In this document: positions 1 through 64,000 of the stretch, in pieces
Numbering within the stretch: position 1 is the first letter of the stretch
Layout of the letters: each line of letters opens with the position of its first letter
Source: an uncultured Candidatus Saccharibacteria bacterium
Lineage (GTDB): Bacteria; Patescibacteriota; Minisyncoccia; Phycocordibacterales; UBA12088
Direction: 5' to 3'
Length of the DNA stretch: 64,000 nt
Assembly: GCA_964567265.1 (NCBI GenBank)
Contig: CAZMLK010000001.1
Coordinates: 459,723 to 523,722 of the forward strand
Notes under the pieces: model-generated
Database searches by the model: none
What the model saw: the letters and a program-made list of their open reading frames with translations, nothing else
What the model was told of the DNA's origin: nothing
Position numbers and translations under genes: made by a program

Positions 1-1
1 C

Positions 2-607
2 GTGGCATCATATGGAATGATCATTCCAGCCGACATCTTGGATCTTCCAAAGCACGGAGTCCTCAACGTGCACCCGTCACTCCTCCCGAAATACCGCGGC
101 ACCTCCCCTTTTGTTTCGCAGATTCTTGCCGACGATCCCGAGTGCGGGGTCTCGATCATGCTCCTCGACGAAAAGATGGATCACGGACCGATCCTTGCGC
201 AGGGCCGTATTCTCATTGAGCCGGAAGATTGGCCAATCGATGCTCACACCCTCGGAGAACTTCTCGCGCATGAAGGCGGCGCGCTCCTCGCGGAAACTAT
301 TTATAAATGGGTTGATGGCGAGATCACGCCCGAAGAACAGGACCATTCGAAGGCGACCTATACGAAGAAGGTATCAAAGGAGGACGGCCTTCTCGATCTC
401 AGTGGCGATCCCCGGCAGAATTACCTGAAGATCGCGGCGTATATCGGCTGGCCAGGCACGTATTTCTTCGCAGAAAAAAAGAATGGATCGAAGATCCGAG
501 TGAAAGTCGCCGATGCGGAATTCGAGCATGGCGAACTTAGAATCACCAAAGTGATCCCTGAGGGCAAGAAGGAGATGGCGTATGAGGATTTTATGCGAGG
601 ACTGTAG
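2..607 (+). CDS. fmt: Methionyl-tRNA formyltransferase, C-terminal portion (5' end lies outside the window)
   Basis: Formyltransferase motif 'HPSLLPKYRG' and C-terminal Fmt-like domain. The ORF runs to a stop at 607. Confidence 0.85.
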   Translation: MASYGMIIPADILDLPKHGVLNVHPSLLPKYRGTSPFVSQILADDPECGVSIMLLDEKMDHGPILAQGRILIEPEDWPIDAHTLGELLAHEGGALLAETIYKWVDGEITPEEQDHSKATYTKKVSKEDGLLDLSGDPRQNYLKIAAYIGWPGTYFFAEKKNGSKIRVKVADAEFEHGELRITKVIPEGKKEMAYEDFMRGL

Positions 608-625
608 AATTGGAGATTTAAATAC

Positions 626-663
626 AAAAGCCCCCGCGGCACGAAGTGCCGCGGGGGCTTTTG
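626..663. terminator. Rho-independent terminator between fmt and hpf (bidirectional)
   Basis: GC stem GCCCCCGCGGCAC / GTGCCGCGGGGGC with a GAA loop, flanked by an A-run and a T-run. Confidence 0.6.
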
Positions 664-679
664 TATTTCGTTTTTTATA

Positions 680-1048
680 TTATTTCCCGATTCCAAAGCC
701 GCGGAGGAAATTCTTCACCCGGGCGCCGCCCTGCCGCATGAGCGTGGTGTTCTTCCGCTTGTCGCGGCGCATTTCCTGAAGGAGATTTCCCTGCATCCCG
801 TCGATCGCGGCCTGGATGGTCTCCGCCTCCGCGGTCGCACGATACATCTTGCCATCCACCTCAAGATTGATCTCGGCGCGGAAGACATTTCCCTTCTCAT
901 GATGCTCGCTCGGACGCGCGAGCTCGACATCACAAACGACGCGGACGCCGTCGGGAATCAGCTTCTCTACTGCTTCAAGCCGCTTCTCAAGATAAGAGTC
1001 GAGGTCGGTTGATAGATTGAGGCCGGTTGCCTTCGAGTTTACCTGCAT
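680..1048 (-). CDS. hpf: Ribosome hibernation promoting factor / sigma-54 modulation protein family
   Basis: Start taken at 'MQVNSKATGLNLSTDLDSYLEKRLEAVEKL', matching the HPF N-terminus; 'RAEINLEVDGKMYRA' core. The track ORF extends to 1093. Confidence 0.8.
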   Translation of the reverse strand: MQVNSKATGLNLSTDLDSYLEKRLEAVEKLIPDGVRVVCDVELARPSEHHEKGNVFRAEINLEVDGKMYRATAEAETIQAAIDGMQGNLLQEMRRDKRKNTTLMRQGGARVKNFLRGFGIGK

Positions 1049-1310
1049 TCGGAGTGCCATTGTTGCTGAGCTTAGGGTTTTTAACGTACTCATCGTTTAG
1101 TACCAACAGCTTGCGCGGCGTCTTTCGCCCCCCAAAAAGCTTCAACGCTGAGTGCGGGACCTTCAGGTGTTTCGCCATCACCTCGATCACGCGGATATTA
1201 TCGTCGTTTCTAACTTCACGCGGACGGACCGCGACCACGTAGGTTCCCTTGCCGATTTCCTTGACGGATGTCTTGGCAGCCGGCACTTTCATCTGCACAC
1301 GTATATACAT
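987..1310 (-). CDS. DUF167 (YggU) family protein
   Basis: 'IRVQMKVPAAKTSVKEIGKGTYVVAVRPREVRNDDNIRVIEVMAKHLKVPHSALKLFGGRKTPRKLLVL' fits the YggU/DUF167 pattern. The 3' tail overlaps the hpf start, so the true stop is uncertain. Confidence 0.55.
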   Translation of the reverse strand: MYIRVQMKVPAAKTSVKEIGKGTYVVAVRPREVRNDDNIRVIEVMAKHLKVPHSALKLFGGRKTPRKLLVLNDEYVKNPKLSNNGTPNAGKLEGNRPQSINRPRLLS

Positions 1311-1319
1311 GCATCTATT

Positions 1320-1904
1320 CTACCGCTTCCGGTCATACCGGCCAACGAGTACAGTCTGCATACGCACATGTCCCTCCTGCGCCGCCAGCACCTCCGACTT
1401 CGTCGCTCCCTCAGGAAGATCGAGGAGCGTGTCCAGCGCGTAGAGGGTGAAGACGTACCGATGCTCGCGGTCGGGCGGGCAAGGTCCTGCATAGAAGCGC
1501 TTGCCGAGCGTGGTTCTTCCTGCCGTTCCTACGCGCCCTGCCCCTTCTTCGATAACCTGCGTCGTCTGAGGAATGTTAAACACCAGCCAGTGAGTCACGG
1601 TGTCGCTGCCGACCAGCGATTTTGCGGCTTCCGGAATATCCGGATCATCGACGATCAGCGTGAAGGAGGCAGTCCCTTCGGGCGGATCTGTAATTGCCAA
1701 AGGCGGACTGATATTGGGCCCGTCACAGGTATACGCGGGCGGCATGCTTCCGTTGTTCGGGAATGCGGCGCTGGTCAGTGCGAATGTACTCATGGTATCG
1801 GGGGTGCCAGCGCGCCGATCGCGGGAATTTTTCTCAAATCCGGCATACGCGCTTCCGAGAATAAGAAGTACGAGCAGGCCCCAGAGAATGTATGCTTCGC
1901 GCAT
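1320..1904 (-). CDS. PEBP (YbhB/YbcL, Raf-kinase-inhibitor-like) family protein, membrane-anchored or secreted
   Basis: N-terminal hydrophobic segment; 'TCDGPNISPPL', 'DPDIPEA' and 'THWLVFNIP' resemble PEBP motifs. Confidence 0.75.
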   Translation of the reverse strand: MREAYILWGLLVLLILGSAYAGFEKNSRDRRAGTPDTMSTFALTSAAFPNNGSMPPAYTCDGPNISPPLAITDPPEGTASFTLIVDDPDIPEAAKSLVGSDTVTHWLVFNIPQTTQVIEEGAGRVGTAGRTTLGKRFYAGPCPPDREHRYVFTLYALDTLLDLPEGATKSEVLAAQEGHVRMQTVLVGRYDRKR

Positions 1905-1970
1905 TGATGGCTCCCTTCTGAATAAATATGGCAGACCGTGAGTGAAGATTCGCGGAAGGAATCCTAAGCG

Positions 1971-2909
1971 TTAATCGAATAGCTTCACCAGATAGTCGTC
2001 GATATCGCGCTGATCCATGTCATAGAAATGCTTGCCGCTCTTGTGGAGCGCAGTCGCGAGCTCGATGCCGACATAGCGCCAGTGCCACGGCTCGAAAATG
2101 TAATACGCATTCTCCTTCGGGTAGGACATGATGAATCCATACTTGTATGCGTTCGCGAGCACCCACGGATAGACCGCGGTCTCATCGAAGCCGTCGAGGA
2201 CGCCGCCCTGCCCGGTCGAGATGAAGTCGATCGTCGTGCCAAGCTGGTGCTCGGAATACCCCTGGTCGGCAGAGAACTGGTTCGCCGTCCCAGCGCCATA
2301 GGTCACGGTATAGCTGTCCTTGATGTTGTTCTGCTCCTCGAACGAACGGAAGCCTGATTTGACGTAGAGCTTCTGCCCGGCTGCCTCAGCCGCATCAAGA
2401 AGCGCCTTCAGGTGCGGCCACACCGATTCATGGATCTTGATCGTCTGGCTTTCCGAATACAAGTACTTCTTGTCGATGAGGGCCAGCTTTGCCGGCTGGT
2501 AATGCTCATTCAGGAAGAAGACCTTTGAATATTTCTGGAGGAGCTCGGGATCGGTCTTGGAGAGCTTCTCGAGCGTATTCACGGACCCCGAGATCTTGGA
2601 TGCCTCGGCCTTCAGGCCGCCGACCTGGGATTCGATGGTCTTCGCGTATTCCTGGCTCTTGTTGAGATCCTCAGCGAGCGCGATCGCCTGCTTCTCGGCA
2701 GCGGTGAGGTTCTGCGACAGCACGCCGATCACGGCGTCGGTTTTCGCGGTCGTGGATGCGAAATCGAGCCTGAGCGTCAGGAGCTCGATCTGGAGGGCGC
2801 GGAGCTGCTTGGCTGAATGCCAATATTGGAAACCGAGCCCGCCCGCAAGGAGAACGATGGCGGCGATGATCGCCCAGAATATGATGGGAATGTGTGCGAC
2901 TTTCTTCAT
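1971..2909 (-). CDS. D-alanyl-D-alanine carboxypeptidase, VanY / peptidase M15B-like, membrane-anchored
   Basis: 'SGFRSFEEQ', 'SEHQLGTTIDF' and 'EPWHWRYVG' are M15B/VanY motifs; TM helix after 'MKKVAHIPIIFWAIIAAIVLLAGG'. Confidence 0.8.
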   Translation of the reverse strand: MKKVAHIPIIFWAIIAAIVLLAGGLGFQYWHSAKQLRALQIELLTLRLDFASTTAKTDAVIGVLSQNLTAAEKQAIALAEDLNKSQEYAKTIESQVGGLKAEASKISGSVNTLEKLSKTDPELLQKYSKVFFLNEHYQPAKLALIDKKYLYSESQTIKIHESVWPHLKALLDAAEAAGQKLYVKSGFRSFEEQNNIKDSYTVTYGAGTANQFSADQGYSEHQLGTTIDFISTGQGGVLDGFDETAVYPWVLANAYKYGFIMSYPKENAYYIFEPWHWRYVGIELATALHKSGKHFYDMDQRDIDDYLVKLFD

Positions 2910-3007
2910 AGCCTGCTCCTCCGAGTATATCATGACCGCGTTTTTGCAAACCGCGAGAAATGCACCCGTTCCGAAAACTGCTCGGCTTTTGTATACTGTC
3001 CCTTCAT

Positions 3008-3433
3008 ATGAACAAGAAACAATTCCTCGAGGCGCTCCGTGAAGTATATACCCGGCTCGGAGTTGGCGCGCACGGTGTCGGTGTCTTCGCGATTCGAGAC
3101 ATCCCGAAAGGCACCGACGTCTTCAAGAACTGCGATCCGCATGGAGACGTGCTCGAGATAACGGAGGAAGAACTGACTTCGTTCGACGCGCCGGATGCCG
3201 CGAAGCTCCTCGTCCGCGATTTCTGCGCGTTCCAGGACGGCGTCTACTTCGTTCCCGACTACGGCATCGATGCTCTGCCGAAGTCCTACTTCCTCAACCA
3301 CTCCGATACGCCGAACATCATGACGCCCGACAAGGGAGAGACGTTCCTTGCTGCGCGCGACATCACAGCCGGCGAAGAGCTATCGGCGAACTACGACGAC
3401 TATCACGAGGCGAGCCACTTCGAGCGGAAATAA
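3008..3433 (+). CDS. SET-domain protein (putative protein-lysine methyltransferase)
   Basis: 'FLNHSDTPN' (NHSxxPN SET motif), 'GVFAIRDIPKGTDV' and 'ELSANYDDY' post-SET-like region. ATG at 3008 (MNKKQ). Confidence 0.7.
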   Translation: MNKKQFLEALREVYTRLGVGAHGVGVFAIRDIPKGTDVFKNCDPHGDVLEITEEELTSFDAPDAAKLLVRDFCAFQDGVYFVPDYGIDALPKSYFLNHSDTPNIMTPDKGETFLAARDITAGEELSANYDDYHEASHFERK

Positions 3434-3507
3434 TCGAAAGGTAAAACAGAGTGAAAAGAAAAAGGCGCTCCCCTTGGGGAGCGCCTTGACGTCAATGAAC
3501 CTGATGG

Positions 3508-4929
3508 TCAGTTGTTGCCGTTTTTCGCCGGCGGCAGACTTGCGATCCACGCAAGGAGACTCGCTTTCATGGACTGCAGTCGGGCGGGCATCGAGGAATT
3601 CAAGAGAATCTTCGTTCCCCGATCATTTTGGAGGTTATAGAGATTGTAGGTCGTACCGTCCTGCAAGCGCTCCAGGAAGTACGGCCAGTCGAGCATGGCG
3701 GCGATGACCTTGTTTCGCCCCCAGGCGAAATACTTGCGTTTCGGGACGGCAAGAGACGGATTCCTGAGGTAGGGCAAGAGGCTGATGCCATTCAGCTTGT
3801 ACGACGCGGGCGCGGCATAGGTACCGCCCGATGCCGCATCCATGATGGTCGGAAACCAGTCGTACATGAATGCCGGCTGGTTGAAGGTCGTGCCGGCCCT
3901 GATATCGCCAGCCGGCCAATAGACGCTCGCGGGAACGAGTATGCCGCCCGGATCCGCATGACCCTTGTTCCCCATCTCGGGAAGATTGGAGCACTTTAGG
4001 TTCTCAGTCACGTGGAGAACCGGGTCGGACAGCCCGTTGCCGCAATCGCCACCGTTATCGCTCTCCGTAATGAAGAGAGTATTGTCGTGATCGATCTCGA
4101 GCGCCGCCGCGAGCACCATCCCGACGATGTGATCGAGGTCATAGTACATCGCGAGGATCATGCGGAGCTGCGGATCCGCGACGCTCGCGAATGCCGCCAG
4201 CGCTTCCGGCGTTGCTTGCGCGGGCGTATGGACCGAATTGACCGGCAGATAGAGAAACGTCTTCTCGTCCCGATGCGCACGCATCCACCGGATCGCGGTT
4301 TCGGCGAAGTAATAGCCGATATGCTTGTCGTCAGCGATGCTAACGACTTCTTCGCGGAGTCCGACGCCTCCATGGTAGATCTGGTTGTTGGTATCGTCGA
4401 CGTCGCAACCGATCTTGGTATAGCAGTGATGCCCGTCATAGAAGACCCAGGACTCGCGGAATCCGCGCTGCCAGGGCTGGCGCCCATTCTCCAGCGACTT
4501 GTCTGGAGCACCTCCCATGTGCCACTTGCCGACAACTGCCGTCAAGTATCCGAGATTCGTCAGCTGTTCAGCCAACGTGGGATATTGCGTCGGCACGCCG
4601 GTCACCGGCTTCGTGTCCGCGATATTGCCCCGAAGGCCAATGAGCGGCGAACTGCGGCCGGTTGCGAGCTCAGCCCGTGACGGCTGACAAAGATGCGGCG
4701 CGAAGGGAACGGTGAACCGTATCCCCTCAGCCGCGATCCAATCGAGATTCGGCGTCTTACTGCCGAACTTCTTCAGATTCGTACCGTTCGAGTAGCCTTC
4801 GTCATCTCGAAGGAGAAAGACGATGTGCTTCGGCGCAGGGGCCGCAGCCGCCCCTGCTGACTGCGCCACCACTGCTCCGAAGAACAGCAGTGAGGCTGTC
4901 AGCAGTGCCAATGATTTTCCGAGTCGCAT
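3508..4929 (-). CDS. Sulfatase (arylsulfatase family), secreted
   Basis: Signal peptide. 'PHLCQPSRAELATGR' carries the C-x-P-x-R formylglycine motif, and 'GKWHMG' is sulfatase signature II. Confidence 0.8.
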   Translation of the reverse strand: MRLGKSLALLTASLLFFGAVVAQSAGAAAAPAPKHIVFLLRDDEGYSNGTNLKKFGSKTPNLDWIAAEGIRFTVPFAPHLCQPSRAELATGRSSPLIGLRGNIADTKPVTGVPTQYPTLAEQLTNLGYLTAVVGKWHMGGAPDKSLENGRQPWQRGFRESWVFYDGHHCYTKIGCDVDDTNNQIYHGGVGLREEVVSIADDKHIGYYFAETAIRWMRAHRDEKTFLYLPVNSVHTPAQATPEALAAFASVADPQLRMILAMYYDLDHIVGMVLAAALEIDHDNTLFITESDNGGDCGNGLSDPVLHVTENLKCSNLPEMGNKGHADPGGILVPASVYWPAGDIRAGTTFNQPAFMYDWFPTIMDAASGGTYAAPASYKLNGISLLPYLRNPSLAVPKRKYFAWGRNKVIAAMLDWPYFLERLQDGTTYNLYNLQNDRGTKILLNSSMPARLQSMKASLLAWIASLPPAKNGNN

Positions 4930-5075
4930 AGCGATATTCCCTTACTATGCATGTCAACGTTCGAACGCTCCGCGTCAAGGATTTCTTGCCGCGTTCCGCA
5001 AAGGACTATGCCACAGAAATGCTTTTTTGTCATTTTCTTAGATCGACTCGCGTGTTCCCTGCTATCATAGTGAGC

Positions 5076-5708
5076 ATGCATATCCGTATCGGCGTTGCTG
5101 TCGGGGTCATCGCGCTCCTCGCGTTCGGCCTCTTGGTCGTTGCTGCCCGGGAGCCGAACGGAACGACGCTCGTTCCCCCGGCAGAAGGTGGAGGCGTGCC
5201 AGCTGAGCCGGCAGCGAAAAAGGCCGACTCGCCGAAAGTCGCCACCTCGACGACGAGCACGCCATGGAAGGAATTCAAGAAACCGAGCGAAGCCGATCTC
5301 CGAGCGGAGCTTTCGGCAATCTCGTTCGAAGTCACGCAGAAGGAAGGCACGGAGACGCCATTTAGTAATGCATACTGGCACAACGAAGAGGCTGGCATCT
5401 ACGTCGATGTGGTTTCCGGCGAGCCGCTGTTCTCATCGCTTGATAAATATGATTCCGGCACGGGTTGGCCATCATTCACGAAGCCGCTCGTTGCGGAAAA
5501 TATAATATTCAAGGAAGACTACCTCCTTGGGATGAGGCGTACGGAAGTGCGCTCCCAGCATGCAGACTCGCATCTGGGACATGTCTTCGACGACGGCCCC
5601 GCGCCGCTCGGCAAGCGCTACTGCATGAATTCCGCAGCGCTCCGTTTCATTCCAAAGGCAGACCTGGAAGCGGAAGGTTACGCCGAGTTCGCGCCGCTCT
5701 TCAACTAA
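5076..5708 (+). CDS. msrB: Peptide methionine sulfoxide reductase MsrB, membrane-anchored
   Basis: 'GTGWPSF', '[21 protein letters not shown]' and 'RYCMNSAAL' are SelR/MsrB motifs. N-terminal TM helix; ATG at 5076. Confidence 0.85.
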
Positions 5709-5850
5709 GCGCTCTCAGAAAATACCTGGCTACTCACCGGGTATTTTCTTTTGCATGGAATGTAATATTTTTTCGAAGAGCCTGTAGTAGTTGATGTCAC
5801 TGGTGCGGTTGGTCGGGCAGTGACCCATTACCAACTCACGAAATACCACT

Positions 5851-6264
5851 ATGAAATTCACGAACACACTGATGCTCGGCATCGGGACACTCGGCCTCCT
5901 CGCTGGAATCGGCGGAACGGCTGCACTCCAGACATTCGCTGCTGACTCCACGACAACGGGAGCGACTGCGACAAGCGGGAATGTCGTTACCCAGGCGGCA
6001 GCGAAGATCGATCAGTCACTTGGCGGACACATCGGAGCGAATGGTACGAAGGAAGAGCTGCTCACCAGCGATACCGCGGCCAAGGTCACGGCTGCTGCAC
6101 TCGCAGCTGAGCCCGGTGCGACCATTGAGCGCGTCGAGACCGACGCGGAAGGCGCTGCCTATGAGGCGCATATCACCAAGGCCGACGGGACGCGCGCGAC
6201 GCTCAAGTTCGACACGAACTTTACGGTCACCGCGACCGAGACCGGCGGACCAGGCGGACGCTAA
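5851..6264 (+). CDS. Secreted PepSY-like domain protein
   Basis: Signal peptide. 'AAKVTAAALAAEPGATIERVETDAEGAAYEAHITKADGTRATLKFD' follows the PepSY pattern. Confidence 0.5.
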   Translation: MKFTNTLMLGIGTLGLLAGIGGTAALQTFAADSTTTGATATSGNVVTQAAAKIDQSLGGHIGANGTKEELLTSDTAAKVTAAALAAEPGATIERVETDAEGAAYEAHITKADGTRATLKFDTNFTVTATETGGPGGR

Positions 6265-6352
6265 CCTGAAGCCAGGCATCATGAACCACAGCATGCTGTA
6301 TTGAAAATACTCCGGATGTACACCGGAGTATTTTCATATCAACGAGGTGCGC

Positions 6353-6694
6353 TTACCTGCGGATGATGAAGGACGTGACCCACGGCTTCCCATCCTCACC
6401 GACCGAGTAGGTGAAGTCAGCAACGAACGCATTGTGCCCGTCCTCGTATTCAACTGTTCCCCTGCCGCTATCGGTCTCGATCTTCGTCACGTAGAAGGTG
6501 CCGCCGAGGACCTCCTTTTCCGGCGAGAGGTCGCTGATCTGCTGCCGTACGTAGGATTCAATATCCATGTATCGCGGCGATTCGTGAGAGGGGGCATCAG
6601 CTTTTTCTGGAAGCATGACGAATAATTCGAACGCCGATAGTGCACCGATGGCAAGAAGCGCGATCCCGAGAAGTGTTTTTTTACTGGTCATCAT
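6353..6694 (-). CDS. Hypothetical membrane-anchored protein
   Basis: Single N-terminal TM segment; no recognisable motif. Confidence 0.45.
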   Translation of the reverse strand: MMTSKKTLLGIALLAIGALSAFELFVMLPEKADAPSHESPRYMDIESYVRQQISDLSPEKEVLGGTFYVTKIETDSGRGTVEYEDGHNAFVADFTYSVGEDGKPWVTSFIIRR

Positions 6695-6858
6695 GGTGGC
6701 TGGCCGGAGTACGGATCGAAGACCGGTTGGTATAATTGTAAGTCAGGGATGCATTAAGCCAAAAGGCCCTGTCCGCTTCCCTGGCCGGCCCCTAGCCACG
6801 AAACGGGAATTCTGTGCTAGAATAGGGCTTTATAATCCTTATTCAATTCATTCTTTCT

Positions 6859-7158
6859 ATGGCAACAGCGAAGAAGGCACCGGCAGCAAAGAAAGCAGCT
6901 GGACCAAAAAAGGCGAACTCAGCGTTTATGAAGCCGCTCGCAGTGAGCGATGAGCTCGCCGTCGTCGTCGGCAAGGGCCCGATGCCGCGCTCAGAAGTCG
7001 CATCGAAGATCTGGGTGTACATCAAGAAGCATGATCTCCAGGATCCGAAGAACAAGCGCGATATCATCGCGGATGAGGCCCTCATGGCCGTATTCGGAGG
7101 CAAGAAGGTGGTGAACATGTTCGAGATGACGAAGCTCGTCTCGAAGCACCTCTCATAG
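6859..7158 (+). CDS. SWIB/MDM2-domain protein with an N-terminal Lys/Ala-rich histone-H1-like tail
   Basis: 'MATAKKAPAAKKAAGPKKA' tail, then 'KIWVYIKKHDLQDPKNKRDIIADEALMAVFGGKKVVNMFEMTKLVSKHL' (SWIB fold pattern). Confidence 0.8.
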   Translation: MATAKKAPAAKKAAGPKKANSAFMKPLAVSDELAVVVGKGPMPRSEVASKIWVYIKKHDLQDPKNKRDIIADEALMAVFGGKKVVNMFEMTKLVSKHLS

Positions 7159-7177
7159 CCCAAAGAGTGAGGAATAG

Positions 7178-7213
7178 AAACCGGCCGGAGGCTTTCGCCT
7201 CCGGCCGGTTTTC
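7178..7213. terminator. Rho-independent terminator after the SWIB gene
   Basis: CCGGCCGGAGGC-TTTC-GCCTCCGGCCGG followed by TTTTC. Confidence 0.6.
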
Positions 7214-7227
7214 TGCAGGTACCCAGA

Positions 7228-7635
7228 TCAATTCATAAGGGTACGCGTGAGGGTGGGAGTGTACGGCATCTGTGCGGGCTCATCGAGCAACTTGGTGAAC
7301 GAGCGGCTCGCGAAGCGGAGAGATGCGAGCACGATCGCTCCCAGTACCGCATAGAGCGCGATCGCTCCGAGCGTCTGCCATTCGACCACGCTTCCCGCGA
7401 GCGAGATGCCCGCCTGGCCGCCGAGCGGATGAAGAAGCGTGTTCGTGATCGCATAGATGAGCGACGTTGCCGGCGCGACCGCGCTCGCCCCCAGGAGCTT
7501 GAGCACGAAGCGAAACGCGAGAAGAATGAGCGCGGCACGGAGTGCAAATGCTGCATATGCAGCCACGCGTTCGCCAATACCCACGAGCGTCGCACGCTCC
7601 TCGACATAGTCAGATGTGAGAATGTATCCGTTCAT
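7228..7635 (-). CDS. YggT-family membrane protein (paralog 1 of 3)
   Basis: 'LAFRFVLKLLGAS' and 'VEWQTLGAIALYAVLGAIVL' fit the YggT pattern. It shares the 'FRFVLKLLGA' core with the genes at 14652 and 15199. Confidence 0.6.
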   Translation of the reverse strand: MNGYILTSDYVEERATLVGIGERVAAYAAFALRAALILLAFRFVLKLLGASAVAPATSLIYAITNTLLHPLGGQAGISLAGSVVEWQTLGAIALYAVLGAIVLASLRFASRSFTKLLDEPAQMPYTPTLTRTLMN

Positions 7636-8159
7636 ATATGTTGTAGAGTTTCGGCTGCTAATCTTCAGGACGTCCCGACTCGATCGTCTGCTATCGCTTA
7701 CTGACGCAGAACGCTGGCAGGAATATTATTCAGTGCTCTTTGCAGCCTCATGATGGGCATCAGCGGCTTCCTCATGAGCGTCCGCTCGGGCCTGATCGGC
7801 TTCTTCCTCCTGCTCTTCTGCCTCAGCGACCTTCTCGTCTGCTGCTTTGGTGTTGTCTGCCATGCATGCACATTAATTTTCTAATAGCTCAAGTATGCAG
7901 GAGGTGCGGTGAAAGAAAGATGAACGGCTTTGCATGCATAGGCAGCATTTCTTACACTTGACCTCTTTCAGTTCTATACGTATTACATCCGATTCATGCT
8001 ATACTACAGGTGACGGTTTTCTGCGATCCGAATTGGGAGCACATGCTCCCTGCCACTTCACCATACGGGCGCAAGTAACCTCTTCCCTCCTTATGCACCA
8101 AACAGCGCAGGCGACGCTCTTTCTTTTACATTGGTCGTTATTCATGCCCAGACTCCACC

Positions 8160-9251
8160 ATGGCATCACTGACCAAAAAGAAGCTCCTCGAGGAGACCGC
8201 CTACAAAAATGACGGCCGGCTTCGCATGCTCTTCGATAACACGAACGAGCACGCCATTTGCATGCTTGATGATCGCGGACAGGTGATCAGCTGGAACATG
8301 AGTGCTGAGAACATGACTGGCTATTCCTCTTCCGACATGATCAGCAAGGACTATGCGGTCATGTTCTCAGCCGATGAACAGAAGCGCAAGGTGCCAGCAA
8401 AGACCCTCGCCCTCGCGGCCAAGAAATCGACGCTGACCGATGAAGGCATTCGCATCCGGAAGGATGGTTCGCACTTCTGGGCACGCTCATTTCTGACGCT
8501 GGTCAAGAAGAGCTCGCGAGGCGCGAATTTCTTCGTGCTCATCATGCAGGACATCACGCTCGGCAGGAAACGGGACCAGCTGCGGGAGAAATACATCGGC
8601 ATCGCCTCTCATGAGCTCAAGAATCCGATCACCACCCTCTCCCTGTATTCCGAACTCCTCGAGAAGCGCCTCGCGCTTGACGGAGACGAGCGGAATCTGC
8701 AGATGTTGCGCGATATCCAGGGACAGGTCACTCGCCTGGTATCACTCGTCGATGATCTTCTCATCGTGAGCAAGATCGGCGGCGACAGATTGCAACCACG
8801 GAAGGAGGACTTCAGCCCAGATACGCTCTTGAAAAAGATCATCCACGATTTCCAGTACAGCAACCCGACCCACAGGATCCATTACACGAGCGCCGGCGTC
8901 CGTCTGGTCCGCGCGGATAAGAATCTCATTACGCAGGTCCTCATCAACCTCCTCACGAATGCGCTCAAATATTCGCCGCAATCAAACAAAATATATGTCC
9001 GTATCATGCGAAAGAACGGCAAGTGCCTCATATCGGTGCAGGACTTTGGCATCGGCATCGCCAAGAAAGACCAGAAGGAGATATTCAGCCGGTTCTTCCG
9101 GACAGATACGACCAGTGCCGGCAACGTCGCGGGCTCGGGACTTGGCCTCTATATCTCCAAGGAAATCATGAAGAAGCACCGCGAACGCCTCTATGTTGAG
9201 AGCGTCGAAGGAAAAGGCAGCACCTTTTTCTTCACGCTTCCAACGGTTTGA
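8160..9251 (+). CDS. Cytoplasmic PAS-domain sensor histidine kinase
   Basis: PAS-like N-terminus; HisKA 'IASHELKNPITTL'; HATPase_c 'VQDFGIGIAKKDQKEIFSRFFRTD...GSGLGLYISKEIM'. Confidence 0.8.
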   Translation: MASLTKKKLLEETAYKNDGRLRMLFDNTNEHAICMLDDRGQVISWNMSAENMTGYSSSDMISKDYAVMFSADEQKRKVPAKTLALAAKKSTLTDEGIRIRKDGSHFWARSFLTLVKKSSRGANFFVLIMQDITLGRKRDQLREKYIGIASHELKNPITTLSLYSELLEKRLALDGDERNLQMLRDIQGQVTRLVSLVDDLLIVSKIGGDRLQPRKEDFSPDTLLKKIIHDFQYSNPTHRIHYTSAGVRLVRADKNLITQVLINLLTNALKYSPQSNKIYVRIMRKNGKCLISVQDFGIGIAKKDQKEIFSRFFRTDTTSAGNVAGSGLGLYISKEIMKKHRERLYVESVEGKGSTFFFTLPTV

Positions 9252-9279
9252 TCATGCGTTGAAAACAAACACTATCACT

Positions 9280-9832
9280 ATGAAAAAAACAAAGAAAAAA
9301 ATCCCTGAGGTGAAGCGTCGTGTAATACTCGGCACTGATGCAGATATGCTTTGGAAAGTCGCATGGACATACATCCAGACCGTCATCGACACGGCACGCG
9401 AGCCATTCCTCATATTGGATGAGGATCTCCGCGTGCTTTCCGCGAACAAGACCTTCTACAAGTTTTTCCGCGTGAAAAAAAAAAGACACCGAGGATATGC
9501 TCGTCTACAAGCTGGGAGACCGGCAGTGGGATATCCCCGCACTCCGCAAGCTCCTCGAAAAGATCCTTCCGAAAAGCACTCATTTCAGTGATTACGAGGT
9601 TGACCATGAGTTTCCCGTCATCGGACGCAAGATCATGCTCCTCAATGCACGGAGGATCTATCGGACGCAAAGCAATGTACCGATCATGCTGCTTGCTATG
9701 GAAGATATCACGAAGCGGAAGGAGCTTGAGGAGAATCTTCGCGACTATGCGCTCAAGCTGAACGAAGCGGTGTCGCTCCGTACAAAGGAACTCGAGATGC
9801 GTGTCCAGCAGCTCGAGGGGCTGAATAGATAA
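9280..9832 (+). pseudogene. PAS-domain protein interrupted by a +1 frameshift at an A10 homopolymer (9476-9485)
   Basis: The frame-1 ORF 'MKKTKKKIPEVKRRVILG...FFRVKKK' stops just after the A-run. The frame-2 ORF continues 'EDMLVYKLGDRQWDIPALRKLLEKILPKSTHFSDYEVDHEFPVIGRKIMLLNARRI', a PAS fold typical of CheR/CheB-associated PAS domains. Confidence 0.5.
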
Positions 9833-9854
9833 CTGTGATTCGTACAGCGCCACG

Positions 9855-9899
9855 CAGAAAACGCCTTCAGATGAACGCCTCATCAGAAGGCGTTTTCTG
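9855..9899. terminator. Strong hairpin (14-bp perfect stem, 17-nt loop) downstream of the PAS gene; terminator-like
   Basis: CAGAAAACGCCTTC ... GAAGGCGTTTTCTG followed by TGTGT. The U-tract is weak. Confidence 0.35.
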
Positions 9900-10112
9900 T
9901 GTACAGCCGAGTGCTTCAAAATCGCGAAATGAGTATGCCTGTAAGGAAATGCTGCGTGACGCTCGGACGATCGCAATCAAAACCTGCTTTAAATCGCAGC
10001 TTCATGAAAAGATTCATGATTCTTTCCATTTTTTATTGCATGCTTCGAAATTCTGCTTGCGTCAATAGATGAAGTCACGCATTCTTGATGGGGTTAGAAA
10101 CTAATTTCATCA

Positions 10113-10970
10113 TTGCTTCACAGTATGCAACTACGAAAAGCGACGATCGCGATCCTCTCCGTTACCATCCTCGGTGCAGCCGCATTCTCAGCTCCCCTTT
10201 TCTCGCAAGCATCTGCGACAGCATTGGTCGGTCCGATGTATCTCTATACATTCAACAGCCCCGGGAATATCAATGAGACCGGCTCGATGGGCGAAAGCGA
10301 CAGCCCGTACTGGTGGGTCAATTCCGGGGGTGGCGCGGTGATCGTGAATGGCGAGGGAAAGACCCTCCAAGGTGAGCTCCCTTCCCTCTCGAAGTGGCGC
10401 GTATTGTATGCCGCCGCGAACCCGCTCGATACAGACAACGGGTACCATCCGCAGAACATATTCCGTTTCGTATCGAGAAGCCAGTGGCAGGATTCACGCG
10501 AGGAAGCCTATTTCAAGATCGAGAAAGATAACCTGAGCGCGAGCCCGAACCGCAACTCCTCGAATGGGCTCCTGCTCTTCAACCGGTACCAGGACAGCGC
10601 GGATCTCTACTACCTCGGCATCCGTGTCGACGGGACGGCGGTCATCAAGAAGAAGACGGGCGGCACATACTATACCCTCGCGCAGAAGGCCGTATTTCCG
10701 GGGACGTATAATCACAGCAGCAATCCGAATCTCATTCCGAAAAATACATGGATCGGCATCCGAAGCGAAGTCGTGAATAACGCGGACGGGACGGTCAGCC
10801 TCAAGCTCTTCATGGATGCCGGGAAGACCGGAATCTGGACCCTTCTCCTCAGCACGACTGACGACGCGCGCTCCTTCGGCGGCGCGGCCATCACGAACAA
10901 GGGGTACGGGGGCATCCGCACCGATTTCATGGACGTGACCTTCGACAACTTCAGGGAGACGGCGCTGTAA
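10113..10970 (+). CDS. Secreted predicted beta-jelly-roll protein, paralog A of the gene at 51445-52356
   Basis: Signal peptide. Long conserved blocks are shared with the 51445 gene ('SPYWWVNSGG', 'GYHPQNIFRFVSRS', 'NLSASPNRNSSNGLLL', 'YYLGIRVDG', 'IKKK.GGTY.TLA', 'GIRTDFMDV.F'). Confidence 0.65.
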   Translation: MLHSMQLRKATIAILSVTILGAAAFSAPLFSQASATALVGPMYLYTFNSPGNINETGSMGESDSPYWWVNSGGGAVIVNGEGKTLQGELPSLSKWRVLYAAANPLDTDNGYHPQNIFRFVSRSQWQDSREEAYFKIEKDNLSASPNRNSSNGLLLFNRYQDSADLYYLGIRVDGTAVIKKKTGGTYYTLAQKAVFPGTYNHSSNPNLIPKNTWIGIRSEVVNNADGTVSLKLFMDAGKTGIWTLLLSTTDDARSFGGAAITNKGYGGIRTDFMDVTFDNFRETAL

Positions 10971-10982
10971 TCGCGCGCAGAC

Positions 10983-11014
10983 AAAACCCCGCGGCCTTCG
11001 GCCGCGGGGTTTTG
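10983..11014. terminator. Bidirectional rho-independent terminator between convergent genes
   Basis: AAAA-CCCCGCGGCC-TTC-GGCCGCGGGG-TTTT. Confidence 0.6.
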
Positions 11015-11023
11015 GTTTCCTTC

Positions 11024-12757
11024 CTACTGATTCATGAGCGCGACTCCCTGCCCCACCGTGATCGGAGTCATCTGCTTCGATTTCAGATAATCCACCACTT
11101 GCTGGAGGAACGCCGGCGTCACCGCATACTGGTTGCCGCTCGTGTTCACTTCATGGAAGAGAAGGATCACCCAGGTCTTGTTCGCGATCGCCGTATCGAT
11201 ATACGCTTTCGCTTCAGCGATCGTGGTCGCCGCCGCCATCGGCTGCCGCCGGAGCGCATAGCGATCAGTAGTCTTGTCATTGTATCCGCCATCGCTCGAC
11301 CGCCCGGCAAGGAATCCCGCATCCTTCACGATCTGCTGGACCGAAGCATTGTATGCGCCGAGCGGATACGCGAAGTAGCTGACTGGCGAAAGCCCGTTGC
11401 TGGTGAGGTATTGCCGCGAACCTGCGACTTCCTCGGTCGCAGCCGCGGTCGAGAGCATCGTCAGGTCGGGATGGGTCTTCGTATGCGCTCCGATCACATG
11501 GCCCTTGGCCTGCATGTCCTTCACCTGCGCCAAGCTCACATATGCAGGAAAATTGCCTGCGACGTAGTTGGTGACGATGAACTGGTCACTCTTGAATCCG
11601 GCCGCATCGAGGATCGGAATCGCGTTCTGATAGACAGAGAGCCAGCCGTCATCGAAGTTCAAGGAGACATAGCCCTTGTCGAACTTGTTCGGGTCTGACG
11701 CAAGCGGGACCAGGCTGTAATCATCGACCGTGAGCGTCCCGACTCCCTTGATCACATGGAACACGGTCATCGAAACGACACCTGCGGGTACACTGAATGC
11801 CTTCGTGAACTGCTGCCAGCCGCTGCTCGGCGGTACCGCCCCGAGATCGAGATACACGTACGACCCGTCGCTCTTCCTGAACTGCGCAGTCACGTAGGTG
11901 GTTGAAAGTGATTTCGAATAGTCCGTGAACCGGTAAGACCCGCCGGCTGCGACGGTGACATTGTTGAACACCCACTTCGCGTCGCCCGTGGCATAGGAAG
12001 TCATCTGCACCTCCGCGCCATCCGCCCCCGTCCGTCCTGGGACGGGATAGGTGAAGGTGGTTGTATTCGTTCCCCAGCGGCCGGTGGTCCAATTTTCGGG
12101 CAAACCACCTGCTCCGCTCATCTCGAACGAGGGATTCTTGATGAGATTCGAGGTCGCCGGCGGCGTGATGTCGGTAAGGCTCACATTATCGATCTCGAGC
12201 GTACCATTCTGCTTGATGAGATGGAACACCCGCGCGCTCGTGACGTTCGCGGGCACCGTGAACGAAACGCTCCGAGTCTGCCACGAGCTCGGACTTGCAG
12301 GAAGGACCGCGATATTCGGATACATGAAGCCGCCGCCCGAGAGCGTGTACTCGATCGTAAGGTAACTCGGCACGGTCGCGGCATAGGAATCCGCATACGT
12401 GTATGTGCGGCCTGGAGTCACGGCGACCGGCGCCGATGCCCATTTCGCATCACCGCTGCTGTACGCAGATAGCGTCACGCGGGCAGCCTTTGATCCGTCA
12501 CCTGAAGGCACGGGATACATGAAATTCGAGGTGTTGGTTCCCCAACGTCCGCGGATCCATCCGTCGGGGATGTTTGGGGCAGACGGTGAAGCCGACTCGA
12601 ATCCAGGGTTGTAAATGAGGTTGGTTGCAGCCTCCGTCGAGTGAGCATTTCCCGCAAAGAACAGAATCATCATGAAGCTGGCAATGGCGAAGACGCGAGT
12701 AAGGGAACGGACGCCTTCGGAGACGCCGAGAAACCGGGGAAATGTTTTTTCCATGTC
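11024..12757 (-). CDS. Secreted polysaccharide deacetylase (CE4/NodB homology domain) with two tandem N-terminal CBM-like (CBM4/9/22-type) modules
   Basis: Two ~150-aa repeats each start 'NLI(Y/K)NP(G/S)FE...W..GRWGTNT..F.YPVP'. The C-terminal 'YVSLNFDDGW' carries the CE4 DD motif, and 'AHTKTHPDL' the His motif. ATG at MEKTF. Confidence 0.8.
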   Translation of the reverse strand, partial: DMEKTFPRFLGVSEGVRSLTRVFAIASFMMILFFAGNAHSTEAATNLIYNPGFESASPSAPNIPDGWIRGRWGTNTSNFMYPVPSGDGSKAARVTLSAYSSGDAKWASAPVAVTPGRTYTYADSYAATVPSYLTIEYTLSGGGFMYPNIAVLPASPSSWQTRSVSFTVPANVTSARVFHLIKQNGTLEIDNVSLTDITPPATSNLIKNPSFEMSGAGGLPENWTTGRWGTNTTTFTYPVPGRTGADGAEVQMTSYATGDAKWVFNNVTVAAGGSYRFTDYSKSLSTTYVTAQFRKSDGSYVYLDLGAVPPSSGWQQFTKAFSVPAGVVSMTVFHVIKGVGTLTVDDYSLVPLASDPNKFDKGYVSLNFDDGWLSVYQNAIPILDAAGFKSDQFIVTNYVAGNFPAYVSLAQVKDMQAKGHVIGAHTKTHPDLTMLSTAAATEEVAGSRQYLTSNGLSPVSYFAYPLGAYNASVQQIVKDAGFLAGRSSDGGYNDKTTDRYALRRQPMAAATTIAEAKAYIDTAIANKTWVILLFHEVNTSGNQYAVTPAFLQQVVDYLKSKQMTPITVGQGVALMNQ

Positions 12758-12850
12758 CGCATTAAACACGAGTACGGGTGATGGAATGATGAAGACATGG
12801 CGCGCTCTCGTACTTTTCAAATAACATATGCGTGATATCCTATGAGTCAT

Positions 12851-13318
12851 ATGAATACGAAAACAACATCAATACTCATCGGCATCGTCCTTATTCTCGG
12901 AGTCGGCGGCCTCGTCTATTCGATGAAGAATGCGGACTCGGAACCTGCAGTGGTCCCTACCGACACGACGACGAATAGTACCGATACCAGTACCACAGGT
13001 ACCCCTGCAAATGCAGGGACCACAGGCACCGGTACGACGGGGACAACGGCAGCGGACACCACCACCGGGACCGCTGGAGCGGGTGGCTACACGACTGCAG
13101 ACGTGGCGGCACATAATTCAAAGTCGAGCTGCTGGTCAATCATCAACGGCAACGTATACGATCTCACGAGCTGGATCCCCAAGCATCCAGGCGGAGAGAA
13201 TGCGATCCTCCAGCTCTGTGGCACTGATGGCTCCGCGAAATTCAACGGCCAGCATGGCGGCGCAGCGAAGCAGGCGGGCATCCTTGCAGGCTTCAAGATC
13301 GGAGTAGCAGCGAAATAA
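12851..13318 (+). CDS. Membrane-anchored cytochrome b5-like heme-binding domain protein with a Thr/Gly-rich linker
   Basis: TM helix, a T/G-rich low-complexity linker, then 'SSCWSIINGNVYDLTSWIPKHPGGENAILQLCGTDGSAKF' (HPGG cyt-b5 motif). Confidence 0.7.
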   Translation: MNTKTTSILIGIVLILGVGGLVYSMKNADSEPAVVPTDTTTNSTDTSTTGTPANAGTTGTGTTGTTAADTTTGTAGAGGYTTADVAAHNSKSSCWSIINGNVYDLTSWIPKHPGGENAILQLCGTDGSAKFNGQHGGAAKQAGILAGFKIGVAAK

Positions 13319-13319
13319 T

Positions 13320-13706
13320 ATGTCACGCGCAAACCTCGGACTCCTGACGTTGCGGCTCGGACTTGCTGCTCTTTTCCTGTGGTTCGGATTCTCTCAGCTT
13401 CTTGATGGCATCAACTGGGTAAGCTGGGTTCCGGAATGGGCGGTGAATACGCTCCACCTGCCCCCTGCAATGATCGTGCTCGCCAATGGCCTCCTTGAAG
13501 TCGTGTGCGGTGCGCTCCTTGCGCTGGGCATCCTCGTCCGACCGGTCGCGATACTGCTTGCACTCCATCTTGCGATCATCACGATCGAGATCGGCATCAC
13601 TCCGATCGGCGTGCGAGATTTCGGGCTCACCATGGCAACGATCGCGCTGGCGCTTCTCGGAAAAAACATACTGCCGACAAACGGTCAGATCGACACTCCA
13701 CGATAA
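13320..13706 (+). CDS. DoxX-family membrane protein
   Basis: Four predicted TM helices. 'LRLGLAALFLWFGFSQL' is DoxX-like. The gene starts 2 bp after the cyt-b5-like gene. Confidence 0.65.
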   Translation: MSRANLGLLTLRLGLAALFLWFGFSQLLDGINWVSWVPEWAVNTLHLPPAMIVLANGLLEVVCGALLALGILVRPVAILLALHLAIITIEIGITPIGVRDFGLTMATIALALLGKNILPTNGQIDTPR

Positions 13707-13727
13707 CCGTCGTCGCATCGTATACAG

Positions 13728-13757
13728 AAAGCAGCGCACGTGGTGCGCTGCTTTTTT
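13728..13757. terminator. Rho-independent terminator
   Basis: GCAGCGCAC-GTGG-TGCGCTGC followed by TTTTTT. Confidence 0.6.
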
Positions 13758-13818
13758 CATGAGGATTTCACGCAAAGTATGCGTAAGAGCGTATCCATGC
13801 AGGCGTCATGAATAGAGT

Positions 13819-14472
13819 ATGTACAAAACACACACAATCGCGCTTTCATTGATAGCATTGTCAGTATTTGCGATCACCAGCCCAGCCCTCGCCGCAAACA
13901 AGTATAAAAATCAACGTGCAGATAGCCCGACCCGAACCATGCCACGCCAGACGAAACCCGCAACCACCACTCCGCCCGTAGCGACGCCGGCCCCGACTGC
14001 ACCAGTCGGATCCCAGTGTTCTACGGGCTGGTACATTACTGGATACTTCACCCCTGTCGAAAGCGATTACACGGGCGCTACGCGCACCGTCACGGTCGCG
14101 GGTGCATCCTACGCCTTCAATTCCGCGTTTCTGACTGAAGTCGAAACTGAAGGGTGGGGCAGGACGCGTCTCGGCAACTACATCGGGAATTATGACAACG
14201 CCTGGCATTTCTCTGCGACTCCGCTTGATGCCTACGACCACGCGCTCCAGATGGACGCGGTCGCGGTCGATACCACAGTCGTGAAAGCCGGTTCCAAGCT
14301 TACTATTCCGACACTCCCTGCCCCCTTCACGAGCAAGGTATTCACGGCGACCGACATCGGTAATGGGGTCACCGGCAAGCATATCGACGTATATATGGGC
14401 GAGGGCAAGGCTGCAGAAGCCCTGACCTACACCATCACCGGCAATAACAAGACCGTCTGCATCACGAAGTAG
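13819..14472 (+). CDS. Secreted 3D-domain protein (MltA/YuiC-like lytic-transglycosylase-related fold)
   Basis: Signal peptide and Pro/Thr-rich linker. 'LQMDAVAVDTTVVKAGSKLTIP' and 'GVTGKHIDVYMGEG' resemble the 3D-domain Asp motifs. Confidence 0.6.
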   Translation: MYKTHTIALSLIALSVFAITSPALAANKYKNQRADSPTRTMPRQTKPATTTPPVATPAPTAPVGSQCSTGWYITGYFTPVESDYTGATRTVTVAGASYAFNSAFLTEVETEGWGRTRLGNYIGNYDNAWHFSATPLDAYDHALQMDAVAVDTTVVKAGSKLTIPTLPAPFTSKVFTATDIGNGVTGKHIDVYMGEGKAAEALTYTITGNNKTVCITK

Positions 14473-14481
14473 TAGTGACCT

Positions 14482-14525
14482 CCATGCACATAAAAAGCCC
14501 CGTTTGGGGCTTTTTATGTGCATGG
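14482..14525. terminator. Perfect 20-bp-arm palindromic terminator
   Basis: CCATGCACATAAAAAGCCCC-GTTT-GGGGCTTTTTATGTGCATGG. Confidence 0.65.
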
Positions 14526-14651
14526 TGTCACCAGTGGCGAGGAATGCGAGTCTCATGATTCCTTCATGAGAGGTTTCGTAGTATGAGGCCATGTGAGTGG
14601 GGATTCACTCTGGTCTCCGTTCGGAGATTGTTAGCATCTAAATCTATCCAA

Positions 14652-15017
14652 ATGGACTCATCCTATACGTCGCCGAGCACCAAACCGTTGTATCGCGGGA
14701 CGCAGATCGTCTGGTACATTCTCGGCCTGATTGAGATATTGCTTGCCTTCCGTTTCGTACTGAAGCTCCTTGGCGCCAATCCAGCCGCCGGATTCTCGAG
14801 CTTCATCTACAACGTCACCTACGTCTTCGCGGCGCCCTTCCTCAGCGTCTTCCGCATAACGCATGTCGCGGGCAGCACCATCGAATGGACCACGGTCCTC
14901 GCGATGTTCGTGTACTGGGTCCTCGCATTCGGCCTCATCAAGCTGTTCCTGATGGGAAGGACGGTCTCTACTCCCGAAGCAGCGGTGAAGCTGAACCAGC
15001 AAGATAGCAACGCGTAG
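14652..15017 (+). CDS. YggT-family membrane protein (paralog 2 of 3)
   Basis: 'GTQIVWYILGLIEILLAFRFVLKLLGANPAAGFSSFIYNVTYVFAAPFLSVFR...IEWTTVLAMFVYWVLAFGLI'. ATG at MDSSY. Confidence 0.6.
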   Translation: MDSSYTSPSTKPLYRGTQIVWYILGLIEILLAFRFVLKLLGANPAAGFSSFIYNVTYVFAAPFLSVFRITHVAGSTIEWTTVLAMFVYWVLAFGLIKLFLMGRTVSTPEAAVKLNQQDSNA

Positions 15018-15198
15018 CGCCAGACATCGAAACAAACACAGAGCGCTCTCGCGGGCGCTCTGTGTTTTTCATCATCACGTATTCACTGTTATTCGTATAC
15101 AATGCACGCAACAAGAGCCACTCACGTCTTGTATGCATCGCCTGGTCGATCGTGCATGCCTTGATAACAACAGAACTTAGCAATCTAATAGAAATCAT

Positions 15199-15540
15199 AT
15201 GGATTCGTATACAAATATGGAGGTGGAGCCGATAGCCAGCGGCACGCAGGCAGTCTGGTACGTGCTGGGATTCTTTGAAATCCTACTGGCGCTCCGGCTA
15301 CTCTTGAAGTTGCTCGGCATAGGCGCGAGCAACATCATATACAGCGTCACATCACCGCTCGTCGCGCCCTTCAACAGCATGTTCCATGTCGCGCCAGTAT
15401 CGGGAGCAGTCCTCGAGTGGACGACGCTGCTCGCGATGCTTGTTTTGGCGGCAATCGGGTACGGCATCATTGGACTAATGCTGATGACACGCACCGTTGG
15501 CGGCGCCCGGAATGGCTCAGCGCGGCTTAGTGATTTCTGA
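15199..15540 (+). CDS. YggT-family membrane protein (paralog 3 of 3)
   Basis: 'GTQAVWYVLGFFEILLALRLLLKLLGIGASNIIYSVTSPLVAPFNSMFH...LEWTTLLAMLVLAAIGYGII', a close paralog of the 14652 gene. Confidence 0.6.
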   Translation: MDSYTNMEVEPIASGTQAVWYVLGFFEILLALRLLLKLLGIGASNIIYSVTSPLVAPFNSMFHVAPVSGAVLEWTTLLAMLVLAAIGYGIIGLMLMTRTVGGARNGSARLSDF

Positions 15541-15544
15541 AGAA

Positions 15545-15595
15545 CCGGCAGAATGTAAAAACCCGCCCTTGAGGCGGGTTTTTACATTCTGCCGG
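15545..15595. terminator. Perfect 23-bp-arm palindromic bidirectional terminator
   Basis: CCGGCAGAATGTAAAAACCCGCC-CTTGA-GGCGGGTTTTTACATTCTGCCGG. Confidence 0.65.
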
Positions 15596-15610
15596 TTCGG
15601 TTCCGCGTGC

Positions 15611-15949
15611 TTACTTTGACTCCATCTCGGTCACCGACATGAGCTCGATCCAGCCGCCCGGAATCTTGTTGTTCGGATGGCTCGCGAAGATCTTCGCTGC
15701 CTCGTCATGCGATTCTGCCTGCACGATCGAGTACCCCGTGATATCGTTCTTGAAATCCGAGACGCCTTCCGACGTAATCTTTTTCGTCTTGCCGAGCATC
15801 GAACCCGCATCAACGAACGAGGCCTTGTTATCCTCCATCCACTTCCCCCACTCTGCGATGCTCGCATCACGCTGTTCAGGGGTCGTATCCTTCATCCACT
15901 GCTCGATAACTGCTCCAGGGATCATATACAGTGCGAAAAATTTTTTCAT
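15611..15949 (-). CDS. Hypothetical small protein (possibly YciI/Dabb-like alpha+beta barrel)
   Basis: 'GYSIVQAESHDEAAKIFASHP' gives only a weak resemblance; no firm motif. Confidence 0.4.
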   Translation of the reverse strand: MKKFFALYMIPGAVIEQWMKDTTPEQRDASIAEWGKWMEDNKASFVDAGSMLGKTKKITSEGVSDFKNDITGYSIVQAESHDEAAKIFASHPNNKIPGGWIELMSVTEMESK

Positions 15950-15999
15950 ATGGGTGCGTTAACGCTGATAGTAATTACTGCACGATTCAAAGCATCCTC

Positions 16000-16485
16000 C
16001 TATTCTCCCGCATAGGCGCGCTCGAGCGCGGGGACATCGATCTTCTTCATCTGGAGCATCGCCATCATGACGCGCCCCGCCTTTTCCTTGTCCGGGTCGC
16101 TCATCAGCGCTCCGAGCTGCTTCGGCACGATCTGCCACGACATCCCGTACTTATCCTTGAGCCATCCGCACTGGCTTTCCGTGCCGCCGTCTGCGGTGAG
16201 TGCGTTCCAGTAATAATCGACCTCTTCCTGGCCATCGCAATCGACGACGAACGAGATGGCTTCAGTGAATTTGAACTGCGGCCCGCCATTGAGGACCATG
16301 AATTCCTGCCCCTCGAGCGTGAAGGTCCCCGTGAGGAGCGTTCCGGCGGGAACGGGCATCCCTTCGCCGTACCGGCTTATCTTCCCCGCGGACGCATTCT
16401 TGAAGATGGAGACATAGAAATTGAGGGCTTCTTCGCCGTTATTGTCGAACCACAGGCAAGGGGTGATTTTTTGCATCGAGTACAT
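16000..16485 (-). CDS. VOC-superfamily protein, PhnB / 3-demethylubiquinone-9 3-methyltransferase-like glyoxalase fold
   Basis: 'ITPCLWFDNNGEEALNFY' and 'CGWLKDKYGMSWQIVP' are PhnB-like blocks. Confidence 0.7.
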   Translation of the reverse strand: MYSMQKITPCLWFDNNGEEALNFYVSIFKNASAGKISRYGEGMPVPAGTLLTGTFTLEGQEFMVLNGGPQFKFTEAISFVVDCDGQEEVDYYWNALTADGGTESQCGWLKDKYGMSWQIVPKQLGALMSDPDKEKAGRVMMAMLQMKKIDVPALERAYAGE

Positions 16486-16558
16486 CGTTAATTGATCAAA
16501 AGCGATAGAGGAAGCCTATCAGATATCAGACGCAGAGCAAATTGCGGAACCGCCAATA

Positions 16559-16873
16559 CTAATCCGCATCCTCCTCAGCTTTTTCTCCCAGCTTGACGAT
16601 ATCACCCTCGGTGAAAAGCACTCCCCTCGCGATCTCCCGCCACTCTTCATTCTGCCGAAGGAGGAATTCCAGATCCATCGAGAAATGCTTCATCTCCTCC
16701 TTCTGCGCGTTCGCCATGATCGCCCTCGCGACCTTGTCCTTCTCGAGAGACATCCGCTGCTCATACCAGCCGATCGCTTCCGCTTCCTCTGTAAGTCCCG
16801 CGATCATCCGCGCGAAGGTACGCGTCTTTTCTGATAATTCATTCGCGGGCTCGTGGTATTGCTCGAATGCCAT
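16559..16873 (-). CDS. Ferritin-like protein of the encapsulated-ferritin (EncFtn/Flp) type; no shell gene adjacent
   Basis: 'LTEEAEAIGWYEQR' and 'KEEMKHFSMDLEFLLRQNEEW' carry the EncFtn di-iron E...EExxH arrangement. Confidence 0.6.
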   Translation of the reverse strand: MAFEQYHEPANELSEKTRTFARMIAGLTEEAEAIGWYEQRMSLEKDKVARAIMANAQKEEMKHFSMDLEFLLRQNEEWREIARGVLFTEGDIVKLGEKAEEDAD

Positions 16874-17020
16874 GTGATGTTTGGGTCAAATGATAAAGCT
16901 ATGCACTCAGTATAAATGTAAACCCGTTCCAGTGAAGCGCTCATGAATAGCCTATTCCTGAATGTCTACAGAAAAGCACCCCTCCGTACTAGACGGAAGG
17001 GTGCGGGCCCGAAGGCGGGC

Positions 17021-17139
17021 TAGGTCAACATGCGGTAGGCGACTCCCGCGATTATGAGGATGACCCCAGCAAGAGCGTGGGAGAAATTCATCGCGCGCTG
17101 CCCGTCGGTATCTCCGAAAAAAACGTAGATCTTCTGCAT
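17021..17139 (-). CDS. Small hydrophobic protein (38 aa) with a strong Shine-Dalgarno sequence
   Basis: AGGAGG lies 8 nt upstream of the ATG. The peptide is MQKIYVFFGDTDGQRAMNFSHALAGVILIIAGVAYRMLT. It is not in the ORF track because it is under 60 aa. Confidence 0.3.
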
Positions 17140-17254
17140 CGCAAAGTCCTCCTGATTCACGAATCACTGACCAACAATACTATACAAGGAAAGACGACGA
17201 TTGTCTACCCTCGTCTTCATTCTATATTTAGATATTTCCTGCGATGATGAGGTC

Positions 17255-18064
17255 ATGGCGGACTGGAGCAAAATCGGCAGCCGGGGATCCGTAGAAGACC
17301 GGCGTGCGTTCGGTCCTGCTTCGATTGGCGGACTTGGCCTTGGCGGCGTGGTGCTCGTGCTCCTTTTCAATTACCTCAGCACCGGCCAGGTGGATATACC
17401 GGAAGCACTGAACCAGATTGAACAGATCCAGGTGCAGGCGGACCAATCCCACAATGCGACCGATTTCGAAGGAGCCGACTCCTATGAGGTATTCGCCTCG
17501 ACGGTCCTCGGTTCCACCAACGACATGTGGCGCAAGGTTTTTGCTGCACGGAATGCGACCTATCAGGAACCCAAGCTGGTACTCTTCCGCGCGGCGACGC
17601 CTTCCGCATGCGGCGGTGCAGACAGCCGCATCGGCCCCCATTACTGCCCAACTGATCAGACAATCTACCTTGATGAAACCTTTTTTGATGAGCTTGCAAA
17701 ACTCGGCGGCACAGGCGACGTCGCCGAGGCATATGTCATCGCCCACGAAGTCGGCCACAACGTACAGAACCAGCTCGGCATCCTGGACGCGGAGCGGACA
17801 AATGCTGATTCAGTGAGAGTCGAGCTGCAAGCCGACTGCTTCGCAGGGCTCTGGGCATATTCGATCAAGGATCTCGGGGTCATCGCGCCCGGAGAAATAA
17901 ACGAGGCCATGGATGCGGCGGCGGCCGTCGGAGACGACCGCATCCAGCAGACTTACGAGGGACGCGTGACGCCAGAAACCTGGACCCATGGCTCCGCAGC
18001 GGAGCGCTTCCAGGCATTCAATAATGGATTTTCTTCCGGCTCCCTTTCGGCATGCATGCAGTGA
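17255..18064 (+). CDS. YpfJ-family putative neutral zinc metallopeptidase, membrane-anchored
   Basis: 'GPHYCPTDQTIYLDETFFDEL' and 'AYVIAHEVGHNVQNQLG' (HExxH) are YpfJ blocks. ATG at MADWSK. Confidence 0.75.
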   Translation: MADWSKIGSRGSVEDRRAFGPASIGGLGLGGVVLVLLFNYLSTGQVDIPEALNQIEQIQVQADQSHNATDFEGADSYEVFASTVLGSTNDMWRKVFAARNATYQEPKLVLFRAATPSACGGADSRIGPHYCPTDQTIYLDETFFDELAKLGGTGDVAEAYVIAHEVGHNVQNQLGILDAERTNADSVRVELQADCFAGLWAYSIKDLGVIAPGEINEAMDAAAAVGDDRIQQTYEGRVTPETWTHGSAAERFQAFNNGFSSGSLSACMQ

Positions 18065-18158
18065 CCTCGCGCGGGGTTCGTATGAAAACAAAAGCCGCTC
18101 CTGGGTGGAGCGGCCTGGCAATGAGGTCTTGTCTCAAACTATGCAAGGCGGCGCCTCA

Positions 18159-18743
18159 TCACAGTTCGGATGGCGGACTCGGAACATACCGCCTCATATC
18201 CCGTGACCACAGTCGTGCGAAGCGGTTATCGTCTTTGGGACGCACTACCGAAAGACGATACCAGCACATCCTGGCATACAGTTGGATGAATGGATCCACT
18301 GCTCCAGTCGGCAGCTCCGCTTCAGCAGTCATTATGAGTTCCGAAGTAGCACGTGCGCCCTCTCGAACAACCGAGGAAACACCAGATGGGAGTACGTGCT
18401 CCTTCAAAAACCGAAATGGCGTGGGGGTGCACCGGAAAATGATCGCGACCTCATTCCGCCAGATATGCACGGTGGGGTCATTCCTATTCTGATCCATCTG
18501 CTCGAGGATCTTGACCACGGTATCTCGTGTTTCGTCTGAATATATGAGGTCGATGAGCGGAAATGTCTCTATCCCGCTTCCCCCGATGCCCACGGTCATC
18601 GTCTGGACCACTGCCCCGTAGAATAGTCTCCCCGGCCCCTTGCCCGGCACGTACATGATTTCCATGGCATCCCACTCCTCATGATGTGATGGTACCGCAC
18701 TGTCTACTTCGGAGAGTAAACAGTGCGTGCGCACATGTGTCAA
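18159..18743 (-). CDS. Hypothetical protein (weak call)
   Basis: Long ORF with no recognisable motif; the true start may be the internal 'MEIMYVPGKG'. Confidence 0.3.
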   Translation of the reverse strand: MTHVRTHCLLSEVDSAVPSHHEEWDAMEIMYVPGKGPGRLFYGAVVQTMTVGIGGSGIETFPLIDLIYSDETRDTVVKILEQMDQNRNDPTVHIWRNEVAIIFRCTPTPFRFLKEHVLPSGVSSVVREGARATSELIMTAEAELPTGAVDPFIQLYARMCWYRLSVVRPKDDNRFARLWSRDMRRYVPSPPSEL

Positions 18744-18761
18744 TGGCCCTTCAGAGGAGTG

Positions 18762-19115
18762 CTATACCGCAGACGATTCTGCGATCGCCCCGTCTTCTAT
18801 TTTCTCGATGGTTGCGGGCGTCGGAGGCACCGTCTTCGCGAAGACGGTGAGTTCCTTCTGCTTGCGGAGCTCCTCTTCCAACCGGAGATTCTCCTTGAGC
18901 AGCTTCTTGTATTTGAAATAGTTCCGGATGCTCTCTGGAAGCAGGAAGATGAGCGTGATCAAAACTCCCATCACGAGCGTGAGGAGAAGGATGATCGCGA
19001 GCGACCCCTCAAGCTGCCACGAGAAGAACTTGACCTGGATGACCGCGATATTCTGAAGCGCGAATACGACTGAAAGACCTCCGAGAATCGTGCCAAGAAT
19101 GAGTGAAAGTATCAT
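18762..19115 (-). CDS. LapA/DUF1049-like small inner-membrane protein
   Basis: 'MILSLILGTILGGLSVVFALQNIAVIQVKFFSWQLEGSLAIILLLTLVMGVLI' shows the two-TM LapA-domain pattern, followed by a coiled-coil tail. Confidence 0.55.
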   Translation of the reverse strand: MILSLILGTILGGLSVVFALQNIAVIQVKFFSWQLEGSLAIILLLTLVMGVLITLIFLLPESIRNYFKYKKLLKENLRLEEELRKQKELTVFAKTVPPTPATIEKIEDGAIAESSAV

Positions 19116-19220
19116 AAAAAGGAGTGATTAATATCCCTAGTATACCCTTTCGCCAACGCTTTCCCTATCACATGAGCGCTTTCGACACACTCTGTTAAAA
19201 AAAGAAAAGCCTACTCGCGA

Positions 19221-19715
19221 TTACTCGCTTTCAGCTTTCTTGACGGCGAATCGCCAGAATGGAGCCCAACCTGCATCAATCATGCGAAGACGGATGCCAC
19301 GTCCGGCTCCCGCATGTATACACGGAACAAAACGATATCCGCGTCCATCGTCCCAAACATCTTTTGGCGCGGCTATAGGGGGTGCGAGTTCGAGCAATGG
19401 ATCCATCGCTCGAAGGGAAAGCAATTCTGCAGTATTCACTGCCTGGTATCCATTGTCCGATAGGATTGTGGCAGTGTCTTCTCGAGCACTAATCCACCAA
19501 GGGAACGATACGAGTTCGATGGTTGATGATGTGCAACCATCACCTTTCTGCGGAAAATGCAAGTCAGTGAGTCGATGATCCACAAAATCAGTGGGTCGTG
19601 ATCCTTCTCGTATCCGAGCGAGTAGGTGCCGAATCGTTCCCTGGCCACAGTAGGTCACCTGAACCACGTACCGCGCTTGGATTTTCACTTTCCGGCCTCC
19701 CTTTCTGTCTGCCAC
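19221..19715 (-). CDS. Hypothetical protein (weak call)
   Basis: ORF only; no motif recognised. Confidence 0.3.
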   Translation of the reverse strand: MADRKGGRKVKIQARYVVQVTYCGQGTIRHLLARIREGSRPTDFVDHRLTDLHFPQKGDGCTSSTIELVSFPWWISAREDTATILSDNGYQAVNTAELLSLRAMDPLLELAPPIAAPKDVWDDGRGYRFVPCIHAGAGRGIRLRMIDAGWAPFWRFAVKKAESE

Positions 19716-19762
19716 GAGTTATACCACGATTGCGACACTTGTCTATGCGAATGGCCAATCGG

Positions 19763-20809
19763 TTACTCAGCGAAGAGCACCTTCGCCTTGTCCCAGATTT
19801 CCGGCTGATCGTGCTTCACTTTCATCCAATACCACCACTCGACGCCCCAGAAATAGAATCCCTTGAGGCCGGTCGCTTTCGCGAAGGCGACGTTCTCGTC
19901 GAACATTGCCCCGTTCATGGACTTCGCCTGCTCGGAGAGGCTCGCCTCAGCGAGCGGCTTCGATGCCCACGGCTCGGCCTGGAGCTCGATGCAGATGACC
20001 GGCTTCCCATACAGCTTCCCGATGAGCGCGGCTTTATTCGCATAGATCTCAGGACTGAGGAATGCGTACGGATTGATGCCGAAGGTGTCGAAGCCCGGCT
20101 TCCAGCTGTCGCGATACATGGTGATGCCGACGACGTCGGCGATCTTCGCGACATCCGTCCACGTCGAAAGCTCTCCTGAATCAGAGATGATGATCTGACG
20201 CGATGAATCAAGCGATTTCACCGCATCATATTCCGCCTTGAGGAGTCCCTGGCTGTCCGCGTAGTACCACTTCGGGCACTTTCCGAACCGGATGACCGGC
20301 TCGTTCTCGATCTGCCAGTAGCTGATCGCATCCGAATCCTTATAACGGGCGACCACGGTTCGGACATACGCAAGGATCTCTTCCTGCTGCTGATCCGCGG
20401 GGACATTCTGGAGCCAGCCGGGCTCATGGCATTCCGGCCAGCGTCCGGTCTTCATGCCGACGACGAGGATGAGCTTCACATTGTTCCGCTCCGCCTCCTT
20501 CACCTGCCAGTCGAGCTCATCGAAGGTATACGCGCCCTTCAAGCCTTCGATCGATTCCCAATTGATATGGATCTTGATGTTCTTGGCGCCGAGGTCGTGG
20601 ACGATCGCCGAATAGGTTTCCCGGGAGTCGAGACCGAGGTACTCCGCCTGGCTCTCCGAGAAGTCGACGCCCCATTGGATCTCCTCTGAGACCGCTGCAT
20701 TTTCATCTCCCTTTTCAGCCTTCGAGGTATTCAGCCACACAAAAAAAGACCCTACGAGGAGGAGACAGATGGCGACGCCAGACAGTATGAATTTTATGAA
20801 TATACGCAT
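19763..20809 (-). CDS. Membrane-anchored TIM-barrel glycoside hydrolase (GH5-like)
   Basis: 'ISYWQIENEP' (NEP acid/base motif), 'NIKIHINWESIE' and 'VICIELQAEPW'. N-terminal TM; ATG at MRIFIKF. Confidence 0.65.
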   Translation of the reverse strand: MRIFIKFILSGVAICLLLVGSFFVWLNTSKAEKGDENAAVSEEIQWGVDFSESQAEYLGLDSRETYSAIVHDLGAKNIKIHINWESIEGLKGAYTFDELDWQVKEAERNNVKLILVVGMKTGRWPECHEPGWLQNVPADQQQEEILAYVRTVVARYKDSDAISYWQIENEPVIRFGKCPKWYYADSQGLLKAEYDAVKSLDSSRQIIISDSGELSTWTDVAKIADVVGITMYRDSWKPGFDTFGINPYAFLSPEIYANKAALIGKLYGKPVICIELQAEPWASKPLAEASLSEQAKSMNGAMFDENVAFAKATGLKGFYFWGVEWWYWMKVKHDQPEIWDKAKVLFAE

Positions 20810-20936
20810 AATTTGCGCTCTTTTGAGCAGCCCGCACCATAACACGAGGAGCGGTATAAATCAAGATGCCTACTCTATCAGTGACGTATGCCGCAAGGGT
20901 TTCTTTCACGGCTTCCGAGCAAGCGGGCGGCGATAG

Positions 20937-20968
20937 AAAACCCCCTCGTCGCTCTTGCGACGAGGGGG
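20937..20968. terminator. Rho-independent terminator for the minus-strand gene 20989-21789
   Basis: CCCCCTCGTCGC-TCTT-GCGACGAGGGGG with an A-run on the plus strand (a U-tract on the minus strand). Confidence 0.55.
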
Positions 20969-20988
20969 TTGGAATCAACCAAAATTCG

Positions 20989-21789
20989 TTAGGTGGGACG
21001 TAGTGCTTTGGCAAGATTAACCAACGTTCGTTCCAGCGTTGATGTGGTTGTCGATCGGAGATCTGCAGGATTGAACATCCTGAGGTGCCTGATCGAAGGA
21101 TTCCGAGTTGACGCAAATGTGTCATCGATGCAGACAACAAGCGGAGGATTCCCCGTGCGACGGCAGTTGCTGATCGCTGCGTTCACGATTATGTCAAACC
21201 ACGGGCACTTCTGTGCTTCTTCGCCGATTACGATGACATATCGATCCCCTGACTCGGCAATTGCTGCCGCATCCGTGAACGTGCCACCGGTTGGAAGCGC
21301 TTCGAGGAAGAGTGTGGTAGGCACACCTGCGATACCAAGCCCCTCGGCAATCAGCTTTGCGATCGCAGTATTTGCCTCGGGTGCATAGACAATAGTTCTT
21401 GGAAAACGCACCCTGACTGCCCACGCAAGCTGCCCTTGCAATCTGGGTCTATCAAACGCAAGCACCGGTTCTGGCTCCGCCGCTTTTTGCTGAGTCGGGG
21501 CAAGCAGCTTCGAGACGAAGGTCAGGCTGCAACCGTCACGGCTGTAGAATACATCGACGTGCCAGTCGGAATACCGTCTCCTGATCTCGGCCAATTGTGG
21601 AGGAGTAACATGCGCTCCTCGCAGGAACGTTGCCATACCGTTGAGGGTAATGTACGTGGTACCCTCGACATACCCGTGGAGTTCCCCGTCGATGTACCCT
21701 TCGAGCAAATCAACCCGTTGGAGGTCATCTCCAGATGGAGCCAGTGCTTCAGATACCTTGATTGCCATGACAAACTCCTTCATCGCCAA
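20989..21789 (-). CDS. Hypothetical protein
   Basis: 266-aa ORF; no confident motif. Confidence 0.4.
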   Translation of the reverse strand: MAMKEFVMAIKVSEALAPSGDDLQRVDLLEGYIDGELHGYVEGTTYITLNGMATFLRGAHVTPPQLAEIRRRYSDWHVDVFYSRDGCSLTFVSKLLAPTQQKAAEPEPVLAFDRPRLQGQLAWAVRVRFPRTIVYAPEANTAIAKLIAEGLGIAGVPTTLFLEALPTGGTFTDAAAIAESGDRYVIVIGEEAQKCPWFDIIVNAAISNCRRTGNPPLVVCIDDTFASTRNPSIRHLRMFNPADLRSTTTSTLERTLVNLAKALRPT

Positions 21790-21858
21790 TGTTGTTCTCT
21801 CACGAGACTAAACAATAATGATGTATTTTGTCAAGTATCAGTCGCTTTGTCGGCTTAC

Positions 21859-21893
21859 AAAAAGCCGCCCCGGCATGCCGGGGCGGCTTTTTG
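21859..21893. terminator. Palindromic rho-independent terminator
   Basis: AAAAAGCCGCCCCGGCATGCCGGGGCGGCTTTTT. Confidence 0.6.
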
Positions 21894-21900
21894 ATTCCTT

Positions 21901-22314
21901 CTATTTCTTCCCCGCGATATTGACCAGCCAGTGGATGCCGAACTTGTCGGTAAGCATGCCGAAGGTGTCTCCCCAAGGGGCGGTGGCGATCGGCATAGTG
22001 ATCGTCGCGCCCTCTGCAAGCTTGTCCCAGTATCCTTTGAGCTCCGCTTCGTCATCGCCGCTCAGCGAGATCGAGACATTCGCACCGGGATTGTACGGCA
22101 TGCCCGGAGGAGTGTCCGAGGCCATCAAGGTCATGCCATTGCCGGCGACGACCATGCCGTGCATGATCTTGTCCGCATCTGCGGGCTCAACGGGCATGCC
22201 GCCTTCCTTGAAGGTGCTCATGGTCAGCGTCCCGCCGAAGACATTCTTGTAAAACTCGAGCGCGTCCCTCGCGTCATCCTTGAAGCTGATGTAGGGGTTG
22301 AGCTTGCTTTGCAT
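21901..22314 (-). CDS. VOC-superfamily protein (PhnB-like glyoxalase fold)
   Basis: 'MHGMVVAGNGMTLMASD' and 'PWGDTFGMLTDKFGIHWLVN'. Confidence 0.7.
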   Translation of the reverse strand: MQSKLNPYISFKDDARDALEFYKNVFGGTLTMSTFKEGGMPVEPADADKIMHGMVVAGNGMTLMASDTPPGMPYNPGANVSISLSGDDEAELKGYWDKLAEGATITMPIATAPWGDTFGMLTDKFGIHWLVNIAGKK

Positions 22315-22383
22315 ATCTTTCTAATTTAATGAATAGGTTCCATCACTGTAATTCTACTAACCGGCTTCTGCAAATCGAATCCG

Positions 22384-22815
22384 TCAAGGATGCCGCTTCC
22401 CTGCCACGAGCATCACGCACGCTTTCGCGATCCGGACTCCACGCGCTTCCGTTCCTTTGACCTCATCGATCCAGCTGACGAAATCACGGCGCTCATCGGG
22501 GCTGAGATCCTTCCATGTATCCTTCGCTTTCGGGATTTCTCCGAGCGCTTTGTATAGGTTCATCGGCACGATCGCATAGCAGCACGGGCGGCGCTTTCCG
22601 GATGCAAGTCTCGACGGCACGCTTTCCACTCTCCGTGTCCGCGTCTCCGCTTGTTTTGCGGATTCTATCCAACTCACGAAATCCCTCCGTGCGATCGGCG
22701 TGAGATCCTTCCACTTCGCCGTTGCAGCCTGAGAAGCCGCGAGCACCTTGCGGAGATCGGCCGGAAGTGTGACCTCTCGTACTTTTGGAGCGGGCTTTTG
22801 GCTCATCTTGTTCAT
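22384..22815 (-). CDS. YdeI/OmpD-associated family protein (tandem duplicated domain)
   Basis: Two repeats: 'KWKDLTPIARRDFVSWIESAKQAETRTRRVE' and 'TWKDLSPDERRDFVSWIDEVKGTEARGVRIAKA'. Confidence 0.6.
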   Translation of the reverse strand: MNKMSQKPAPKVREVTLPADLRKVLAASQAATAKWKDLTPIARRDFVSWIESAKQAETRTRRVESVPSRLASGKRRPCCYAIVPMNLYKALGEIPKAKDTWKDLSPDERRDFVSWIDEVKGTEARGVRIAKACVMLVAGKRHP

Positions 22816-22876
22816 GGACCCATTCTAGCAAATTTCACTTACTGGCGGAGCAGGACACATCTTGTAGAATAGATGC

Positions 22877-23311
22877 ATGGCAGAACTCAAAACAAAACTA
22901 ACGAACGCGAGCGTCACGGACTTTTTGAAAGCGGTACCGGACGAGCAGAAGCGGAAGGACGGCACCGTGCTCCTCAAGATCTTCAAAGAGATAACGGGCG
23001 AAAAGCCGAAGATGTGGGGCACGAGCATCATCGGCTTCGGCACTTACCACTACAAATCCGAAAAGAGCCGGCAGGAAGGTGACTGGATGCTGACCGGCTT
23101 CTCTCCCCGCAAGCAGAATCTCACGCTCTACCTCATGATGCTCGGGCTTGCCGAGTCGCAGGTGCTTCTGAAGAAATTGGGCAAGTATAAGACCAGCGGC
23201 GGAGATATGGGCGGCTGCCTCTACATCAACAAGCTCGCAGATGTGGACCAGGCCGTCCTCAAGCAGATCATCAAGAAGTCCTACGTCGCGATGAAGAAGA
23301 AGTATACGTAG
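22877..23311 (+). CDS. DUF1801 (YdhG-like) domain protein
   Basis: 'VTDFLKAVPDEQKRKDGTVLLKIFKEITGEKPKMWGTSIIGFGTYHYK' is a DUF1801 block. Confidence 0.6.
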   Translation: MAELKTKLTNASVTDFLKAVPDEQKRKDGTVLLKIFKEITGEKPKMWGTSIIGFGTYHYKSEKSRQEGDWMLTGFSPRKQNLTLYLMMLGLAESQVLLKKLGKYKTSGGDMGGCLYINKLADVDQAVLKQIIKKSYVAMKKKYT

Positions 23312-23393
23312 CGAGCGCTGTGGAAGTACGCCACATCAGGCTGACTTAAATTAGACGCGTCTCATGTTCCCGTTCCCCGACTCCAGATGCGTA

Positions 23394-23915
23394 CTACAAG
23401 AGTATCTGAGTCGTCGAAGGCAGGCGGTCTCGGATGATCCGCAAGTCCTCGTCGGAGATGTCATTGCCCGAAAGATCAAGCACCTCGAGTTTCTGCAGGC
23501 TTCCGAGTTCGTGCGGAATGCCGGTCAGCTGATTATTCGATGCCTTTAGGATGCGTAGTTTTGAAAGTTGACCGAGCTCAGCAGGAAGGCCGGTCATCTT
23601 GTTATTGCTGATGTCGAGAATTTGCAGGTTCTGCAGTCTTCGAATCTCGGCCGGAAGCGCTCCGGTGAGTTGGTTGTTCGAGAGATTCAAATCCTGCAGA
23701 TTAGTCATCGCGAGGATGTCATCAGGCATCTTTGAGAGATTCTGCCCACTTCGATTCAGGCTTGCAAGCGCAGGCACACCGCCGGGGGCATTCGTAGTGA
23801 CTTCCGTCTGCGATGATTGCTGCGCGGGCGGAGATTTAGCCACGTAATCGTTGTAATAAGAATAGACACCTATGGCAAGGAGGAAAGCGATGGTGGTGGA
23901 AATAAGGATGGTCAT
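23394..23915 (-). CDS. Membrane-anchored leucine-rich-repeat (LRR) protein
   Basis: N-terminal TM, then about six LRR units of the form 'LxxLxxLDLSNNQLTGLPAEL'. Confidence 0.7.
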   Translation of the reverse strand: MTILISTTIAFLLAIGVYSYYNDYVAKSPPAQQSSQTEVTTNAPGGVPALASLNRSGQNLSKMPDDILAMTNLQDLNLSNNQLTGALPAEIRRLQNLQILDISNNKMTGLPAELGQLSKLRILKASNNQLTGIPHELGSLQKLEVLDLSGNDISDEDLRIIRDRLPSTTQILL

Positions 23916-23989
23916 AAAGTGAGAATACGCCTTCTAGCAAGCATCCGCAATCAAAGGAAGCGATGAGCAGCAAGGGCGAGCGCGCAAGA

Positions 23990-24571
23990 CTACTTCAGTT
24001 TCTGCCTCTCCACGGTATGCGCTCGCACGGTGCTGAGTCCCCCTGTCTCCGTTCCCACTCCATAGTTGATGCCGTTTACCAGGAAAGTTCCGCTGGTATC
24101 TGATGCACGGGCGGCAATGACATCGGAATCCCGGATGATGATTCCGTTATTCTTCGTACGGACCTTGCTCCGATTCTTTTCAACCTCCCCCACCCCCTTC
24201 CAATCTAGGAGAATGGCGAGATCGAATCCTCCTATGTTCGTCGTTAGGTTCAATGATGCCTTCTTGAGCCCATTCTGACTGAACTGGCCATCTGTCAGCG
24301 GAACCACGCTGGCGAAACTGTAACTCGAACCGATATCGCAGATATTGTTGAACGTCCCGAACACAAATGCTTGTGTCGGCGGAAGCGGACCTTTGGGGAG
24401 TATGCGCTCTGTCTCGACAACTGAAACGCCGACGACCACATCTTCACAGCCTTGCACGGATGAAAAATAGGCTTCCGCCTGTTCTTCCGAATAGCCGGTA
24501 GTGGTCGCCGCTGCCATAGCCGAAAAAGGCAAGGCAACCAGCATAAGCACTGAGAAAATACTCGCTTTCAT
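23990..24571 (-). CDS. Secreted hypothetical protein
   Basis: Signal peptide 'MKASIFSVLMLVALPFSAMA'; no known motif. The track ORF extends upstream to 24688. Confidence 0.45.
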   Translation of the reverse strand: MKASIFSVLMLVALPFSAMAAATTTGYSEEQAEAYFSSVQGCEDVVVGVSVVETERILPKGPLPPTQAFVFGTFNNICDIGSSYSFASVVPLTDGQFSQNGLKKASLNLTTNIGGFDLAILLDWKGVGEVEKNRSKVRTKNNGIIIRDSDVIAARASDTSGTFLVNGINYGVGTETGGLSTVRAHTVERQKLK

Positions 24572-24723
24572 AACTTCATCGTACGAAATGGACGATGAAG
24601 AGGGGGTGTGGTTGAGCGAGAGTATAGGCAGCAAATACACCACATCATTTTGGCTTAAAATTGGACGTGTCCCCTTCCCCTTCCCCAAAGAAAGCAGATA
24701 CTTTCACATTCCGAACTTCTCAT

Positions 24724-24776
24724 AAATAAAGAAACCGCCCGACCGAGGAGCCAAGCGGTTCCTTCGTGTCGGGCGG
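24724..24776. terminator. Rho-independent terminator for minus-strand gene 24781-25275
   Basis: 9-bp stem CCGCCCGAC/GTCGGGCGG with a structured loop, followed on the minus strand by TTTCTTTATTT. Confidence 0.5.
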
Positions 24777-24780
24777 GATG

Positions 24781-25275
24781 TCAGCCAATGGCTCTCTGGA
24801 GAAGAGCTTTCAGCTCCTGGGCAGCGGGCTGCTTCATCGTCTCCTCCAAGCGAGCGAGCGCTGCGGGGGAACAATAACTGGCGCCACCACCCTGGATTTC
24901 CAGACGAGCACTCACGGTGTGGACTCCTTCAAGGCCCATCGCCGCGAGTTTTTCAGCGAGGATGCTGATGTAGCGGTTGTAGGCGTAGAACTTGTCAGCC
25001 TTGAGGTGATAGGTTGGACGGATTTCAACCGTATAGTTCCTATCAATCCAAGGAGCCGCGTCTTGCATCTTGGCTTCGCTCATCCAGTTGATGCTCGGTG
25101 CGAGGCTTCCGCCTTCCCAGTAGGATACCCACGGGTTAGCTTTGTCTACTTCCTTGATAAGCTCACAAAGATGAGCTCCATCAAGATGTGCTTCATTCAT
25201 CACACTGAAGTTGATGAAAGCTTGTACACCGAAACACTGCTCATTCCACGACTTGTTGTGCTGATTGGCCTCCAT
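24781..25275 (-). CDS. Hypothetical protein
   Basis: ATG at 25275, with an AAGGAGG Shine-Dalgarno sequence and a consensus promoter upstream. No family recognised. Confidence 0.5.
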   Translation of the reverse strand: MEANQHNKSWNEQCFGVQAFINFSVMNEAHLDGAHLCELIKEVDKANPWVSYWEGGSLAPSINWMSEAKMQDAAPWIDRNYTVEIRPTYHLKADKFYAYNRYISILAEKLAAMGLEGVHTVSARLEIQGGGASYCSPAALARLEETMKQPAAQELKALLQRAIG

Positions 25276-25319
25276 TGGAGAACCTCCTTAATTTCAAAAG
25301 GGCGATTTTACCCTCTATA

Positions 25320-25348
25320 ATTATATACTAAAATGGTAATATTGTCAA
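25320..25348 (-). promoter_or_regulatory. Consensus sigma70-type promoter (TTGACA-N17-TATAAT) reading leftward into gene 24781-25275
   Basis: Minus-strand TTGACA at 25348-25343, a 17-nt spacer, TATAAT at 25325-25320, and AAGGAGG at 25287-25283. Confidence 0.5.
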
Positions 25349-25510
25349 ATAGGTTCGGGCGTCCGACTACTGTCCAAAAAATAAATAGCTCAAACAAAAA
25401 AGATTTTTACTGGCTCCCACGATGGAACGAGTTCCGAACCATACATTGGGCCGAATTATTCGAATTTCCTGAAGTTTCAATGGTTCAAATACAACAATTA
25501 ACTTCCGATG

Positions 25511-25909
25511 TTAAACAAAGTTAATTAGGAAATTGTACATACCCATACCGCACACTCCTTGTAGTGGTTGACCGATTTTAGGAGTGCCGACATCAATAGT
25601 GTCTTCTCCGGTTTGGGGCAATATTTTCTGATAGCCAAGCGATCTAATTACTAAGGACGCCGAGCAGTCATAAGTACCGTTTGTTTTCACGACGAGCTTC
25701 GTCGGAATGCCACCCTTTGCTGTGGAGCTTTTCGGAGAATAGCCAGCTTTTGCATCGATAGTGATGTATTGCACGCCGTCTCGTATCTCGACATTCTGAG
25801 CTGCTCCCGTCGAAGCTGTCGGAGCGTTGCCCTTCGACCCACCGAGAAAGATAATGCCGAGGCCGACAACGAGGGCGAGCGTGAGGATGATCGAAGCAGT
25901 TTTGTTCAT
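25511..25909 (-). CDS. Secreted small cupredoxin-like / metal-binding protein (tentative)
   Basis: Signal/TM, then 'VVKTNGTYDCSASLVIRSLGYQKIL' and 'GVCGMGMYNF', with Cys/Met/His ligand candidates. It lies in the metal operon. The family call is weak. Confidence 0.4.
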   Translation of the reverse strand: MNKTASIILTLALVVGLGIIFLGGSKGNAPTASTGAAQNVEIRDGVQYITIDAKAGYSPKSSTAKGGIPTKLVVKTNGTYDCSASLVIRSLGYQKILPQTGEDTIDVGTPKIGQPLQGVCGMGMYNFLINFV

Positions 25910-25927
25910 AAGATAATTATATCAAAA

Positions 25928-26941
25928 TTAAATATTAAATAAGGGACGGATGATCCCCAATCCTGCGAGACCAGCAAGGAGTGCAAAGATGCCGAGGCCG
26001 ATCACCACGATCCCTGCTGACTTGAAGAAAAGCGGAGCATGTTTTGAATGTGCAAACGACACCGAACCGAAGGAAAGGAGCGCGAGCATCGGCAGGGTTC
26101 CAAGCGCGAACGAGAGCATGATCAGAAGTCCCGAGATGAATGATCCGCTTGAAAGCGCGGCGACCTGCATCGCTTGCGTGAATCCACAGGGCAGGAAGAA
26201 TGTACCGATACCGATAAGTATTGGAGCGAAAGTCGAGTGCTCAATTTTTCTGAAATAAGCAAAGATGCCGGTTGGCAAAGCCACTTTGCTTTTCTTAATG
26301 ACACCTATGAGATTGAGTCCAAGGAGTATCATCACACTTGATGCGATGAGACCGAGAATCGCCGAAAAGGTAAAGCTGATACCGATTGCCTTGCCGACCA
26401 GCCCCAACACTCCTCCAAGGACTGCAAATCCGAAGAGTCTACCGCCATGAAAAAGCACAAACTGTTTTTTGCTCGTTTTAGTGCTTTCATCTTGTGCGAC
26501 TTTCGCAGAAAGGGAGAGAATTAAGCCACCTACAATCGCCAGACAGCTTGAGACAGACGCAATGAGACCGATGATAAAGCTCGTTGTCGGTGTTGTCGTT
26601 CCACCAATTCCGAGGTTTAAAATGCCTGATTTTTGTAATATGAAAAACAGGATTAAGAACGCGAGACCAATGGGTATCGCTTTCCAAATAATATCGTCAG
26701 ACTTCTTTTCTTGAATAATCTTCTCGACTGAAAGGGTGTAGCCGTTTGGTTTTATTTTGGCTGTGAGAAGTTGCGCAATCTCCTCGAGGTTTTGATTACT
26801 ATCGGTCTCAATGGTGACCGTTTCTTTTTTCAAGTCAACCTGCGATTTTTGAATGAATGGCTGTTCGTTCAAAACATCTTCAATAAGGATTTTGCATGAT
26901 GCACAGTGAGTGCCAGAAACATGGAATGTAAGTGTTTTCAT
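25928..26941 (-). CDS. Heavy-metal-associated (HMA) domain fused to a CcdA/DsbD-like thiol-disulfide transporter membrane domain
   Basis: N-terminal 'GTHCASCK' (MxCxxC-type HMA motif). The TM domain has 'VSSCLAIVGG' and 'FFLPCGFTQAM', the two CcdA cysteines. Confidence 0.7.
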   Translation of the reverse strand: MKTLTFHVSGTHCASCKILIEDVLNEQPFIQKSQVDLKKETVTIETDSNQNLEEIAQLLTAKIKPNGYTLSVEKIIQEKKSDDIIWKAIPIGLAFLILFFILQKSGILNLGIGGTTTPTTSFIIGLIASVSSCLAIVGGLILSLSAKVAQDESTKTSKKQFVLFHGGRLFGFAVLGGVLGLVGKAIGISFTFSAILGLIASSVMILLGLNLIGVIKKSKVALPTGIFAYFRKIEHSTFAPILIGIGTFFLPCGFTQAMQVAALSSGSFISGLLIMLSFALGTLPMLALLSFGSVSFAHSKHAPLFFKSAGIVVIGLGIFALLAGLAGLGIIRPLFNI

Positions 26942-26950
26942 AAGTTTGTT

Positions 26951-27853
26951 TTATATAACTGCATCAGGCTCCAATTTGCAGAAACGGCCTGTCCTATCTT
27001 TTTCGACCTGCAGGGTTGCGTGACCTATATGGAATCGCTCTCGTAATTTCTCTACCGCATCCTGTAAGACAGAGTCATCGACAACCGCCTCTGCTCTTAT
27101 AAGATGTGCGGTTAAACCTGTTTCTTTGGTGCTTATGCTCCAAATATGCAAGTCGTGAACTGCAACAACACCAGCAAGACCCTTGAGATATTTTTCAACA
27201 TCATCCCTATCAACAGATTCGGGAACCGCATCAAGTGATAGATTAAGAGATTCGCGCATGAGAGACCACGTGGTGAAAATGATCACAGCGGCAATGACAA
27301 TACTGATTACGGGATCAATCCATGCGAATCCTGTTAGCGTAATGAGTAAACCTGCAATGACTACTCCAAAAGAAACACCTGCATCAGCAGCCATGTGAAC
27401 AAATGCACCTCGAATATTGATGTCATTCTTTCGGCCTCTAAGAAACAGCAATGCGGTTACTCCATTGATAACGATACCAACGACCGCTACCCACATGACA
27501 GTACTACCCATAACATTCGCAGGAGCATTAAATCTATGCAAAGCTTCTACAAAAATTCCTCCAGCCGCTACAAAAATAAGAATTGCATTGAAAAGCGACG
27601 TGAGAATAGAACCTCGCCCAAATCCATACGTATGTTTTTTACTTGGTGTCCGAGTAGCAAACCAAATTCCCGCCCATGAAATGAGAAGTCCGAAAACATC
27701 AGTTGCGTTATGGATCGCGTCTGAAGTAAGAGCAAGCGAATGAGAGGCATACCCAAACCACAATTCGGTAATAACAAACAATATATTCAGAGCAAGCCCG
27801 ATAATAAAGGCCAGATTATAATTTTGAGTTTTATGAGAATGATCGTGCGCCAT
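26951..27853 (-). CDS. Cation diffusion facilitator (CzcD/ZitB-like) metal efflux transporter
   Basis: 'HSLALTSDAIHNATD' and 'HMAADAGVSFGV' are CDF signature helices, followed by a C-terminal cytoplasmic domain. Confidence 0.8.
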   Translation of the reverse strand: MAHDHSHKTQNYNLAFIIGLALNILFVITELWFGYASHSLALTSDAIHNATDVFGLLISWAGIWFATRTPSKKHTYGFGRGSILTSLFNAILIFVAAGGIFVEALHRFNAPANVMGSTVMWVAVVGIVINGVTALLFLRGRKNDINIRGAFVHMAADAGVSFGVVIAGLLITLTGFAWIDPVISIVIAAVIIFTTWSLMRESLNLSLDAVPESVDRDDVEKYLKGLAGVVAVHDLHIWSISTKETGLTAHLIRAEAVVDDSVLQDAVEKLRERFHIGHATLQVEKDRTGRFCKLEPDAVI

Positions 27854-27857
27854 AATA

Positions 27858-30167
27858 TTAGAGCTTTGTATTTTTAAGACGCAGCGAATTGGTTACGACC
27901 GTTACACTCTCGAATGCCATAATCGCTCCGGCAATAGCAGGACTTAGAGTCCAGCCAAAAAATGGAAAGAGAATACCGGCTGCGACAGGAATACCGACAG
28001 AGTTGTAGCCGAAAGACCAGATAAGATTTTGCCATATTGTTCGATTGGTCTTTTTTGCAAGATTCACGGCTTCGGCGACTTTGCCGATATCGCCTTTGAG
28101 AAGCACAATATCAGAGCTTTCAATTGCTATATCCGATCCGTCGCTCATTGAGATCGCAACATCTGCTTGTGTAAGAGCTGGCGAATCGTTCACTCCATCG
28201 CCAATCATTGCAACCTTGAAACCCTTCTTTTGAAGATCAGATACGATGTTTAACTTATCCTCTGGCTTCACATCGGCAAATACCTCGTCGATACCAAGCT
28301 CCCGCCCTACCGCATCAGCGGTTTTCCTGTGGTCGCCTGTAGCCATAATAACTTTGAGACCGAGAGATTTGAGTTTAGCGATTTCTGTTTTTGCTTCCGC
28401 CTTGATAGTGTCGTGAATTTTTACGAGCGAGAGCACTTCTTTGTCGTTTGCAAGATAGAGTTCGCGTCCGCTTTCAAATCGACCGTCGTGGAAATCTTTT
28501 CTAATCTGTTCCTCCGACTGCTTGATTACACCGCTCACATAAGCGATCGAGCCGAGGTAGTAGGACATATCTTGGTAGGAGGAAGTAAGGCCCTTTCCCG
28601 GTACTTCTTCAATATCAGAAATGTCAACACTTTTCGCTTTTGCGTCCTTGAGCCAATTTGCAATGCTTGCTGATATAGGATGCTTCGATGATTTCGTCAT
28701 CGAGTAGATGAGCGACTGCTTAAAGCTGGTATCCTCGATATCACAGACATGATTCTCGTCCTTACAAAATATTCCCTCGATGGACAGCTTGTTTTCTGTA
28801 AGCGTACCAGTCTTATCGAATACAATCGCACTTACCTTTGAAAGCTTCTCAAGACTCTCTGCGTTCTTGATGAGAATGCCACGACGCGCACCAGTACCGA
28901 CGCCGGTAATGATTGCAGTCGGAGTTGCGAGACCAAGCGAGCAGGGACAAGCAATCACCAAGACCGCCATAGTGGTAGAGATTGCTAGGGCGAACGCTTT
29001 TGTCATTCCAAATGTTCCCGGCGCAAATATCATCCATGAAGCAAATGTAATGACTGCAAGCACGAGCACAATGTATACGAAATAACCAGAAATCTTGTCG
29101 GCAATCTTTTCTATAGGTGCCTTTGAATTCTGGGCATTATCGACAATGCTAATGATGTGCGCGAGAGCGGTATTCTTAACATCTTTTTCAACCTGCACTT
29201 TCAATAGCCCCTGAAAATTCTGGGTCCCTGCAAATACCACGGCTCCTGATAACTTATCCACAGGCACTGACTCTCCGGTAAGATTAGACTCGTCAACGCT
29301 CGACGAGCCATAGATGACCTTACCGTCAACAGGGATCTGCTCGTTTGGCTTCACAATAACCACGTCGCCAACCTCAACTTTCTCAATAGGTATTTCGATC
29401 TCTTTTCCGTCTCGTTCGATCACAGCAAACTTACTGGTAAGTTGTGCGAGCTTTTGGAGAGCCTCGTTTGTCTTTTTCTTTGCTCGCGCTTCGAGGAACT
29501 GACCGAGGGCAATGAGACCTATCACTATAATAACGACATCATAAAAATTTGAACTAACATCCAGATATTTTGAAAGCGGTGCCTCGAAAGCTGTTACTGC
29601 AAGAGAGTATATAAATGCGACGATAGTCGAGATTCCAACAAGCACATCCATGTTGGCGATACCAGTACGCAAGAAAATCCAGGTAGCTTTGATATATCGC
29701 CGACCGATTCCAAAAAGCACAAAGCTCGCAAAGATCGGCATCAGATGATGGAAGAATTCGTAGATCGTTTCAGGCATTTTCGGGATGATGCCGTTATTGG
29801 ACAGAACATCCCAGAACATCATTACGAAAGAGAAAATAACCATTGGTATGACGAATTTCATTTCGAGGGCCATGTTCCTCACTCCGCTTCCCCTAGAGTG
29901 ATCCATGCGAGCATGATCCTCCGCAGACATATTCATTTCAGCAGCAGTTGTGGCTGTATCTTCAAACTCATAACCGAGGGGGGAAATCACGCTATTGAGA
30001 TTTTCTAACGGAAGCGGTGACGCAGAGAAAACCACCTTTGCTTTTTCATTACCCAAGCCAACCGATACCGACTCAACCCCCGGCACTTTGGCTATTTTGT
30101 TTTGAATAAGAGAGACACAGCTCGCACAGTGCATCCCTTTTACCTTGTATGTGTTTGCTGTAGTCAT
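27858..30167 (-). CDS. copA: Copper-translocating P1B-type ATPase
   Basis: N-terminal HMA 'GMHCASC'; 'CPC' in TM6 ('IACPCSLGLATP'); 'DKTGTLT'; 'GDGVNDSPAL'. Confidence 0.9.
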   Translation of the reverse strand: MTTANTYKVKGMHCASCVSLIQNKIAKVPGVESVSVGLGNEKAKVVFSASPLPLENLNSVISPLGYEFEDTATTAAEMNMSAEDHARMDHSRGSGVRNMALEMKFVIPMVIFSFVMMFWDVLSNNGIIPKMPETIYEFFHHLMPIFASFVLFGIGRRYIKATWIFLRTGIANMDVLVGISTIVAFIYSLAVTAFEAPLSKYLDVSSNFYDVVIIVIGLIALGQFLEARAKKKTNEALQKLAQLTSKFAVIERDGKEIEIPIEKVEVGDVVIVKPNEQIPVDGKVIYGSSSVDESNLTGESVPVDKLSGAVVFAGTQNFQGLLKVQVEKDVKNTALAHIISIVDNAQNSKAPIEKIADKISGYFVYIVLVLAVITFASWMIFAPGTFGMTKAFALAISTTMAVLVIACPCSLGLATPTAIITGVGTGARRGILIKNAESLEKLSKVSAIVFDKTGTLTENKLSIEGIFCKDENHVCDIEDTSFKQSLIYSMTKSSKHPISASIANWLKDAKAKSVDISDIEEVPGKGLTSSYQDMSYYLGSIAYVSGVIKQSEEQIRKDFHDGRFESGRELYLANDKEVLSLVKIHDTIKAEAKTEIAKLKSLGLKVIMATGDHRKTADAVGRELGIDEVFADVKPEDKLNIVSDLQKKGFKVAMIGDGVNDSPALTQADVAISMSDGSDIAIESSDIVLLKGDIGKVAEAVNLAKKTNRTIWQNLIWSFGYNSVGIPVAAGILFPFFGWTLSPAIAGAIMAFESVTVVTNSLRLKNTKL

Positions 30168-30172
30168 ATAGG

Positions 30173-30448
30173 TTATTTTCGCTTAAGTTTATAAACCTTA
30201 AGCACTTCATCTTTTGCCTTATTCGACTGACCCGTGGACATTTGATGATGAACGCAATGATCAAGGTGATTTTCTAATAAAATATCCTCCACATTTGAAA
30301 GTCCTTGTTTGACTGCCGATGTTTGAGTGATCACATTGATGCAGTACGTATCGCTCTCAACCATTTTTTGTAGTCCGCGCACCTGACCTTCAATCAGCTT
30401 GAGTCGGCGAATGACTTTCGCCTTACTTTTTTCGTCCATGTATTTCAT
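30173..30448 (-). CDS. csoR: CsoR/RcnR-family metal-sensing transcriptional repressor
   Basis: 'RRLKLIEGQVRGLQKMVESDTYCINVITQTSAVKQGL' and 'HLDHCV' give the Cys/His/Cys Cu(I) ligand pattern. Confidence 0.8.
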   Translation of the reverse strand: MKYMDEKSKAKVIRRLKLIEGQVRGLQKMVESDTYCINVITQTSAVKQGLSNVEDILLENHLDHCVHHQMSTGQSNKAKDEVLKVYKLKRK

Positions 30449-30457
30449 ATAACAATA

Positions 30458-30475
30458 ATACCCCCTAGGGGGTAT
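30458..30475. promoter_or_regulatory. Perfect 18-bp GC-rich palindrome ATACCCCCTAGGGGGTAT, 10 bp upstream of the csoR start; candidate CsoR operator
   Basis: It resembles known CsoR operators (TACCC..GGGTA-type dyads) and sits at the head of the csoR-copA operon. Confidence 0.5.
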
Positions 30476-30524
30476 ATGTCAAATGAAAATAGTAAAGTCT
30501 GAAGTGGAAGAGTATGATTAGCTC

Positions 30525-33326
30525 ATGGCTAAGTACAGTCGCGCTAAAAGAATCGAAAAACAGGAAGTGGGAATACTGGAGACTCTCCTGAACGCCCATC
30601 CTCTGCTCACGCAACTCACTAAAGGAGACGATGATTTCCCGCTTATCGATGGATACGTCCATTTACTCAAAGAGCAAGACGAGGTGGATGGGAATATGCT
30701 CAAAGTGCAGGTAAAACCCCTCAAGATCAACAAGGATGGCACACTCTCCGCGACATGTAGCACCGACCTTTTGAGTCACGCGCACGGCTCCTCTATACCC
30801 GTCCTTTTGGTCGCGGTGAATCCGGACGAGCAGATCGCGTACTGGATGTATCTCGCGCCTGAGGCCGTGAAGACCCAGTACGAAGCGCAGATCGCGGCCG
30901 GTAAGAAGACGATCACCTTTCGACTGAATAAAAGTAATGTCATCAAAAAAGGTACCGATAAATATATCGCGGAGTGGAAGCGCATTTGCGGTCATCATCG
31001 GAACACTTCGAACGATCGCCTTGCCGGTAGATACAAAAAACGCATCAAGAAAAATCTCATAACAGCGAATGAGGACACTTTACTCGAACGGATTCGGACT
31101 CTACACGACCTCGTATACTACCGAACGAATAAAGGCGAGTTCCCACTAGTGGAGATCGTGCTCGAGATGGCGCGTACGATCGGTGGCACTTCTGCGTCCG
31201 TGAAGATCGCGTATATCGAGTTGCTTGAGCAACTCATTCACGACAAGACGTCCGAAGCTCTGGAGGTAATCACAAAACTCGCGTCCGATGAGAGCGAGCA
31301 AGTTCGAAGGAAAGCAGCGGAAACATTGAAGAACGCCGCGAAATACAACTACCATTGGCTCAATGCTATCGGTTACGGTCCGTACCGCACCATGCTCAAC
31401 TTTCTCGAGAGCCATGATGTTCCGTCAGAGATCGCGCACGAGATGTTCCGTAACCTCCTTACCCCCGATTTCGACGGCACTTCGCAGACAGACATGTACA
31501 CGCTTACTTTTCACCGCGGTGCGCTGGACGCAACAAAGTTCCTCAAAGATCTTCGTCATGATGCAATAAATCTCCTAACTAAGCGATATGAGACGACAGA
31601 TACGATTCGCGAGAAAAGTAAAATCGTGGATACGCTTGGCTATGCAACCCACAAGACCGACTGGCCGACCGGTGATCCCGACTTCATCCAAAGGTCTGTA
31701 GATATGGTCGAGGCCGACACTCAGCTTGTTGTTGCAGCATATAAAAAGATCCTTTTCCCAAAAGGCAAAATGATCTCTGACTATCCGGTAATCTACGAGA
31801 TCGAGACACAGGTATCGATCTTGAACACGAGAGAGCGCAAGATCGCAGGCGTTGACGAGCTGCTTCAACAGATCCGCGAGGACAAGGGCGACTATCGATT
31901 GTTTAGCTTACTCGCCGGAGACGAGATGCGTTTGCGCCGCGACGTTGAGTGGCAAGAGGGGCGAAAGCAAAAAGAAGAGGAGATCAAGGAGATCCTCGAT
32001 TCGATCACGGAAGAAAATGCTGACGACTGGTACAAGCGCATAGACACCATCGCCAACTTTCGAGAGTGTATCGAAGACTGGCTCTATCAGACACTACGAG
32101 ACTTTCTCGCACAAATCGCAGAAAAGAAACCGGCAGTAGCTGCCATATTTGCAAAGCTCGCGCTCAAAAATAAGACAGGCCTGTATTTCTTTTTTCGTGG
32201 CATACTCTGGGGTCTTCGGAAAGGTTCACTCGAGCAGTGGGATGACCATGTTGAATACATTGCGAAGCATCGCCTCACAGATCAAATAGACGGGATCCTC
32301 ATGTCGTATTTCTCGATAGGAGGAACCGAACTATCCGCCGCCAAACTTCGCAAAGAAGATATAGCGCTTACCATTGAGATTGCGAAGAAAGAGGGGCGCT
32401 TTGCTTTCCTAAAGGGTTCAGAGATGAACCGCGCGCTCGAGTATCATTCGATCCGATCGCTCACATTTCTCTCAACGTTGGATAAAGCCGTTCGAAAAGC
32501 GCTGATCGAAAAAATAAAAGAGTACCCCGAACTAGACACCATGTACTCTAACGAACTCGGTTTTGCCCTGCATTGCAAATGGATCAAGTTGGATGAATGG
32601 GATCGACCAGATCTCGAAGCGCTTGCGGAGATGCTCGTAAACATAAAACGTCTCGATCACTACGAGATGCAAGTTCTTCACGAGCTGGGTATCTTTGACT
32701 TTGATCTAATGATGTCTGTGTTTGAGCGCCGTATAAAACATCCCTACGATAGTGGCTACGACGCAATCCCGTATCACATAGAGGCCGGTGTCGCGGCATT
32801 CATACGCGACGATCCTCGCACCAAAGACGTTGTCCGACGCTGGCTCGAAGAACGCAATCCCGATCAAGACGGGATGATCGGCTATCACTTAGGCGAGTTT
32901 GTGAATCGCATAGGAGGCACGGTGCTACGCGAAGCTCTCTCGGAGTTGATCGCTACTGGCAAGAAAGAAAACATCCTCAAGGTAATGGAAATGTTGCCTA
33001 TTTCTGATCCGGCAGACCCCTCCCTGTGTCTTGAGATCGTGGCCGCAACGGATGACAAGCAAATCTTGGCTAGAGTCGACGCACGGATGCGACAGACCAG
33101 TGGTGGCACCGGCTCCGTCGGCGAAAATATCTTCGCGCGGGAGATGCGCAAAAACCAAGCTCGTATCGAGGAAATAAAGTCGAGAGCGACGAATCCCAAG
33201 ATCGTAAAGTTCTGTGAGAAAGTACTTGCCAACCTTACACAGGACATCGCGAGATCCGATCGCGAGCATGAGCGAGAAATGCGGGAAGAACGAAAAGAAT
33301 ACGACGAGGAACACGACCTCGAATAA
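30525..33326 (+). CDS. Large (933 aa) protein: N-terminal DUF4365-like PD-(D/E)xK nuclease-fold domain, then a long HEAT/ARM-like alpha-helical region
   Basis: The N-terminus 'DDFPLIDGYVHLLKEQDEVDGNMLKVQVKP' fits the DUF4365 'D.ID.....(Q/E)VK' pattern. Later 'SEQVRRKAAETLKNAAKYN' and repeated helical hairpins follow. No P-loop. Confidence 0.65.
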   Translation: MAKYSRAKRIEKQEVGILETLLNAHPLLTQLTKGDDDFPLIDGYVHLLKEQDEVDGNMLKVQVKPLKINKDGTLSATCSTDLLSHAHGSSIPVLLVAVNPDEQIAYWMYLAPEAVKTQYEAQIAAGKKTITFRLNKSNVIKKGTDKYIAEWKRICGHHRNTSNDRLAGRYKKRIKKNLITANEDTLLERIRTLHDLVYYRTNKGEFPLVEIVLEMARTIGGTSASVKIAYIELLEQLIHDKTSEALEVITKLASDESEQVRRKAAETLKNAAKYNYHWLNAIGYGPYRTMLNFLESHDVPSEIAHEMFRNLLTPDFDGTSQTDMYTLTFHRGALDATKFLKDLRHDAINLLTKRYETTDTIREKSKIVDTLGYATHKTDWPTGDPDFIQRSVDMVEADTQLVVAAYKKILFPKGKMISDYPVIYEIETQVSILNTRERKIAGVDELLQQIREDKGDYRLFSLLAGDEMRLRRDVEWQEGRKQKEEEIKEILDSITEENADDWYKRIDTIANFRECIEDWLYQTLRDFLAQIAEKKPAVAAIFAKLALKNKTGLYFFFRGILWGLRKGSLEQWDDHVEYIAKHRLTDQIDGILMSYFSIGGTELSAAKLRKEDIALTIEIAKKEGRFAFLKGSEMNRALEYHSIRSLTFLSTLDKAVRKALIEKIKEYPELDTMYSNELGFALHCKWIKLDEWDRPDLEALAEMLVNIKRLDHYEMQVLHELGIFDFDLMMSVFERRIKHPYDSGYDAIPYHIEAGVAAFIRDDPRTKDVVRRWLEERNPDQDGMIGYHLGEFVNRIGGTVLREALSELIATGKKENILKVMEMLPISDPADPSLCLEIVAATDDKQILARVDARMRQTSGGTGSVGENIFAREMRKNQARIEEIKSRATNPKIVKFCEKVLANLTQDIARSDREHEREMREERKEYDEEHDLE

Positions 33327-33342
33327 AATAAGTTTCTAGGTA

Positions 33343-34080
33343 GTGCCGTTAAAAATGAAAATGCAAATTAAGCCAATTTACGATGCAAAGTACTATAGAG
33401 TACAGGAGATCTCCGCCCACCCTGGCTTTTTGAATGACGTAAAAAATTTACTTAATTCATTCTCCACTTTTGGATGCCCAGTGCCCAAAAAAGGTTTTAG
33501 AAAATACTCGGAGTTTGATGCCTGGCAAAAGAAGTTATGGAAGAAGTACGATTATTATGTACGTAAAACCGGAGTTCAGGAAGACTTCCCAATAGTCGTA
33601 TATGGCCAAACAATAGATAAAATTCTGATGAGACACGGCCTTGATCCAAAAAATAAAGATGATAAATATTGGATTGAGCAATTCGTTTTCTTTAAGAAAA
33701 AAGAATTCGAAAAACCACTTGCTTTCATCAGGTACATACCGCCAATCGCAAATAAAGATCCTGAACTTTGGATAAGGTATTTTGGACACACCAAACCATC
33801 AGACATCAAGGTAGAAAAAATATTGGAATATCAAAAATTACTCCCGGACTATAGAGGCAAAAATAAACCCAAGGATAAAAAGATACTTAAAAGAAATAAG
33901 ATTGTCGTCGAGTTATATCTTAAAGAGAGAGAAAAAAGTCGTGGAGATATTTATGCACGTGAACGTAGCATCAAGGGGCAATCAATATCCCAATTTGTCG
34001 CTAATAAACTACATAAAAAGTACCCTGAATTAAACAAAGTTTTGGTAGAGCAGATTGTAAAAATGCAGCCTGAAAAATAA
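33343..34080 (+). CDS. Lys-rich hypothetical protein (245 aa), 17 bp downstream of the DUF4365/HEAT gene
   Basis: Very AT-rich ORF with no recognisable motif. A terminator hairpin follows. Confidence 0.5.
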   Translation: MPLKMKMQIKPIYDAKYYRVQEISAHPGFLNDVKNLLNSFSTFGCPVPKKGFRKYSEFDAWQKKLWKKYDYYVRKTGVQEDFPIVVYGQTIDKILMRHGLDPKNKDDKYWIEQFVFFKKKEFEKPLAFIRYIPPIANKDPELWIRYFGHTKPSDIKVEKILEYQKLLPDYRGKNKPKDKKILKRNKIVVELYLKEREKSRGDIYARERSIKGQSISQFVANKLHKKYPELNKVLVEQIVKMQPEK

Positions 34081-34119
34081 ACTCAAGGATAAAAATAAGC
34101 TTAACTGCATCCCATTCCT

Positions 34120-34151
34120 AAAACGACTAGCATAAACATGCTGGTCGTTTT
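34120..34151. terminator. Rho-independent terminator
   Basis: AAAACGACTAGCAT-AAAC-ATGCTGGTCGTTTT (one mismatch). Confidence 0.55.
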
Positions 34152-34155
34152 GATT

Positions 34156-34410
34156 ATGGAAATGAAAATTAAAAAAACAAATAAGACATATCAAACCGCA
34201 GACATGGCATGTGCTGCGGCTCTTTCGCTTTTCTTTCCAATAGAAGCAATAGACCGCACATCGGAGCGAAGGGTTTTCTTCATTTTTGAGAGCACAGAAA
34301 AATTGGATCAATTCGTGCAGATGTTTTGGCGTGGAGAGGTTCAGCTCGAACCAAGGGCATTTTTCGACAGCATAAAGGCGATCAAAACTCGGCTGTACGA
34401 CCAAATTTGA
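34156..34410 (+). CDS. DUF5659-like small protein (phage/CPR-associated family)
   Basis: 'YQTADMACAAALSLFFPIEAIDRTSERRVFFIFESTEKL...FFDSIKAIKTRLY' fits the DUF5659 pattern. Confidence 0.45.
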   Translation: MEMKIKKTNKTYQTADMACAAALSLFFPIEAIDRTSERRVFFIFESTEKLDQFVQMFWRGEVQLEPRAFFDSIKAIKTRLYDQI

Positions 34411-34412
34411 CC

Positions 34413-34628
34413 ATGTTAGCGAAGGAAACCATCGATGAGCTATCTGTGATCCTCCGAGAGGAATTCGGGGCCGATTTAACGGATGTAGAGGCGTATGAGG
34501 TAGGCACTTCTCTGGTGGGCCTTTTTGATCAATTAAGTGAGTTGGATCGGAAGGATAAACAACTAAAGGAGGTGAAGGACGCAAAAAAGAATGAACATGA
34601 AAAAACTGAGCTACATAAAACTATATAG
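34413..34628 (+). CDS. Small hypothetical protein (71 aa)
   Basis: ATG 3 bp after the previous stop; no motif. It overlaps the next ORF by about 38 nt. Confidence 0.3.
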   Translation: MLAKETIDELSVILREEFGADLTDVEAYEVGTSLVGLFDQLSELDRKDKQLKEVKDAKKNEHEKTELHKTI

Positions 34629-35064
34629 ACCGGAACTAGCTCGGCTCACAAAGAGCCTAAGCGAACGAGAAATTACACTTTTCTTAACCCTTGTATCGCA
34701 CGCCGGTTGGGATCCCAGACACAAAGACCATTATTCAAAAATAAATAAAACCCTTCGCGAAATTCAACAGGAATACCTTCCGGAATGGTCATTAGGAAAG
34801 GTGCATGACGTAATAACCGCCTTAAAAGATAAGGGGTTTATCGAAGTAGCTAGTAAAAGAACTTTTCTAATTAATTATCTGTGGCTCTACACTGCAACTC
34901 AAAAAACAATACAGGCAATTCTTTCTAATCCTGAACATTCTGCTCACTTACCTAAACAAATATTTCAGAATTCCGAACAGTCTGTTCGAACCGGTGAACA
35001 GCTAAACTTTCGAAATAAACTCAAAGATCTTGCGGAAAGCAAGCGTTTGCCTCGCGGCCCGTAA
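34591..35064 (+). CDS. Hypothetical protein
   Basis: AT-rich ORF; no motif. Confidence 0.4.
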   Translation: MNMKKLSYIKLYRPELARLTKSLSEREITLFLTLVSHAGWDPRHKDHYSKINKTLREIQQEYLPEWSLGKVHDVITALKDKGFIEVASKRTFLINYLWLYTATQKTIQAILSNPEHSAHLPKQIFQNSEQSVRTGEQLNFRNKLKDLAESKRLPRGP

Positions 35065-35276
35065 TTTCTTGTTCATTTTCTCGAACAAATTGCTCACGTA
35101 AAGAAATTAAAAAAACTAAATAAAAATAAACATGAAAATAAACCAACGACGCGCAAAAAAGATTGTTAAAGCTTTCACGGCATTTCTCGATTCTCAATAC
35201 AGAGAAACCTTGAGTCAAAGCATTAAAAGAGGGATCGCACGAAAGCGATCAGCGACGCTTAGACACAATAAATAAT

Positions 35277-35762
35277 ATGAAAATAGATAAAAATCCCCTC
35301 TACACAATCACTAAAAAGGAAATCCAAGAAATAGCCTCGGAAAGGATCGAACGATACCTAACTGAAGACGAGATTGAAGAGGTTATATACAAAATCAACG
35401 TGGAAGTAGTGAGGGTAATGCCGGAGGCTATCGAGGAAATAAACGAGTTTAGTGAATTGTGCTCTAGAGATATTGGGAAGATTAAAGCAACTCCAAGATA
35501 CGAGATTTACTGGAAAAACGACAACGCCTTCCAAAACACCCTCGTATTTACGTATACGTTTACAGACGAGGAAGATGCTAGAGCATATGTAGATCACGAG
35601 TACTGGGACGCAGGCGCTGAATACAAAATAGAAAAGGTCGATAACGAAAATCGAGAACTGATCGTTCATCACAAAAACCCACTAAACGGAGGGGATGGTT
35701 TCCATATGGACGTCCATAATGAGCCAAAAGACACCCAAAACGCCAAGGCTCTGAATTTCTAA
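35277..35762 (+). CDS. Hypothetical protein
   Basis: AT-rich ORF, acidic; no motif. Confidence 0.4.
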   Translation: MKIDKNPLYTITKKEIQEIASERIERYLTEDEIEEVIYKINVEVVRVMPEAIEEINEFSELCSRDIGKIKATPRYEIYWKNDNAFQNTLVFTYTFTDEEDARAYVDHEYWDAGAEYKIEKVDNENRELIVHHKNPLNGGDGFHMDVHNEPKDTQNAKALNF

Positions 35763-35763
35763 T

Positions 35764-36087
35764 ATGAAGTACTCGCGATATCAACGCTCTCTCCATATCG
35801 AAAAAGTTGCAACGATTCTACGAAGCGATCTGACGTTAAGTGCTAGAGCTGTGTTCAGGATTCTGAACGAGCAAGGACAGCATTTGAGTCGATCGTATGT
35901 GAATCAAGTAGTTGCTTACGCTCTTTCAAGAATCGGGGATGAGGAACGTAGAAAACGAATTGGTGCACAAGAACACGCCGAGTGGATCCAAAAAGTAATG
36001 GTCGTAAGTGAAGAGTTAGAGATCTTAAAGAAGAAACTTGACTCCCTGATTTGGTCTTATCCAGAGGATTTTGAGCCTAGGTATTGA
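35764..36087 (+). CDS. Hypothetical protein (possible small DNA-binding protein)
   Basis: It starts 2 bp after the previous gene; no firm motif. Confidence 0.35.
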   Translation: MKYSRYQRSLHIEKVATILRSDLTLSARAVFRILNEQGQHLSRSYVNQVVAYALSRIGDEERRKRIGAQEHAEWIQKVMVVSEELEILKKKLDSLIWSYPEDFEPRY

Positions 36088-36283
36088 ATTCCAATTATTT
36101 ATGAAAAGCGCTATACTTAATTTGCGACCTACGGTTTTGAATATCTGCACAGGGTATTTGCCTTTTTGTGGCTCCAATTGCGGGCTGAAAGGGGCAGCTA
36201 TCCTCCACAATTGGTTGCCTTGTGCAATTCAAGACTGTGGGTCGCAGGCTCTGGCTGTCCCTTTTTGTATTTCAGCCTGCGAC

Positions 36284-36829
36284 ATGGATAAGTTTAAAAA
36301 AGAACTAAAAAATGCATTTAAACTGCTCTCGATCTTTGTTATCGGGATACCAGTCTTTCTCGCTGCTCTTTATGGTTTCGCATCGCTCATGGCCAATAAT
36401 TCCAATGCTCCGGATGTAAATAAGGGGGTCATATCATTCATCTGTTCAAAACAAGAAGGCGCGAAAAACATTTCTTACTACCTCGTTAATACAGTCAGCG
36501 CAGTAGATCAAACAATTCAATTTTCAAATCCGTTACGCGACGTCGCAGTTCAGATGTCACGCATTTCTAATAAGGGAGGTTGGGATACTCAATCGCTCTG
36601 CACTCCAAATGTTATGGATTTACCGGAGGCGGAGTGGCAGACGCTTTCGATAGGATCAGACTGTGGCGTAGGGGCATCTATTTCCGCATGTGATGCAGAG
36701 ACAATTACAACCTCTAACGGCGTACAGATAATACGGTTGTTTCCTCTTGTGAACGGACTATATTCTGGAACCGCTGGATCTATAAAGAAAGGGGCGCTGA
36801 TCAAAATCACGGGTGTCTCCAAGAACTAA
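36284..36829 (+). CDS. Membrane-anchored hypothetical protein
   Basis: Internal ATG (MDKFKK) followed by a TM helix. Its stop sits 2 bp before the recombinase ATG. Confidence 0.4.
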   Translation: MDKFKKELKNAFKLLSIFVIGIPVFLAALYGFASLMANNSNAPDVNKGVISFICSKQEGAKNISYYLVNTVSAVDQTIQFSNPLRDVAVQMSRISNKGGWDTQSLCTPNVMDLPEAEWQTLSIGSDCGVGASISACDAETITTSNGVQIIRLFPLVNGLYSGTAGSIKKGALIKITGVSKN

Positions 36830-36830
36830 T

Positions 36831-38408
36831 ATGAAAGCAGTACTTTACGCACGAGTATCATCAAAGGATCAAGAGGAGCACGGCTACTCTCTTTCATCGC
36901 AACAAATGTTCCTTAAAGAATATGCGCAAAGAAAAGATCTTGAAGTGAATAGCAAGTGCATTTTTTCCGTATCAGAATCAGCAAGTTCGCGTAAGCAACG
37001 CGGAGTTTTTGCAGAAATGATGGCATACGCAATTAAGCATGACATAAAAGATCTTATCTGTGAGAAAGCCGATCGAATCACTCGTAATTTTAGAGACATG
37101 GTCGCTATCGATGACTGGCTAGAGGAGGATGATCAGAGACGCGTACACCTAGTCAAAGATAGTTTAGTAATGCATAGAAACTCGAGATCACAGGAAAAAT
37201 TAAACTGGGCAATTCGAGTAGTTTTTGCAAAAAATTACACAGACAATCTCTCGGAAGAAGTTAAAAAAGGACTCGCTGAAAAGTTGAGACAAGGATGGCT
37301 TCCAACAAAGCCTCCGGTTGGATACAAAACAATAGGAGAAAAAGGACGCAAGATTCACGTTATAGATGAGGACAAGGCTCCGCTAGTCAGAAAAATGTTT
37401 GAGCTGTATTCAACCGGCAATTACGGCACAGATACACTTGCAGAAATGATGTTCAAAGAAGGTCTCCGAAATGCGGGAGGCAAAAGAATATATAAGTCTC
37501 GCGTCGCAGTGCTTCTAACGGATCCGTTTTACATTGGCAAAATTAGGTACAACGACGCAATCCACAGAGGTGCACACGAGCGTCTAATCGGCGACGAATT
37601 ATTCGAGATAGTCCAAGGAAATCTAAAAGGAAATGGTGCTCCTCGATATCGACGCCACTCTCCGACATTCAAGTCGCTCATAAAGTGTGAGGAATGTGGC
37701 GGGTCGGTGACGTGGGAGATTCAGAAAGGACATTGGTATGGGCATTGCAATCGCTACAGAGAGTGCACTCAAAAGAAGTTTGTTAGACAGGAAAGGATTG
37801 AAGAGCAACTCCTGCCTTACTTGGATGAAATAACAATCAAAAATCCTCGTGTTCTCGAGTGGGTAAAGAAAGCCATGAAGGAAAGCCATGCTGATGAGAT
37901 AGCTTATAGCTCCTCCGCTCGGGATGAACTCAACAAACGATTTGAGTCTGTTCAGCGCCGCCTTGAGGCGCTCTACGACGATAAGCTGGATGGAAAGATT
38001 CCAGAAGACTTCTACCAAAGAAAATTTAAACAGTTCACTGAGGAGAAAGATCAGATCATTTCGGCGCTAAAAAGACACGACGGAGCAAATACGAAATACT
38101 ACGAACTCGGATCTAACGTGCTAGAACTTGCTCAAAGGGCAAAGGAGATCTATCTGAATGAAAATAGAACCGCCGACGAGAAAAGAATTCTCTTACGTTT
38201 AGTTTTTTCGAACCTCGTAATAAATGTAGATAAACTAACGGTTTCCTATAACAAAGCCTTCCAGATCCTTAGTACCTACTCGGGTATGTGGAATAAGAAA
38301 TTCGAACCGGAGGATAATGGCTCTGATAAAAGACAAAAAGGCACTTCCGTGCCTTCTCGTCCTATTTTGCTCCGGCGCCTGGATTCGAACCAGGGACCAA
38401 CGCGTTAA
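36831..38408 (+). CDS. Large serine recombinase (integrase)
   Basis: 'AVLYARVSSKDQ' resolvase-type catalytic Ser motif, a recombinase domain, a zinc ribbon 'CEECGG...C..C', and a coiled-coil C-terminus. The last codons ('LLRRLDSNQGPTR') translate the tRNA 3' end. Confidence 0.85.
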   Translation: MKAVLYARVSSKDQEEHGYSLSSQQMFLKEYAQRKDLEVNSKCIFSVSESASSRKQRGVFAEMMAYAIKHDIKDLICEKADRITRNFRDMVAIDDWLEEDDQRRVHLVKDSLVMHRNSRSQEKLNWAIRVVFAKNYTDNLSEEVKKGLAEKLRQGWLPTKPPVGYKTIGEKGRKIHVIDEDKAPLVRKMFELYSTGNYGTDTLAEMMFKEGLRNAGGKRIYKSRVAVLLTDPFYIGKIRYNDAIHRGAHERLIGDELFEIVQGNLKGNGAPRYRRHSPTFKSLIKCEECGGSVTWEIQKGHWYGHCNRYRECTQKKFVRQERIEEQLLPYLDEITIKNPRVLEWVKKAMKESHADEIAYSSSARDELNKRFESVQRRLEALYDDKLDGKIPEDFYQRKFKQFTEEKDQIISALKRHDGANTKYYELGSNVLELAQRAKEIYLNENRTADEKRILLRLVFSNLVINVDKLTVSYNKAFQILSTYSGMWNKKFEPEDNGSDKRQKGTSVPSRPILLRRLDSNQGPTR

Positions 38409-38442
38409 CAGCGCGCTGCTCTACCGCTGAGCTACACCGGAA
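38371..38442 (-). tRNA. tRNA-Asn (anticodon GTT)
   Basis: Hand-folded cloverleaf on the minus strand. Acceptor TCCGGTG/CGCCGGA; D-arm GCTC-AGCGGTA-GAGC; anticodon stem GCGCG/CGCGT with loop CTGTTAA; T-arm CCTGG-TTCGAAT-CCAGG; discriminator G; CCA not encoded. Confidence 0.8.
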
Positions 38443-38540
38443 TACGGGCATTCTAGCCAATATGCCCCCAGATTGCAATGTGACTTTCCGGGGCCGGACA
38501 AAAGAAAACAGGCTCCCGTAGGAGCCTGTAAGTGTGGCCT

Positions 38541-38665
38541 CGCTTTTGCGAGTGTTTGTGTCCCGCGCAAGCGCTGGGAAGATTTCCCGGTCACTTAGTG
38601 ACTCGAGAAGAATGTACGTGTCTGCTTTTGCAGATCTTTGTGCCCGCGCAAGCGCTGGGAGTGCA
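38541..38665. repeat. Two imperfect ~49-bp direct repeats, each with a 5-bp hairpin plus a 'TTTGTG(T)CCCGCGCAAGCGCTGGGA' box, upstream of tRNA-Asn
   Basis: Copy 1 at 38541-38589 and copy 2 at 38617-38665. The hairpin CTCGC-TTTT-GCGAG (copy 1) versus TCTGC-TTTT-GCAGA (copy 2) shows three compensatory pair changes. Confidence 0.4.
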
Positions 38666-38682
38666 ACTGAAGGGATGTGGAG

Positions 38683-39183
38683 TTAGTGACGCTCGCCATA
38701 CGGTTTGCCGCGCACATGCGCAGCCGTTGAACCGCCAGGCTGCCGGTGCTTTGCTCCGCCGCGTTCGGCACGGATTCGGCGACCAGAACCGTTTACTGGA
38801 TCGACTGGTCCCGTTTGACCCGTCGTCGCTAACCGCGCGAAAACATTTTCGCCGGGGTCGGGCGGAGGAGGCGTGTCGAGATCGACATCTTCCCGCTCGA
38901 GGTATGCGGGGATGATCGTTTCGCGGGCAACTTCGCCCTCGACTCCTTCGGCTACGAGTACCGCGTCAGCTGTCTCTTCGGCAGGCGTGAAACGGGTCTC
39001 GACGCCGATCGGATACTTGGCCCGATGTCTCCACCTGACGATCAGGCGGATTCCAACACCGACGATTGCGGCGACCAGTGCCACGCCGACACATACCTGC
39101 CACGAGAGCTTCAGATACATGCCAATCACAAGCGCAATCAGAAGTGCCGTGACGAGCACGACATTAAGTGCAGCTGTTGCCAT
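38683..39183 (-). CDS. Hypothetical small membrane protein (3' extent uncertain)
   Basis: Two N-terminal TM helices; the remainder is low-complexity. Confidence 0.3.
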   Translation of the reverse strand: MATAALNVVLVTALLIALVIGMYLKLSWQVCVGVALVAAIVGVGIRLIVRWRHRAKYPIGVETRFTPAEETADAVLVAEGVEGEVARETIIPAYLEREDVDLDTPPPPDPGENVFARLATTGQTGPVDPVNGSGRRIRAERGGAKHRQPGGSTAAHVRGKPYGERH

Positions 39184-39197
39184 TTACTCCCCCTTTC

Positions 39198-40376
39198 TCA
39201 GGAAGTGGCGTTGGCAGCTGACGGCCGGAAACGCCGGAAGCCAGCAATCATCGCATCGGTAGACCGGTAGGCAAGCATGCCGACCAGAAGTGCGACCAGA
39301 AACAGTACGATGCCGCCCGGATGCGCATTTGCGAAATCAATCGCGGATGCCATCCAGTTGTTCAGCTTGATGGCCGTGTACGCACCCCAATTGTCGAGGC
39401 TCGCAACGGTCGTGTTGAGGCTATTGATAGTGGCCTCCTGCGTTCCGAGCATATGGTTCAGCGAGCTGATAGTGCCATCGCGTTCGGCGGTCACTGCTTT
39501 TGCGGCAGCTAAGTCGAGCGATGCCTGCTTCATGGCTGCATTGAAGTTACGTTCCGCCTCCGCGAAACGTACCTGTGCTGCGTCGATGTCTGCTTGAGCC
39601 TGGTTCCGAGTGGCAGTAATGGTCGCGGTCGCGTTCTCCTGTACGCGTGCGACTTCGAGTCTGCTTACCTCTGCCCGCTTGGCGAGCGCGACCTGTACGG
39701 CTGCGTCGATTGCGGCCTGCGGGTCTACGAGCCGGGCATTCAGATCCCGGACTTGCCGTTCGAGTTCGCCGATCTGCACATCCTTGTTCAGGATCTGGAT
39801 CTCGAGCCCGGCTTCGCGTCCAAGGTTGGACGAGGCTGATGCGGACACGCGAGCGGGAGTGCTCGCGAGCTGTTCTTTCAGGTCTGTGATTTCTGCCCGG
39901 GCAGCGTCGAGTCTCTGCTTCAGCATGCTGTTTTCGACGACGAGCGCGGAGTTGTTGCCGGATGCGACATCCAGATTCACGCCGCCATTCGAGGCGACGA
40001 CGAAGTCCTGGAACTTCCCGCGGTCGAGTGGAAAGAGGTATACCTCGTTCGCCTTGTAACCGACGCGTGAGAACTCGGCATATTCGTCCCAGCCCATGTA
40101 CGGAAACTGTCCGTGCCAATGGGATCGCAAGCACGATTGTGCGGTCTCGCCTTGTGCCAGGAAATCCTGGCGCGCGGCAAGCTCACAGAAACGAGTAGGA
40201 TTGGTCTTCAGGTTTCCGAATTCCACCGGCACGAATGCGCGGAGGACATCTTCGGAAGGCCTCCCGGGACCGCTAAGGCCCTCGGGAGCCACTTGGAGCG
40301 CGTTCGCAGGATTCCCTGCGACGCCCGCAAGCAACAGGGCGACGAGCCCGGCGAGAAACGCCTGTGTACCCTTCAT
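39198..40376 (-). CDS. Secreted coiled-coil protein with a C-terminal TM anchor
   Basis: Signal peptide, a long Ala/Gln-rich heptad region, and a C-terminal TM helix. Confidence 0.5.
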   Translation of the reverse strand: MKGTQAFLAGLVALLLAGVAGNPANALQVAPEGLSGPGRPSEDVLRAFVPVEFGNLKTNPTRFCELAARQDFLAQGETAQSCLRSHWHGQFPYMGWDEYAEFSRVGYKANEVYLFPLDRGKFQDFVVASNGGVNLDVASGNNSALVVENSMLKQRLDAARAEITDLKEQLASTPARVSASASSNLGREAGLEIQILNKDVQIGELERQVRDLNARLVDPQAAIDAAVQVALAKRAEVSRLEVARVQENATATITATRNQAQADIDAAQVRFAEAERNFNAAMKQASLDLAAAKAVTAERDGTISSLNHMLGTQEATINSLNTTVASLDNWGAYTAIKLNNWMASAIDFANAHPGGIVLFLVALLVGMLAYRSTDAMIAGFRRFRPSAANATS

Positions 40377-40543
40377 CTAAGCCATCCTTTTCAGTTGTCA
40401 GATAACACTGACACGTGCGGGTGCACGTGCTCTGCCCCCAGTCATACTACATTTTTCGGCATGAAGCAAGGGTGAGTGTCGCGTTCGGTTTCTCCCCGTT
40501 TCCCTTTTCTCTCAAGAGTGCACATCGTTCATACTATGGATAT

Positions 40544-41170
40544 ATGTTCGGACTTGATCGGGAGGAAATGAAGGTCATGCGGTCGCTTTCGACGCCTTCA
40601 AAAATCCACGATTTCCTCGATACCCTTCCGGTGAATTGGGAAAAGAACGGAGACACCATCATGTCGCCGCGAAGAGTGCTTCGGGAACGGAAAGCGCACT
40701 GCCTCGAAGCCGCACTCTTCGCGGCGACCGCGCTCTGGATCCACGGCGAGGAGCCGCTCATCGTCGATCTCTCCCCGCTCCCCATCGACGACGGGCACGT
40801 GATCGCGATCTACAAGCGGCGCGGCCACTGGGGCGCGTTCAGCAAGACCAACCACGGCACCATCCGCTCGCGCGATCCGGTGTACCGGACCGTGCGCGAG
40901 CTCGCCGTTTCGTATTTCCATGAGTATTTCATCAACGAGACCGGGCAGAAGACGCTCCGTACGTACACCAAGCCCTTCAACTTGAAGCGTCTCGACACGG
41001 AATGGATTACATCGGAAGAGAATCTCGACCACATCAGCCTCGCGCTCGACGAGCTCACGCACTATCCCTTCATCCCGCGCGGCAACGAGCGACTCATACG
41101 GAAAGCGCACAAGACCGAGCGCGAAGCTGGAAGCGTCATCGAATGGGAGCGGAGCGACCCTCGTACGTGA
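40544..41170 (+). CDS. Predicted papain-like / transglutaminase-like cysteine-peptidase-fold protein
   Basis: Candidate Cys-His-Asp triad: 'AHCLEAALFAATALW' ... 'DDGHVIAIYKRRGHWGAFSKTNHG'. Confidence 0.4.
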   Translation: MFGLDREEMKVMRSLSTPSKIHDFLDTLPVNWEKNGDTIMSPRRVLRERKAHCLEAALFAATALWIHGEEPLIVDLSPLPIDDGHVIAIYKRRGHWGAFSKTNHGTIRSRDPVYRTVRELAVSYFHEYFINETGQKTLRTYTKPFNLKRLDTEWITSEENLDHISLALDELTHYPFIPRGNERLIRKAHKTEREAGSVIEWERSDPRT

Positions 41171-41183
41171 TATTCAAGGATCG

Positions 41184-42440
41184 CTAGATCGGACCCTGTT
41201 CGGAGGGCAGGCGGCTTTCGGCGATCATCGATTCGATGCGCATCCTGCGCGCGCCCGCGCGAAGCAGCTCGGTGAGTGTCGTCACTTCGATCGGCTTCGT
41301 CAGATGGTAGTCGAATCCCGAATCCCTGCTCGCAGTGCGATCGACTTCCTGCCCCCAGCCCGTCGTCGCCGCAAGCAGGATGTCGCCGCCCCACGGATGG
41401 CGGCGGATATGGTTCGCGACTTCGTAGCCGTTCATGCCGCGCATGCCGATGTCGAGAAGGACCACGTTCGGCCGGAAGAATTCCACCGTCTCGAGTGCTT
41501 CCTGCCCGTCATAGACGGTGCGCACATCGTGCCCCAGCCGGCCGACGATCTTCCCCATGCCCTGGGCCGCATCCTCGTTGTCATCAACCACGAGCACGCG
41601 GAGCGGCGTGTGTGCGTCCTGCTCGTACGCTTCCTCGCTGTCATTCCCTATCGGCGGCTTCTGGTGGATCGGGAGCCGTATCGTGAAGGTGCTTCCCTTT
41701 CCAAGGCCCGGACTTTCGGCCATGATGCTGCCTCCATGGAGTCGGATGATCCGTTCCGCGCGATGCAGGGAGATTCCAAGTCCCTCGACGCGGCTGTCGA
41801 GAACATTGCCGACGTCTGCATGCATCCGGAAAATGCCGTGGAGTTTTTCCGGGCTCATGCCCTCTCCGCTATCACGGATGATGATGGTCGCCTCGGTAGT
41901 GGTATATGAGATCGAAAGCCAAATGCGTCCACCGCGCTCAGTGAAGCAGCTCGCATTCCGGAGCAAGTCCCCGATGACCTGCCCGATGCGCTCGGAGTCA
42001 CCCTCTATATATGCGGCTTCGGCGGGCATGTCTACGAACAGCGTCTGCTCAAGCGCTTCTATCTCCGCGCGCGCAGTCGCGATCCCGAGATCGACTGCTG
42101 ATCGAATCGAGACTGATGCGGCCCGGTGGAGCGCGAAGGTGTTATCGGAAATCTGGGAGATATCGATAAGGTCATCCACGATCCTGCCGAGGTGGTTCGT
42201 CTGGCGGTCGATCATCGTGATCGCCGAGCGGAGCGGCGGCTCAAGAGTGCGGAGATGGAGGAGATCGACTGCGCTCCGTATCGGAGCGAGCGAATTGCGG
42301 AGCTCATGCGCCAGGCGAACCAGGAATTCCTCGGTCACGACCGCACGCGCTAGCTCAGGCCGTACGAGATCAACACCTCCATCCGGAGGCACGACAGCCG
42401 AGAGATGATCCGTCTTGCTCTTTTTTTCTAGCTTTTTCAT
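41184..42440 (-). CDS. Hybrid sensor histidine kinase / response regulator
   Basis: HisKA 'LAHELRNSLAPIRSAVDLL'; HATPase_c 'IIIRDSGEGM...GLGISL'; C-terminal REC 'LRVLVVDDNEDAAQGM...VLLDIGMRGMNGYEVA'. Confidence 0.8.
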   Translation of the reverse strand: MKKLEKKSKTDHLSAVVPPDGGVDLVRPELARAVVTEEFLVRLAHELRNSLAPIRSAVDLLHLRTLEPPLRSAITMIDRQTNHLGRIVDDLIDISQISDNTFALHRAASVSIRSAVDLGIATARAEIEALEQTLFVDMPAEAAYIEGDSERIGQVIGDLLRNASCFTERGGRIWLSISYTTTEATIIIRDSGEGMSPEKLHGIFRMHADVGNVLDSRVEGLGISLHRAERIIRLHGGSIMAESPGLGKGSTFTIRLPIHQKPPIGNDSEEAYEQDAHTPLRVLVVDDNEDAAQGMGKIVGRLGHDVRTVYDGQEALETVEFFRPNVVLLDIGMRGMNGYEVANHIRRHPWGGDILLAATTGWGQEVDRTASRDSGFDYHLTKPIEVTTLTELLRAGARRMRIESMIAESRLPSEQGPI

Positions 42441-42670
42441 AAGAGTATGGTATTCCCCGTTACTATCTCTCCAGCGTCGCACGGGCCAGATGAAGGAATA
42501 GTGAGCGAACATGAAGCTCCCGCGACCTCGCTGCTCCGTTCATATTCCATTCATCGGCACTTCGATATACTGGACCTTGAGAAATCGCTGCTGCTACCGA
42601 ATGGAAGCCATTAATGAGCACGCAGCGGTTTTTCATTTGGATATTTTCAGTTACCTTTCAAGGATTTGTG

Positions 42671-42874
42671 ATGTTCATTGAATATAAGCTAACGCGTACC
42701 CGAGGCATGCACACCATCCAATGCGTATATTGTGACGATACCCTCACCGGGCGGACACAGGCAGCTGCGATGGGCGCGTTCGGGAGGCATGTCCGCTCGG
42801 AACATTCGGACGCACTTGAATCCCTCCGGAGCGGCAAGCCTGGGAATCCTCCAGAGCTCGACGTGGCAAAATAG
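42671..42874 (+). CDS. Small protein with a C-x2-C...H-x4-H zinc-finger-like spacing (weak call)
   Basis: 'IQCVYCDDTLTGRTQAAAMGAFGRHVRSEH'. Confidence 0.25.
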   Translation: MFIEYKLTRTRGMHTIQCVYCDDTLTGRTQAAAMGAFGRHVRSEHSDALESLRSGKPGNPPELDVAK

Positions 42875-43072
42875 TGACAGATTGAAACGTTTTATGTTGA
42901 AATGTGATTATGAAGAATGTCTTCATGAAGCGTTCACGAGGCCTGTGGGACTATGAATGCATGGTTGCACTGCCTCGCATCCAAAACCTATACTAGAAAC
43001 CTATACTAGATTCAATCGGTTTGGATCTTGTCGCTTATTAGGCTAATGGGGCAGCGCTGCTATCATATACTT

Positions 43073-43744
43073 ATGAGAATTCTACTTGTCGAAGACGAGC
43101 AGGGTCTCGCAGACGCAATGGTCCGCGGCCTCTCACAAAAGGGCTATGCCGTTGATGTCCTCGGACAGGGTGATGAGGCGTTCACGCGCATCTCGCTCCA
43201 CCACGAGGATTACGATTTGATTATCTTGGACCTGATGCTCCCCGGCATGGATGGCGCTACCATCTGCAAAGGGGTCCGCGAGAAGAACATCACGACGCCG
43301 ATACTCATCCTTACCGCGCGCGATGAGGTCGAGAACAAGGTCGAGATGCTCCTCTCAGGAGCAGACGACTATATGGTGAAGCCGTTCTCATTCGACGAGC
43401 TCACGGCGCGCATGCAAGCACTCCTCCGCCGCCCGAGCCCGATGGTGCCCGTACTGCTCAATGTCGGCGATATCGAGCTCAATAGCGCGGAGCGTACCGT
43501 CCGCATCGCCGGACAGGATGTCCCGCTCACGCTCAAGGAATTCGTGCTCCTCGAATACTTCATGCGCCACCCAAATGAGGCGATCAACCGCGAGGATTTG
43601 CTCAGCCATTTGTGGGATTTCAATTATTCCTCGTTTAGCAACGTGGTAGACGTGCATGTTAAAAACCTTCGCAAAAAACTTAGCCGGGATGGGGAGAACC
43701 TTATTGAAACGGTTCGCGGCGTGGGCTACCGACTTAAAGGCTAG
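43073..43744 (+). CDS. OmpR-family response regulator
   Basis: REC 'MRILLVEDEQGLADAM...LIILDLMLPGMDG'; winged-helix 'trans_reg_C' ending 'RGVGYRLK'. Confidence 0.85.
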   Translation: MRILLVEDEQGLADAMVRGLSQKGYAVDVLGQGDEAFTRISLHHEDYDLIILDLMLPGMDGATICKGVREKNITTPILILTARDEVENKVEMLLSGADDYMVKPFSFDELTARMQALLRRPSPMVPVLLNVGDIELNSAERTVRIAGQDVPLTLKEFVLLEYFMRHPNEAINREDLLSHLWDFNYSSFSNVVDVHVKNLRKKLSRDGENLIETVRGVGYRLKG

Positions 43745-44810
43745 ATACGGATACGATCCGTTCTTCCGGACCCAGTGCAACGTCATCCTCTTGCAGGCAA
43801 TGCTGGGCGTCGCGATGCTCCTCTTCTTCGTCCTCGCGTTCAACTACATCTACCAGGGAATGGAGACAACGCTGCTCCATGGTATTCGAAGCACGAGCGC
43901 GATCGGGAGGGAGATCATCGGCACGGCTGACAGCGTGAAGACGAAGAGCTTCTTCGTCATCTTCAGCCTGTCATTCTGCATGACGGTCGTGTTCAGCTAC
44001 TTCATCACCCGCGTCGCGCTCACTCCTGCGCGCGATGCGCTCGCATCCCAGAAGCGCTTCATCAGCGACATCGCGCACGAGCTCCGCACTCCCCTGTCGG
44101 TCATCAAGACCAACAGCGAGGTGGCGATGTTCGATGCCACGATGAGCCCCGGGATCAGGCAAGCATTCGAAAGCACCATCACTGAGCTCGACCGCACGTC
44201 CGATATCATCAACAACCTGCTCAGCTTCAGCAATTGGACCAGCCCGGAGCGCGTGACGTTCAAGAACGTCGACGTGGGGCCGATCGTCGACAGCGCGATC
44301 AGGAAGCTGCAGACGCTGGCAACCAGCAAGAATCTCTCGATCACGACCGCGAAGAAGCCCCCGCATACGGTCTGGGGCAACGAGACCGCGCTCGAGCAGA
44401 TCGTGATCAACCTCGTGAAGAACGCGATCAACTACACGCCGCCCGGCGGCAAGATCACGGTGACTGTCGAACCGGACTACCAGGGCGGCGTCCTCCTCTT
44501 GGTCTCAGACACTGGGATCGGCATCGCGCAGAAGGATCTCTTCCATATCTTCGAGCCGTTCTATCGCGCCGAGCGCTCGCGCAACCGCCAGACGGGCTCG
44601 AGCGGGCTCGGCCTCACGATAGTGAGCGAGCTCGTGAAGCTGCATCGCGGCAAGATCACCGTGAAGAGCACACCGAATCGCGGCACGACAGTGATCGTGC
44701 GCCTTCACTATAACCAGGATGCCGTGCAGGCGGCATCCGAAGATGATACTGATGATTCAGGCGATGCGGTATCCCTCGACTTCCTTCGCGCGGCAGTAAA
44801 GAGCAAATAA
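43656..44810 (+). CDS. Membrane sensor histidine kinase. Its start is uncertain, since the track ORF overlaps the regulator by 89 nt; internal starts exist at 43689 and 43800.
   Basis: Two TM helices; HisKA 'ISDIAHELRTPLSVIKT'; HATPase_c 'VSDTGIGIAQKDLFHIFEPFYRAE...GSSGLGLTIV'. Confidence 0.75.
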   Translation: MLKTFAKNLAGMGRTLLKRFAAWATDLKARYGYDPFFRTQCNVILLQAMLGVAMLLFFVLAFNYIYQGMETTLLHGIRSTSAIGREIIGTADSVKTKSFFVIFSLSFCMTVVFSYFITRVALTPARDALASQKRFISDIAHELRTPLSVIKTNSEVAMFDATMSPGIRQAFESTITELDRTSDIINNLLSFSNWTSPERVTFKNVDVGPIVDSAIRKLQTLATSKNLSITTAKKPPHTVWGNETALEQIVINLVKNAINYTPPGGKITVTVEPDYQGGVLLLVSDTGIGIAQKDLFHIFEPFYRAERSRNRQTGSSGLGLTIVSELVKLHRGKITVKSTPNRGTTVIVRLHYNQDAVQAASEDDTDDSGDAVSLDFLRAAVKSK

Positions 44811-44831
44811 AAGAGCTGCATGAAAGGGTGC

Positions 44832-45212
44832 TTAGGCGCTTTTCGTGTATTTGGCAGCAACCTTCCAAAGATTGGCGAGTTCGAAGGGTTTCGGCAAATA
44901 ATCGTCTGCTCCGGCCTCTTCGGCGAGCGCATCCGCATGCGGATGCGCTGTCAGGATGACGATCGGGATATGCGCCGTCCGCGGGTCCCCCTTCAGCGTC
45001 TGCGCCACCTCCCGTCCGTCGGCCCCGAGGAGGGAGATATCCAGAAAAATAAGATGAGGTGCTTCGGCCTCGACGACATCCGCCCCGAGGAAGGTGTCCG
45101 AAGTGACGACGGCATAGTCCTTCATCTCGAGCGCCTGCTGCATCACGAAGAGGATGCCGGCGCTGTCATCGATGATCATTATTTTCTTCTTTGCTGTTTC
45201 TCGACTTTCCAT
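44832..45212 (-). CDS. Stand-alone CheY-like response regulator receiver
   Basis: 'KKIMIIDDSAGILFVM...LIFLDISLLGADG...KPF'. Confidence 0.8.
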   Translation of the reverse strand: MESRETAKKKIMIIDDSAGILFVMQQALEMKDYAVVTSDTFLGADVVEAEAPHLIFLDISLLGADGREVAQTLKGDPRTAHIPIVILTAHPHADALAEEAGADDYLPKPFELANLWKVAAKYTKSA

Positions 45213-45217
45213 CGTGC

Positions 45218-46567
45218 TTAGTGTTTCGTTTTCGTGCGCGCGCCGATTCGCGTACTTCGTTTTCGTAATCGCGCTCGTGGCGGTCTTTGTATTGACGGAA
45301 CCTTCACTGCCGGGAGGGTCAGGAGGAAGGTCGAGCCCTTTCCTTTGCGACTCTTCACGTTTATGTGGCCCTTATGCTGCTCTGCGATCGCCATCGAGAT
45401 ATAAAGGCCGATGCCAAGTCCTGAGAAATTCTGCCCCTCCTTGCTGGTGACCTGGAAGAAGCGCTTGAAGATCTTGTCGCGATGCTGCTTCTCGATCCCG
45501 ATGCCGAAATCCTGGACGCTCACCGTCGCGGTGCGCGTAGTGCGCGCCAACGTCACAATCACCTTGTTCGCATTCGGCGAATACTTGATTGCATTGACGA
45601 TGAGATTGATGAGCACGCGCCCGATTGAGGTCCGGTCCCCCTTGATCTTCGCATGGGTCCGCCCCTTAAAGATAATCGCATGCTGCGGCGAGAGCAACCT
45701 GCAGTTCCGGATGATCTCTTCGACCAACGGGTCGAGTGCGAACACTTTCTTCGGCAATTCGAACTTCCCCGCCTTGATCTTCGAGACATCAAGGAGATCG
45801 GTGACGAGCTTCGTGAGCTGGTCGATCTGCCCATCCATCCGGATGAGGTAATCCACGAGCATGTTATCGTCGCTTTCCTCGAAGCGCTTCTGGAGGATCT
45901 GCACCAGCGTCTTCAGCGTGGTCACCGGCGTCTTCAGCTCATGACTGGCCATCGACATGAACACGTCGGTACGCTGCTGGAAGAATTTCCGCTCGCTGAT
46001 ATCCTCCATGGCGAGCACCGTGAGCGCATCAGCTTTCGGGAGTCCATGGACCCTGAGCGCGGAAAAGAGCAGGCATCGGTGCCCGAGTCCCGGAATCACG
46101 CACTCGAATTCGAGCGTGTTCAGAGCGGGCTTCCCCGCACGGGTAGTGTCTAGGAATTCCTCGAGCGTCGGCAGATCCCACGCGTCATCCTGAAGCCCGA
46201 ATACGGACATGCCCCTGACCTGGTCCCGGCTCATGCGGAAAAGCTCGCAGAAAGAGCGGCTCGCATCCTGGATATTTTTATCAGCATCCAGAATCAAAAG
46301 CGGCTCCCGTATCGCGTCCAAGATCCCTTGAACGAATGCGTGAGCCTCTTTCTCCTTCCGTCGTGCTGCTTCTATGTCGTTGCCCAAGAATCCAGAGATG
46401 GGAGACTGCCTGAATCCGAGACCAACCGCCGTGGGGGATGCCTGGGGCGGTCCCGCTACGTTTTTCAGGCGCAGCCGGGGCCTGCCTCCCGCACGGTGCG
46501 AGGACTTTTTTGTACGGGGAGTGGGCGGAGATGTGGTTGTAGGCCTTTTTTTCAGCATACCTATCAT
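45218..46567 (-). CDS. PAS-domain sensor histidine kinase
   Basis: PAS 'ILDAIREPLLILDADKNIQDASRSFCELFRMSRDQVRG'; HisKA 'MASHELKTPVTTL'; HATPase_c 'VQDFGIGIEKQHRDKIFKRFFQV...GLGIGLYI'. Confidence 0.75.
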   Translation of the reverse strand: MIGMLKKRPTTTSPPTPRTKKSSHRAGGRPRLRLKNVAGPPQASPTAVGLGFRQSPISGFLGNDIEAARRKEKEAHAFVQGILDAIREPLLILDADKNIQDASRSFCELFRMSRDQVRGMSVFGLQDDAWDLPTLEEFLDTTRAGKPALNTLEFECVIPGLGHRCLLFSALRVHGLPKADALTVLAMEDISERKFFQQRTDVFMSMASHELKTPVTTLKTLVQILQKRFEESDDNMLVDYLIRMDGQIDQLTKLVTDLLDVSKIKAGKFELPKKVFALDPLVEEIIRNCRLLSPQHAIIFKGRTHAKIKGDRTSIGRVLINLIVNAIKYSPNANKVIVTLARTTRTATVSVQDFGIGIEKQHRDKIFKRFFQVTSKEGQNFSGLGIGLYISMAIAEQHKGHINVKSRKGKGSTFLLTLPAVKVPSIQRPPRARLRKRSTRIGARTKTKH

Positions 46568-46890
46568 TGGCCAGGCAGCAACCGAAACGTGTCCCCGATC
46601 GGACGCCCATAATTCTACCACTCATTCCATGGGCCCTTAATGAAGGTTTTGCACATGCGTATTGCATGAATAATATTCGTATTTTCGATTCACCTTCCCT
46701 TCACTGCCGCCTTGGTACTGTTTCATGTAGGCGCGGCCTTTCACGCACGCCCTGCGACTGATTTCATCCGCAGGAAGCGGCTGCCGCGCGCACCAGTACG
46801 CCACTTGTTACCAGCAGTTCATTCTCCATTCGCATGATCGAACCCACTTCATGGGCGCCGCGTGCGGACGAACCATGTATGAAGATGTGA

Positions 46891-46930
46891 GCCGGAGAGG
46901 CCGACGACGACTGGTCTCGGCCTCTCCGGC
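46891..46930. other. Perfect 14-bp inverted repeat (12-nt loop) in a ~465-bp gene-poor region upstream of the polysaccharide operon
   Basis: GCCGGAGAGGCCGA-cgacgactggtc-TCGGCCTCTCCGGC, with no flanking U-tract. Confidence 0.35.
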
Positions 46931-47086
46931 GCGCACTATGAGAATAGGATGAGCAAAAAAGTGTGAACTTCATTTCATATTGAAACGAAGCACACTCCGT
47001 TTCGTCATCACTGCAGGTGCCCTTCCACGCAAATGAAAGATACGCGTGATCGCGAAGAGTGTTTTGTAAGACTAATCGACACTCCC

Positions 47087-48448
47087 ATGCAACACGACAT
47101 CCTCGAACGACAGGCACACACGACCGTGCGCCTCCCGCTCGCAAAGCGCGCCGAAACCGACCAGAAGCAGATCGTCACCGTGATCGGACTCGGTTACGTC
47201 GGACTCCCCTTGGCGCTCATGGCTGAGACGGAAGGCTACCGCGTATTCGGAATCGATACTGACATCGAAAAAGTCGAGGCATTGAAACGCAAATCAGCAC
47301 CCCATCTCTCAGAACAAGAAAAGAAGCTATTCCAGAAAAGCAAATTCCATATTCGCACGGACGGCAGTCCGCTCGCCGATTCTGACATCGTACTCGTGTG
47401 CGTCCCGACGCCAGTCTATGCGGATCATGCGCCGAATCTCGAGCCCTTGATCGGCGCAACTGAGCTCGTCGCCGCAAACCTTAGCGAGGGACAGCTCGTC
47501 ATCATCGAATCGACCGTGAACCCGGGCGTCTGTGAGGAAGTCCTCATACCTATCCTTGAACGCGTCTCAGGGCTTGCAGCCGGGAAGGATTTCTTCTTCG
47601 CGCACTGCCCGGAGCGCATCAACCCCGGTGATGACCGCTGGACGCTCGCGACCATCAACCGCGTGATCGGCGCTAATGACGCGACCAGCCTCGCGCGTGC
47701 GAGCATATTCTACGAATCCATATTGGATGCGGATGTCTATCCGATGCAATCCCTCAAGGAAGCGGAGGCAGTGAAGATCGTCGAGAACTCATTCCGCGAC
47801 ATCAATATCGCGTTCGTGAACGAGCTCGCGATGTCCTTCGACAAGCTCGGCATCGACGTCACCAACGTCATCAAGGGCGCCTCCACGAAGCCGTTCTCGT
47901 TCATGGCGCACTTTCCCGGATGCGGCGTCGGCGGCCATTGCATTCCGGTGGATCCGTATTACCTGATCTCGTACGCAGCTGAGAATGGCTTCACGCATCG
48001 ATTCCTGTCGGCAGCACGGGAGATCAACAACGGCATGCCGCACTATACCGTCAATCTGATGGCCGGCATCCTCGCCGACGCATACACCGAATCGAAAGCA
48101 TCCCTCGACGGCAAGCAGATCGCCCTCCTCGGACTCTCCTACAAGCGTGATGTGCCGGATCTCCGCGAAAGCCCCGCGCTCGAGATCAAGGAGGAATTGG
48201 AGCGCCAAGGAGCGACCGTCCGCGTGTTCGATCCCTTCCTCCCGACCCAGTCGACCGCGAAAACGCTCGAGGAGGCCATTACCGGAGCTGACGGCATCAT
48301 ACTCGCGACCGACCACTCCGCATTCACGGCACTCACCCCGGCGCTGTGCCGCAAGGCGGGAGTCTCCGCGATCGTCGACGGCCGCAACTTCCTGCCGAAG
48401 GATCGCTTCGTCGCGGCAGGAATCAGCTATAAAGGAATCGGGCGATGA
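47087..48448 (+). CDS. Nucleotide-sugar 6-dehydrogenase (UDP-glucose / UDP-GlcNAc / UDP-ManNAc dehydrogenase family)
   Basis: N-terminal Rossmann 'VIGLGYVGLPLAL', catalytic 'GGHCIPVDP', and a C-terminal UDP-binding domain. Confidence 0.85.
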   Translation: MQHDILERQAHTTVRLPLAKRAETDQKQIVTVIGLGYVGLPLALMAETEGYRVFGIDTDIEKVEALKRKSAPHLSEQEKKLFQKSKFHIRTDGSPLADSDIVLVCVPTPVYADHAPNLEPLIGATELVAANLSEGQLVIIESTVNPGVCEEVLIPILERVSGLAAGKDFFFAHCPERINPGDDRWTLATINRVIGANDATSLARASIFYESILDADVYPMQSLKEAEAVKIVENSFRDINIAFVNELAMSFDKLGIDVTNVIKGASTKPFSFMAHFPGCGVGGHCIPVDPYYLISYAAENGFTHRFLSAAREINNGMPHYTVNLMAGILADAYTESKASLDGKQIALLGLSYKRDVPDLRESPALEIKEELERQGATVRVFDPFLPTQSTAKTLEEAITGADGIILATDHSAFTALTPALCRKAGVSAIVDGRNFLPKDRFVAAGISYKGIGR

Positions 48449-49758
48449 AAAAAAGAAAACTCACAACCTGGAAGCGGTCACTCCGTATCCTCCAGTATCT
48501 CGGACGGAAGACGTATGACGCGGGATTGTGGTTCATATTCTTCTTCATCATCTACATCGTCCTCCTCGTGAAGGTCGCGACCGGATTCTCCGTCCATACC
48601 GATCTCTTCTTCGGATTCTATTCCCTCGCGATCACCCTCTACATCTTCTCGCGCTTCTTCCTGTCGTACTTCCATCGCTCGTTCGAGTACGATCTCGAGT
48701 ACACGCCGACGGTCTCATTCGTGGTGCCCGCGAAGAACGAAGGCGACAATATCGCCCAGACGCTGGAGCGCTTCGCTGAAGTGGACTACCCGCTCGACAA
48801 GATCGAAGTCATCGCCATCAACGACGGTTCTGATGACAACACGCTCGAGGCCATGCAAAAGGCCGCGGCCGCGCTCCGCGACGTGATCGGTCGCGTCGAG
48901 GTCGTGGACTGGAAAGTGAACCGCGGCAAGCGCCAGGGCATGGCCGAAGGCGTGATGCGCTCGAGAGCCGACATCATCATCTTCGTCGACAGCGACAGCT
49001 TCATCGCGCCCGATTGCGTGCGCCATCTCGTGAAGTACTTCGTCAATCCGAAGGTGGGCGCGGTCTCCGGCCACACCGACGTCTATAACCGCGACACCAA
49101 CCTCCTCACCCAGATGCAGGCCGTCCGCTACTACATCGCGTTCAAAGTCTACAAGGCGGCAGAATCCGTGTTCGGGAACGTCACCTGCTGCCCGGGCTGC
49201 TGCTCCGCGTACCGGAGGGAGTATCTCGTCGAATTCCTCGACGCGTGGCTCCACCAAACCTTCCTCGGGAAGGAATGCACCTTCGGCGACGACCGCAGCC
49301 TCACCAATTACATGATCCGCAAGTACGAGGCCGTGTACTCGCCGGAAGCGAAGGCAGAGACCGTCGTGCCGGACAACTTCGGCAAGTACATGCGCCAGCA
49401 GCAGCGATGGAAGAAGTCATGGGTGCGCGAGACATTCATCGCCTCGTCGTTCATCTGGCGCAAGAACCCGATCGCCGCACTCTTCTTCTACATCTACGTG
49501 TTCCTCGCATTCGCCTCCCCAGTGGTCTTCTTCCGCGCGCTCATCTGGTATCCGTACATCCATCACCAGTGGCCGATCGTGTACCTCATGGGCCTCTTCC
49601 TCATGCTCGTCCTCCATGGGCTCTACTACCGCATCAAGGTCGGGCCGCGCGCATGGTTCCTCGCCATTATCAGCTTCTGGTTCAACACGGTGATCCTCAT
49701 GTGGCAGCTGCCCTGGGCAGTGGTCACCATCGCGGACACCCGCTGGGGCACGCGATGA
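48445..49758 (+). CDS. Processive family-2 glycosyltransferase, class-I hyaluronan synthase / NodC-like
   Basis: 'IAINDGSDDNT', 'IIFVDSDSFIAPDC', 'CCPGCCSAYRREYL', 'GDDRSLTNYMI' and 'QQQRWKKSWVRE' (QxxRW), plus multiple TM helices. The ATGA overlaps the dehydrogenase stop. Confidence 0.8.
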   Translation: MKKRKLTTWKRSLRILQYLGRKTYDAGLWFIFFFIIYIVLLVKVATGFSVHTDLFFGFYSLAITLYIFSRFFLSYFHRSFEYDLEYTPTVSFVVPAKNEGDNIAQTLERFAEVDYPLDKIEVIAINDGSDDNTLEAMQKAAAALRDVIGRVEVVDWKVNRGKRQGMAEGVMRSRADIIIFVDSDSFIAPDCVRHLVKYFVNPKVGAVSGHTDVYNRDTNLLTQMQAVRYYIAFKVYKAAESVFGNVTCCPGCCSAYRREYLVEFLDAWLHQTFLGKECTFGDDRSLTNYMIRKYEAVYSPEAKAETVVPDNFGKYMRQQQRWKKSWVRETFIASSFIWRKNPIAALFFYIYVFLAFASPVVFFRALIWYPYIHHQWPIVYLMGLFLMLVLHGLYYRIKVGPRAWFLAIISFWFNTVILMWQLPWAVVTIADTRWGTR

Positions 49759-49783
49759 TCGGACGCGCTAACACGAAACCCGT

Positions 49784-51448
49784 ATGTATTTCGACTTCTC
49801 AACAGAAAAAGTCTCACGGCTCCTGGCGGTCATCGGCATCATGTTCGTGTCCGTGTACGCGATCGTCTCAGCCTATCCGAACTTCAGCGTCACCTACATC
49901 AACGACTGGACCGGCAGCTACGCGAACCGCTCCAAGGCGACGCTCGCCTACTGGTGGTCATACAAGCTCCCGACCGAAGGAAATGCCTACGGCGTGAATC
50001 CGGTCCAAGCGATCGCGAGCCCGCTCGGCTCGTTCTTCGCCGGAATCCGCGAGCGCCTCGGAGGTGCGCCCGTGCACGATTCGACGGCATACGCCGCAGC
50101 TGCGAACGGCGCGGGCGTCGCGCGCTCGATTCCCGTGCTCCTCTACCATGGAGAAAGCGCCGAAAGCCAGAACATACCCCTGGAGCGATTCGTGACGCAG
50201 ATGCGCGCAATCAAGGAGGCAGGGTGGCACACCATCACGATGGAGCAGTTCTACGCCTTCGTGAAGAGCGGCACGCCGCTTCCTGACAAATCCTTCCTCC
50301 TTACCTTCGATGATGGCCGCAAGGACAGCTACTATCCGACCGACCCAGTGCTCCAGGATCTCGGGTTCAACGCCGTCATGTTCGTGGTGACCGGCTATTC
50401 GATGCCGTCAGATACGAGCAAGAAATCGACATTCTATCTCTCGAAGACCGAGCTCCATGAGATGCAGAATACCGGCCGTTGGGAGCTTGAGTCGCACGGG
50501 AAGGAAGACCACGTGTTCTACTACGTCGACGGGAAAGGGACCGAAGGCCACTTCCTCAGCAACAAGCTCTGGCTTCCCGACACAAAGACGCTGGAGAGCG
50601 AGGCTGTATTCAAGCAGCGGATCACGAGCGATCTCGCGGCAGCGAAATCCTCACTCGAGAAGGAATTCGGAAAGCCGGTCATCGCGTTCGCCTATCCCTT
50701 CAGCGACTACGGCCAGGATTCCATCAATTTCAAGGGCTCGAAGCCGATCGTGAACGACGTCGTCGGCTCGCTCTACCAGCTCGCGTTCTACCAGGCGACC
50801 TTCGCGGATGGCGACAGCTTCAACTACCCCGCATCCAAAAACTACATGGTGAAGCGCATCGAGCCGCGCTCGAACTGGGACGGTGCCGCGGTCGTCGCTG
50901 CGCTCGAGAGCGGCCGCGCCAAGGAGCTTCCTTACACCAGCGAATCCTTCGGCCAGGAGTGGCTCCAGACCTGGGGCACCGTGACGAAGAACGGGGGCAT
51001 GCTCTCGCTCGCTGCGAATCCAGACACGACCGGCGCAGCGACCTTCCTCAATGGTTCCGGCTGGTGGAAGAATTACAGCCTGTCCATCACCGTCGCGCGC
51101 CGCACCGGAAGCGACATCATGCTCATGGCACGCCACCAAGATAGCAATAACTACGTCCTCTGCGCGTTCTCCGGCAGCCGTGTCGCACTCCGCGAGAACC
51201 TGGGCGGCGTCCCTCGCATCCTTGGATCGGAGAAGCACACCTTCGCCACGAAGACCGGCAGCGCGGTGCTCGGCATGAACGTCACCGATGACAGCGCGGA
51301 ATGCCTCGTCGACGGAAAGGTGGTGACGCATGGAGAGATGATCAGCCCTGCGCTCCGCCAAGGCGGCGTCGGCGTCCAGGTATGGGATGAGAGGAAGGAC
51401 ACTGCGAGCGCGCGGATCGAGAGCATCTCCATCCTTCCACTCGAATGA
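49784..51448 (+). CDS. Membrane-anchored polysaccharide deacetylase (CE4) with a C-terminal jelly-roll-like domain
   Basis: 'FLLTFDDGRKDSYY' carries the CE4 DD motif, then a His motif; the C-terminal ~170 aa look beta-rich and lectin-like. Confidence 0.8.
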   Translation: MYFDFSTEKVSRLLAVIGIMFVSVYAIVSAYPNFSVTYINDWTGSYANRSKATLAYWWSYKLPTEGNAYGVNPVQAIASPLGSFFAGIRERLGGAPVHDSTAYAAAANGAGVARSIPVLLYHGESAESQNIPLERFVTQMRAIKEAGWHTITMEQFYAFVKSGTPLPDKSFLLTFDDGRKDSYYPTDPVLQDLGFNAVMFVVTGYSMPSDTSKKSTFYLSKTELHEMQNTGRWELESHGKEDHVFYYVDGKGTEGHFLSNKLWLPDTKTLESEAVFKQRITSDLAAAKSSLEKEFGKPVIAFAYPFSDYGQDSINFKGSKPIVNDVVGSLYQLAFYQATFADGDSFNYPASKNYMVKRIEPRSNWDGAAVVAALESGRAKELPYTSESFGQEWLQTWGTVTKNGGMLSLAANPDTTGAATFLNGSGWWKNYSLSITVARRTGSDIMLMARHQDSNNYVLCAFSGSRVALRENLGGVPRILGSEKHTFATKTGSAVLGMNVTDDSAECLVDGKVVTHGEMISPALRQGGVGVQVWDERKDTASARIESISILPLE

Positions 51449-52356
51449 TGGCGCGCGCACGAAACATGAACCCGTTCGTTCGGAAAAACCTGCTCAGGCT
51501 CTTCATTGCGATCAGCATCCTTGAAGCGATCATCATCCTCTGGAGGGATATCCCCCTCACCCGCGTGCTACCCGATGATCGGAATACGTCATCGCATGTC
51601 GAAGCCGCAGAGCTCCACGCGCCCACAACATTCAACTTCGATGGAACGCGAGCAGTCACGGAAGCCGGTGAGATGGAGGAGAGTGGCGATTCCTACTGGT
51701 GGCTGAACTCCGGAGCATTCCTGTACATCGATAACGGAGCAGCACGGACCGTCTCCGGCGAGCTGCCCTTCCTCTCGTACTGGCGCATCCTCTACGCGAA
51801 GACCAGCGGCGTCGACACCGATCGCGGCTACCATCCGCAGAATCTCTTCCGCCTCGTGAGTCGCAGCGACTGGGAGGACGTCAGCATGACCGCGTACTTC
51901 CGCATCGACCGGGACAATCTGAGCGCGAGCCCGAATCGGAATGCGTCGAACGGCCTTCTTCTCATGACGCGCTACCATGACGGCGACAACCTCTACTATG
52001 CAGGCATCCGCGTCGACGGGAATGCGATCATCAAGAAGAAGATCGGCGGCACGTATTTCACCCTCGCGGAAAAGAAGATCTTCGCAGGCACCTATGACCA
52101 CGATAAGAATCCGAGCCTCTTGCCGATCCATGAGTGGGTGGGGCTCCGGAGCATCACAAAAAATAACCCCGACGGGACCGTGACCGTCACCCTCCTCATG
52201 GACCTCAAAAGCACGGGCGAATGGAAGGAAATCGCGAGCGCAGTAGACAGTGGGAAGGAACTCGGCGGAGCGCCGCACCTTGCTGCCGGCCATATAGGCA
52301 TCCGCACCGACTTCATGGACGTGAGTTTCCGCGAAGTGAGTGTCGCTGCGCCCTAG
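51445..52356 (+). CDS. Secreted predicted beta-jelly-roll protein, paralog B of the gene at 10113-10970
   Basis: It shares long identical blocks with the 10113 gene, and its ATGA overlaps the CE4 stop. Confidence 0.7.
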   Translation: MMARARNMNPFVRKNLLRLFIAISILEAIIILWRDIPLTRVLPDDRNTSSHVEAAELHAPTTFNFDGTRAVTEAGEMEESGDSYWWLNSGAFLYIDNGAARTVSGELPFLSYWRILYAKTSGVDTDRGYHPQNLFRLVSRSDWEDVSMTAYFRIDRDNLSASPNRNASNGLLLMTRYHDGDNLYYAGIRVDGNAIIKKKIGGTYFTLAEKKIFAGTYDHDKNPSLLPIHEWVGLRSITKNNPDGTVTVTLLMDLKSTGEWKEIASAVDSGKELGGAPHLAAGHIGIRTDFMDVSFREVSVAAP

Positions 52357-52429
52357 ATGATTCCTTCTTCATGAAATGCTCATCGCCATTCCTGATATAC
52401 TGGCGGCATTATTCATTCATGCACTCACT

Positions 52430-52807
52430 ATGATTGATCATGTATCTTTCTCCGTCGCCGATTTCTCCAGGAGCAAGGCATTCTATGCTGCCGCGCTTGC
52501 TCCTCTCGGGTACAAGCTCCTCAGCGAATTCACCGAATGGTCCGTTGCCGGCTTCGGCGCGGGCGGCAAATCGGATATGTGGATCAAGCAAGGTGATGCT
52601 GCTCAGCCTTCACATCTTGCCTTCAATGCAGCAACCAAAGACGAAGTGGACAAGTTCTATGCTGCAGGACTGAATGCAGGCGGCAAGGACAATGGCGCCC
52701 CGGGGTACCGCAAGGATTATTCGCCTGGCTATTATGCAGCCTTCTTGACCGATCCCGACGGACACAATATCGAGGCGGTATTCCACGACCCGAACCCGAT
52801 TTCCTAA
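52430..52807 (+). CDS. VOC/glyoxalase-family protein
   Basis: 'MIDHVSFSVADFSRSKAFYAAALAPLGY' and 'DPDGHNIEAVFH'. Confidence 0.6.
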   Translation: MIDHVSFSVADFSRSKAFYAAALAPLGYKLLSEFTEWSVAGFGAGGKSDMWIKQGDAAQPSHLAFNAATKDEVDKFYAAGLNAGGKDNGAPGYRKDYSPGYYAAFLTDPDGHNIEAVFHDPNPIS

Positions 52808-52875
52808 GCATCGATCACGCACAATCCCAGAACGGGAGACCACGCTCAACTGGGTGGTACTATGAATACACTTCC

Positions 52876-53448
52876 ATGGAGACCACGTTGGCACTTCTTG
52901 AGACCTATAAGTACGTGGTGCTTCTTCCGCTTGCGATAGTCGAGGGACCGATCATCACCATCCTTGCAGGCTTCCTGGTCTCGCTCGGGCATATGAATCC
53001 GTACATCGTATACCCCATCGTGGTCGTCGGAGACGTCATCGGGGATTCATGCCATTACGCGCTCGGGCGATGGGGCGGAAAATCGCTTTTACGGAAAATA
53101 GGTCCGTGGCTCGGCGTGACTGACGATTCACTGAAAGCAGCGAGGGAATATTTCGGCAATCACCACTATCGCGCGCTGACCTTTTCGAAGATCATCCACG
53201 GCATCGGCTTCACAGGCCTCATCACAGCGGGAACGCTCGGCATGCCCTTCGGACGATTCCTCACAACCTGCGCCGCGGTCGCCATCGTACAGTCTGCCGT
53301 ATACCTCCTCATAGGAATCTTCTGCGGCCATGCATACGCTCTCCTTGGGACGGCCCTCGATTATTTCAGCGCCGCGGCCATCATCGGCGCCGCACTGGTC
53401 GCACTCTTTCTTGTCCTGAGGCGATACGGGCTCGGCAAACGCATATGA
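52876..53448 (+). CDS. DedA-family (VTT/SNARE-associated) membrane protein
   Basis: 'LPLAIVEGPIITILAGFL' and 'GRWGGKSLL' are DedA blocks. Confidence 0.75.
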   Translation: METTLALLETYKYVVLLPLAIVEGPIITILAGFLVSLGHMNPYIVYPIVVVGDVIGDSCHYALGRWGGKSLLRKIGPWLGVTDDSLKAAREYFGNHHYRALTFSKIIHGIGFTGLITAGTLGMPFGRFLTTCAAVAIVQSAVYLLIGIFCGHAYALLGTALDYFSAAAIIGAALVALFLVLRRYGLGKRI

Positions 53449-54614
53449 AAATCTTGATCGCTGCTGACACATATCATCCGCATATTAATGGCGCGTCCTA
53501 TTTCGGGCAGCGGCTGGCTGCTGGCCTCAAGGAGCGCGGCCACGAGATCGCAGTACTCTCCCCTGCTGAATCGTTCAACAATGATTCCAGGGTGGACGAG
53601 CACGGCATTCAGCGTTTTGGCGTACGCTCCATCTCGCTCATGTTCCACCACGCGTTCCGCTTCACGCTTCCCGCGCCATTCATCAAGAGCCGAGTCCGTG
53701 AAGTCATCGTGAGCTGGCAGCCCGACCTCATCCATTCGCAAGGCCATTTCTCGATCGGCCGCTCCGCGATTGCCGTTGCCAAGGAACGCGGCATCAAAGT
53801 GGTGGCCACGAACCACTTCATGCCTGAGAACCTGACGCCCTATCTCCATCTTCCGGAACGGATGAATCACCGCATCAAAGAAATCATGTGGCGGGATTTC
53901 GTCAGCGTATTCAAGCATGCCGCGCGCGTGACGACGCCGACCGAGACCGCAGCGAAGCTCATCCGCGGACGCCTGCCGCAGTCGATCGATGTCATTTCCT
54001 GCGGCGTCGATCTCACGCGGTTCACGCCAGAAAACAGGTCGGGTTCCATCCGAGCGCGCTATCATCTCCCTGAAAACGTGCGTCTCCTCCTTTTTGTCGG
54101 CCGCCTCGACCCCGAGAAGAATGTGGACCTGCTCATGCATGCCGCGAAGATTGCGACCGCGAAGGCAGACTTCCATGTGGTGATCGCGGGCGCGGGCGTC
54201 GAGGAGCGGCGTCTTTCCGATCTCGTGAAGGAATTGGGCCTCGAATCGAAGGTAACGCTCACGGGATTCGTCGCGAACGAAGACCTGCCGGCCTTGTATG
54301 CATCTGCGGACGGCTTCCTGCTCGCCTGCGCGGCCGAGCTCCAGAGCATCGCTACGCTTGAAGCCATGGCGTCGGGGCTTCCCGTCATCGTGGTGAATGC
54401 GCTCGCGCTTCCCGAGCTCGGCCGCGAAGGCGAGAATGGATTCCTCTTCAAGGACCTTGATGCCGCTGACTGCGCGGAAAAGATGGCCGCGCTCTTTTCA
54501 GATGAACCAAGACGGAAGGCGATGGGCGTACGAAGCCGTGAAATCGCGGAGACACATGATATTCGAAAGACTATTTCCGCGTTCGAGTCGCTCTACACGG
54601 AGACGCTCGGTTGA
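53445..54614 (+). CDS. Family-4 (GT-B) glycosyltransferase
   Basis: 'MKILIAADTYHPHINGASYF' and the EX7E-type 'ATLEAMASGLPVIVVN'. The ATGA overlaps the DedA stop. Confidence 0.8.
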   Translation: MKILIAADTYHPHINGASYFGQRLAAGLKERGHEIAVLSPAESFNNDSRVDEHGIQRFGVRSISLMFHHAFRFTLPAPFIKSRVREVIVSWQPDLIHSQGHFSIGRSAIAVAKERGIKVVATNHFMPENLTPYLHLPERMNHRIKEIMWRDFVSVFKHAARVTTPTETAAKLIRGRLPQSIDVISCGVDLTRFTPENRSGSIRARYHLPENVRLLLFVGRLDPEKNVDLLMHAAKIATAKADFHVVIAGAGVEERRLSDLVKELGLESKVTLTGFVANEDLPALYASADGFLLACAAELQSIATLEAMASGLPVIVVNALALPELGREGENGFLFKDLDAADCAEKMAALFSDEPRRKAMGVRSREIAETHDIRKTISAFESLYTETLG

Positions 54615-54624
54615 GTTTCGTCCG

Positions 54625-55296
54625 CTACCAATCGATGGGTGACTGGCCGTGCTCCTCGAGATACGCATTCGCCTTGCTGAAATGTTTGTTGCCGAAGAAT
54701 CCGCTGTACGCAGAAAACGGCGACGGGTGCGCCGACGTCAGCACCAGATGTTTTTCAAAATCGATCACGCCTCCCTTCTCTTTCGCATAATTGCCCCAGA
54801 GCATGAATACCAGGTGCTCGCGTTCTTCTGAAAGCGATTTGATCGCGGCGTCGGTAAACGCTTCCCATCCCTTCTTCTGATGCGATCCCGGGGTCTTCGC
54901 CGCGACGGTCAGGGTGGCGTTAAGAAGCAGCACTCCCTGCGTTGCCCATCGTGACAAATCAGCGCCGCCAGCAGTCGGCCGGCCGAGATCGCTCTCGATT
55001 TCCTTGAAGATATTCTGGAGGGAGGGGGGGACGGGTACGCCCTCATGGACCGCGAAACAGAGGCCGTTCGCCTGCCCCGGTCCGTGGTAGGGATCCTGGC
55101 CGAGGATGACGACCTTCACCTGATCGAAGGGGCAGAGATCGAACGCGCGGAAGATGTCTTTCGGTGGCGGATATACTTTCCTCGCTTGGTATTCCCTTTT
55201 GACGAATTCAGTGAGCTCTCCGAAATACGGCTTCTCGAATTCGGGGGCAAGCCGCGCTTTCCATGACTCTTCGAGCTTCACGTTCATAGTGGACAT
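54625..55296 (-). CDS. ung: Uracil-DNA glycosylase, family 1
   Basis: 'KVVILGQDPYHGPGQANGLCFAV', 'GVLLLN' and 'HPSPFSA' are Ung catalytic motifs. Confidence 0.85.
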   Translation of the reverse strand: MSTMNVKLEESWKARLAPEFEKPYFGELTEFVKREYQARKVYPPPKDIFRAFDLCPFDQVKVVILGQDPYHGPGQANGLCFAVHEGVPVPPSLQNIFKEIESDLGRPTAGGADLSRWATQGVLLLNATLTVAAKTPGSHQKKGWEAFTDAAIKSLSEEREHLVFMLWGNYAKEKGGVIDFEKHLVLTSAHPSPFSAYSGFFGNKHFSKANAYLEEHGQSPIDW

Positions 55297-55362
55297 AGTA
55301 GCAAATGAACGCCTGGGTACAATATGCCTTGAAACAAGCCGGATTTCGGGCACTATAGGAGC

Positions 55363-55875
55363 ATGAAGAAAGAGCAAAAGATTGTCGCGATGGGGTCAGC
55401 AAGCGGCGTGCTCACGATGATTTTCCTGGTGTGGTTCTTTTGCCTCGTCCTTCCGGATACCAGCGTCGGCGCATTCGCGGTCGATCGCATCGTCTTCGCG
55501 CTCCGTGCGAACGCGTTCGCACTGCTTCCACTCTTCATAGGGATCATCGCGGTCGGCAATGGCCGCTTCCTCTCTGATGCGATCAACCCCTTGGCACACG
55601 CAGAGAGCACCGCGATGGAAATCAACGGCCGTGTCGTTGATAACACGTTCCAGCAGACATTCATCTTCTTCGTGGGTACGCTCGCGCTCTCGACGATGCT
55701 CACGACTTCGAGCCTCAAGGTCATCGCAGCCCTGACGATCGTGTTCGTGCTCGCCCGGATTGCCTTCTGGGTAGGCTACCGCATCAATCCCTTGTACCGG
55801 GCATTCGGCATGGGTGCGACGGCGTATTTGAATCTCGGCATCCTCGTGACGGTGCTGTATCACCTCGTGTTCTAA
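55363..55875 (+). CDS. Four-TM membrane protein, possibly MAPEG family
   Basis: The hydropathy pattern and 'RINPLYRAFG' are weakly MAPEG-like. Confidence 0.4.
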   Translation: MKKEQKIVAMGSASGVLTMIFLVWFFCLVLPDTSVGAFAVDRIVFALRANAFALLPLFIGIIAVGNGRFLSDAINPLAHAESTAMEINGRVVDNTFQQTFIFFVGTLALSTMLTTSSLKVIAALTIVFVLARIAFWVGYRINPLYRAFGMGATAYLNLGILVTVLYHLVF

Positions 55876-55886
55876 GGCCCTCTTCG

Positions 55887-55928
55887 AAGCCCCCGTCTCG
55901 CGCCCCAAGGGCGCGAGACGGGGGCTTT
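55887..55928. terminator. Rho-independent terminator (17-bp GC stem)
   Basis: GCCCCCGTCTCGCGCCC-CAA-GGGCGCGAGACGGGGGC followed by TTTCGCTTCTTCC. Confidence 0.6.
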
Positions 55929-55963
55929 CGCTTCTTCCCGAGAAAACCTATACTGGTGGGTAC

Positions 55964-56506
55964 ATGGACAGCGGATACCCCGTCGAAAGCATCAACCACC
56001 TTCTCGGCATCGGCACGATCGGCCTCCAGGTCGCGACGCTGGTTCTCTTGTATCTCTTCTTCTTCCGCAGGCATTCCCGCCTCAATGCGGTCATCGGCCG
56101 GCACTCCCTGCTCGTCGGGTTCCTCCTCTCATTTGCATCGCTTTTTCTCAGCCTCTTCTATTCCGAAGTCCTTGGATTCGCCCCCTGCGGCCTCTGCTGG
56201 CTCCAGCGCATCTGCATCTATCCGCAGGTCATCATCCTCGGCATCGCATACCTCAAGAACGAGCTCCGCATCGCGGACTACTCGATCGGACTTTCAGTCA
56301 TAGGATTCGTGATCGCGATCTATCATCACTGGATCCAGGTCGGTGGGAATGAATTCATACCCTGCGCGCAGAGCCTTCTTGCCGCCGACTGCGCGGAAAA
56401 GACGCTCTTCGAATTCGGCTACATCACCTTCCCGCTCATGTCCGCAAGCCTGCTCGTACTCCTCATCGTCCTGATGGCATTTGCGAAGCGTGCCAGCAGA
56501 AACTAG
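55964..56506 (+). CDS. DsbB/BdbC-like disulfide-bond-formation membrane protein
   Basis: 'APCGLCWLQR' (CxxC in the first outside loop) and 'IPCAQSLLAADCAEK' (second Cys pair). Confidence 0.7.
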   Translation: MDSGYPVESINHLLGIGTIGLQVATLVLLYLFFFRRHSRLNAVIGRHSLLVGFLLSFASLFLSLFYSEVLGFAPCGLCWLQRICIYPQVIILGIAYLKNELRIADYSIGLSVIGFVIAIYHHWIQVGGNEFIPCAQSLLAADCAEKTLFEFGYITFPLMSASLLVLLIVLMAFAKRASRN

Positions 56507-56522
56507 CCGGGCAACTCATTCT

Positions 56523-57515
56523 ATGCGCTCGCTCTCAGCATTTCGCTCGACTACGGGCATCGCACTCCTCAGCATCGCCTTCGCAGCCGGCGGGATATTT
56601 TTTTATGGAGTTGATCATGTATTCGTCTCGCATGATGACATTTCCGACATGCATGTACTTCGCGACACCAGCGGCGACTACACCTTCATCAGCCCTCTGA
56701 TTGCGTGCGAGTTTTCCGAGGACACGAGCTTCGACTCCCTCGAACCGCTCCAGCAAAGAGTTGAGAACGACATCTCATCGGCGTACAGGACTGAGGACGC
56801 TTCGATCGTCTCCGTGTATTATCGCGACCTCAGTGCCGGAAGCTGGATGGGGGTGAATGAGAATCGTGGGTACGATCCGGCAAGCCTCCTCAAGGTCCCG
56901 CTCATGATGGCGTATTTTCGCGAGGCACGCGGCAAGCCTGAAGTGCTGACCGAGATGCTCACGTACACTGGGCAGGATTTCAATGTCGGGGAGAACATCG
57001 CGCCGCCCGCGGTCATCACCATCGGAAAGGAATACAGCGTGAACGAGCTTCTCGAAGCAATGATCAGAAATTCTGACAACAACGCTTTCCTGGCGCTCTA
57101 CAAACACATAGACAAAGAAACGCTTGCCACCGTGTACACAGACCTCGGCCTCACTGTTTCCGAAGGAAACCAAGTATCCATCATCTCGCCGAAGCAGTAT
57201 TCGCTGTTCTTTAGGCTGCTCTATAATTCCTCATATCTTGGACGCGCCAATTCCGAGCGCGCGCTGAAGCTGCTTTCTGAAGTTGCATATACCGACGGCA
57301 TCGCGAAGGGGGCGCCCGCCGGAACGCTCGTAGCGCACAAGTTCGGCGAGCGCGGAAGCGTGGATGGCAATCAGGAGCTCCATGACTGCGGCATCGTCTA
57401 TGCTGCCGGCCATCCGTATATGCTCTGTGTCATGACTCGAGGCAGCGATATCCAAAAGCTCCAAGGAGTCATCCAGGAAATCTCAAAGACCGTATACGAA
57501 TACGTAGAAAAATAA
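56523..57515 (+). CDS. Membrane-anchored class-A beta-lactamase-fold serine hydrolase
   Basis: 'PASLLK' (SxxK), 'SDNNAF' (SDN) and 'HKFGERG' (KTG-like). Confidence 0.55.
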   Translation: MRSLSAFRSTTGIALLSIAFAAGGIFFYGVDHVFVSHDDISDMHVLRDTSGDYTFISPLIACEFSEDTSFDSLEPLQQRVENDISSAYRTEDASIVSVYYRDLSAGSWMGVNENRGYDPASLLKVPLMMAYFREARGKPEVLTEMLTYTGQDFNVGENIAPPAVITIGKEYSVNELLEAMIRNSDNNAFLALYKHIDKETLATVYTDLGLTVSEGNQVSIISPKQYSLFFRLLYNSSYLGRANSERALKLLSEVAYTDGIAKGAPAGTLVAHKFGERGSVDGNQELHDCGIVYAAGHPYMLCVMTRGSDIQKLQGVIQEISKTVYEYVEK

Positions 57516-57691
57516 CCCCATATGGAAACAAAAACCTGGGTATGGATAGGCATGTTCGCAGGCTCGACGATTGGAAGTTACATTCCCGCACTGTGGGGCG
57601 ACTCCTTCCTCTCGTTCTCGTCCGTACTCCTAAGTGGCATCGGTGCGCTTATCGGCGTCTGGCTCGGATTCAAAATCGGGCAATCGATGAA

Positions 57692-58309
57692 CTAGCGCGC
57701 GGCCGTTTCTGAAACTGGCTTTTCTGTGACTCCCTTTTTCCTGAAATGCAAGAGCGCAGGAAGAAATGAGACGAGAATGATTCCGAGGATGATCGGATAT
57801 AAATATTCTTCCGCATTCGGCACCTGCTGGCCGAGCACGAAGCCCATGGTCACGATACCCGCGACCCAAGCGATTCCTCCGAGGATGTTATAGAAGATGA
57901 AATCGCGGTATGGCATCGCGGCGGCGCCCGCGACGATCGGCACGAACGTGCGGACGATCGGAAGGAATCGCGCGAGGAAGATCGCCTTCCGGCCATGGAG
58001 GACGAAAAATGTATGCGACTCGACGAGATACTTCGGTTTGAAGAAGCGGGACTCCTTCCGCGCGAAGAGTTTTGGGCCGAGGTAGCGCCCGAACGAATAG
58101 CCGACGCTGTCGCCGAGAATCGCGGCGACGATGAGGAGCGGGATCAGGATCGCGATGTTGAGAATCCCCTGGGAAGCAAGGAACCCGGCGGTGAACAGGA
58201 GGCTGTCGCCCGGAAGGAAGAATCCGAAGAACAGGCCGGACTCCGCGAAGACGATGCCGAAGAGTCCGGCATATCCCGCGGTCGTGATGATCATCTGGAG
58301 ATCAAACAT
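57692..58309 (-). CDS. DedA-family membrane protein (second copy)
   Basis: 'GLFGIVFAESGLFFGFFLPGDSLLFTAGFLA' and 'GRYLGPKLF'. Confidence 0.75.
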   Translation of the reverse strand: MFDLQMIITTAGYAGLFGIVFAESGLFFGFFLPGDSLLFTAGFLASQGILNIAILIPLLIVAAILGDSVGYSFGRYLGPKLFARKESRFFKPKYLVESHTFFVLHGRKAIFLARFLPIVRTFVPIVAGAAAMPYRDFIFYNILGGIAWVAGIVTMGFVLGQQVPNAEEYLYPIILGIILVSFLPALLHFRKKGVTEKPVSETAAR

Positions 58310-58421
58310 GGCTAGAGTGTAGCATGAAAAAGCCCCCTGATTTTCCTACGGAAAATCAGGGGGAAAAGAAAAGACCGCCAGCAAGCTGGCGGTCTGATGG
58401 TGCGCCGAAGCGCTGTCTCGC

Positions 58422-58709
58422 CTAGAAGGCGCATCCGGAGAACACTCTTCCGGTACTGATCGTCACAACTTGGTCAGAAGTGACTTCTTCGCCAGTTTCG
58501 GGCAGAAACCATGTCCGCCATTTGCCGGCGACCGGCTCAATGAAGAATGAGTCCTCGCCCTTACCGCGAATTATCGCTTCGGGTCTACGATTCTGGTGCC
58601 TGTGCTGATAGACAAGCTTCCGATGGTGGAAGAAGGCCCAGAGTCCTGTTGCTTTCAGGAAAATGAAAGCAACGAGCAGGGCCAGAACCATGTAGAGAAT
58701 ACCAGACAT
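58422..58709 (-). CDS. Small membrane protein downstream of the GT2 gene
   Basis: ATG at MSGILYMVLALLVAFIFL, followed by a TM helix. Confidence 0.35.
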   Translation of the reverse strand: MSGILYMVLALLVAFIFLKATGLWAFFHHRKLVYQHRHQNRRPEAIIRGKGEDSFFIEPVAGKWRTWFLPETGEEVTSDQVVTISTGRVFSGCAF

Positions 58710-58778
58710 TTTGCCCAGCCCTCCTTGGCTGCATTGACGTTTGGTCTGCCACATATAGTGGCATTTTTTACAACAATG

Positions 58779-60113
58779 TCAAGCACTTGCTGGGCAGTCT
58801 TCATGGACTATCCATACACTGTCGTCTGGCGTATTCGTCGCATCACCTCCGGAGCGTGCTCCTCCCCAGGTGCTTATCTTGTGCTGGGTCAAGAGCGCGT
58901 ATACTCGGATGAATTGAGCGTACGTGACAACGAGGACGAAGACCGGAAGAATCCACCAACTCCTCGGATATTTCCAGAGATGCGGGAACTGGCGGATGAT
59001 CATCGTCAGGAGCATGCCGATAATGGCCATGGCAAAGCTCTGCAAGAACGGGAGCGTCGACGTTCCATATATGAACGTGAGCGGCCAATGCACGGCGACG
59101 ATGTACACCGTCGCGAGTGAAATGAAGATATCCGACCAGCATATGAAAAATGCTAGCGGAAACTTGATCAGCCAAGGCGATCGGATCGTGTATCCTTGGC
59201 TCGACCTCCCCCACCTAGTCCACATGCGCTGTGTGGCGCCAAATGTTTCGGGAGCACTCGTTGTAACGAGTGCATCTGGAACAAGAATCGAACGTTTCCC
59301 GGCCTGGAGAACAAAGCTCGTGATCACGCGATCGTCGCCCGCAATACAAGGGCGTCGCATGAATCCGAAGTAGCTGAACGAGTCGTTCACGAGTTCATCC
59401 ATCCGACCCTCAATGAGGTCTGTTCTGACTGCGGTCATCCTACCAGGCGCACAGGGCACCTGACGCACAAGGCTAGCTGCAGCCAGCGAAGAATTAAGGC
59501 GCGCATCCTCTTGCCAGAAACAAATTTTCTGGATCCACCGTTTCGCATTGTGGATGAGCTGCGCAGTAGTCACAATACCGACTCGCGGGTCACAGAAAGG
59601 GGCAAGGAGTCGAAGCACCACATCGCTTGTTGTCGGAACAGTATCCGAGTCATGCAAGATGGTGATCTCGTACAACCTGCCTCGACGTCTTGCTTCTCGA
59701 AGCATCGCGCGCAGATTCTTGCGCTTGTTGCGCGCACTCGTCATCAAAACGACATGGGCATACTTTCTTGCGATTTCTGCCTGTTGCTCTGCCCAGACCT
59801 GGTCTTTCTTATACCCATCGACGATTGCGATGAAAAAAAACTCGATCGTCCCTGATTCCAGGGACTCTCTCGTCTTTCGCATCGCAAGCTCCAGGGTCTC
59901 AAGGTTCTCCTCGTAAATCGTGAGGAGGGTCGTCGCTCTATGCTTCTGCAAGGGATAATTCTGAATCCATCCCCCGTTTCGGAGGAAGTAGAACACTCCA
60001 GCAAGAACCATTCGTGGGAGCATGCAAGCCCACACGAACATGACATAGATCTCGAAGACGAACCACTGGCCCGTCGCCCACGTCTCCTGTAGGAGACTGA
60101 TTAAGTGGAGCAC
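58779..60113 (-). CDS. Second processive family-2 glycosyltransferase (QxxRW)
   Basis: 'ILHDSDTVP', 'CAPGRMTAVRTDLI', 'AGDDRVITSFVL' and 'QRMWTRWGRSS', with TM helices at both ends. Confidence 0.75.
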   Translation of the reverse strand: MLHLISLLQETWATGQWFVFEIYVMFVWACMLPRMVLAGVFYFLRNGGWIQNYPLQKHRATTLLTIYEENLETLELAMRKTRESLESGTIEFFFIAIVDGYKKDQVWAEQQAEIARKYAHVVLMTSARNKRKNLRAMLREARRRGRLYEITILHDSDTVPTTSDVVLRLLAPFCDPRVGIVTTAQLIHNAKRWIQKICFWQEDARLNSSLAAASLVRQVPCAPGRMTAVRTDLIEGRMDELVNDSFSYFGFMRRPCIAGDDRVITSFVLQAGKRSILVPDALVTTSAPETFGATQRMWTRWGRSSQGYTIRSPWLIKFPLAFFICWSDIFISLATVYIVAVHWPLTFIYGTSTLPFLQSFAMAIIGMLLTMIIRQFPHLWKYPRSWWILPVFVLVVTYAQFIRVYALLTQHKISTWGGARSGGDATNTPDDSVWIVHEDCPASA

Positions 60114-60184
60114 GCGTACCTATCTCCTTTCGAGTGACAGGTTTGGCAGGCCGGAGGATTCCGGCCTGCCGTTTCGATCCGAGC

Positions 60185-61693
60185 TTAGTGGCTCCAATCA
60201 CCGCCAAACGTGGTGGTGATGCTGACGGTCCCGATCAAGTCTCTTCCGCCGCTATATCGCTCAGGGTAGTCGACAATATACTGCGATTCCCGGATGCCGA
60301 GCGTGAAGCAGGTATTGCCCCACGCCGCGAATCCAGGCCTTCCTGGCTTGCCAAGACAGTACGGAACTTCAAGGCCGACACCGACCACATTATCCCAGTA
60401 GCGATTTGGATTCGATGAGATGCCCCCGAACATGGATGCGCGGAGCTCGATCGTGTCGCTATCGGTGAGAAGATCCAGACTATACTGGATACCTTGGGAC
60501 GCTCTGAGGAAGATCGTGCCTTCTTTTTGTCCGTATTCTTCGCCGGTGACGCCGCTAATCTCATCGTTCGGTTCGTCACCCGCCGTGTAGGTCATCGATC
60601 CGAGCACGGTCCATGGATAGGTGACCGTGCCGCGAGGCGCGCCGCTTGCTCCAACAATGTTCTGAGCTTCGGCAGGCGGCGGGGTGGGAAGATGCAGGTC
60701 AGCACGGAATTGATCGGTCTTGGCACGGAATTGCTTCCATACCTCGATCGTATCAGCGAGGCCCCAAATCAGGGGCTTGTCGCTCGAACCGGGCGCAGGC
60801 GCCACGGTGCCGAAGAAGAAGGTAACGTTGGTGACACCGACGAATTCGGTCTCGAGCGCTTCATAGAAGTCGTGGAACCAGGCGATCTTGTCGACACCGC
60901 AGAAGTCAGTCGTCGAGATCTCCGCGATCCAGATTGGCTTCTGTGTCATCGCGGCGACGGCTCGATACGCAGGACGGAGTTCTTCCGCCGCGCTCTTCGG
61001 AGTGGTATGCGACGCGTCTGCGCCGCAGCGGTTGTACGTGGAAATGGAAACCGAATCCACGTAGTCGTCGCCGGGATACAAGATCGCGAAATCCTTCGTC
61101 CCCCGGCCATCCGCGCTTGAGCGGTTGTAATTGAGGTCGAAGGCGGCGATGTATCCGCCCGATGCATCCCGAAGGATGTCGACCATATGACGCCATGCGG
61201 GCGCGAAGTCCTCGGGCTTGTTGCCCTTGGCGTACGCAGCGCATGAATACCAGCTGCCATTGAATTCGTTACAGAGTCGGAGGGTGATCTTTCGACCGGC
61301 GCCCTTGACCCGTGCCCCGAACTCACGGAGCTGATCATCGTACTCGCCGCCAATGATTTTCCCGAAAAGTCCATCGATATCCTTCGGGAATTTCAGCACG
61401 GAGATAATATCCGTCGGCGGGTCTTCACTAAACTTGAGATAGGGCAAAGGTCCTTCGGATCCGAGCGTGTAGTAGACGACGGCATGGTCATTGATGCCAA
61501 GCGGCACCGCCATGCCGTAGTAGTACGCCGCGCCCTTATCCGCAGCCAGTCCGAGAGAGACGCGGCGCTCCGGAGGTTGAGTCACTGATACCGGCGTTAC
61601 CGTATCGGCAGGCGGCCCGCTGGCACAGCCAGCGATGCCGAAGACAATCAGGAAACTGAGAGTCAGTACGCGTATGTGGTTGTGAAAGATCAT
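60185..61693 (-). CDS. Lipoprotein-like GH26-family glycoside hydrolase (paralog 1) with an extra C-terminal beta-rich domain
   Basis: 'ITLRLCNEFNGSWYSCAAY' (GH26 R..HE.NG-type block) and 'IWIAEISTTDFCG'. ATG at 61693, with AAAGGAG 4 nt upstream. Confidence 0.7.
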   Translation of the reverse strand: MIFHNHIRVLTLSFLIVFGIAGCASGPPADTVTPVSVTQPPERRVSLGLAADKGAAYYYGMAVPLGINDHAVVYYTLGSEGPLPYLKFSEDPPTDIISVLKFPKDIDGLFGKIIGGEYDDQLREFGARVKGAGRKITLRLCNEFNGSWYSCAAYAKGNKPEDFAPAWRHMVDILRDASGGYIAAFDLNYNRSSADGRGTKDFAILYPGDDYVDSVSISTYNRCGADASHTTPKSAAEELRPAYRAVAAMTQKPIWIAEISTTDFCGVDKIAWFHDFYEALETEFVGVTNVTFFFGTVAPAPGSSDKPLIWGLADTIEVWKQFRAKTDQFRADLHLPTPPPAEAQNIVGASGAPRGTVTYPWTVLGSMTYTAGDEPNDEISGVTGEEYGQKEGTIFLRASQGIQYSLDLLTDSDTIELRASMFGGISSNPNRYWDNVVGVGLEVPYCLGKPGRPGFAAWGNTCFTLGIRESQYIVDYPERYSGGRDLIGTVSITTTFGGDWSH

Positions 61694-61768
61694 GATACTC
61701 CTTTCGTGGCTCAGTTGAGCCATTCGAGAGTCCTAAAGCTCCGGGATCGAAGCTTTTTTGCCTTATGG

Positions 61769-61797
61769 AATATCCCTTAAATAATTGATTTTGTCAA
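61769..61797 (-). promoter_or_regulatory. Sigma70-type promoter TTGACA-N17-GATATT for GH26 paralog 1
   Basis: Minus-strand TTGACA at 61797-61792 and GATATT at 61774-61769. The motif is duplicated upstream of paralog 2. Confidence 0.45.
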
Positions 61798-61907
61798 TAT
61801 ATGCGGAGGATCTATTCCGTGTCCAAATCTGAGAACCCAGGCCGCTGTATAAAAGAAAAGACGGACCGCATGCGGTCCGTCGAAGCATCAATCAGGACTG
61901 TAGGTAT

Positions 61908-63038
61908 TCAGAGACATTCTGATGGTACGAGAACTGCAGACAGGTCACGGTAAGTGGCATTGAGCTCATGGCGAAATGCATTCGCTGCCATACAGAATGC
62001 ACGGACCTGTGCCGGGTCGGGTATCCCCCAGTCCATTGCGACGGCATTCGAAGCCGCGCCCTTCTTCACTCGCTCCAAGAATAGAATGATCTCATCGACG
62101 CGAGTGAATTCATCCTCGACCGCCTCGAAGAGCTTGGCGTACCAGTCGATGCGATCGATAAGGCACGCCCCTACTGGAGGATCGGTGATCGGGCTGGTGC
62201 CGGTTTCGCCGATGCCGATCGGAATACTCGTGTCACCAATGACTGCGAGTACCGCTTGATATGGAGGACGAAATTCCTCAGCAAAGCTCTTCCACTTCGG
62301 ATAGTTCGGCGACGAGCCGCAACGATTATAGCTATCGATGCTGACGCGATCGACGTAGTCGTTGCCGGGATACAGATCTCGGAAGTCAGTCGCGAGCGGC
62401 TTCCCTCGACTCGTCCGATTCACATTGAATTCGAACGCGACCAGATTCCCTGCCGACGTGCGCAGCACATCGGCAACATGCCGCCACGCAGGAACGAAAT
62501 CGCTCGCGCGATTGGCAGGATAATACGCCTGCCAGGAATATTTCTCCCCATTACCCTCGTAGAGATGCCGGATAGTGACGCCACGCCCGTCTTTGACGAT
62601 ACGCTTCCCGATCTCGTCGAGATCGGGATCGAATCTGCCTTTGAGAATCTCCTCGAGGACGCCCGGGCATTCTTTCGAAGATTTCGGAGGAATGCCATCC
62701 GGACCCGCGCCGCAACCGGGCTTTGGGAAGAATTTGAGCGCGAGGATGATCCGCGTCTCCGGCTGGTAATCCGGGAAGGCGAGCGTTTCCGGCTTCCCCA
62801 CTGTCGGATAGATGAGGGCGACCTCAGCGGCTCCGAGCGGGATCGCGCGTGCGTAGAAATGTGCCGCATCGCGCGGCGCTGACGTGCCGATCATGATCGG
62901 TCGCGGTACAGTCCCGTTTGCATCCTTCGGATGGAGCGCGGGAAGCGTAAGCAGTCCCTGTGGAACCGTCTCCGCCTGCACTCCTCCTGTCAGAAGGATT
63001 GCGAGCACGAACAGCAGTCTTCGTATGTGAATGATCAT
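61908..63038 (-). CDS. Secreted GH26-family glycoside hydrolase (paralog 2)
   Basis: 'VTIRHLYEGNGEKYSWQAY' and 'IPIGIGETGTSP'. ATG at 63038, with AAGGAG upstream. Confidence 0.7.
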   Translation of the reverse strand: MIIHIRRLLFVLAILLTGGVQAETVPQGLLTLPALHPKDANGTVPRPIMIGTSAPRDAAHFYARAIPLGAAEVALIYPTVGKPETLAFPDYQPETRIILALKFFPKPGCGAGPDGIPPKSSKECPGVLEEILKGRFDPDLDEIGKRIVKDGRGVTIRHLYEGNGEKYSWQAYYPANRASDFVPAWRHVADVLRTSAGNLVAFEFNVNRTSRGKPLATDFRDLYPGNDYVDRVSIDSYNRCGSSPNYPKWKSFAEEFRPPYQAVLAVIGDTSIPIGIGETGTSPITDPPVGACLIDRIDWYAKLFEAVEDEFTRVDEIILFLERVKKGAASNAVAMDWGIPDPAQVRAFCMAANAFRHELNATYRDLSAVLVPSECL

Positions 63039-63107
63039 TCCACTCCTTCGGGCAGATGCGCCCAGGAAGAGAGTAAAGCTCCACAAGCGGAGCTTTTTGC
63101 TTGTTGG

Positions 63108-63136
63108 AATATGCCTTTATTTATGCATTTTGTCAA
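63108..63136 (-). promoter_or_regulatory. Sigma70-type promoter TTGACA-N17-CATATT for GH26 paralog 2
   Basis: Minus-strand TTGACA at 63136-63131 and CATATT at 63113-63108. A leader hairpin AAAGCTCC/GGAGCTTT lies between it and the Shine-Dalgarno sequence. Confidence 0.45.
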
Positions 63137-63193
63137 TGGCAGGAAAATGAAAAGACGGGCCGTTCGCGGCCCGTCTGAATGCTGTCCCCGGTC

Positions 63194-64000
63194 TTATGGA
63201 TGCCCGCGAAGCAGCACCCGCATCTGATCAACCTGCATGCGGAAGGCAGTACGCTCTTCCGCGATCTTGAAGCCCCAGTTGATCCGGCGATCGTTCGATG
63301 CTGCCCCAGGCGGCACTTCCCCTAGAAAGTACGTGACCATCTCGACGCGCGGAAAGAAGTTGCGGATATCGTCGAGCTGCTCACGATACCACGGCAGCTG
63401 CGGGCCGCAGAAGACCGAGGTCCCGGTTTCCGCGATATTGATCGGAAGATCGGTAAGTGCGGCGAGCTGTTCGTAGAACGGCCTGAATTCGAGTCCAAAG
63501 CTGCGCGGATCCTGGTACATACCCTTCGCGGTACCAGCCCGGCAATACGATGAGCCTGAAAGCAGAGCGACGTACTCAGGACCCGGGTAATAACGATTGA
63601 AATCCCCGAGGACGTTCTGATTCGCGTCGCGCCGATTGAGGTTGAGCTCGAATATCGCAGGCGTGTGCTCCGCGCGGATGATATCGACGACATGGATCCA
63701 GGCGTCTTTGAAAAGCTCGGGTGAATTGCCTGCGACGTACATGCCCCATGGATTCCAGTCGCCATCCGCCTCGTGCATGAGACGGATGATGATCGGAACT
63801 CCGGTCTTCCGTATCTCACGGGCGAGTATACGGAGCTGCTCGTCGTAGTAGCCGCCGAGGATCTGCGAGAGATTGCCGGGATCCTTCCGCGCATGCGATT
63901 CGCTGCGGTATACCGTATCCTGGCTGCTCTCCTTGAGCATCAGGACGAGGACGAGCTGATTCGGTTTGCCGTATCCCTTCTTCAGATACCCCTCGCGCAC
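63194..64000 (-). CDS. GH26-family glycoside hydrolase (paralog 3), N-terminus beyond the window end
   Basis: 'IIIRLMHEADGDWNPWGMY' and 'LPINIAETGTSVFCG'. Confidence 0.65.
   Translation of the reverse strand: MREGYLKKGYGKPNQLVLVLMLKESSQDTVYRSESHARKDPGNLSQILGGYYDEQLRILAREIRKTGVPIIIRLMHEADGDWNPWGMYVAGNSPELFKDAWIHVVDIIRAEHTPAIFELNLNRRDANQNVLGDFNRYYPGPEYVALLSGSSYCRAGTAKGMYQDPRSFGLEFRPFYEQLAALTDLPINIAETGTSVFCGPQLPWYREQLDDIRNFFPRVEMVTYFLGEVPPGAASNDRRINWGFKIAEERTAFRMQVDQMRVLLRGHP

Follow-up and report, generated by a model that had tools for sequence, protein, structure and literature searches.

A predicted DUF4365 nuclease joined to a long alpha-solenoid: a candidate single-chain conflict protein in a swappable cassette of a serine-recombinase element

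The window, by which we mean the whole 64,000-nucleotide stretch of DNA analysed here, carries an integrative element of ~13 kb with a large serine recombinase, located at a tRNA-Asn gene. A pair of open reading frames lies on this low-GC island, with a metal-resistance operon on one side and the serine recombinase, abutting tRNA-Asn, on the other. An earlier account made from the letters alone (the sequence-only reading) had already described a tRNA-integrated element with a metal-resistance neighbour, and the recombinase, the tRNA gene and the Pfam assignments of the metal genes bear this out. The features are listed below in window coordinates.

25511..30448, minus strand: metal-resistance cargo, comprising cupredoxin, HMA-DsbD_2, CDF, P-type ATPase and CsoR-type repressor (Pfam)
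30458..30475, unstranded: palindrome ATACCCCCTAGGGGGTAT in the divergent promoter region, directly left of the cassette (sequence)
30507..33350, unstranded: approximate limits of the swapped cassette in the element (junction alignments)
30525..33326, plus strand: 933-aa DUF4365-solenoid protein, a candidate immune sensor-effector (ORF, translation, homologue clusters, AF2)
30633..30947, plus strand: predicted DUF4365/DREN-type PD-(D/E)xK nuclease head, residues 37-141 (Pfam)
30648..30716, plus strand: codons of the predicted catalytic residues D42 (30648-30650) and Q62-V63-K64 (30708-30716) (DREN alignment)
31182..33314, plus strand: body of the protein (residues ~220-930), a HEAT/ARM-like alpha-solenoid predicted to serve in sensing and oligomerisation
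33355..34080, plus strand: Lys-rich 241-aa backbone gene, also listed as a 245-aa ORF from GTG 33343 (homologues of 237-241 aa)
34119..34152, plus strand: 15-bp terminator-like hairpin after the small backbone gene (dG -24.6 kcal/mol, z -7.45)
34138..36829, plus strand: other backbone genes, DUF5659 and ORFs of 157, 161, 107 and 252 aa (Pfam, PHROGs)
36813..38408, plus strand: large serine recombinase (integrase) (Pfam Resolvase, Recombinase and Zn_ribbon_recom)
38369..38441, minus strand: tRNA-Asn (GTT), marking where the element ends on the right; the recombinase gene extends into it with its 3' end (ARAGORN, Rfam)

The metal-resistance cargo has a GC content of 0.447, compared with 0.55-0.57 in the host, and its CsoR-type repressor gene (30173-30448, minus strand) matches Pfam Trns_repr_metal. 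The palindrome at 30458..30475 is invariant in related elements and is probably the operator of this adjacent repressor. At the other end, the backbone gene order at 34138..36829 is conserved in loci L005-L015, the recombinase matches a PHROG integrase (E 4e-69), and tRNA-Asn scores 69.5 bits in Rfam. No direct repeats were found flanking the island; flanks free of such repeats are the expected trace of a serine recombinase. A prophage or satellite origin was considered and rejected, as there are no capsid or terminase genes and PHROGs returned only the integrase and a weak DnaD-like match. The latter is also the sole match among the small genes downstream that had been called phage-like, and IMG/VR contains no relatives of either the 933-aa gene or the small gene; a phage-like character is not demonstrable for them.

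The 933-aa gene and the small gene lie on the same strand, 16-28 bp apart. The small ORF had been taken to encode 245 aa; such an ORF does exist (33343-34080, plus strand) if started at GTG, but the start is most likely ATG 33355, giving 241 aa as in all homologues, whose products are 237-241 aa long. Its reported Lys-richness and far lower GC are confirmed: the product has 17% K and a pI of 9.8, and GC is 0.35 against 0.498 in the 933-aa gene. This difference indicates separate origins of the two genes and is explained by the 933-aa gene being a foreign cassette inserted in the backbone. Equally, no family was recognised for the 241-aa protein in Pfam, NCBIfam, PADLOC or PHROG, a PDB fold search with its AF2 model (pLDDT 72) yielded no match (best E 0.94), and a metagenome scan with the small gene for further slot occupants found nothing. 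Of the strong terminator claimed to end the pair, the stable hairpin stands, but a consensus terminator scan did not flag it.

The two genes had been proposed to form a module with the Lys-rich protein as partner; locus comparisons rule this out, because each gene occurs alone. They are together in the window and in L005-L008, that is, in one element lineage only and not obligately. The small gene persists where the slot is empty (L013-15) or where a DUF4209 protein lies upstream of it (L009-12), while most loci of the large gene lack it (L001-4, L016-18, L023 and L024); such loci represent six or more further contexts, for the most part in genomes of the candidate phyla radiation. Moreover, the small gene keeps a fixed order relative to the remaining backbone genes. 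Among the backbone genes of the element the Lys-rich gene comes first, and it does not partner the 933-aa gene. Because it belongs to the backbone and what stands beside it varies, the 933-aa gene is a swappable single-gene cassette in a variable hotspot.

Cassette junctions, aligned across loci in which the slot is occupied, differently occupied or empty, are precise. The slot holds the 933-aa gene family in the window and L005-8, a DUF4209/HEPN protein matching PADLOC PDC-S39 (E 1.8e-23) in L009-12, and a BseCI-like methyltransferase with a 307-aa ORF and a 933-aa-type gene in L023. In L013-15 it is empty and the elements are otherwise intact; thus, the 933-aa gene is dispensable for the element. 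The slot behaves like a defence hotspot. The gene itself travels widely: its product is 86% identical between Parcubacteria and Saccharibacteria metagenome-assembled genomes, its GC stays at 0.45-0.51 across hosts of 0.36 to 0.57, and other, unrelated elements that have a serine recombinase and lie at tRNA genes carry it too. Among more distant kin, a TIR-headed relative adjoins an OLD-family nuclease and a GmrSD_N-HNH gene, and a DUF4238 protein follows a 38%-identical relative; several others have unremarkable neighbours, one in a betaproteobacterium, for instance, following groES/groEL. Homologues of the large protein are not confined to housekeeping surroundings, and the proposal of a conflict role survives for this protein itself.

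The 933-aa ORF was correctly called (30525-33326, plus strand), as was its DUF4365-like N-terminus. Pfam DUF4365 (PF14280) matches residues 37-141 with an E value of 3.5e-9 and 37.3 bits, exceeding the curated gathering score of 24.3 bits, and the fold of the head resembles I-Ssp6803I. In an alignment with the SPARDA DREN nuclease, whose catalytic residues are D41, Q60 and K62 (PMC12205087), D42, Q62 and K64 fall on its IDG and VQIK motifs. The putative catalytic residues are accordingly placed at D42, with D36/D37 close by, and Q62-V63-K64, in place of the Asp53/Asp56 and QVK 75-77 nominated earlier. All three are invariant in 14/14 homologues, which represent 14 clusters of 35-100% identity among 5.8 billion proteins; across 42 DUF4365-headed members, D is retained in every one, Q in 39 and K in 38. 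Judged by these alignments, the head belongs to the DUF4365/DREN PD-(D/E)xK nucleases and has kept the predicted catalytic residues.

The ~700 residues beyond the head are modelled by AF2 (pLDDT 81.7) as an alpha-solenoid. Neither an NTPase domain nor a P-loop was found in Pfam or NCBIfam, and both the long HEAT/ARM-like solenoid and the missing P-loop agree with the sequence-only reading. Pfam HEAT detects a single repeat at 25.6 bits, under its threshold of 27.7, and comparison with solved structures gives generic HEAT/ARM matches only. A profile of residues 165-933 retrieves 648 cluster representatives at E<=1e-3, many from candidate-phyla-radiation bacteria, and the family that the body defines carries no Pfam or PADLOC annotation. 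When 71 diverse members of the family were used in a word-indexed profile search, almost solely the close clade and one RelA_SpoT protein were recovered. Heads were surveyed in the best 150 of the 648 clusters: 40 bear DUF4365 (including the 14 close homologues, which cluster with them), 38 bear RelA_SpoT (E ~1e-13), one bears TIR_2 (E 2e-12), two (P0118 and P0143) combine NB-ARC (E 2.5e-10) with a segment read by eye only as nuclease-like, and ~54 are headless. Heads have thus been exchanged on homologous bodies. Upstream of one headless relative, and overlapping it, lies a 296-aa ORF that by eye looks Mrr-like (GADGGSD...IVQIKW); a PDB search with it gave no match. The body changes faster than the head; in the most distant homologue, for example, identity is 32% for the body and 52% for the head. 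R344, R736, G863 and a Gly-rich loop (859-866) stay invariant in bodies at ~20% identity, and these positions could belong to a conserved site that binds a small molecule or has an enzymatic function, instead of to a variable protein sensor. Y745, P749 and W773 are invariant as well.

Taken together, these findings favour, with a probability of about 0.58, a stand-alone single-chain conflict protein, most likely anti-phage or anti-plasmid, carried as a swappable cassette of an integrative-element hotspot. The solenoid body would keep the N-terminal nuclease inactive and would serve as receptor for a ligand, probably a protein, that stems from the invader. Ligand binding would drive oligomerisation, as in SPARDA, where the DREN head is reported to need tetramerisation for activity (PMC12205087), and the assembled D42/Q62/K64 sites would degrade DNA indiscriminately, aborting infection or destroying the invader. 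The suggestion of an unnamed conflict or defence protein fits the kin with immune-type heads and the hotspot-like slot. PADLOC-DB v2.0.0 (2023) gives no full-length model match, recognising only the head in the 933-aa protein and in nine other family members; as it has no model for the body, the defence role rests on architecture and neighbourhood. A literature search found no paper linking DUF4365 to HEAT repeats.

More tentatively, and somewhat short of even odds, the body may be an undescribed, NTPase-independent pattern-recognition module that is combined with DREN, toxSAS, TIR or STAND heads or stands separately beside an effector. On that view, the gene in the window would represent the member with a nuclease head in a new family of single-chain bacterial immune receptors, one that crosses phyla on serine-recombinase elements. 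Should the predicted conflict role of the 933-aa protein hold, one gene would encode a compact immune receptor with a sensor module that lacks Pfam and PADLOC annotation, and the sharing of that module by at least four effector types would amount to a natural experiment on the swapping of effectors. Bacteria of the candidate phyla radiation, in which, to our knowledge, few defence systems are known, would also gain a defence family that is prominent among them. The element series already offers isogenic comparisons between an empty slot, this gene, the HEPN protein, and a restriction-modification pair together with this gene. The ligand of the solenoid, once found, would reveal the invader feature that is sensed.

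Recurrent linkage of the clade to serine recombinases could reflect service to the element rather than to the host. In that case the same nuclease and solenoid parts would work in addiction, in exclusion or as a weapon against competitors, which we consider unlikely. In five or more different backbones (the window, L001, L003/L004, L023 and L025), a large serine recombinase does lie only a few kb from a close homologue, and the gene heads the element's rightward gene block. However, intact elements dispense with it, the distant relatives L017, L018, L024 and P0177 have no recombinase nearby, and no partner resembling an antitoxin is conserved.

A slightly lower chance is given to a type IV-like or otherwise DNA-directed restriction nuclease, in which the solenoid would bind DNA and guide an Mrr-like head. 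HEAT-like repeats bind DNA in AlkD-type glycosylases, the D...QxK motif is of the Mrr type, the head is basic (pI 8.8), and in L023 a DNA methyltransferase precedes the gene. The body, however, is acidic (pI 5.4, 18% D+E), unlike a DNA-binding surface, and no DNA-binding or DNA-recognition domain was detected in the protein with Pfam or NCBIfam. Moreover, neither the TIR nor the RelA/SpoT heads that homologous bodies bear have DNA as their substrate, and the role of the body is therefore probably not DNA targeting. These toxin-type heads also argue against a non-conflict function, as scaffold or nuclease in DNA repair, recombination, or replication or transfer of the element. PD-(D/E)xK nucleases and HEAT scaffolds are known from repair and replication complexes, and the weak DnaD-like match lies among the neighbouring backbone genes, yet the patchy and rare distribution, the dispensability in sister elements and the defence genes beside some relatives make such a function improbable. 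Finally, the two-gene system of the sequence-only reading, with the Lys-rich protein as regulator, antitoxin or DNA-binding subunit, draws on adjacency, shared strand, short gap, following hairpin and joint presence in one lineage, and can hardly be maintained against the separate occurrence, separate GC and fixed backbone order described above.

The favoured reading, a single-chain sensor-effector, can be set against several known systems. With DREN-APAZ, the effector subunit in the short-Argonaute systems SPARDA, the 933-aa protein shares the Pfam family of its head and the positions of the active-site residues, and by analogy it probably also needs oligomerisation for activation. In contrast to SPARDA, it has no APAZ region, the PADLOC DREN-APAZ model matching over positions 39-133 of 429 only (the REase head), and no Argonaute gene is nearby, its neighbours being the CsoR-type repressor and backbone genes. 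Where a guide-loaded Argonaute senses in SPARDA, the ~700-aa solenoid is the predicted sensor here. Type IV (Mrr-like) restriction enzymes share the Mrr-like nuclease motif, but no known DNA-recognition domain was detected with Pfam in the 933-aa protein.

In the protein that occupies the exact same slot in sister elements, the PDC-S39 DUF4209/HEPN protein, a helical region and a predicted nuclease are likewise encoded by a single gene; its sequence is unrelated, and the domain predicted to be an RNase lies at the C-terminus, not at the N-terminus. PDC-S39 is itself a candidate system only. With CapRel and DSR2 the likeness is one of logic, with no homology detected. The 38 RelA_SpoT-headed chains among the best 150 body relatives, whose head matches the PADLOC candidate PDC-S33 (E 3e-13), are single-chain toxin-plus-sensor proteins of the fused toxSAS type, with a RelA/SpoT head in place of the nuclease. 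CapRel has ~370 aa and a small C-terminal sensor, not a 700-aa solenoid, and a literature search for CapRel with a HEAT repeat found no paper.

DSR2 (defence-associated sirtuin 2) joins a SIR2 head and a middle domain to a C-terminal HEAT-like alpha-solenoid that binds the phage tail tube (PMC11263360, PMC11850899). It resembles the 933-aa protein in size and predicted logic: in a single chain of ~1,000 aa, a toxic enzyme at the N-terminus is followed by helical repeats that act as the sensor. No SIR2 domain was found in the 933-aa protein by Pfam, NCBIfam or PADLOC, and homology of its body to DSR2 or to any solved structure was rejected given the generic structural matches. The protein also lacks the central P-loop NTPase (NB-ARC/NACHT) of Avs/STAND proteins; within the surveyed family, only P0118 and P0143 have NB-ARC, between the nuclease-like head and the body. 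Most STAND sensors are helical repeats (PMC13581612), and the 933-aa protein shares with Avs/STAND proteins the combination of an effector head and a C-terminal alpha-helical-repeat sensor.

The large and small genes lie on an integrative element seen as an island of low GC (ca. 25.4-38.4 kb; GC 0.40-0.50, background 0.55-0.57). Its minus strand carries, in order, genes for a cupredoxin, an HMA-DsbD_2 protein, a CDF transporter, a P-type ATPase and a CsoR-type repressor; its plus strand carries the 933-aa large gene, the 241-aa small gene, DUF5659, four small ORFs, one with a weak DnaD-like PHROG match, and a 531-aa large serine recombinase. The following features delimit the region.

30458-30475: perfect palindrome ATACCCCCTAGGGGGTAT, between the CsoR-type repressor gene and the cassette
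30525-33326, plus strand: large gene, 933-aa ORF from an ATG
33343-34080, plus strand: small gene read as a 245-aa ORF from a GTG
33355-34080, plus strand: likely true extent of the small gene, 241 aa from an ATG, by homologues and junction alignment
34119-34152: 15-bp hairpin 3' of the small gene, dG -24.6 kcal/mol, z -7.45, terminator-like, in keeping with the terminator first read from sequence
38369-38441: tRNA-Asn, overlapped by the 3' end of the recombinase gene

Contigs with small-gene homologues take three forms, which share one backbone (CsoR-type repressor, 241-aa gene, DUF5659, ORFs of 157, 161, 107 and 252 aa, and a recombinase with 80-92% identity) and differ only in the stretch that separates the 241-aa gene from that of the repressor. 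This slot holds a 934-aa DUF4365 protein in loci L005-L008, a 611-aa DUF4209 protein in L009-L012 and nothing in L013-L015. Junction alignments set the left limit of the cassette ca. 30 bp beyond the conserved palindrome and the right limit ca. 5-25 bp short of the 241-aa gene's ATG. The large gene also occurs without any other backbone gene, in Parcubacteria and Saccharibacteria MAGs (86% identity), on a Moraniibacteria chromosome (71%), on the metagenome element L023 (74%), and in Taylorbacteria, Minisyncoccia and metagenome loci (35-38%). Given the three slot forms and these separate occurrences, the large gene is a cassette of one gene that was inserted before the small gene, which is the element's first backbone gene. 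Insertion into the backbone also accounts for the GC contrast between the large gene (0.498) and the extremely AT-rich small gene (0.35). The small gene is a real gene, with 11 homologue clusters (40-79% identity), and always leads the backbone gene block; its product is Lys-rich, as first noted from its sequence together with the low GC (17% Lys, pI 9.8), and no family or fold match was found for it.

The DUF4209 slot protein matches the PADLOC candidate PDC-S39 almost end to end (E 1.8e-23), and an earlier study placed DUF4209 in the HEPN RNase superfamily and recorded it in operons related to R-M (PMC3710099). In L023, two occupants of the slot precede the large gene: a BseCI-like N6-adenine methyltransferase (E 1.8e-20 to 7qw5) and a 307-aa ORF. 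The slot is a hotspot of the mobile element that elsewhere houses defence candidates.

All related elements keep the palindrome unchanged. It overlaps a minus-strand promoter close to consensus (TTGACA / TATTAT) and is probably the operator of the CsoR-type repressor. Its position beside the cassette raises the question of whether a divergent, metal-responsive promoter drives the large gene. The metal module is mosaic, as none of the related elements compared has a counterpart of the CDF (cation efflux) gene (26951-27853), and the P-type ATPase shares 77% identity with that of L013 but only 46% with those of L005 and L009. Directly left of the metal operon in L013 and L014 lies a second large serine recombinase (3299-5146, 615 aa), unrelated to the first (26% identity) and with its own small genes, which suggests two elements in tandem. 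Direct repeats flanking the island were looked for and none were found, the expected footprint of serine recombinase integration. Two copies of a perfect 18-bp direct repeat, CCCGCGCAAGCGCTGGGA, lie 81 bp apart at 38562-38579 and 38643-38660, just outside the island at its tRNA-Asn end. Further on, a 392-aa host ORF (39198-40376, minus strand) matches Pfam Csm1_N above threshold (E 1.7e-7); the match to this eukaryotic monopolin domain is probably a coiled-coil artefact.

The large gene is likewise real, with 14 homologue clusters at 35-100% identity. As the sequence-only reading had anticipated, its product carries a DUF4365 head (residues 37-141; Pfam E 3.5e-9, 37.3 bits against a gathering score of 24.3). 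A single HEAT_2 repeat (residues 221-269) falls slightly under the Pfam threshold, and an NCBIfam search gave no match. PADLOC matched the nuclease head only, to an Argonaute-associated REase model (positions 39-133 of 429). The putative catalytic motif strings named from the sequence stand, with the numbering corrected: among the conserved residues, the acidic ones are D36/D37 and D42, and the QxK motif is Q62-V63-K64. In a marginal PDB-profile alignment to DREN-APAZ, I41-D42-G43 and V61-Q62-V63-K64 superpose on the IDG and VQIK of DREN, the SPARDA nuclease whose catalytic residues are D41, Q60 and K62 and which must tetramerize to act, forming a tetramer like that of I-Ssp6803I (PMC12205087). 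D42, Q62 and K64 are unchanged in all 14 close homologues, and DUF4365-headed family members keep them in 42, 39 and 38 of 42 cases, respectively. The DREN-type active site is conserved and looks intact.

A body profile (residues 165-933) scored against 1.84 billion cluster representatives matched 648 proteins at E<=1e-3, of which 181 reached E<=1e-30, nearly all spanning profile positions ca. 56-765 (residues ca. 220-930 of the window protein). N-terminal clustering and Pfam assignment separated the heads as follows.

Heads among the best 150 of the 648 body matches plus the 14 close homologues
DUF4365: 40 proteins, Pfam above threshold, 927-1086 aa
RelA_SpoT: 38 proteins, Pfam E ca. 1e-13, mostly ca. 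1000-1030 aa; also matched by PADLOC PDC-S33
TIR_2: 1 protein, Pfam E 2e-12, 1081 aa
Nuclease-like segment (by eye) plus NB-ARC: 2 proteins, E 2.5e-10, 1274-1279 aa
No head, 30-108 residues before the body: ca. 54 proteins, no Pfam match, ca. 800 aa

By these matches, the long solenoid is homologous across nuclease-, alarmone-synthetase-type-, TIR- and STAND-headed proteins. In L020 (and also L021), a 296-aa ORF (912-1802) with a putative Mrr-like GADGGSD...IVQIKW motif, seen by eye, overlaps by 4 bp the start of a headless 801-aa solenoid protein (1799-4204); together they may represent the same design with effector and sensor split between two genes. In the DUF4365 clade, divergence is faster in the body than in the head, and none of ten family members tested had a PADLOC model for the body.

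An AF2 model built from a 14-sequence alignment (mean pLDDT 81.7, pTM 0.63) has an alpha/beta domain at residues 1-160 and is all helical from ca. 160 onward, in keeping with the helical-repeat body first proposed, with a final helix of 39 residues. Across 71 family members aligned at ca. 20% identity, R344, R736, a YDAIPY motif (745-751) and a Gly-rich loop, TGGGTGxxGE (859-866, including G863), are invariant or almost so, which hints at a conserved (ligand) pocket in the body rather than a purely variable binding surface.

The large gene moves across phyla; its GC is 0.45-0.51 while host GC is 0.36-0.57. IMG/VR viral contigs contained no relatives of either gene. Among the handful of neighbourhoods read, a homologue in L018 (38% identity) is followed by a DUF4238 protein (E 1.5e-30), a type listed as a defence system, and the TIR-headed relative in L026 adjoins an OLD-family ATPase-TOPRIM protein, a metallophosphatase pair and a GmrSD_N-HNH gene. 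Some relatives have bland contexts, such as one that follows groES/groEL in a betaproteobacterium. In L003, the 344-aa gene (13059-14093) immediately downstream of the Moraniibacteria homologue weakly matches PADLOC PD-T4-6 (E 2.6e-4, 18 bits). The Taylorbacteria homologue (L017, 3247-6063; 37% identity) falls into two ORFs, one of 492 aa and one of 403 aa, perhaps through misassembly, a frameshift or decay into a pseudogene.

Four different elements share an arrangement in which the recombinase gene runs at its 3' end into the 3' part of a tRNA gene on the minus strand: tRNA-Asn in the window (36813-38441) and tRNA-Glu(ttc) in the CPR loci L001 (13877-15629), L003 (15550-16981) and L004 (6954-8691). 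This looks like an integration design common to otherwise unrelated elements. As the close clade of the large gene repeatedly adjoins such recombinases, an exclusion or addiction role serving the element is plausible, although sister elements exist without the large gene. Reading the protein as a DNA-directed restriction enzyme is less likely, as the body is acidic (pI 5.4) and its homologues carry heads whose target is not DNA. Both the rarity of the gene and the exchange of heads on homologous bodies are at odds with a housekeeping role. The two-gene module of the sequence-only reading, with the small protein as partner of the large one, is contradicted by co-occurrence across loci: the genes stand together in L005-L008, but the small gene also occurs with an empty slot or DUF4209, and the large gene elsewhere without it.

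All that we say of the large protein's function we infer. The solenoid body would hold the nuclease head inactive and recognize a component of an invader; binding would then lead to oligomerization and assembly of active nuclease sites, and non-specific DNA degradation would give an abortive-infection-type outcome. Pfam, NCBIfam, PHROGs and PADLOC 2023 have no annotation for the body family, its head set or the DUF4365-solenoid fusion, and none of the papers found in a literature search describes them. The head family is already known, as is the design principle of a toxic head on a helical-repeat sensor. The proposed logic follows that of DSR2, which joins SIR2 to a solenoid, and also that of STAND sensors (PMC13581612) and CapRel-type fused toxins; no homology was detected between the body and the sensor parts of these three.

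Follow-up and report, generated by a model that had tools for sequence, protein, structure and literature searches.

CpxQ and SroC of the enterobacteria are small RNAs derived from 3' UTRs, which share the intrinsic terminator of the mRNA, and the REP/BIME elements are extragenic palindromes that act as stabilisers of mRNA 3' ends. In the type III antitoxin RNAs ToxI, CptI and TenpI, an intrinsic terminator comes after direct repeats of about 35-45 nt, and at tRNA-linked islands the tyrosine integrases use arm-type sites. To our knowledge, almost no regulatory RNAs have been described in bacteria of the candidate phyla radiation, and we know of no established Hfq or ProQ chaperone in Patescibacteria; when the literature was searched for structured RNAs of this group, nothing relevant came up. 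The two-copy repeat described here was found beside a tRNA-Asn gene in the window (the whole stretch of DNA analysed, 64 kb in length). We give about an even chance to the reading in which this repeat is the duplicated, structured 3' UTR of a minus-strand operon, or a small RNA from that 3' UTR, in either case specific to its lineage.

Inspection of the repeat revealed two exact copies of an 18-nt box, CCCGCGCAAGCGCTGGGA, placed on the plus strand at 38562-38579 and 38643-38660, that is, 81 nt apart. When up to three mismatches are allowed, the box occurs twice in the 64-kb window, against 0.12 occurrences expected from shuffled sequences. On the plus strand every box is preceded by TTTGTG(T), and this in turn by a hairpin with a 5-bp stem and a 4-nt loop (hairpin B), which reads CTCGC-TTTT-GCGAG at 38539-38552 and TCTGC-TTTT-GCAGA at 38621-38634. 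The repeat copies are about 85% alike, with differences at about 15% of the positions. As duplex DNA the box is a near-palindromic 19-bp site, TCCC(A)GCGC-TT-GCGC-GGGA, and on the minus strand it is predicted to fold as CCC-A-GCG[CUUG]CGC-GGG. The parts of the repeat, in the minus-strand order, are the following:

38660-38621, minus strand: distal module (box, CACAAAGA, hairpin B)
38643..38660, minus strand: distal box, minus-strand reading UCCCAGCGCUUGCGCGGG, predicted 3+3-bp hairpin with a bulged A and a CUUG loop
38643..38660, minus strand: distal box in its alternative pairing, one strand of a predicted long-range helix with the proximal box
38635..38642, minus strand: distal CA-rich linker CACAAAGA, predicted single-stranded
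38621..38634, minus strand: distal hairpin B, UCUGC-AAAA-GCAGA (in the sister locus L129, CCUGC-AUAA-GCAGG, a compensatory difference)
38585..38608, minus strand: middle hairpin UCUCGAGUCAC-UAA-GUGACCGGGA, 10 bp with a bulged A
38579-38539, minus strand: proximal module (box, ACACAAACA, hairpin B)
38562..38579, minus strand: proximal box, identical in sequence to the distal box
38553..38561, minus strand: proximal CA-rich linker ACACAAACA
38539..38552, minus strand: proximal hairpin B, CUCGC-AAAA-GCGAG

In the ungapped register, both sides have changed at three of the five stem pairs of hairpin B between the copies and every cell is paired. The two-copy repeat with differing yet paired stems, as the initial annotation had described it, is confirmed in positions and sequences. 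A gapped alignment adds ACAC(G/T)TACA, for a repeat length of about 49-54 nt, and the stem differences of hairpin B can then also be read as compensated indels instead of three substitutions; the 5-bp stem is retained under both readings. The middle hairpin occupies in the distal unit the place that an intrinsic terminator occupies in the proximal unit. An octamer, TTAGTGAC (minus strand GTCACTAA), is seen twice, at 38595-38602 in the middle hairpin and at 38683-38690 at the stop codon of the neighbouring 166-aa ORF, which hints that the ancestral duplicated unit perhaps took in the end of this ORF.

The genes and signals surrounding the repeat are all placed on the minus strand:

39198-40376, minus strand: 392-aa ORF, first gene of a two-gene unit
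38683..39183, minus strand: 166-aa ORF, last gene of the two-gene unit, a predicted membrane protein with no Pfam domain
38498..38529, minus strand: intrinsic terminator, a 9-bp stem ACAGGCUCC-UACG-GGAGCCUGU followed by UUUCUUUUGU, -18 kcal/mol
38450..38478, minus strand: sigma-70-like promoter of tRNA-Asn, TTGCAA-17-TAGAAT, context outside the repeat
38369..38441, minus strand: tRNA-Asn (GTT), detected by ARAGORN and Rfam, context only

Along this strand the order is the stop codon of the 166-aa ORF, the distal module (22 nt downstream of that stop codon), the middle hairpin, the proximal module, the terminator, the promoter and tRNA-Asn. The repeat is placed about 98-220 nt from the 5' end of tRNA-Asn, upstream in the sense of the tRNA; counted upstream from the -35 hexamer, the end of the proximal copy is at 60 nt and the proximal box at about 85 nt. 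The initial annotation had located the repeat in the promoter-proximal region upstream of tRNA-Asn. Its position upstream stands, in the minus-strand sense of the tRNA, but it is not promoter-proximal, since the terminator and the promoter-like site intervene and the former would insulate the repeat from the tRNA promoter. A role as an element of that promoter, also put forward there, finds no support, as the -35 hexamer lies at least 60 nt downstream of the repeat and beyond a strong terminator with a 9-bp stem and a U-tract. The only promoter-like site in the region 38000-39500 is the tRNA-Asn promoter, downstream of the terminator, and L129 likewise shows no other; the modules, with no detectable promoter of their own, would therefore be co-transcribed with the 166-aa ORF. 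In the protein encoded by this ORF the N-terminal transmembrane segments and a basic C-terminal tail (about 35 aa) are conserved around a hypervariable middle. Two small ORFs over the repeats (57 and 58 aa) were considered as coding candidates and rejected: one would cross the terminator and the promoter and enter the tRNA, and L129 has 1-nt indels there.

On the other side of the tRNA, a 13.7-kb insertion (24680-38364) adjoins the 3' end of tRNA-Asn, where a low-GC segment also ends (about 0.44 vs 0.56). The insertion carries the following genes:

36813-38408, plus strand: large serine recombinase with Resolvase, Recombinase and Zn_ribbon_recom domains
30525-33326: 933-aa DUF4365/HEAT protein, island gene
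27858-30167: copper P-type ATPase, island gene
26951-27853: cation-efflux protein, island gene
25928-26941: DsbD_2+HMA protein, island gene
25511-25909: cupredoxin-like protein, island gene

A CsoR-like repressor is also encoded in the island, and metal-resistance genes are among its cargo. Comparison with L129 by blastn matched positions 1-12138 of that locus to window positions 50370-38365, and positions 13284-16030 to 24679-19821; at the place of the island L129 has a 1.1-kb segment with an SLFN_AlbA_2 gene. The absence of the island from L129, and the presence of the SLFN_AlbA_2 gene at the same tRNA, mark this tRNA as an integration hotspot. A direct repeat of a tRNA fragment was searched for at the far end of the island and not found. 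The last 13 or so codons of the recombinase ORF and its stop (38369-38408) run antisense through the 3' half of tRNA-Asn, so the recombinase frame spans the junction between island and tRNA. Directly after the tRNA, at 38332-38361 on the minus strand, there is a hairpin with a T-tract (AAGGCACGGAAGTGCCTT then TTTGTCTTTT) that looks like a terminator for the tRNA, though it lies on island DNA, inside the recombinase ORF. About 3 kb beyond the island boundary at 24680, a 266-aa ORF (20989-21789, minus strand) has a weak match to TIR_2 (E 4e-4, below the Pfam cut-off).

The repeats themselves, at 38539-38660, lie outside the island, on the core-genome side of the tRNA. Arm sites for the recombinase had been a further suggestion of the initial annotation. 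We know of no large serine recombinase that uses arm-type sites, and the repeats are conserved in L129 without the island; the class of the recombinase and the position of the repeats together rule out arm-type att sites.

L129, from the sister genome in SRR31757426, belongs to the single other species in which this locus was found, by homologue searches of the 392-aa and 166-aa neighbours. Homologues of the 392-aa protein form only three clusters, of which one lies on a contig of 1.9 kb that stops at the gene, and those of the 166-aa protein form two. Between the window and L129 the neighbour proteins are 75% and 65% identical over the aligned residues, and the orthologue of the 166-aa ORF is 46 aa longer (212 aa). 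Both modules, the middle hairpin, the terminator and the promoter are retained in L129 in the same order, the promoter TTGCAA-17-TAGAAT being 100% conserved and the terminator conserved with two changes that form G-U pairs. The intergenic stretch of 241 nt shows 90.5% identity, compared with 73-75% (about 16 points lower) at the four-fold degenerate sites of the two flanking genes, a neutral baseline that is itself uncertain because nearby genes span 0.55 to 0.88 in their four-fold-site identity. The differences that tell the linkers of the two copies apart are common to both species, and the duplication is thus older than the species split.

Across 38683-42512, four-fold-site identity to L129 goes from 0.55 in a hybrid histidine kinase gene (41184-42512) to 0.88 in a 208-aa gene, a spread that suggests either a mosaic or recombinant past or a constraint that is very uneven. 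The product of the latter gene (40544-41170, plus strand) has no Pfam domain and is 98% identical in L129, vs 65-85% for the adjacent proteins. Its 1395 homologues, which come mostly from MAGs named Patescibacteria or Parcubacteria, make it a widespread uncharacterised family, and on the strength of this one protein the source of the window, a metagenome contig from Logan SRR16481186, is probably a member of the Patescibacteria. In the three next-closest relatives that were checked, the gene is no longer syntenic with tRNA-Asn.

A closer look at the substitutions showed how they are distributed over the predicted RNA. From the stop codon to the U-tract, the window and L129 differ by 16 substitutions, 10 of them in loops or linkers and six in helices. 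None of the six breaks a pair on the minus strand, whereas, read on the plus strand, these helices would lose one pair in the window and three in L129. When the 16 substitutions were placed at random, with the mix of transitions and transversions held, all pairs stayed intact in 0.3% of 100,000 placements (P about 0.003), a test in which the helices are defined on the window sequence and tested by L129 alone. The shuffle control of the covariation test is uninformative with two sequences. Distal hairpin B has undergone a double compensatory change from U-A in the window to C-G in L129, and the four other helix substitutions are one-sided, with G-U pairs gained or lost (two each in the middle hairpin and the terminator). 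Both interspecies substitutions of the middle hairpin are U-A/U-G exchanges, which keep the pairing on the minus-strand RNA only. The G-U pairs that speak for the minus strand are those of the middle hairpin and the terminator; every pair of the box and of hairpin B is Watson-Crick and strand-neutral, and for the distal and proximal modules we infer both the strand and the fact of transcription.

Across the four module copies (two in the window and two in L129), three of the five pairs of hairpin B have changed on both sides and 100% of the cells are paired, compared with 21-61% in slid controls; three pairs changed between paralogues and one between orthologues. The helix of the box and its bulged A are invariant in the same four copies, with a single change in the loop (CUUG to CAUG, in the distal copy of L129). 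Hairpin B looks constrained in shape alone, and the box in sequence. The paired stems in four copies, the exchange of U-A for C-G and the lack of any broken helix uphold the view that selection acts on a hairpin, as opposed to a chance likeness, with a covariation signal that is thin because only two species carry the locus.

The minus-strand fold of 201 nt has a z-score of -5.9, and hairpin B has a fold energy of -6 to -8 kcal/mol. A self-complementary box in two copies also allows one box to pair with the other. ViennaRNA favours this long-range helix at equilibrium, giving it a probability of 0.58 in the window and 0.93 in L129, and the local hairpins 0.08 or less. The invariant boxes offer zero covariation with which the local and the box-to-box folds could be separated. 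There is a small probability that the two boxes form a two-state RNA domain, switching between local CUUG-loop hairpins and a box-to-box helix around hairpin B and the middle hairpin, and that they belong to a lineage-specific small RNA with a regulatory or protein-sequestering role. Such a domain would put each base of the box under a four-way constraint, which would account for boxes that stay unchanged next to a hairpin B that changes.

In the reading as a 3' UTR, to which about an even chance was given above, the two copies would stem from the tandem duplication of a unit of about 82 nt in the 3' UTR of the operon of the 392-aa and 166-aa ORFs. From the stop codon at 38683 to the terminator at 38529-38498, the transcript would form a box hairpin, a CA-rich linker, hairpin B and the middle hairpin, and then the second box hairpin, its CA-rich linker, hairpin B and the terminator. 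The structure of this RNA would be under purifying selection, acting on RNA pairing, and the sequence of the box would be held by a factor that reads it or by the need for box-to-box pairing. The repeat is placed as a 3'-UTR element would be: on the coding strand it comes after the stop codon and before the terminator, and the promoter-like site is found only downstream. Conservation is above that of the four-fold sites, and the substitutions preserve the structure (in two species). The stable structured 3' end may protect the operon mRNA and/or be released as a small RNA of about 185 nt that binds a protein, for which the two-fold site would suit a dimer. We infer transcript stabilisation or protein binding as the probable role. 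Among the options offered by the initial annotation, a small RNA survives as the best fit to the anatomy.

The combination of one sequence-constrained hairpin with one hairpin constrained in shape only suggests a specific binding partner. If transcribed, the element would be a new structured RNA of very narrow distribution, in a little-studied lineage that is probably one of the Patescibacteria. As the evidence stands, it adds one more case to the conserved structured 3' UTRs, known from two species and unlinked to the expression of the tRNA or to the integration of the island, and the main value of the analysis is the corrected context, namely the strand, the intervening terminator and the boundary of the island.

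The rival explanations rank by weight as DNA operators, neutral duplication, plus-strand terminators, a REP-like family and, last, a mini-CRISPR array or type III antitoxin. In the first of them, which we consider unlikely, the boxes would be duplex-DNA operators, 81 bp apart, through which a dimeric regulator acts on the promoter of tRNA-Asn or on the upstream operon at its end. The box is nearly palindromic, several two-component regulators are encoded nearby, and the box has remained invariant in four copies bar one central base while hairpin B drifted, a total invariance that fits a double-stranded DNA binding site equally well. However, the dyad is asymmetric, with an extra A in every copy, and about 85 nt, the terminator included, separate the proximal box from the -35 hexamer downstream. 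A protein reading the sequence would leave unexplained that hairpin B keeps its shape without its sequence, and the compensatory changes of hairpin B, together with the G-U exchanges of the middle hairpin, point to single-strand pairing.

Equally unlikely, in our judgement, is a repeat that is the neutral remnant of an ORF-distal tandem duplication, with the species too close for decay and no function beyond that of a 3' UTR. The comparison comprises two species only, against a neutral baseline as heterogeneous as 0.55-0.88, and some of the neighbouring coding DNA is equally or more conserved (95-100% over 40200-41150). Against this stand an intergenic identity some 16 points above the four-fold sites of the flanking genes and a duplication that predates the species split, as the common copy-specific differences indicate. 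The stems, moreover, have been kept through changes on both sides, and none of the six helix substitutions breaks a pair (P about 0.003).

It is very unlikely that the plus strand is the functional one, with hairpin B and the following UGUUUGUGU or UCUUUGUG serving as a weak intrinsic terminator or as part of an antisense RNA. Such a terminator would stop transcription from the tRNA-linked hotspot that runs antisense into the operon, and in the window the recombinase gene of the island does read toward the repeat; in L129, however, the gene beside the tRNA points away from it. Hairpin B with its T-rich tail was flagged as terminator-like once in the window and in both copies in L129, but the stems have 5 bp only (-6 to -8 kcal/mol) and the U-tracts are interrupted. 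On this strand the middle and the large hairpins would have A-C mismatches, and the next downstream plus-strand gene starts only at 40415.

The box is an imperfect palindrome with a bulge, in intergenic DNA flanked by co-directional genes, which would suit a dispersed family of extragenic palindromes (REP- or MITE-like) with two copies here by chance. We consider this highly improbable, on searches that took in the 64-kb window of the source genome, beyond which a few dispersed copies may lie. A covariance model was built from the four module copies of the window and L129, the kind of search that the initial annotation had proposed; run over the 64-kb window with filters off, and over about 109 kb in ten related loci, it returned the known copies, in L129 and in the window's own locus, and none beyond them. 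The exact 18-nt box was found at 57 genome and 70 metagenome loci in unrelated taxa, always as a single match. Most of these loci are apparently coding, and several represent one coding context that recurs in unrelated taxa. The TTTGTG flank or the hairpin accompanied the box in none of the 57 genome and 70 metagenome loci, in two collections outside which the source lineage evidently lies; the matches are therefore chance or coding ones. A degenerate pattern of the module gave no match in viral contigs, nor did blastn in distant mode against plasmids and phages. With Rfam 15 at gathering thresholds, the tRNA alone passes in the whole window, and at E<=10 in 38300-38900 the other matches are due to the terminator hairpin and reach 15-20 bits where the cut-offs are 50-55.

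Scarcely credible, and largely ruled out, are the readings as a mini CRISPR array of two repeats or as an antitoxin RNA of type III with ToxI-like repeats and a terminator. Although repeats of about 41-49 nt recur with a period of 81-82 nt, every unit closes with a hairpin of 5-bp stem and 4-nt loop and a terminator follows, both readings fail on their defining features: the repeats are about 15% different, with compensatory differences, the units are not contiguous, the two species share a conserved, structured 'spacer' of about 40 nt, no cas, TnpB or ToxN-like gene was seen among the called genes within 10 kb on either side or in the larger ORFs scanned, and what comes after the terminator is a tRNA with its own promoter in place of a toxin ORF.

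Compared with the described systems, the locus shares with arm-type sites the presence of short direct repeats near the tRNA of an integration site, but here the recombinase is a large serine recombinase and the repeats lie on the core side, beyond the tRNA promoter, where they persist without the island. As in ToxI, CptI and TenpI, direct repeats are followed by an intrinsic terminator; unlike in those RNAs, a structured spacer of 38-40 nt separates the repeats, and a promoter and a tRNA follow, with no toxin gene. The likeness to REP/BIME lies in imperfect, GC-rich, bulged palindromes present in more than one copy at the locus, in a 3' UTR between co-directional genes. The copies here are direct, whereas those of REP/BIME alternate in orientation, no RAYT-type transposase was seen, and there are no dispersed copies in the window or the related loci. 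Unlike CpxQ and SroC, the repeat has no known processing site, seed or target, and its internal tandem duplication with a sequence-invariant, self-complementary box sets it apart from typical small RNAs of 3' UTRs. With that class it shares its place between the stop codon and the terminator of an operon, on the same strand and without a promoter of its own, a conservation higher than that of synonymous sites, and several hairpins joined by short single-stranded linkers. It is a new and narrowly distributed instance of an ordinary kind of element.

Follow-up and report, generated by a model that had tools for sequence, protein, structure and literature searches.

We interpret four tightly packed genes at 47087–52356 of the window (the whole 64,000-nucleotide stretch analysed here) as a synthase-dependent envelope or exopolysaccharide system of a CPR bacterium (Parcubacteria, Kaiserbacteria), and favor, with moderate confidence, a chitin-like product that has lost part of its N-acetyl groups and is probably acidic, rather than hyaluronan. 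The genes encode a nucleotide-sugar 6-dehydrogenase (DH), a processive GT2 synthase, a CE4 deacetylase and a jelly-roll protein. A check of the window sequence found every open reading frame where a preliminary description of the locus had placed it, and Pfam bore out the families proposed there (DH, GT2, CE4, DedA and GT4). The features are:

10113–12850, both strands, convergent: second accessory pair, a jelly-roll paralogue and a CE4 (tblastn of the window and Pfam)
43028–43744, + strand: response regulator, OmpR/PhoB-type (Response_reg and Trans_reg_C)
43656–44810, + strand: membrane sensor histidine kinase, partner of this regulator (HisKA and HATPase_c)
47087–48448, + strand: nucleotide-sugar 6-dehydrogenase, cytoplasmic, NAD-dependent (Pfam UDPG_MGDP_dh N, central and C domains)
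48445–49758, + strand: processive GT2 synthase/translocase, membrane-embedded, 437 aa (Pfam Glycos_transf_2 and Chitin_synth_2)
49784–51448, + strand: CE4 polysaccharide de-N-acetylase with an N-terminal membrane anchor (Pfam Polysacc_deac_1)
51445–52356, + strand: jelly-roll protein, signal-anchored, 303 aa (no Pfam match; AF2 fold)
52376–54614, + strand: VOC/glyoxalase-fold protein, DedA (VTT) and GT4 (Pfam)

Start and stop codons overlap as ATGA at 48445 (DH/GT2), 51445 (CE4/jelly-roll) and 53445 (DedA/GT4), the first two as previously described, and 25 nt separate GT2 from CE4. The overlap at 51445 is conditional on start choice, since the public annotation places the jelly-roll start at 51466 (296 aa, P0121); for the DH, the public call (453 aa, start 47087) agrees with the earlier one. 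From 46455 to 54984, the + strand yielded no terminator-like site. Synteny was counted across 93 related Parcubacteria loci, with denominators that vary by gene. The deacetylase (Polysacc_deac_1) described downstream of the synthase is found there in 63 of 65 loci, and a jelly-roll gene follows the CE4 in 48 of 54. The DH–GT2 pairing likewise proved to be a conserved linkage: the DH precedes the GT2 in 42 of 60 loci (absent from the upstream position in 18 of 60) and is its immediate upstream neighbor in 70% of loci, in genomes of <1 Mb. Recurrence in dozens of independent Parcubacteria contigs puts the arrangement far outside what chance would produce. DedA and GT4 do follow the operon here, as had been noted, but homologues of VOC, DedA and GT4 adjoin the GT2 in none of the 93 loci; these three genes lie outside the conserved module and are possibly co-transcribed with the operon in this genome.

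The OmpR-type two-component system (43028–44810) flanks about half of the related loci. Of the 40 loci with 4 kb or more of sequence upstream, about 20 carry a regulator orthologue (55–74% identity) either immediately before DH/GT2 or immediately after the operon, and kinase orthologues (38–51% identity) adjoin the regulator in those same loci. The histidine kinase has two hydrophobic segments. This conserved synteny suggests that the two-component system may control operon expression.

Sequence comparison and a structural model both point to the GT2 being a HasA/NodC-type processive synthase of the HAS/NodC superfamily, resembling class I hyaluronan synthases most closely in both sequence and predicted fold. 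Its motifs are DSD, TCCPGCC, FGDDRSLTN and QQQRWKKSW.RE, and it ends in WGTR; DSD, GDDR, QxxRW and WGTR are invariant across the family, which is conserved at 66–79% identity in Kaiserbacteria/Parcubacteria. The HAS-aligning blocks quoted in the preliminary description, GDDRSLTNYMI and QQQRWKKSWVRE, are present and align with CvHAS (matched at E 2.7e-32) and XlHAS1 (also matched). PDB profiles scored 127–148 bits for HAS, 37 for BcsA and 36 for CHS, and the top 13 Foldseek matches of the AF2 model were all HAS, in keeping with the HasA/NodC-like processive synthase originally proposed. By tblastn, the GT2 reached 166 bits with pXO1 HasA, 140 with NodC and 90 with PgaC; the HasA alignment covers 83% of the query at 33% identity, including the membrane region through the final residue, and WGTR-stop terminates both proteins. 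The best NCBIfam model is NodC (185 bits, cutoff 550), while the PgaC model gives 130 bits (cutoff 422), with 20–25% identity to PgaC. These profile scores speak against a cellulose synthase (BcsA 37 versus HAS 127–148 bits), and the tblastn scores against a PNAG synthase (PgaC 90 versus HasA 166 bits). JGI pipelines label relatives ‘hyaluronan synthase’.

In trees with PgaC as the outgroup, the GT2 forms its own clade, outside both HAS clades, with deep nodes supported at 15–45%; the phylogeny suggested as a check in the preliminary description does not nest it in HAS or NodC. Class I HasA proteins (Streptococcus; Bacillus pXO1 hasACB) share with the GT2 a length of ~420–440 aa, the DxD, GDDR-LTN, QQxRW-KS--RE and WGTR-stop motifs, an identical predicted membrane architecture and a nucleotide-sugar 6-dehydrogenase in the operon. 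However, identity is 33–36%, and the acceptor switch-loop motif is CCPGCC in the GT2 versus SGPL in HAS (CSGPL in class I HasA). The CvHAS residues that contact the GlcA carboxylate are Lys177 and Arg341 (PMC12987647); their equivalents are conserved in NodC too, so this conservation does not discriminate.

The DH falls in the UDP-N-acetylhexosamine class and is most likely a UDP-GlcNAc 6-dehydrogenase of the UNGD/TviB/WbpA-like type. It carries the GGHC catalytic Cys motif and scores 394 bits against TIGR03026 (cutoff 190), falling below the curated cutoffs of both equivalog models, TviB and WecC. Its best PDB matches (4r16, Cap5O, 3g79 and CalS8) score 201–246 bits, whereas UDP-Glc dehydrogenases score at most 125; likewise, it reaches 205 bits with WecC versus 110 with pXO1 HasB. 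In a neighbor-joining (NJ) tree, at 72% bootstrap, it groups with UDP-GlcNAc dehydrogenases whose TviB label comes from PGAP rather than from experimental characterisation, and with UNGDs of giant viruses encoded next to HAS-like GT2s; the UDP-ManNAc dehydrogenases WecC, Cap5O and 4r16 form a separate clade (98%). Neither the window nor the 93 Parcubacteria loci yielded a UDP-GlcNAc 2-epimerase (WecB). The analogy with hasB/hasA drawn in the preliminary description, and the GlcA/GlcNAc (hyaluronan- or heparosan-like) product predicted from it, find no support in this class assignment. The counter-scenario it had raised, a UDP-ManNAc or GDP-mannose enzyme unrelated to the polymer, is half borne out: the DH is of the UDP-N-acetylhexosamine class, but its conserved linkage argues against an unrelated role.

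By its sequence, the CE4 resembles the PgaB/IcaB N-terminal domain, with a predicted C-terminal CBM66/DUF1080-like beta-sandwich. It scores 95 bits against the PgaB model, below cutoff, and has one TM segment (residues 9–34). Of 59 sequences, at least 90% retain TFDDG and SH-x4-H; the His-x4-His spacing is typical of the PgaB/IcaB group. Profile comparison matched the C-terminal domain to CBM66 (4azz, E 3e-4), and PF06439 was found in 5 of 15 members. The second CE4 of the window (11024–12850, − strand) combines CBM_4_9 with Polysacc_deac_1.

The jelly-roll protein, which matches nothing in Pfam or NCBIfam, represents an unannotated Patescibacteria family: all 1440 homologues are annotated ‘hypothetical’. 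Its AF2 model (pLDDT 92.6) consists of an N-terminal TM helix (3–27) and a beta-sandwich jelly roll, for which Foldseek returned CBM66 first (4b1m, E 2.4e-8, TM 0.75), then DUF1080 hydratases, GH16 and PL14/PL20/PL28. It thus resembles the CBM66/DUF1080 (PF06439) fold, as does the CE4 C-terminal domain, but no Pfam family recognises its sequence. The 34 invariant residues include six Arg/Lys and four Tyr; invariant charged positions in such number point beyond a generic CBM, and the six basic ones would fit a polyanionic ligand. We regard the protein as a candidate polymer-binding or polymer-trimming (lyase/hydrolase) subunit. It had been described as a secreted polymer-binding protein; its place after the CE4 held, whereas it is membrane-anchored and not obviously secreted. 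Also in the window is a paralogue, 54% identical (10113–10970, + strand), convergent with the second CE4.

A plain chitin/chitosan-like homopolymer is a tentative alternative, in which the GT2 would make beta-1,4-GlcNAc only, the CE4 would convert part of it to GlcN, and the DH would be a frequent neighbor serving an unrelated glycoconjugate. The DH is missing upstream in those 18 of 60 loci, whereas almost every locus has the CE4, and no diagnostic residue differences were found between GT2s of loci with and without the DH, and therefore the synthase may not need uronic acid. CCPGCC is nearer to NodC CCGPC than to HAS SGPL, and Pfam Chitin_synth_2 matches at 94 bits. Among annotated, cultured organisms, the nearest relative is a Paenibacillus cellulositrophicus plasmid GT2 (WP_152403772; 39% identity, 275 bits), which is directly flanked by two CE4 genes, with a GH18 gene and no DH in the neighborhood; these neighbors argue for a GlcNAc backbone. 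That GT2 differs from the one in the window in its 625-aa length, ~190-aa N-terminal extension and SGPL motif, its locus also lacks a jelly-roll protein, and no report characterising it was found. The homopolymer sits poorly with the DH stop overlapping the GT2 start, with so frequent an immediate DH neighbor in such small genomes, with the fact that giant viruses, fungi and hot-spring contigs likewise place this DH class next to HAS-like GT2s (PMC4059230), and with the basic residues of the jelly-roll protein.

A Nod-factor-like short chito-oligosaccharide signal, with a NodC-like synthase and a NodB-like trimming deacetylase, is improbable. The rhizobial pair likewise joins a GT2 of this superfamily to a CE4, with a similar Cys-rich CC-G-C motif, and NodC is the best NCBIfam model; but that score is far below cutoff, NodC is 30% identical and ends in WLSR versus the HAS-type WGTR, the module has no NodA-like gene, and the CE4, unlike NodB, has a membrane anchor and a CBM-like domain, as would suit an extracytoplasmic polymer. 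Slightly less probable still is an operon for a true hyaluronan (GlcA-GlcNAc) capsule, the counterpart of hasB-hasA: HAS are the nearest solved structures, HasA is the nearest named bacterial protein and relatives bear the pipeline label, but the DH falls outside the UDP-glucose class of HasB, the module lacks hasC/galU, the GT2 differs in clade and switch loop, and the CE4 is an invariant partner (obligatory, like the jelly-roll protein) that is missing from the examined pXO1 hasA-galU-dehydrogenase stretch. True hyaluronan is thus an unlikely product. Least probable of all is a PNAG (beta-1,6-GlcNAc) biofilm polymer of the pgaBC/icaAB type, which the CE4 similarity and His spacing favor but the low PgaC scores and the outgroup position of PgaC, 20% identical to the window GT2 over the compared region, oppose.

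The proposed, probably acidic and partly deacetylated chitin-like polymer keeps viable the N-deacetylated chitin-like branch of the preliminary description, and we envision a pathway in which every substrate is one that we infer. The DH, by its family, would act in the cytoplasm, likely on UDP-GlcNAc, to make UDP-GlcNAc-uronic acid. The GT2, given its HAS fold and catalytic motifs, would polymerise a beta-linked GlcNAc-based chain from UDP-GlcNAc and pass it through a channel of its own. By analogy with hyaluronan synthase, which uses two UDP-sugars in alternation, the GT2 probably takes the uronic acid as second substrate. Outside the membrane, the anchored CE4, with its conserved metal triad and CBM-like domain, would strip part of the N-acetyl groups, and the anchored jelly-roll protein may bind, and possibly cleave, the polymer.

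A UNGD, a HAS-like chitin synthase (CV/ESV class, ‘CHS8’) and a polysaccharide deacetylase are clustered in chloroviruses, phaeoviruses and ascomycetes (PMC4059230, PMC5122149, PMC7053769), setting a UNGD-type DH, a HAS-like GT2 and a CE4 side by side as in the CPR operon; the CPR system differs in its extra jelly-roll protein and two-component system and in being bacterial and operonic. We re-found the UNGD–GT2 pairing in giant-virus contigs (L108 and L113). Since these viral GT2s cluster with CvHAS (97%) and not with the CPR clade, the pairing is independent or very old. No report of the product of the viral/fungal trio was found in the literature searched, nor any of the enzyme trio in CPR bacteria. 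The viral and fungal cluster, whose product is uncharacterised, is an independent precedent for the trio.

The grouping of a nucleotide-sugar 6-dehydrogenase (DH), a HasA/NodC-like synthase (GT2), a membrane-anchored deacetylase (CE4) and a jelly-roll protein is real and conserved, and the family calls made in the preliminary description were borne out by Pfam and NCBIfam. The operon and its regulatory neighbours comprise the following features:

43028-44810, OmpR-type regulator and kinase (RR-HK)
44832-46621, reverse strand, PAS kinase (PAS-HisKA) and receiver-only protein, antisense between RR-HK and DH
47087-48448, forward strand, DH, 453 aa in the public gene call
48445-49758, forward strand, GT2, 437 aa
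49784-51448, forward strand, CE4 protein, 554 aa
51445-52356, forward strand, 303-aa (jelly-roll) protein without a family match
after the 303-aa gene, forward strand, VOC-fold protein, DedA protein and GT4

Neighbouring genes overlap by ATGA at 48445, 51445 and 53445, the last shared by the DedA and GT4 genes (52876-54614); the overlap at 51445 is contingent on the choice of start, since the public annotation begins the 303-aa gene at 51466 (P0121, 296 aa). No terminator-like site was seen on the forward strand between 46455 and 54984, a hint that the genes of this interval might form one transcription unit.

The closest relatives of GT2 belong to Candidatus Kaiserbacteria and other Parcubacteria, which places the window in a CPR bacterium. 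We located the window proteins in 93 related loci, drawn from GTDB genomes and JGI metagenomes, restricting the synteny counts to loci with enough flanking DNA. CE4 follows GT2 in 63 of 65 loci, the 303-aa protein comes next in 48 of 54, and DH lies directly upstream of GT2 in 42 of 60. About 20 of 40 loci have orthologues of RR-HK beside the operon, the regulators being 55-74% identical. In most relatives nothing separates this two-component system from the operon, and in several loci lacking DH it immediately precedes GT2. This mapping defines the conserved unit as (RR-HK)-(DH)-GT2-CE4-jelly roll. The VOC, DedA and GT4 genes do not co-occur with GT2 across the 93 loci; they are therefore local additions, and we ruled them out as parts of the system. 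DedA and GT4 may constitute a glycolipid module without relation to the conserved operon, their best models being the undecaprenyl-phosphate transporter UptA and GlcNAc-phosphatidylglycerol synthase, respectively, both far under cutoff.

GT2 carries the catalytic motifs of class I HAS (DxD, G(D/E)DR, QxxRW and a C-terminal WGTR). Among 25 family members DSD, FGDDRSLTN, QQQRWKKSW.RE and the terminal WGTR are invariant, and the motifs align with those of CvHAS, XlHAS1 and HasA; the stop codon follows directly after WGTR, as in pXO1 HasA. Among solved structures the protein is closest by sequence to the Chlorella-virus and Xenopus HAS (E about 1e-32), and its family profile scores 127-148 bits against HAS, 37 against BcsA and 32-36 against CHS. 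The AF2 model (pLDDT 77) places two long helices at the N terminus and further helices (312-427) after the GT domain, a predicted membrane architecture and fold of HAS type; the 13 best Foldseek matches of this model are all HAS (E 4e-22 to 7e-17), outranking cellulose and chitin synthases. The acceptor-side switch loop is different: it reads TCCPGCC, invariant in the family, where HAS have C(V/I/S)(G/S)GPL, and the motif (S/G)GPL is absent from the window GT2 family. Lys177 and Arg341, which bind the UDP-GlcA carboxylate in CvHAS, were dropped as a discriminator because NodC has equivalents too.

Neighbour-joining (NJ) trees set the Parcubacteria GT2s, together with a Paenibacillus GT2, in a clade of their own (80%), outside NodC, bacterial HasA and the eukaryotic and viral HAS; the deep nodes lose resolution as taxa are added, and placement inside a HAS clade was not obtained in these trees. 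A hand-entered S. pyogenes HasA sequence, on which no conclusion rests, paired as sister (100%) with pXO1 HasA, which was taken from a database. We would class GT2 as a separate lineage within the HAS/NodC superfamily. The family comprises 631 clusters at 50% identity (E<=1e-30), and ten of its distant relatives carry only the pipeline label 'hyaluronan synthase'; in detail, neither this label nor 'chitin synthase' is likely to be correct.

The dehydrogenase scores 394 bits against TIGR03026 (cutoff 190) and has three Pfam domains and the GGHC catalytic-Cys motif. Its best structure matches are UDP-ManNAc dehydrogenases, a putative GalNAcA-forming enzyme and CalS8 (201-246 bits), as against at most 125 bits for UDP-Glc dehydrogenase structures; with 205 bits to E. 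coli WecC and 110 bits to pXO1 HasB, it is not a linked UDP-glucose 6-dehydrogenase of the HasB type. These scores mark DH as a bona fide nucleotide-sugar dehydrogenase outside the UDP-glucose class. It falls under the equivalog cutoffs of both the TviB model (235 versus 592) and the WecC model (233 versus 459). In the NJ tree the Parcubacteria DHs group with TviB-labelled UDP-GlcNAc 6-dehydrogenases and with giant-virus dehydrogenases adjoining HAS-like GT2s (72% each), apart from the UDP-ManNAc clade of WecC, Cap5O and 4r16 (98%), and neither the window nor any of the 93 Parcubacteria loci yielded a UDP-GlcNAc 2-epimerase (WecB). Given the scores, the grouping and the absent 2-epimerase, the most economical substrate would be UDP-GlcNAc, with UDP-GlcNAcA as product.

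The CE4 protein has one N-terminal TM segment and a PF01522 domain (48.9 bits versus 23.1), with the Asp-His-His metal site and catalytic Asp evident in its sequence; TFDDG and SH-x4-H are kept in at least 90% of 59 sequences. It scores below the PgaB equivalog (95 bits versus 322). Profile comparison likens its C-terminal domain to CBM66 (E 3e-4), and one member in three matches PF06439/DUF1080. About 1,440 Patescibacteria proteins, all 'hypothetical', make up the family of the 303-aa protein; no Pfam domain was found in this protein, and the family profile gave no significant match to PDB sequences. In the AF2 model (pLDDT 92.6) a TM helix at the N terminus leads into a jelly roll, for which Foldseek ranks CBM66 closest (4b1m, E 2.4e-8), then DUF1080 hydratases, GH16 and PL14/PL20/PL28 lyases. 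Compared with the CE4 C-terminal domain, the family gave only a local hhalign match of 29% probability, too little to establish a common origin. Thirty-four residues of the family are invariant, including six Arg/Lys and four Tyr; Q125, R129, Y170, Y177 and Y178 are among the invariant positions. Such a set would fit an anionic-glycan groove or a lyase-type active site. A second pair of such genes lies elsewhere in the window:

8160-9251, PAS histidine kinase just upstream of the pair, 40% identical to the kinase at 45218-46621
10113-10970, jelly-roll paralogue, 285 aa, 54% identical to the 303-aa protein, convergent with the second CE4
11024-12850, second CE4 deacetylase, 608 aa, with CBM_4_9 and Polysacc_deac_1

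Because the paralogue adjoins a second CE4, this pair reinforces a functional tie between the jelly-roll family and deacetylases.

We are highly confident that the operon makes a GlcNAc-based polymer by the synthase-dependent route and that the polymer is deacetylated outside the cell. Class I HAS make an alternating GlcA-beta1,3-GlcNAc-beta1,4 polymer, and the preliminary description had likened the locus to the hasB/hasA pair. That analogy fails on three counts, namely the class of the dehydrogenase, the obligatory deacetylase and the phylogeny of the synthase. A closer precedent comes from chloroviruses, phaeoviruses and ascomycetes, where genes for UNGD (UDP-GlcNAc 6-dehydrogenase), a HAS-like 'chitin synthase' of the CV/ESV class (CHS8) and a polysaccharide deacetylase form a cluster (PMC4059230, PMC5122149, PMC7053769); the same three enzyme classes adjoin in the window (47087-51448) and are kept together in its relatives. 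The trio was first noted in 2014, and in the library searched we found no later report characterising its product, whether for the fungal UNGD/chs8/cda1 cluster or for the viral one. The DH-GT2 pairing also occurs in two giant-virus contigs (L108 and L113), whose UNGD-linked GT2s, however, group with CvHAS (97%) and not with the window protein; by this grouping the bacterial trio would be an independent or ancient parallel. A hot-spring relative of GT2 (36% identical) has a WecC-like dehydrogenase upstream. In the hot-spring contigs L100 (6867-9334) and L101 (5563-8030), a truncated WecC-like dehydrogenase (272 aa, without the C-terminal domain), a GT2 (36% identical) and a short NTP_transferase fragment stand in an order resembling hasB-hasA-hasC; this locus may be decaying.

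Among annotated plasmids, the best match to GT2 is a Paenibacillus GT2 (39% identity, 275 bits), the closest relative from a cultured organism; next come pXO1 HasA (33% identity, 166 bits, 83% of the query, to its final residue), NodC (140 bits) and PgaC (90 bits). The Paenibacillus protein has 625 aa, about 190 of them in an N-terminal extension, and is encoded on plasmid NZ_CP045296.1 of Paenibacillus cellulositrophicus (4541-12171), where the genes on either side of it, two for CE4 enzymes and one for a GH18, point to a GlcNAc backbone. No literature report characterising this chitin/chitosan-like locus was found, and nothing relevant on chitin or hyaluronan synthases in CPR, Patescibacteria or Kaiserbacteria. 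PF03142 (Chitin_synth_2) matches GT2 at 94 bits (cutoff 27), over residues 169-329 only, and GT2s from DH-linked and DH-less loci show only conservative V/I, M/I and E/K differences. With the NCBIfam equivalogs for NodC (TIGR04242, 185 bits versus 550) and PgaC (TIGR03937, 130 bits versus 422) GT2 scores below cutoff, and it shares 20% identity with E. coli PgaC over the aligned core. Plain chitin or chitosan is the best-placed alternative to a polymer containing the DH product, though we consider it rather unlikely; hyaluronan, Nod-type oligomers and PNAG are each very improbable.

We lean, by a modest degree, towards a polymer into which the DH product is built, that is, an acidic chitin-like heteropolymer. 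More tentatively, we envision a new HAS-style beta-glycan of alternating or mixed GlcNAc and GlcNAc-uronic acid that would lose part of its N-acetyl groups to become a zwitterionic 'acidic chitosan'. Parcubacteria could share this polymer as a conserved part of the envelope, perhaps for host attachment; its chemistry would be that of the UNGD-CHS8-CDA clusters, with the jelly-roll family as a dedicated lyase or binding subunit.

The window holds further loci of note. A stretch from about 24000 to 38441 has a GC content of 40-49% versus 54-60% elsewhere and ends at a tRNA-Asn (38369-38441); besides a recombinase it encodes a heavy-metal P-type ATPase, a CDF transporter, an HMA-DsbD_2 protein and a 933-aa DUF4365 protein, and it looks like an integrated mobile island. 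One protein with a weak TIR_2 match under the Pfam cutoff and another with a Csm1_N-like match are encoded at 20989-21789 and 39198-40376 (-). The reverse-strand genes at 57692-64000 may form a separate synthase-dependent glycan locus. The features concerned are:

36813-38408, large serine recombinase, within the low-GC stretch
57692-58309, reverse strand, second DedA gene, downstream of the second GT2
58779-60113, reverse strand, second HAS/NodC-like GT2, with GDDR, a degenerate QxxRW (RMWTRW) and TWGGAR
60185-61723, 61908-63086 and 63194-64000+, reverse strand, three paralogous proteins with weak GH26 matches, upstream of the second GT2

CPR/Patescibacteria have tiny genomes, and to our knowledge their surface chemistry has hardly been defined by experiment. 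The four-gene module is kept, often with a two-component system, and its synthase stays at about 70% protein identity across many lineages, a conservation that suggests an important envelope polymer. The locus offers a bacterial, operonic and readily expressed version of the dehydrogenase/HAS-like synthase/deacetylase trio, and through it some 1,400 jelly-roll proteins of an unannotated family acquire a likely context. If the synthase uses UDP-GlcNAcA, the substrate range of the HAS fold would be widened and a new biopolymer defined. The main value of the locus is as a tractable route into unknown polymer chemistry.
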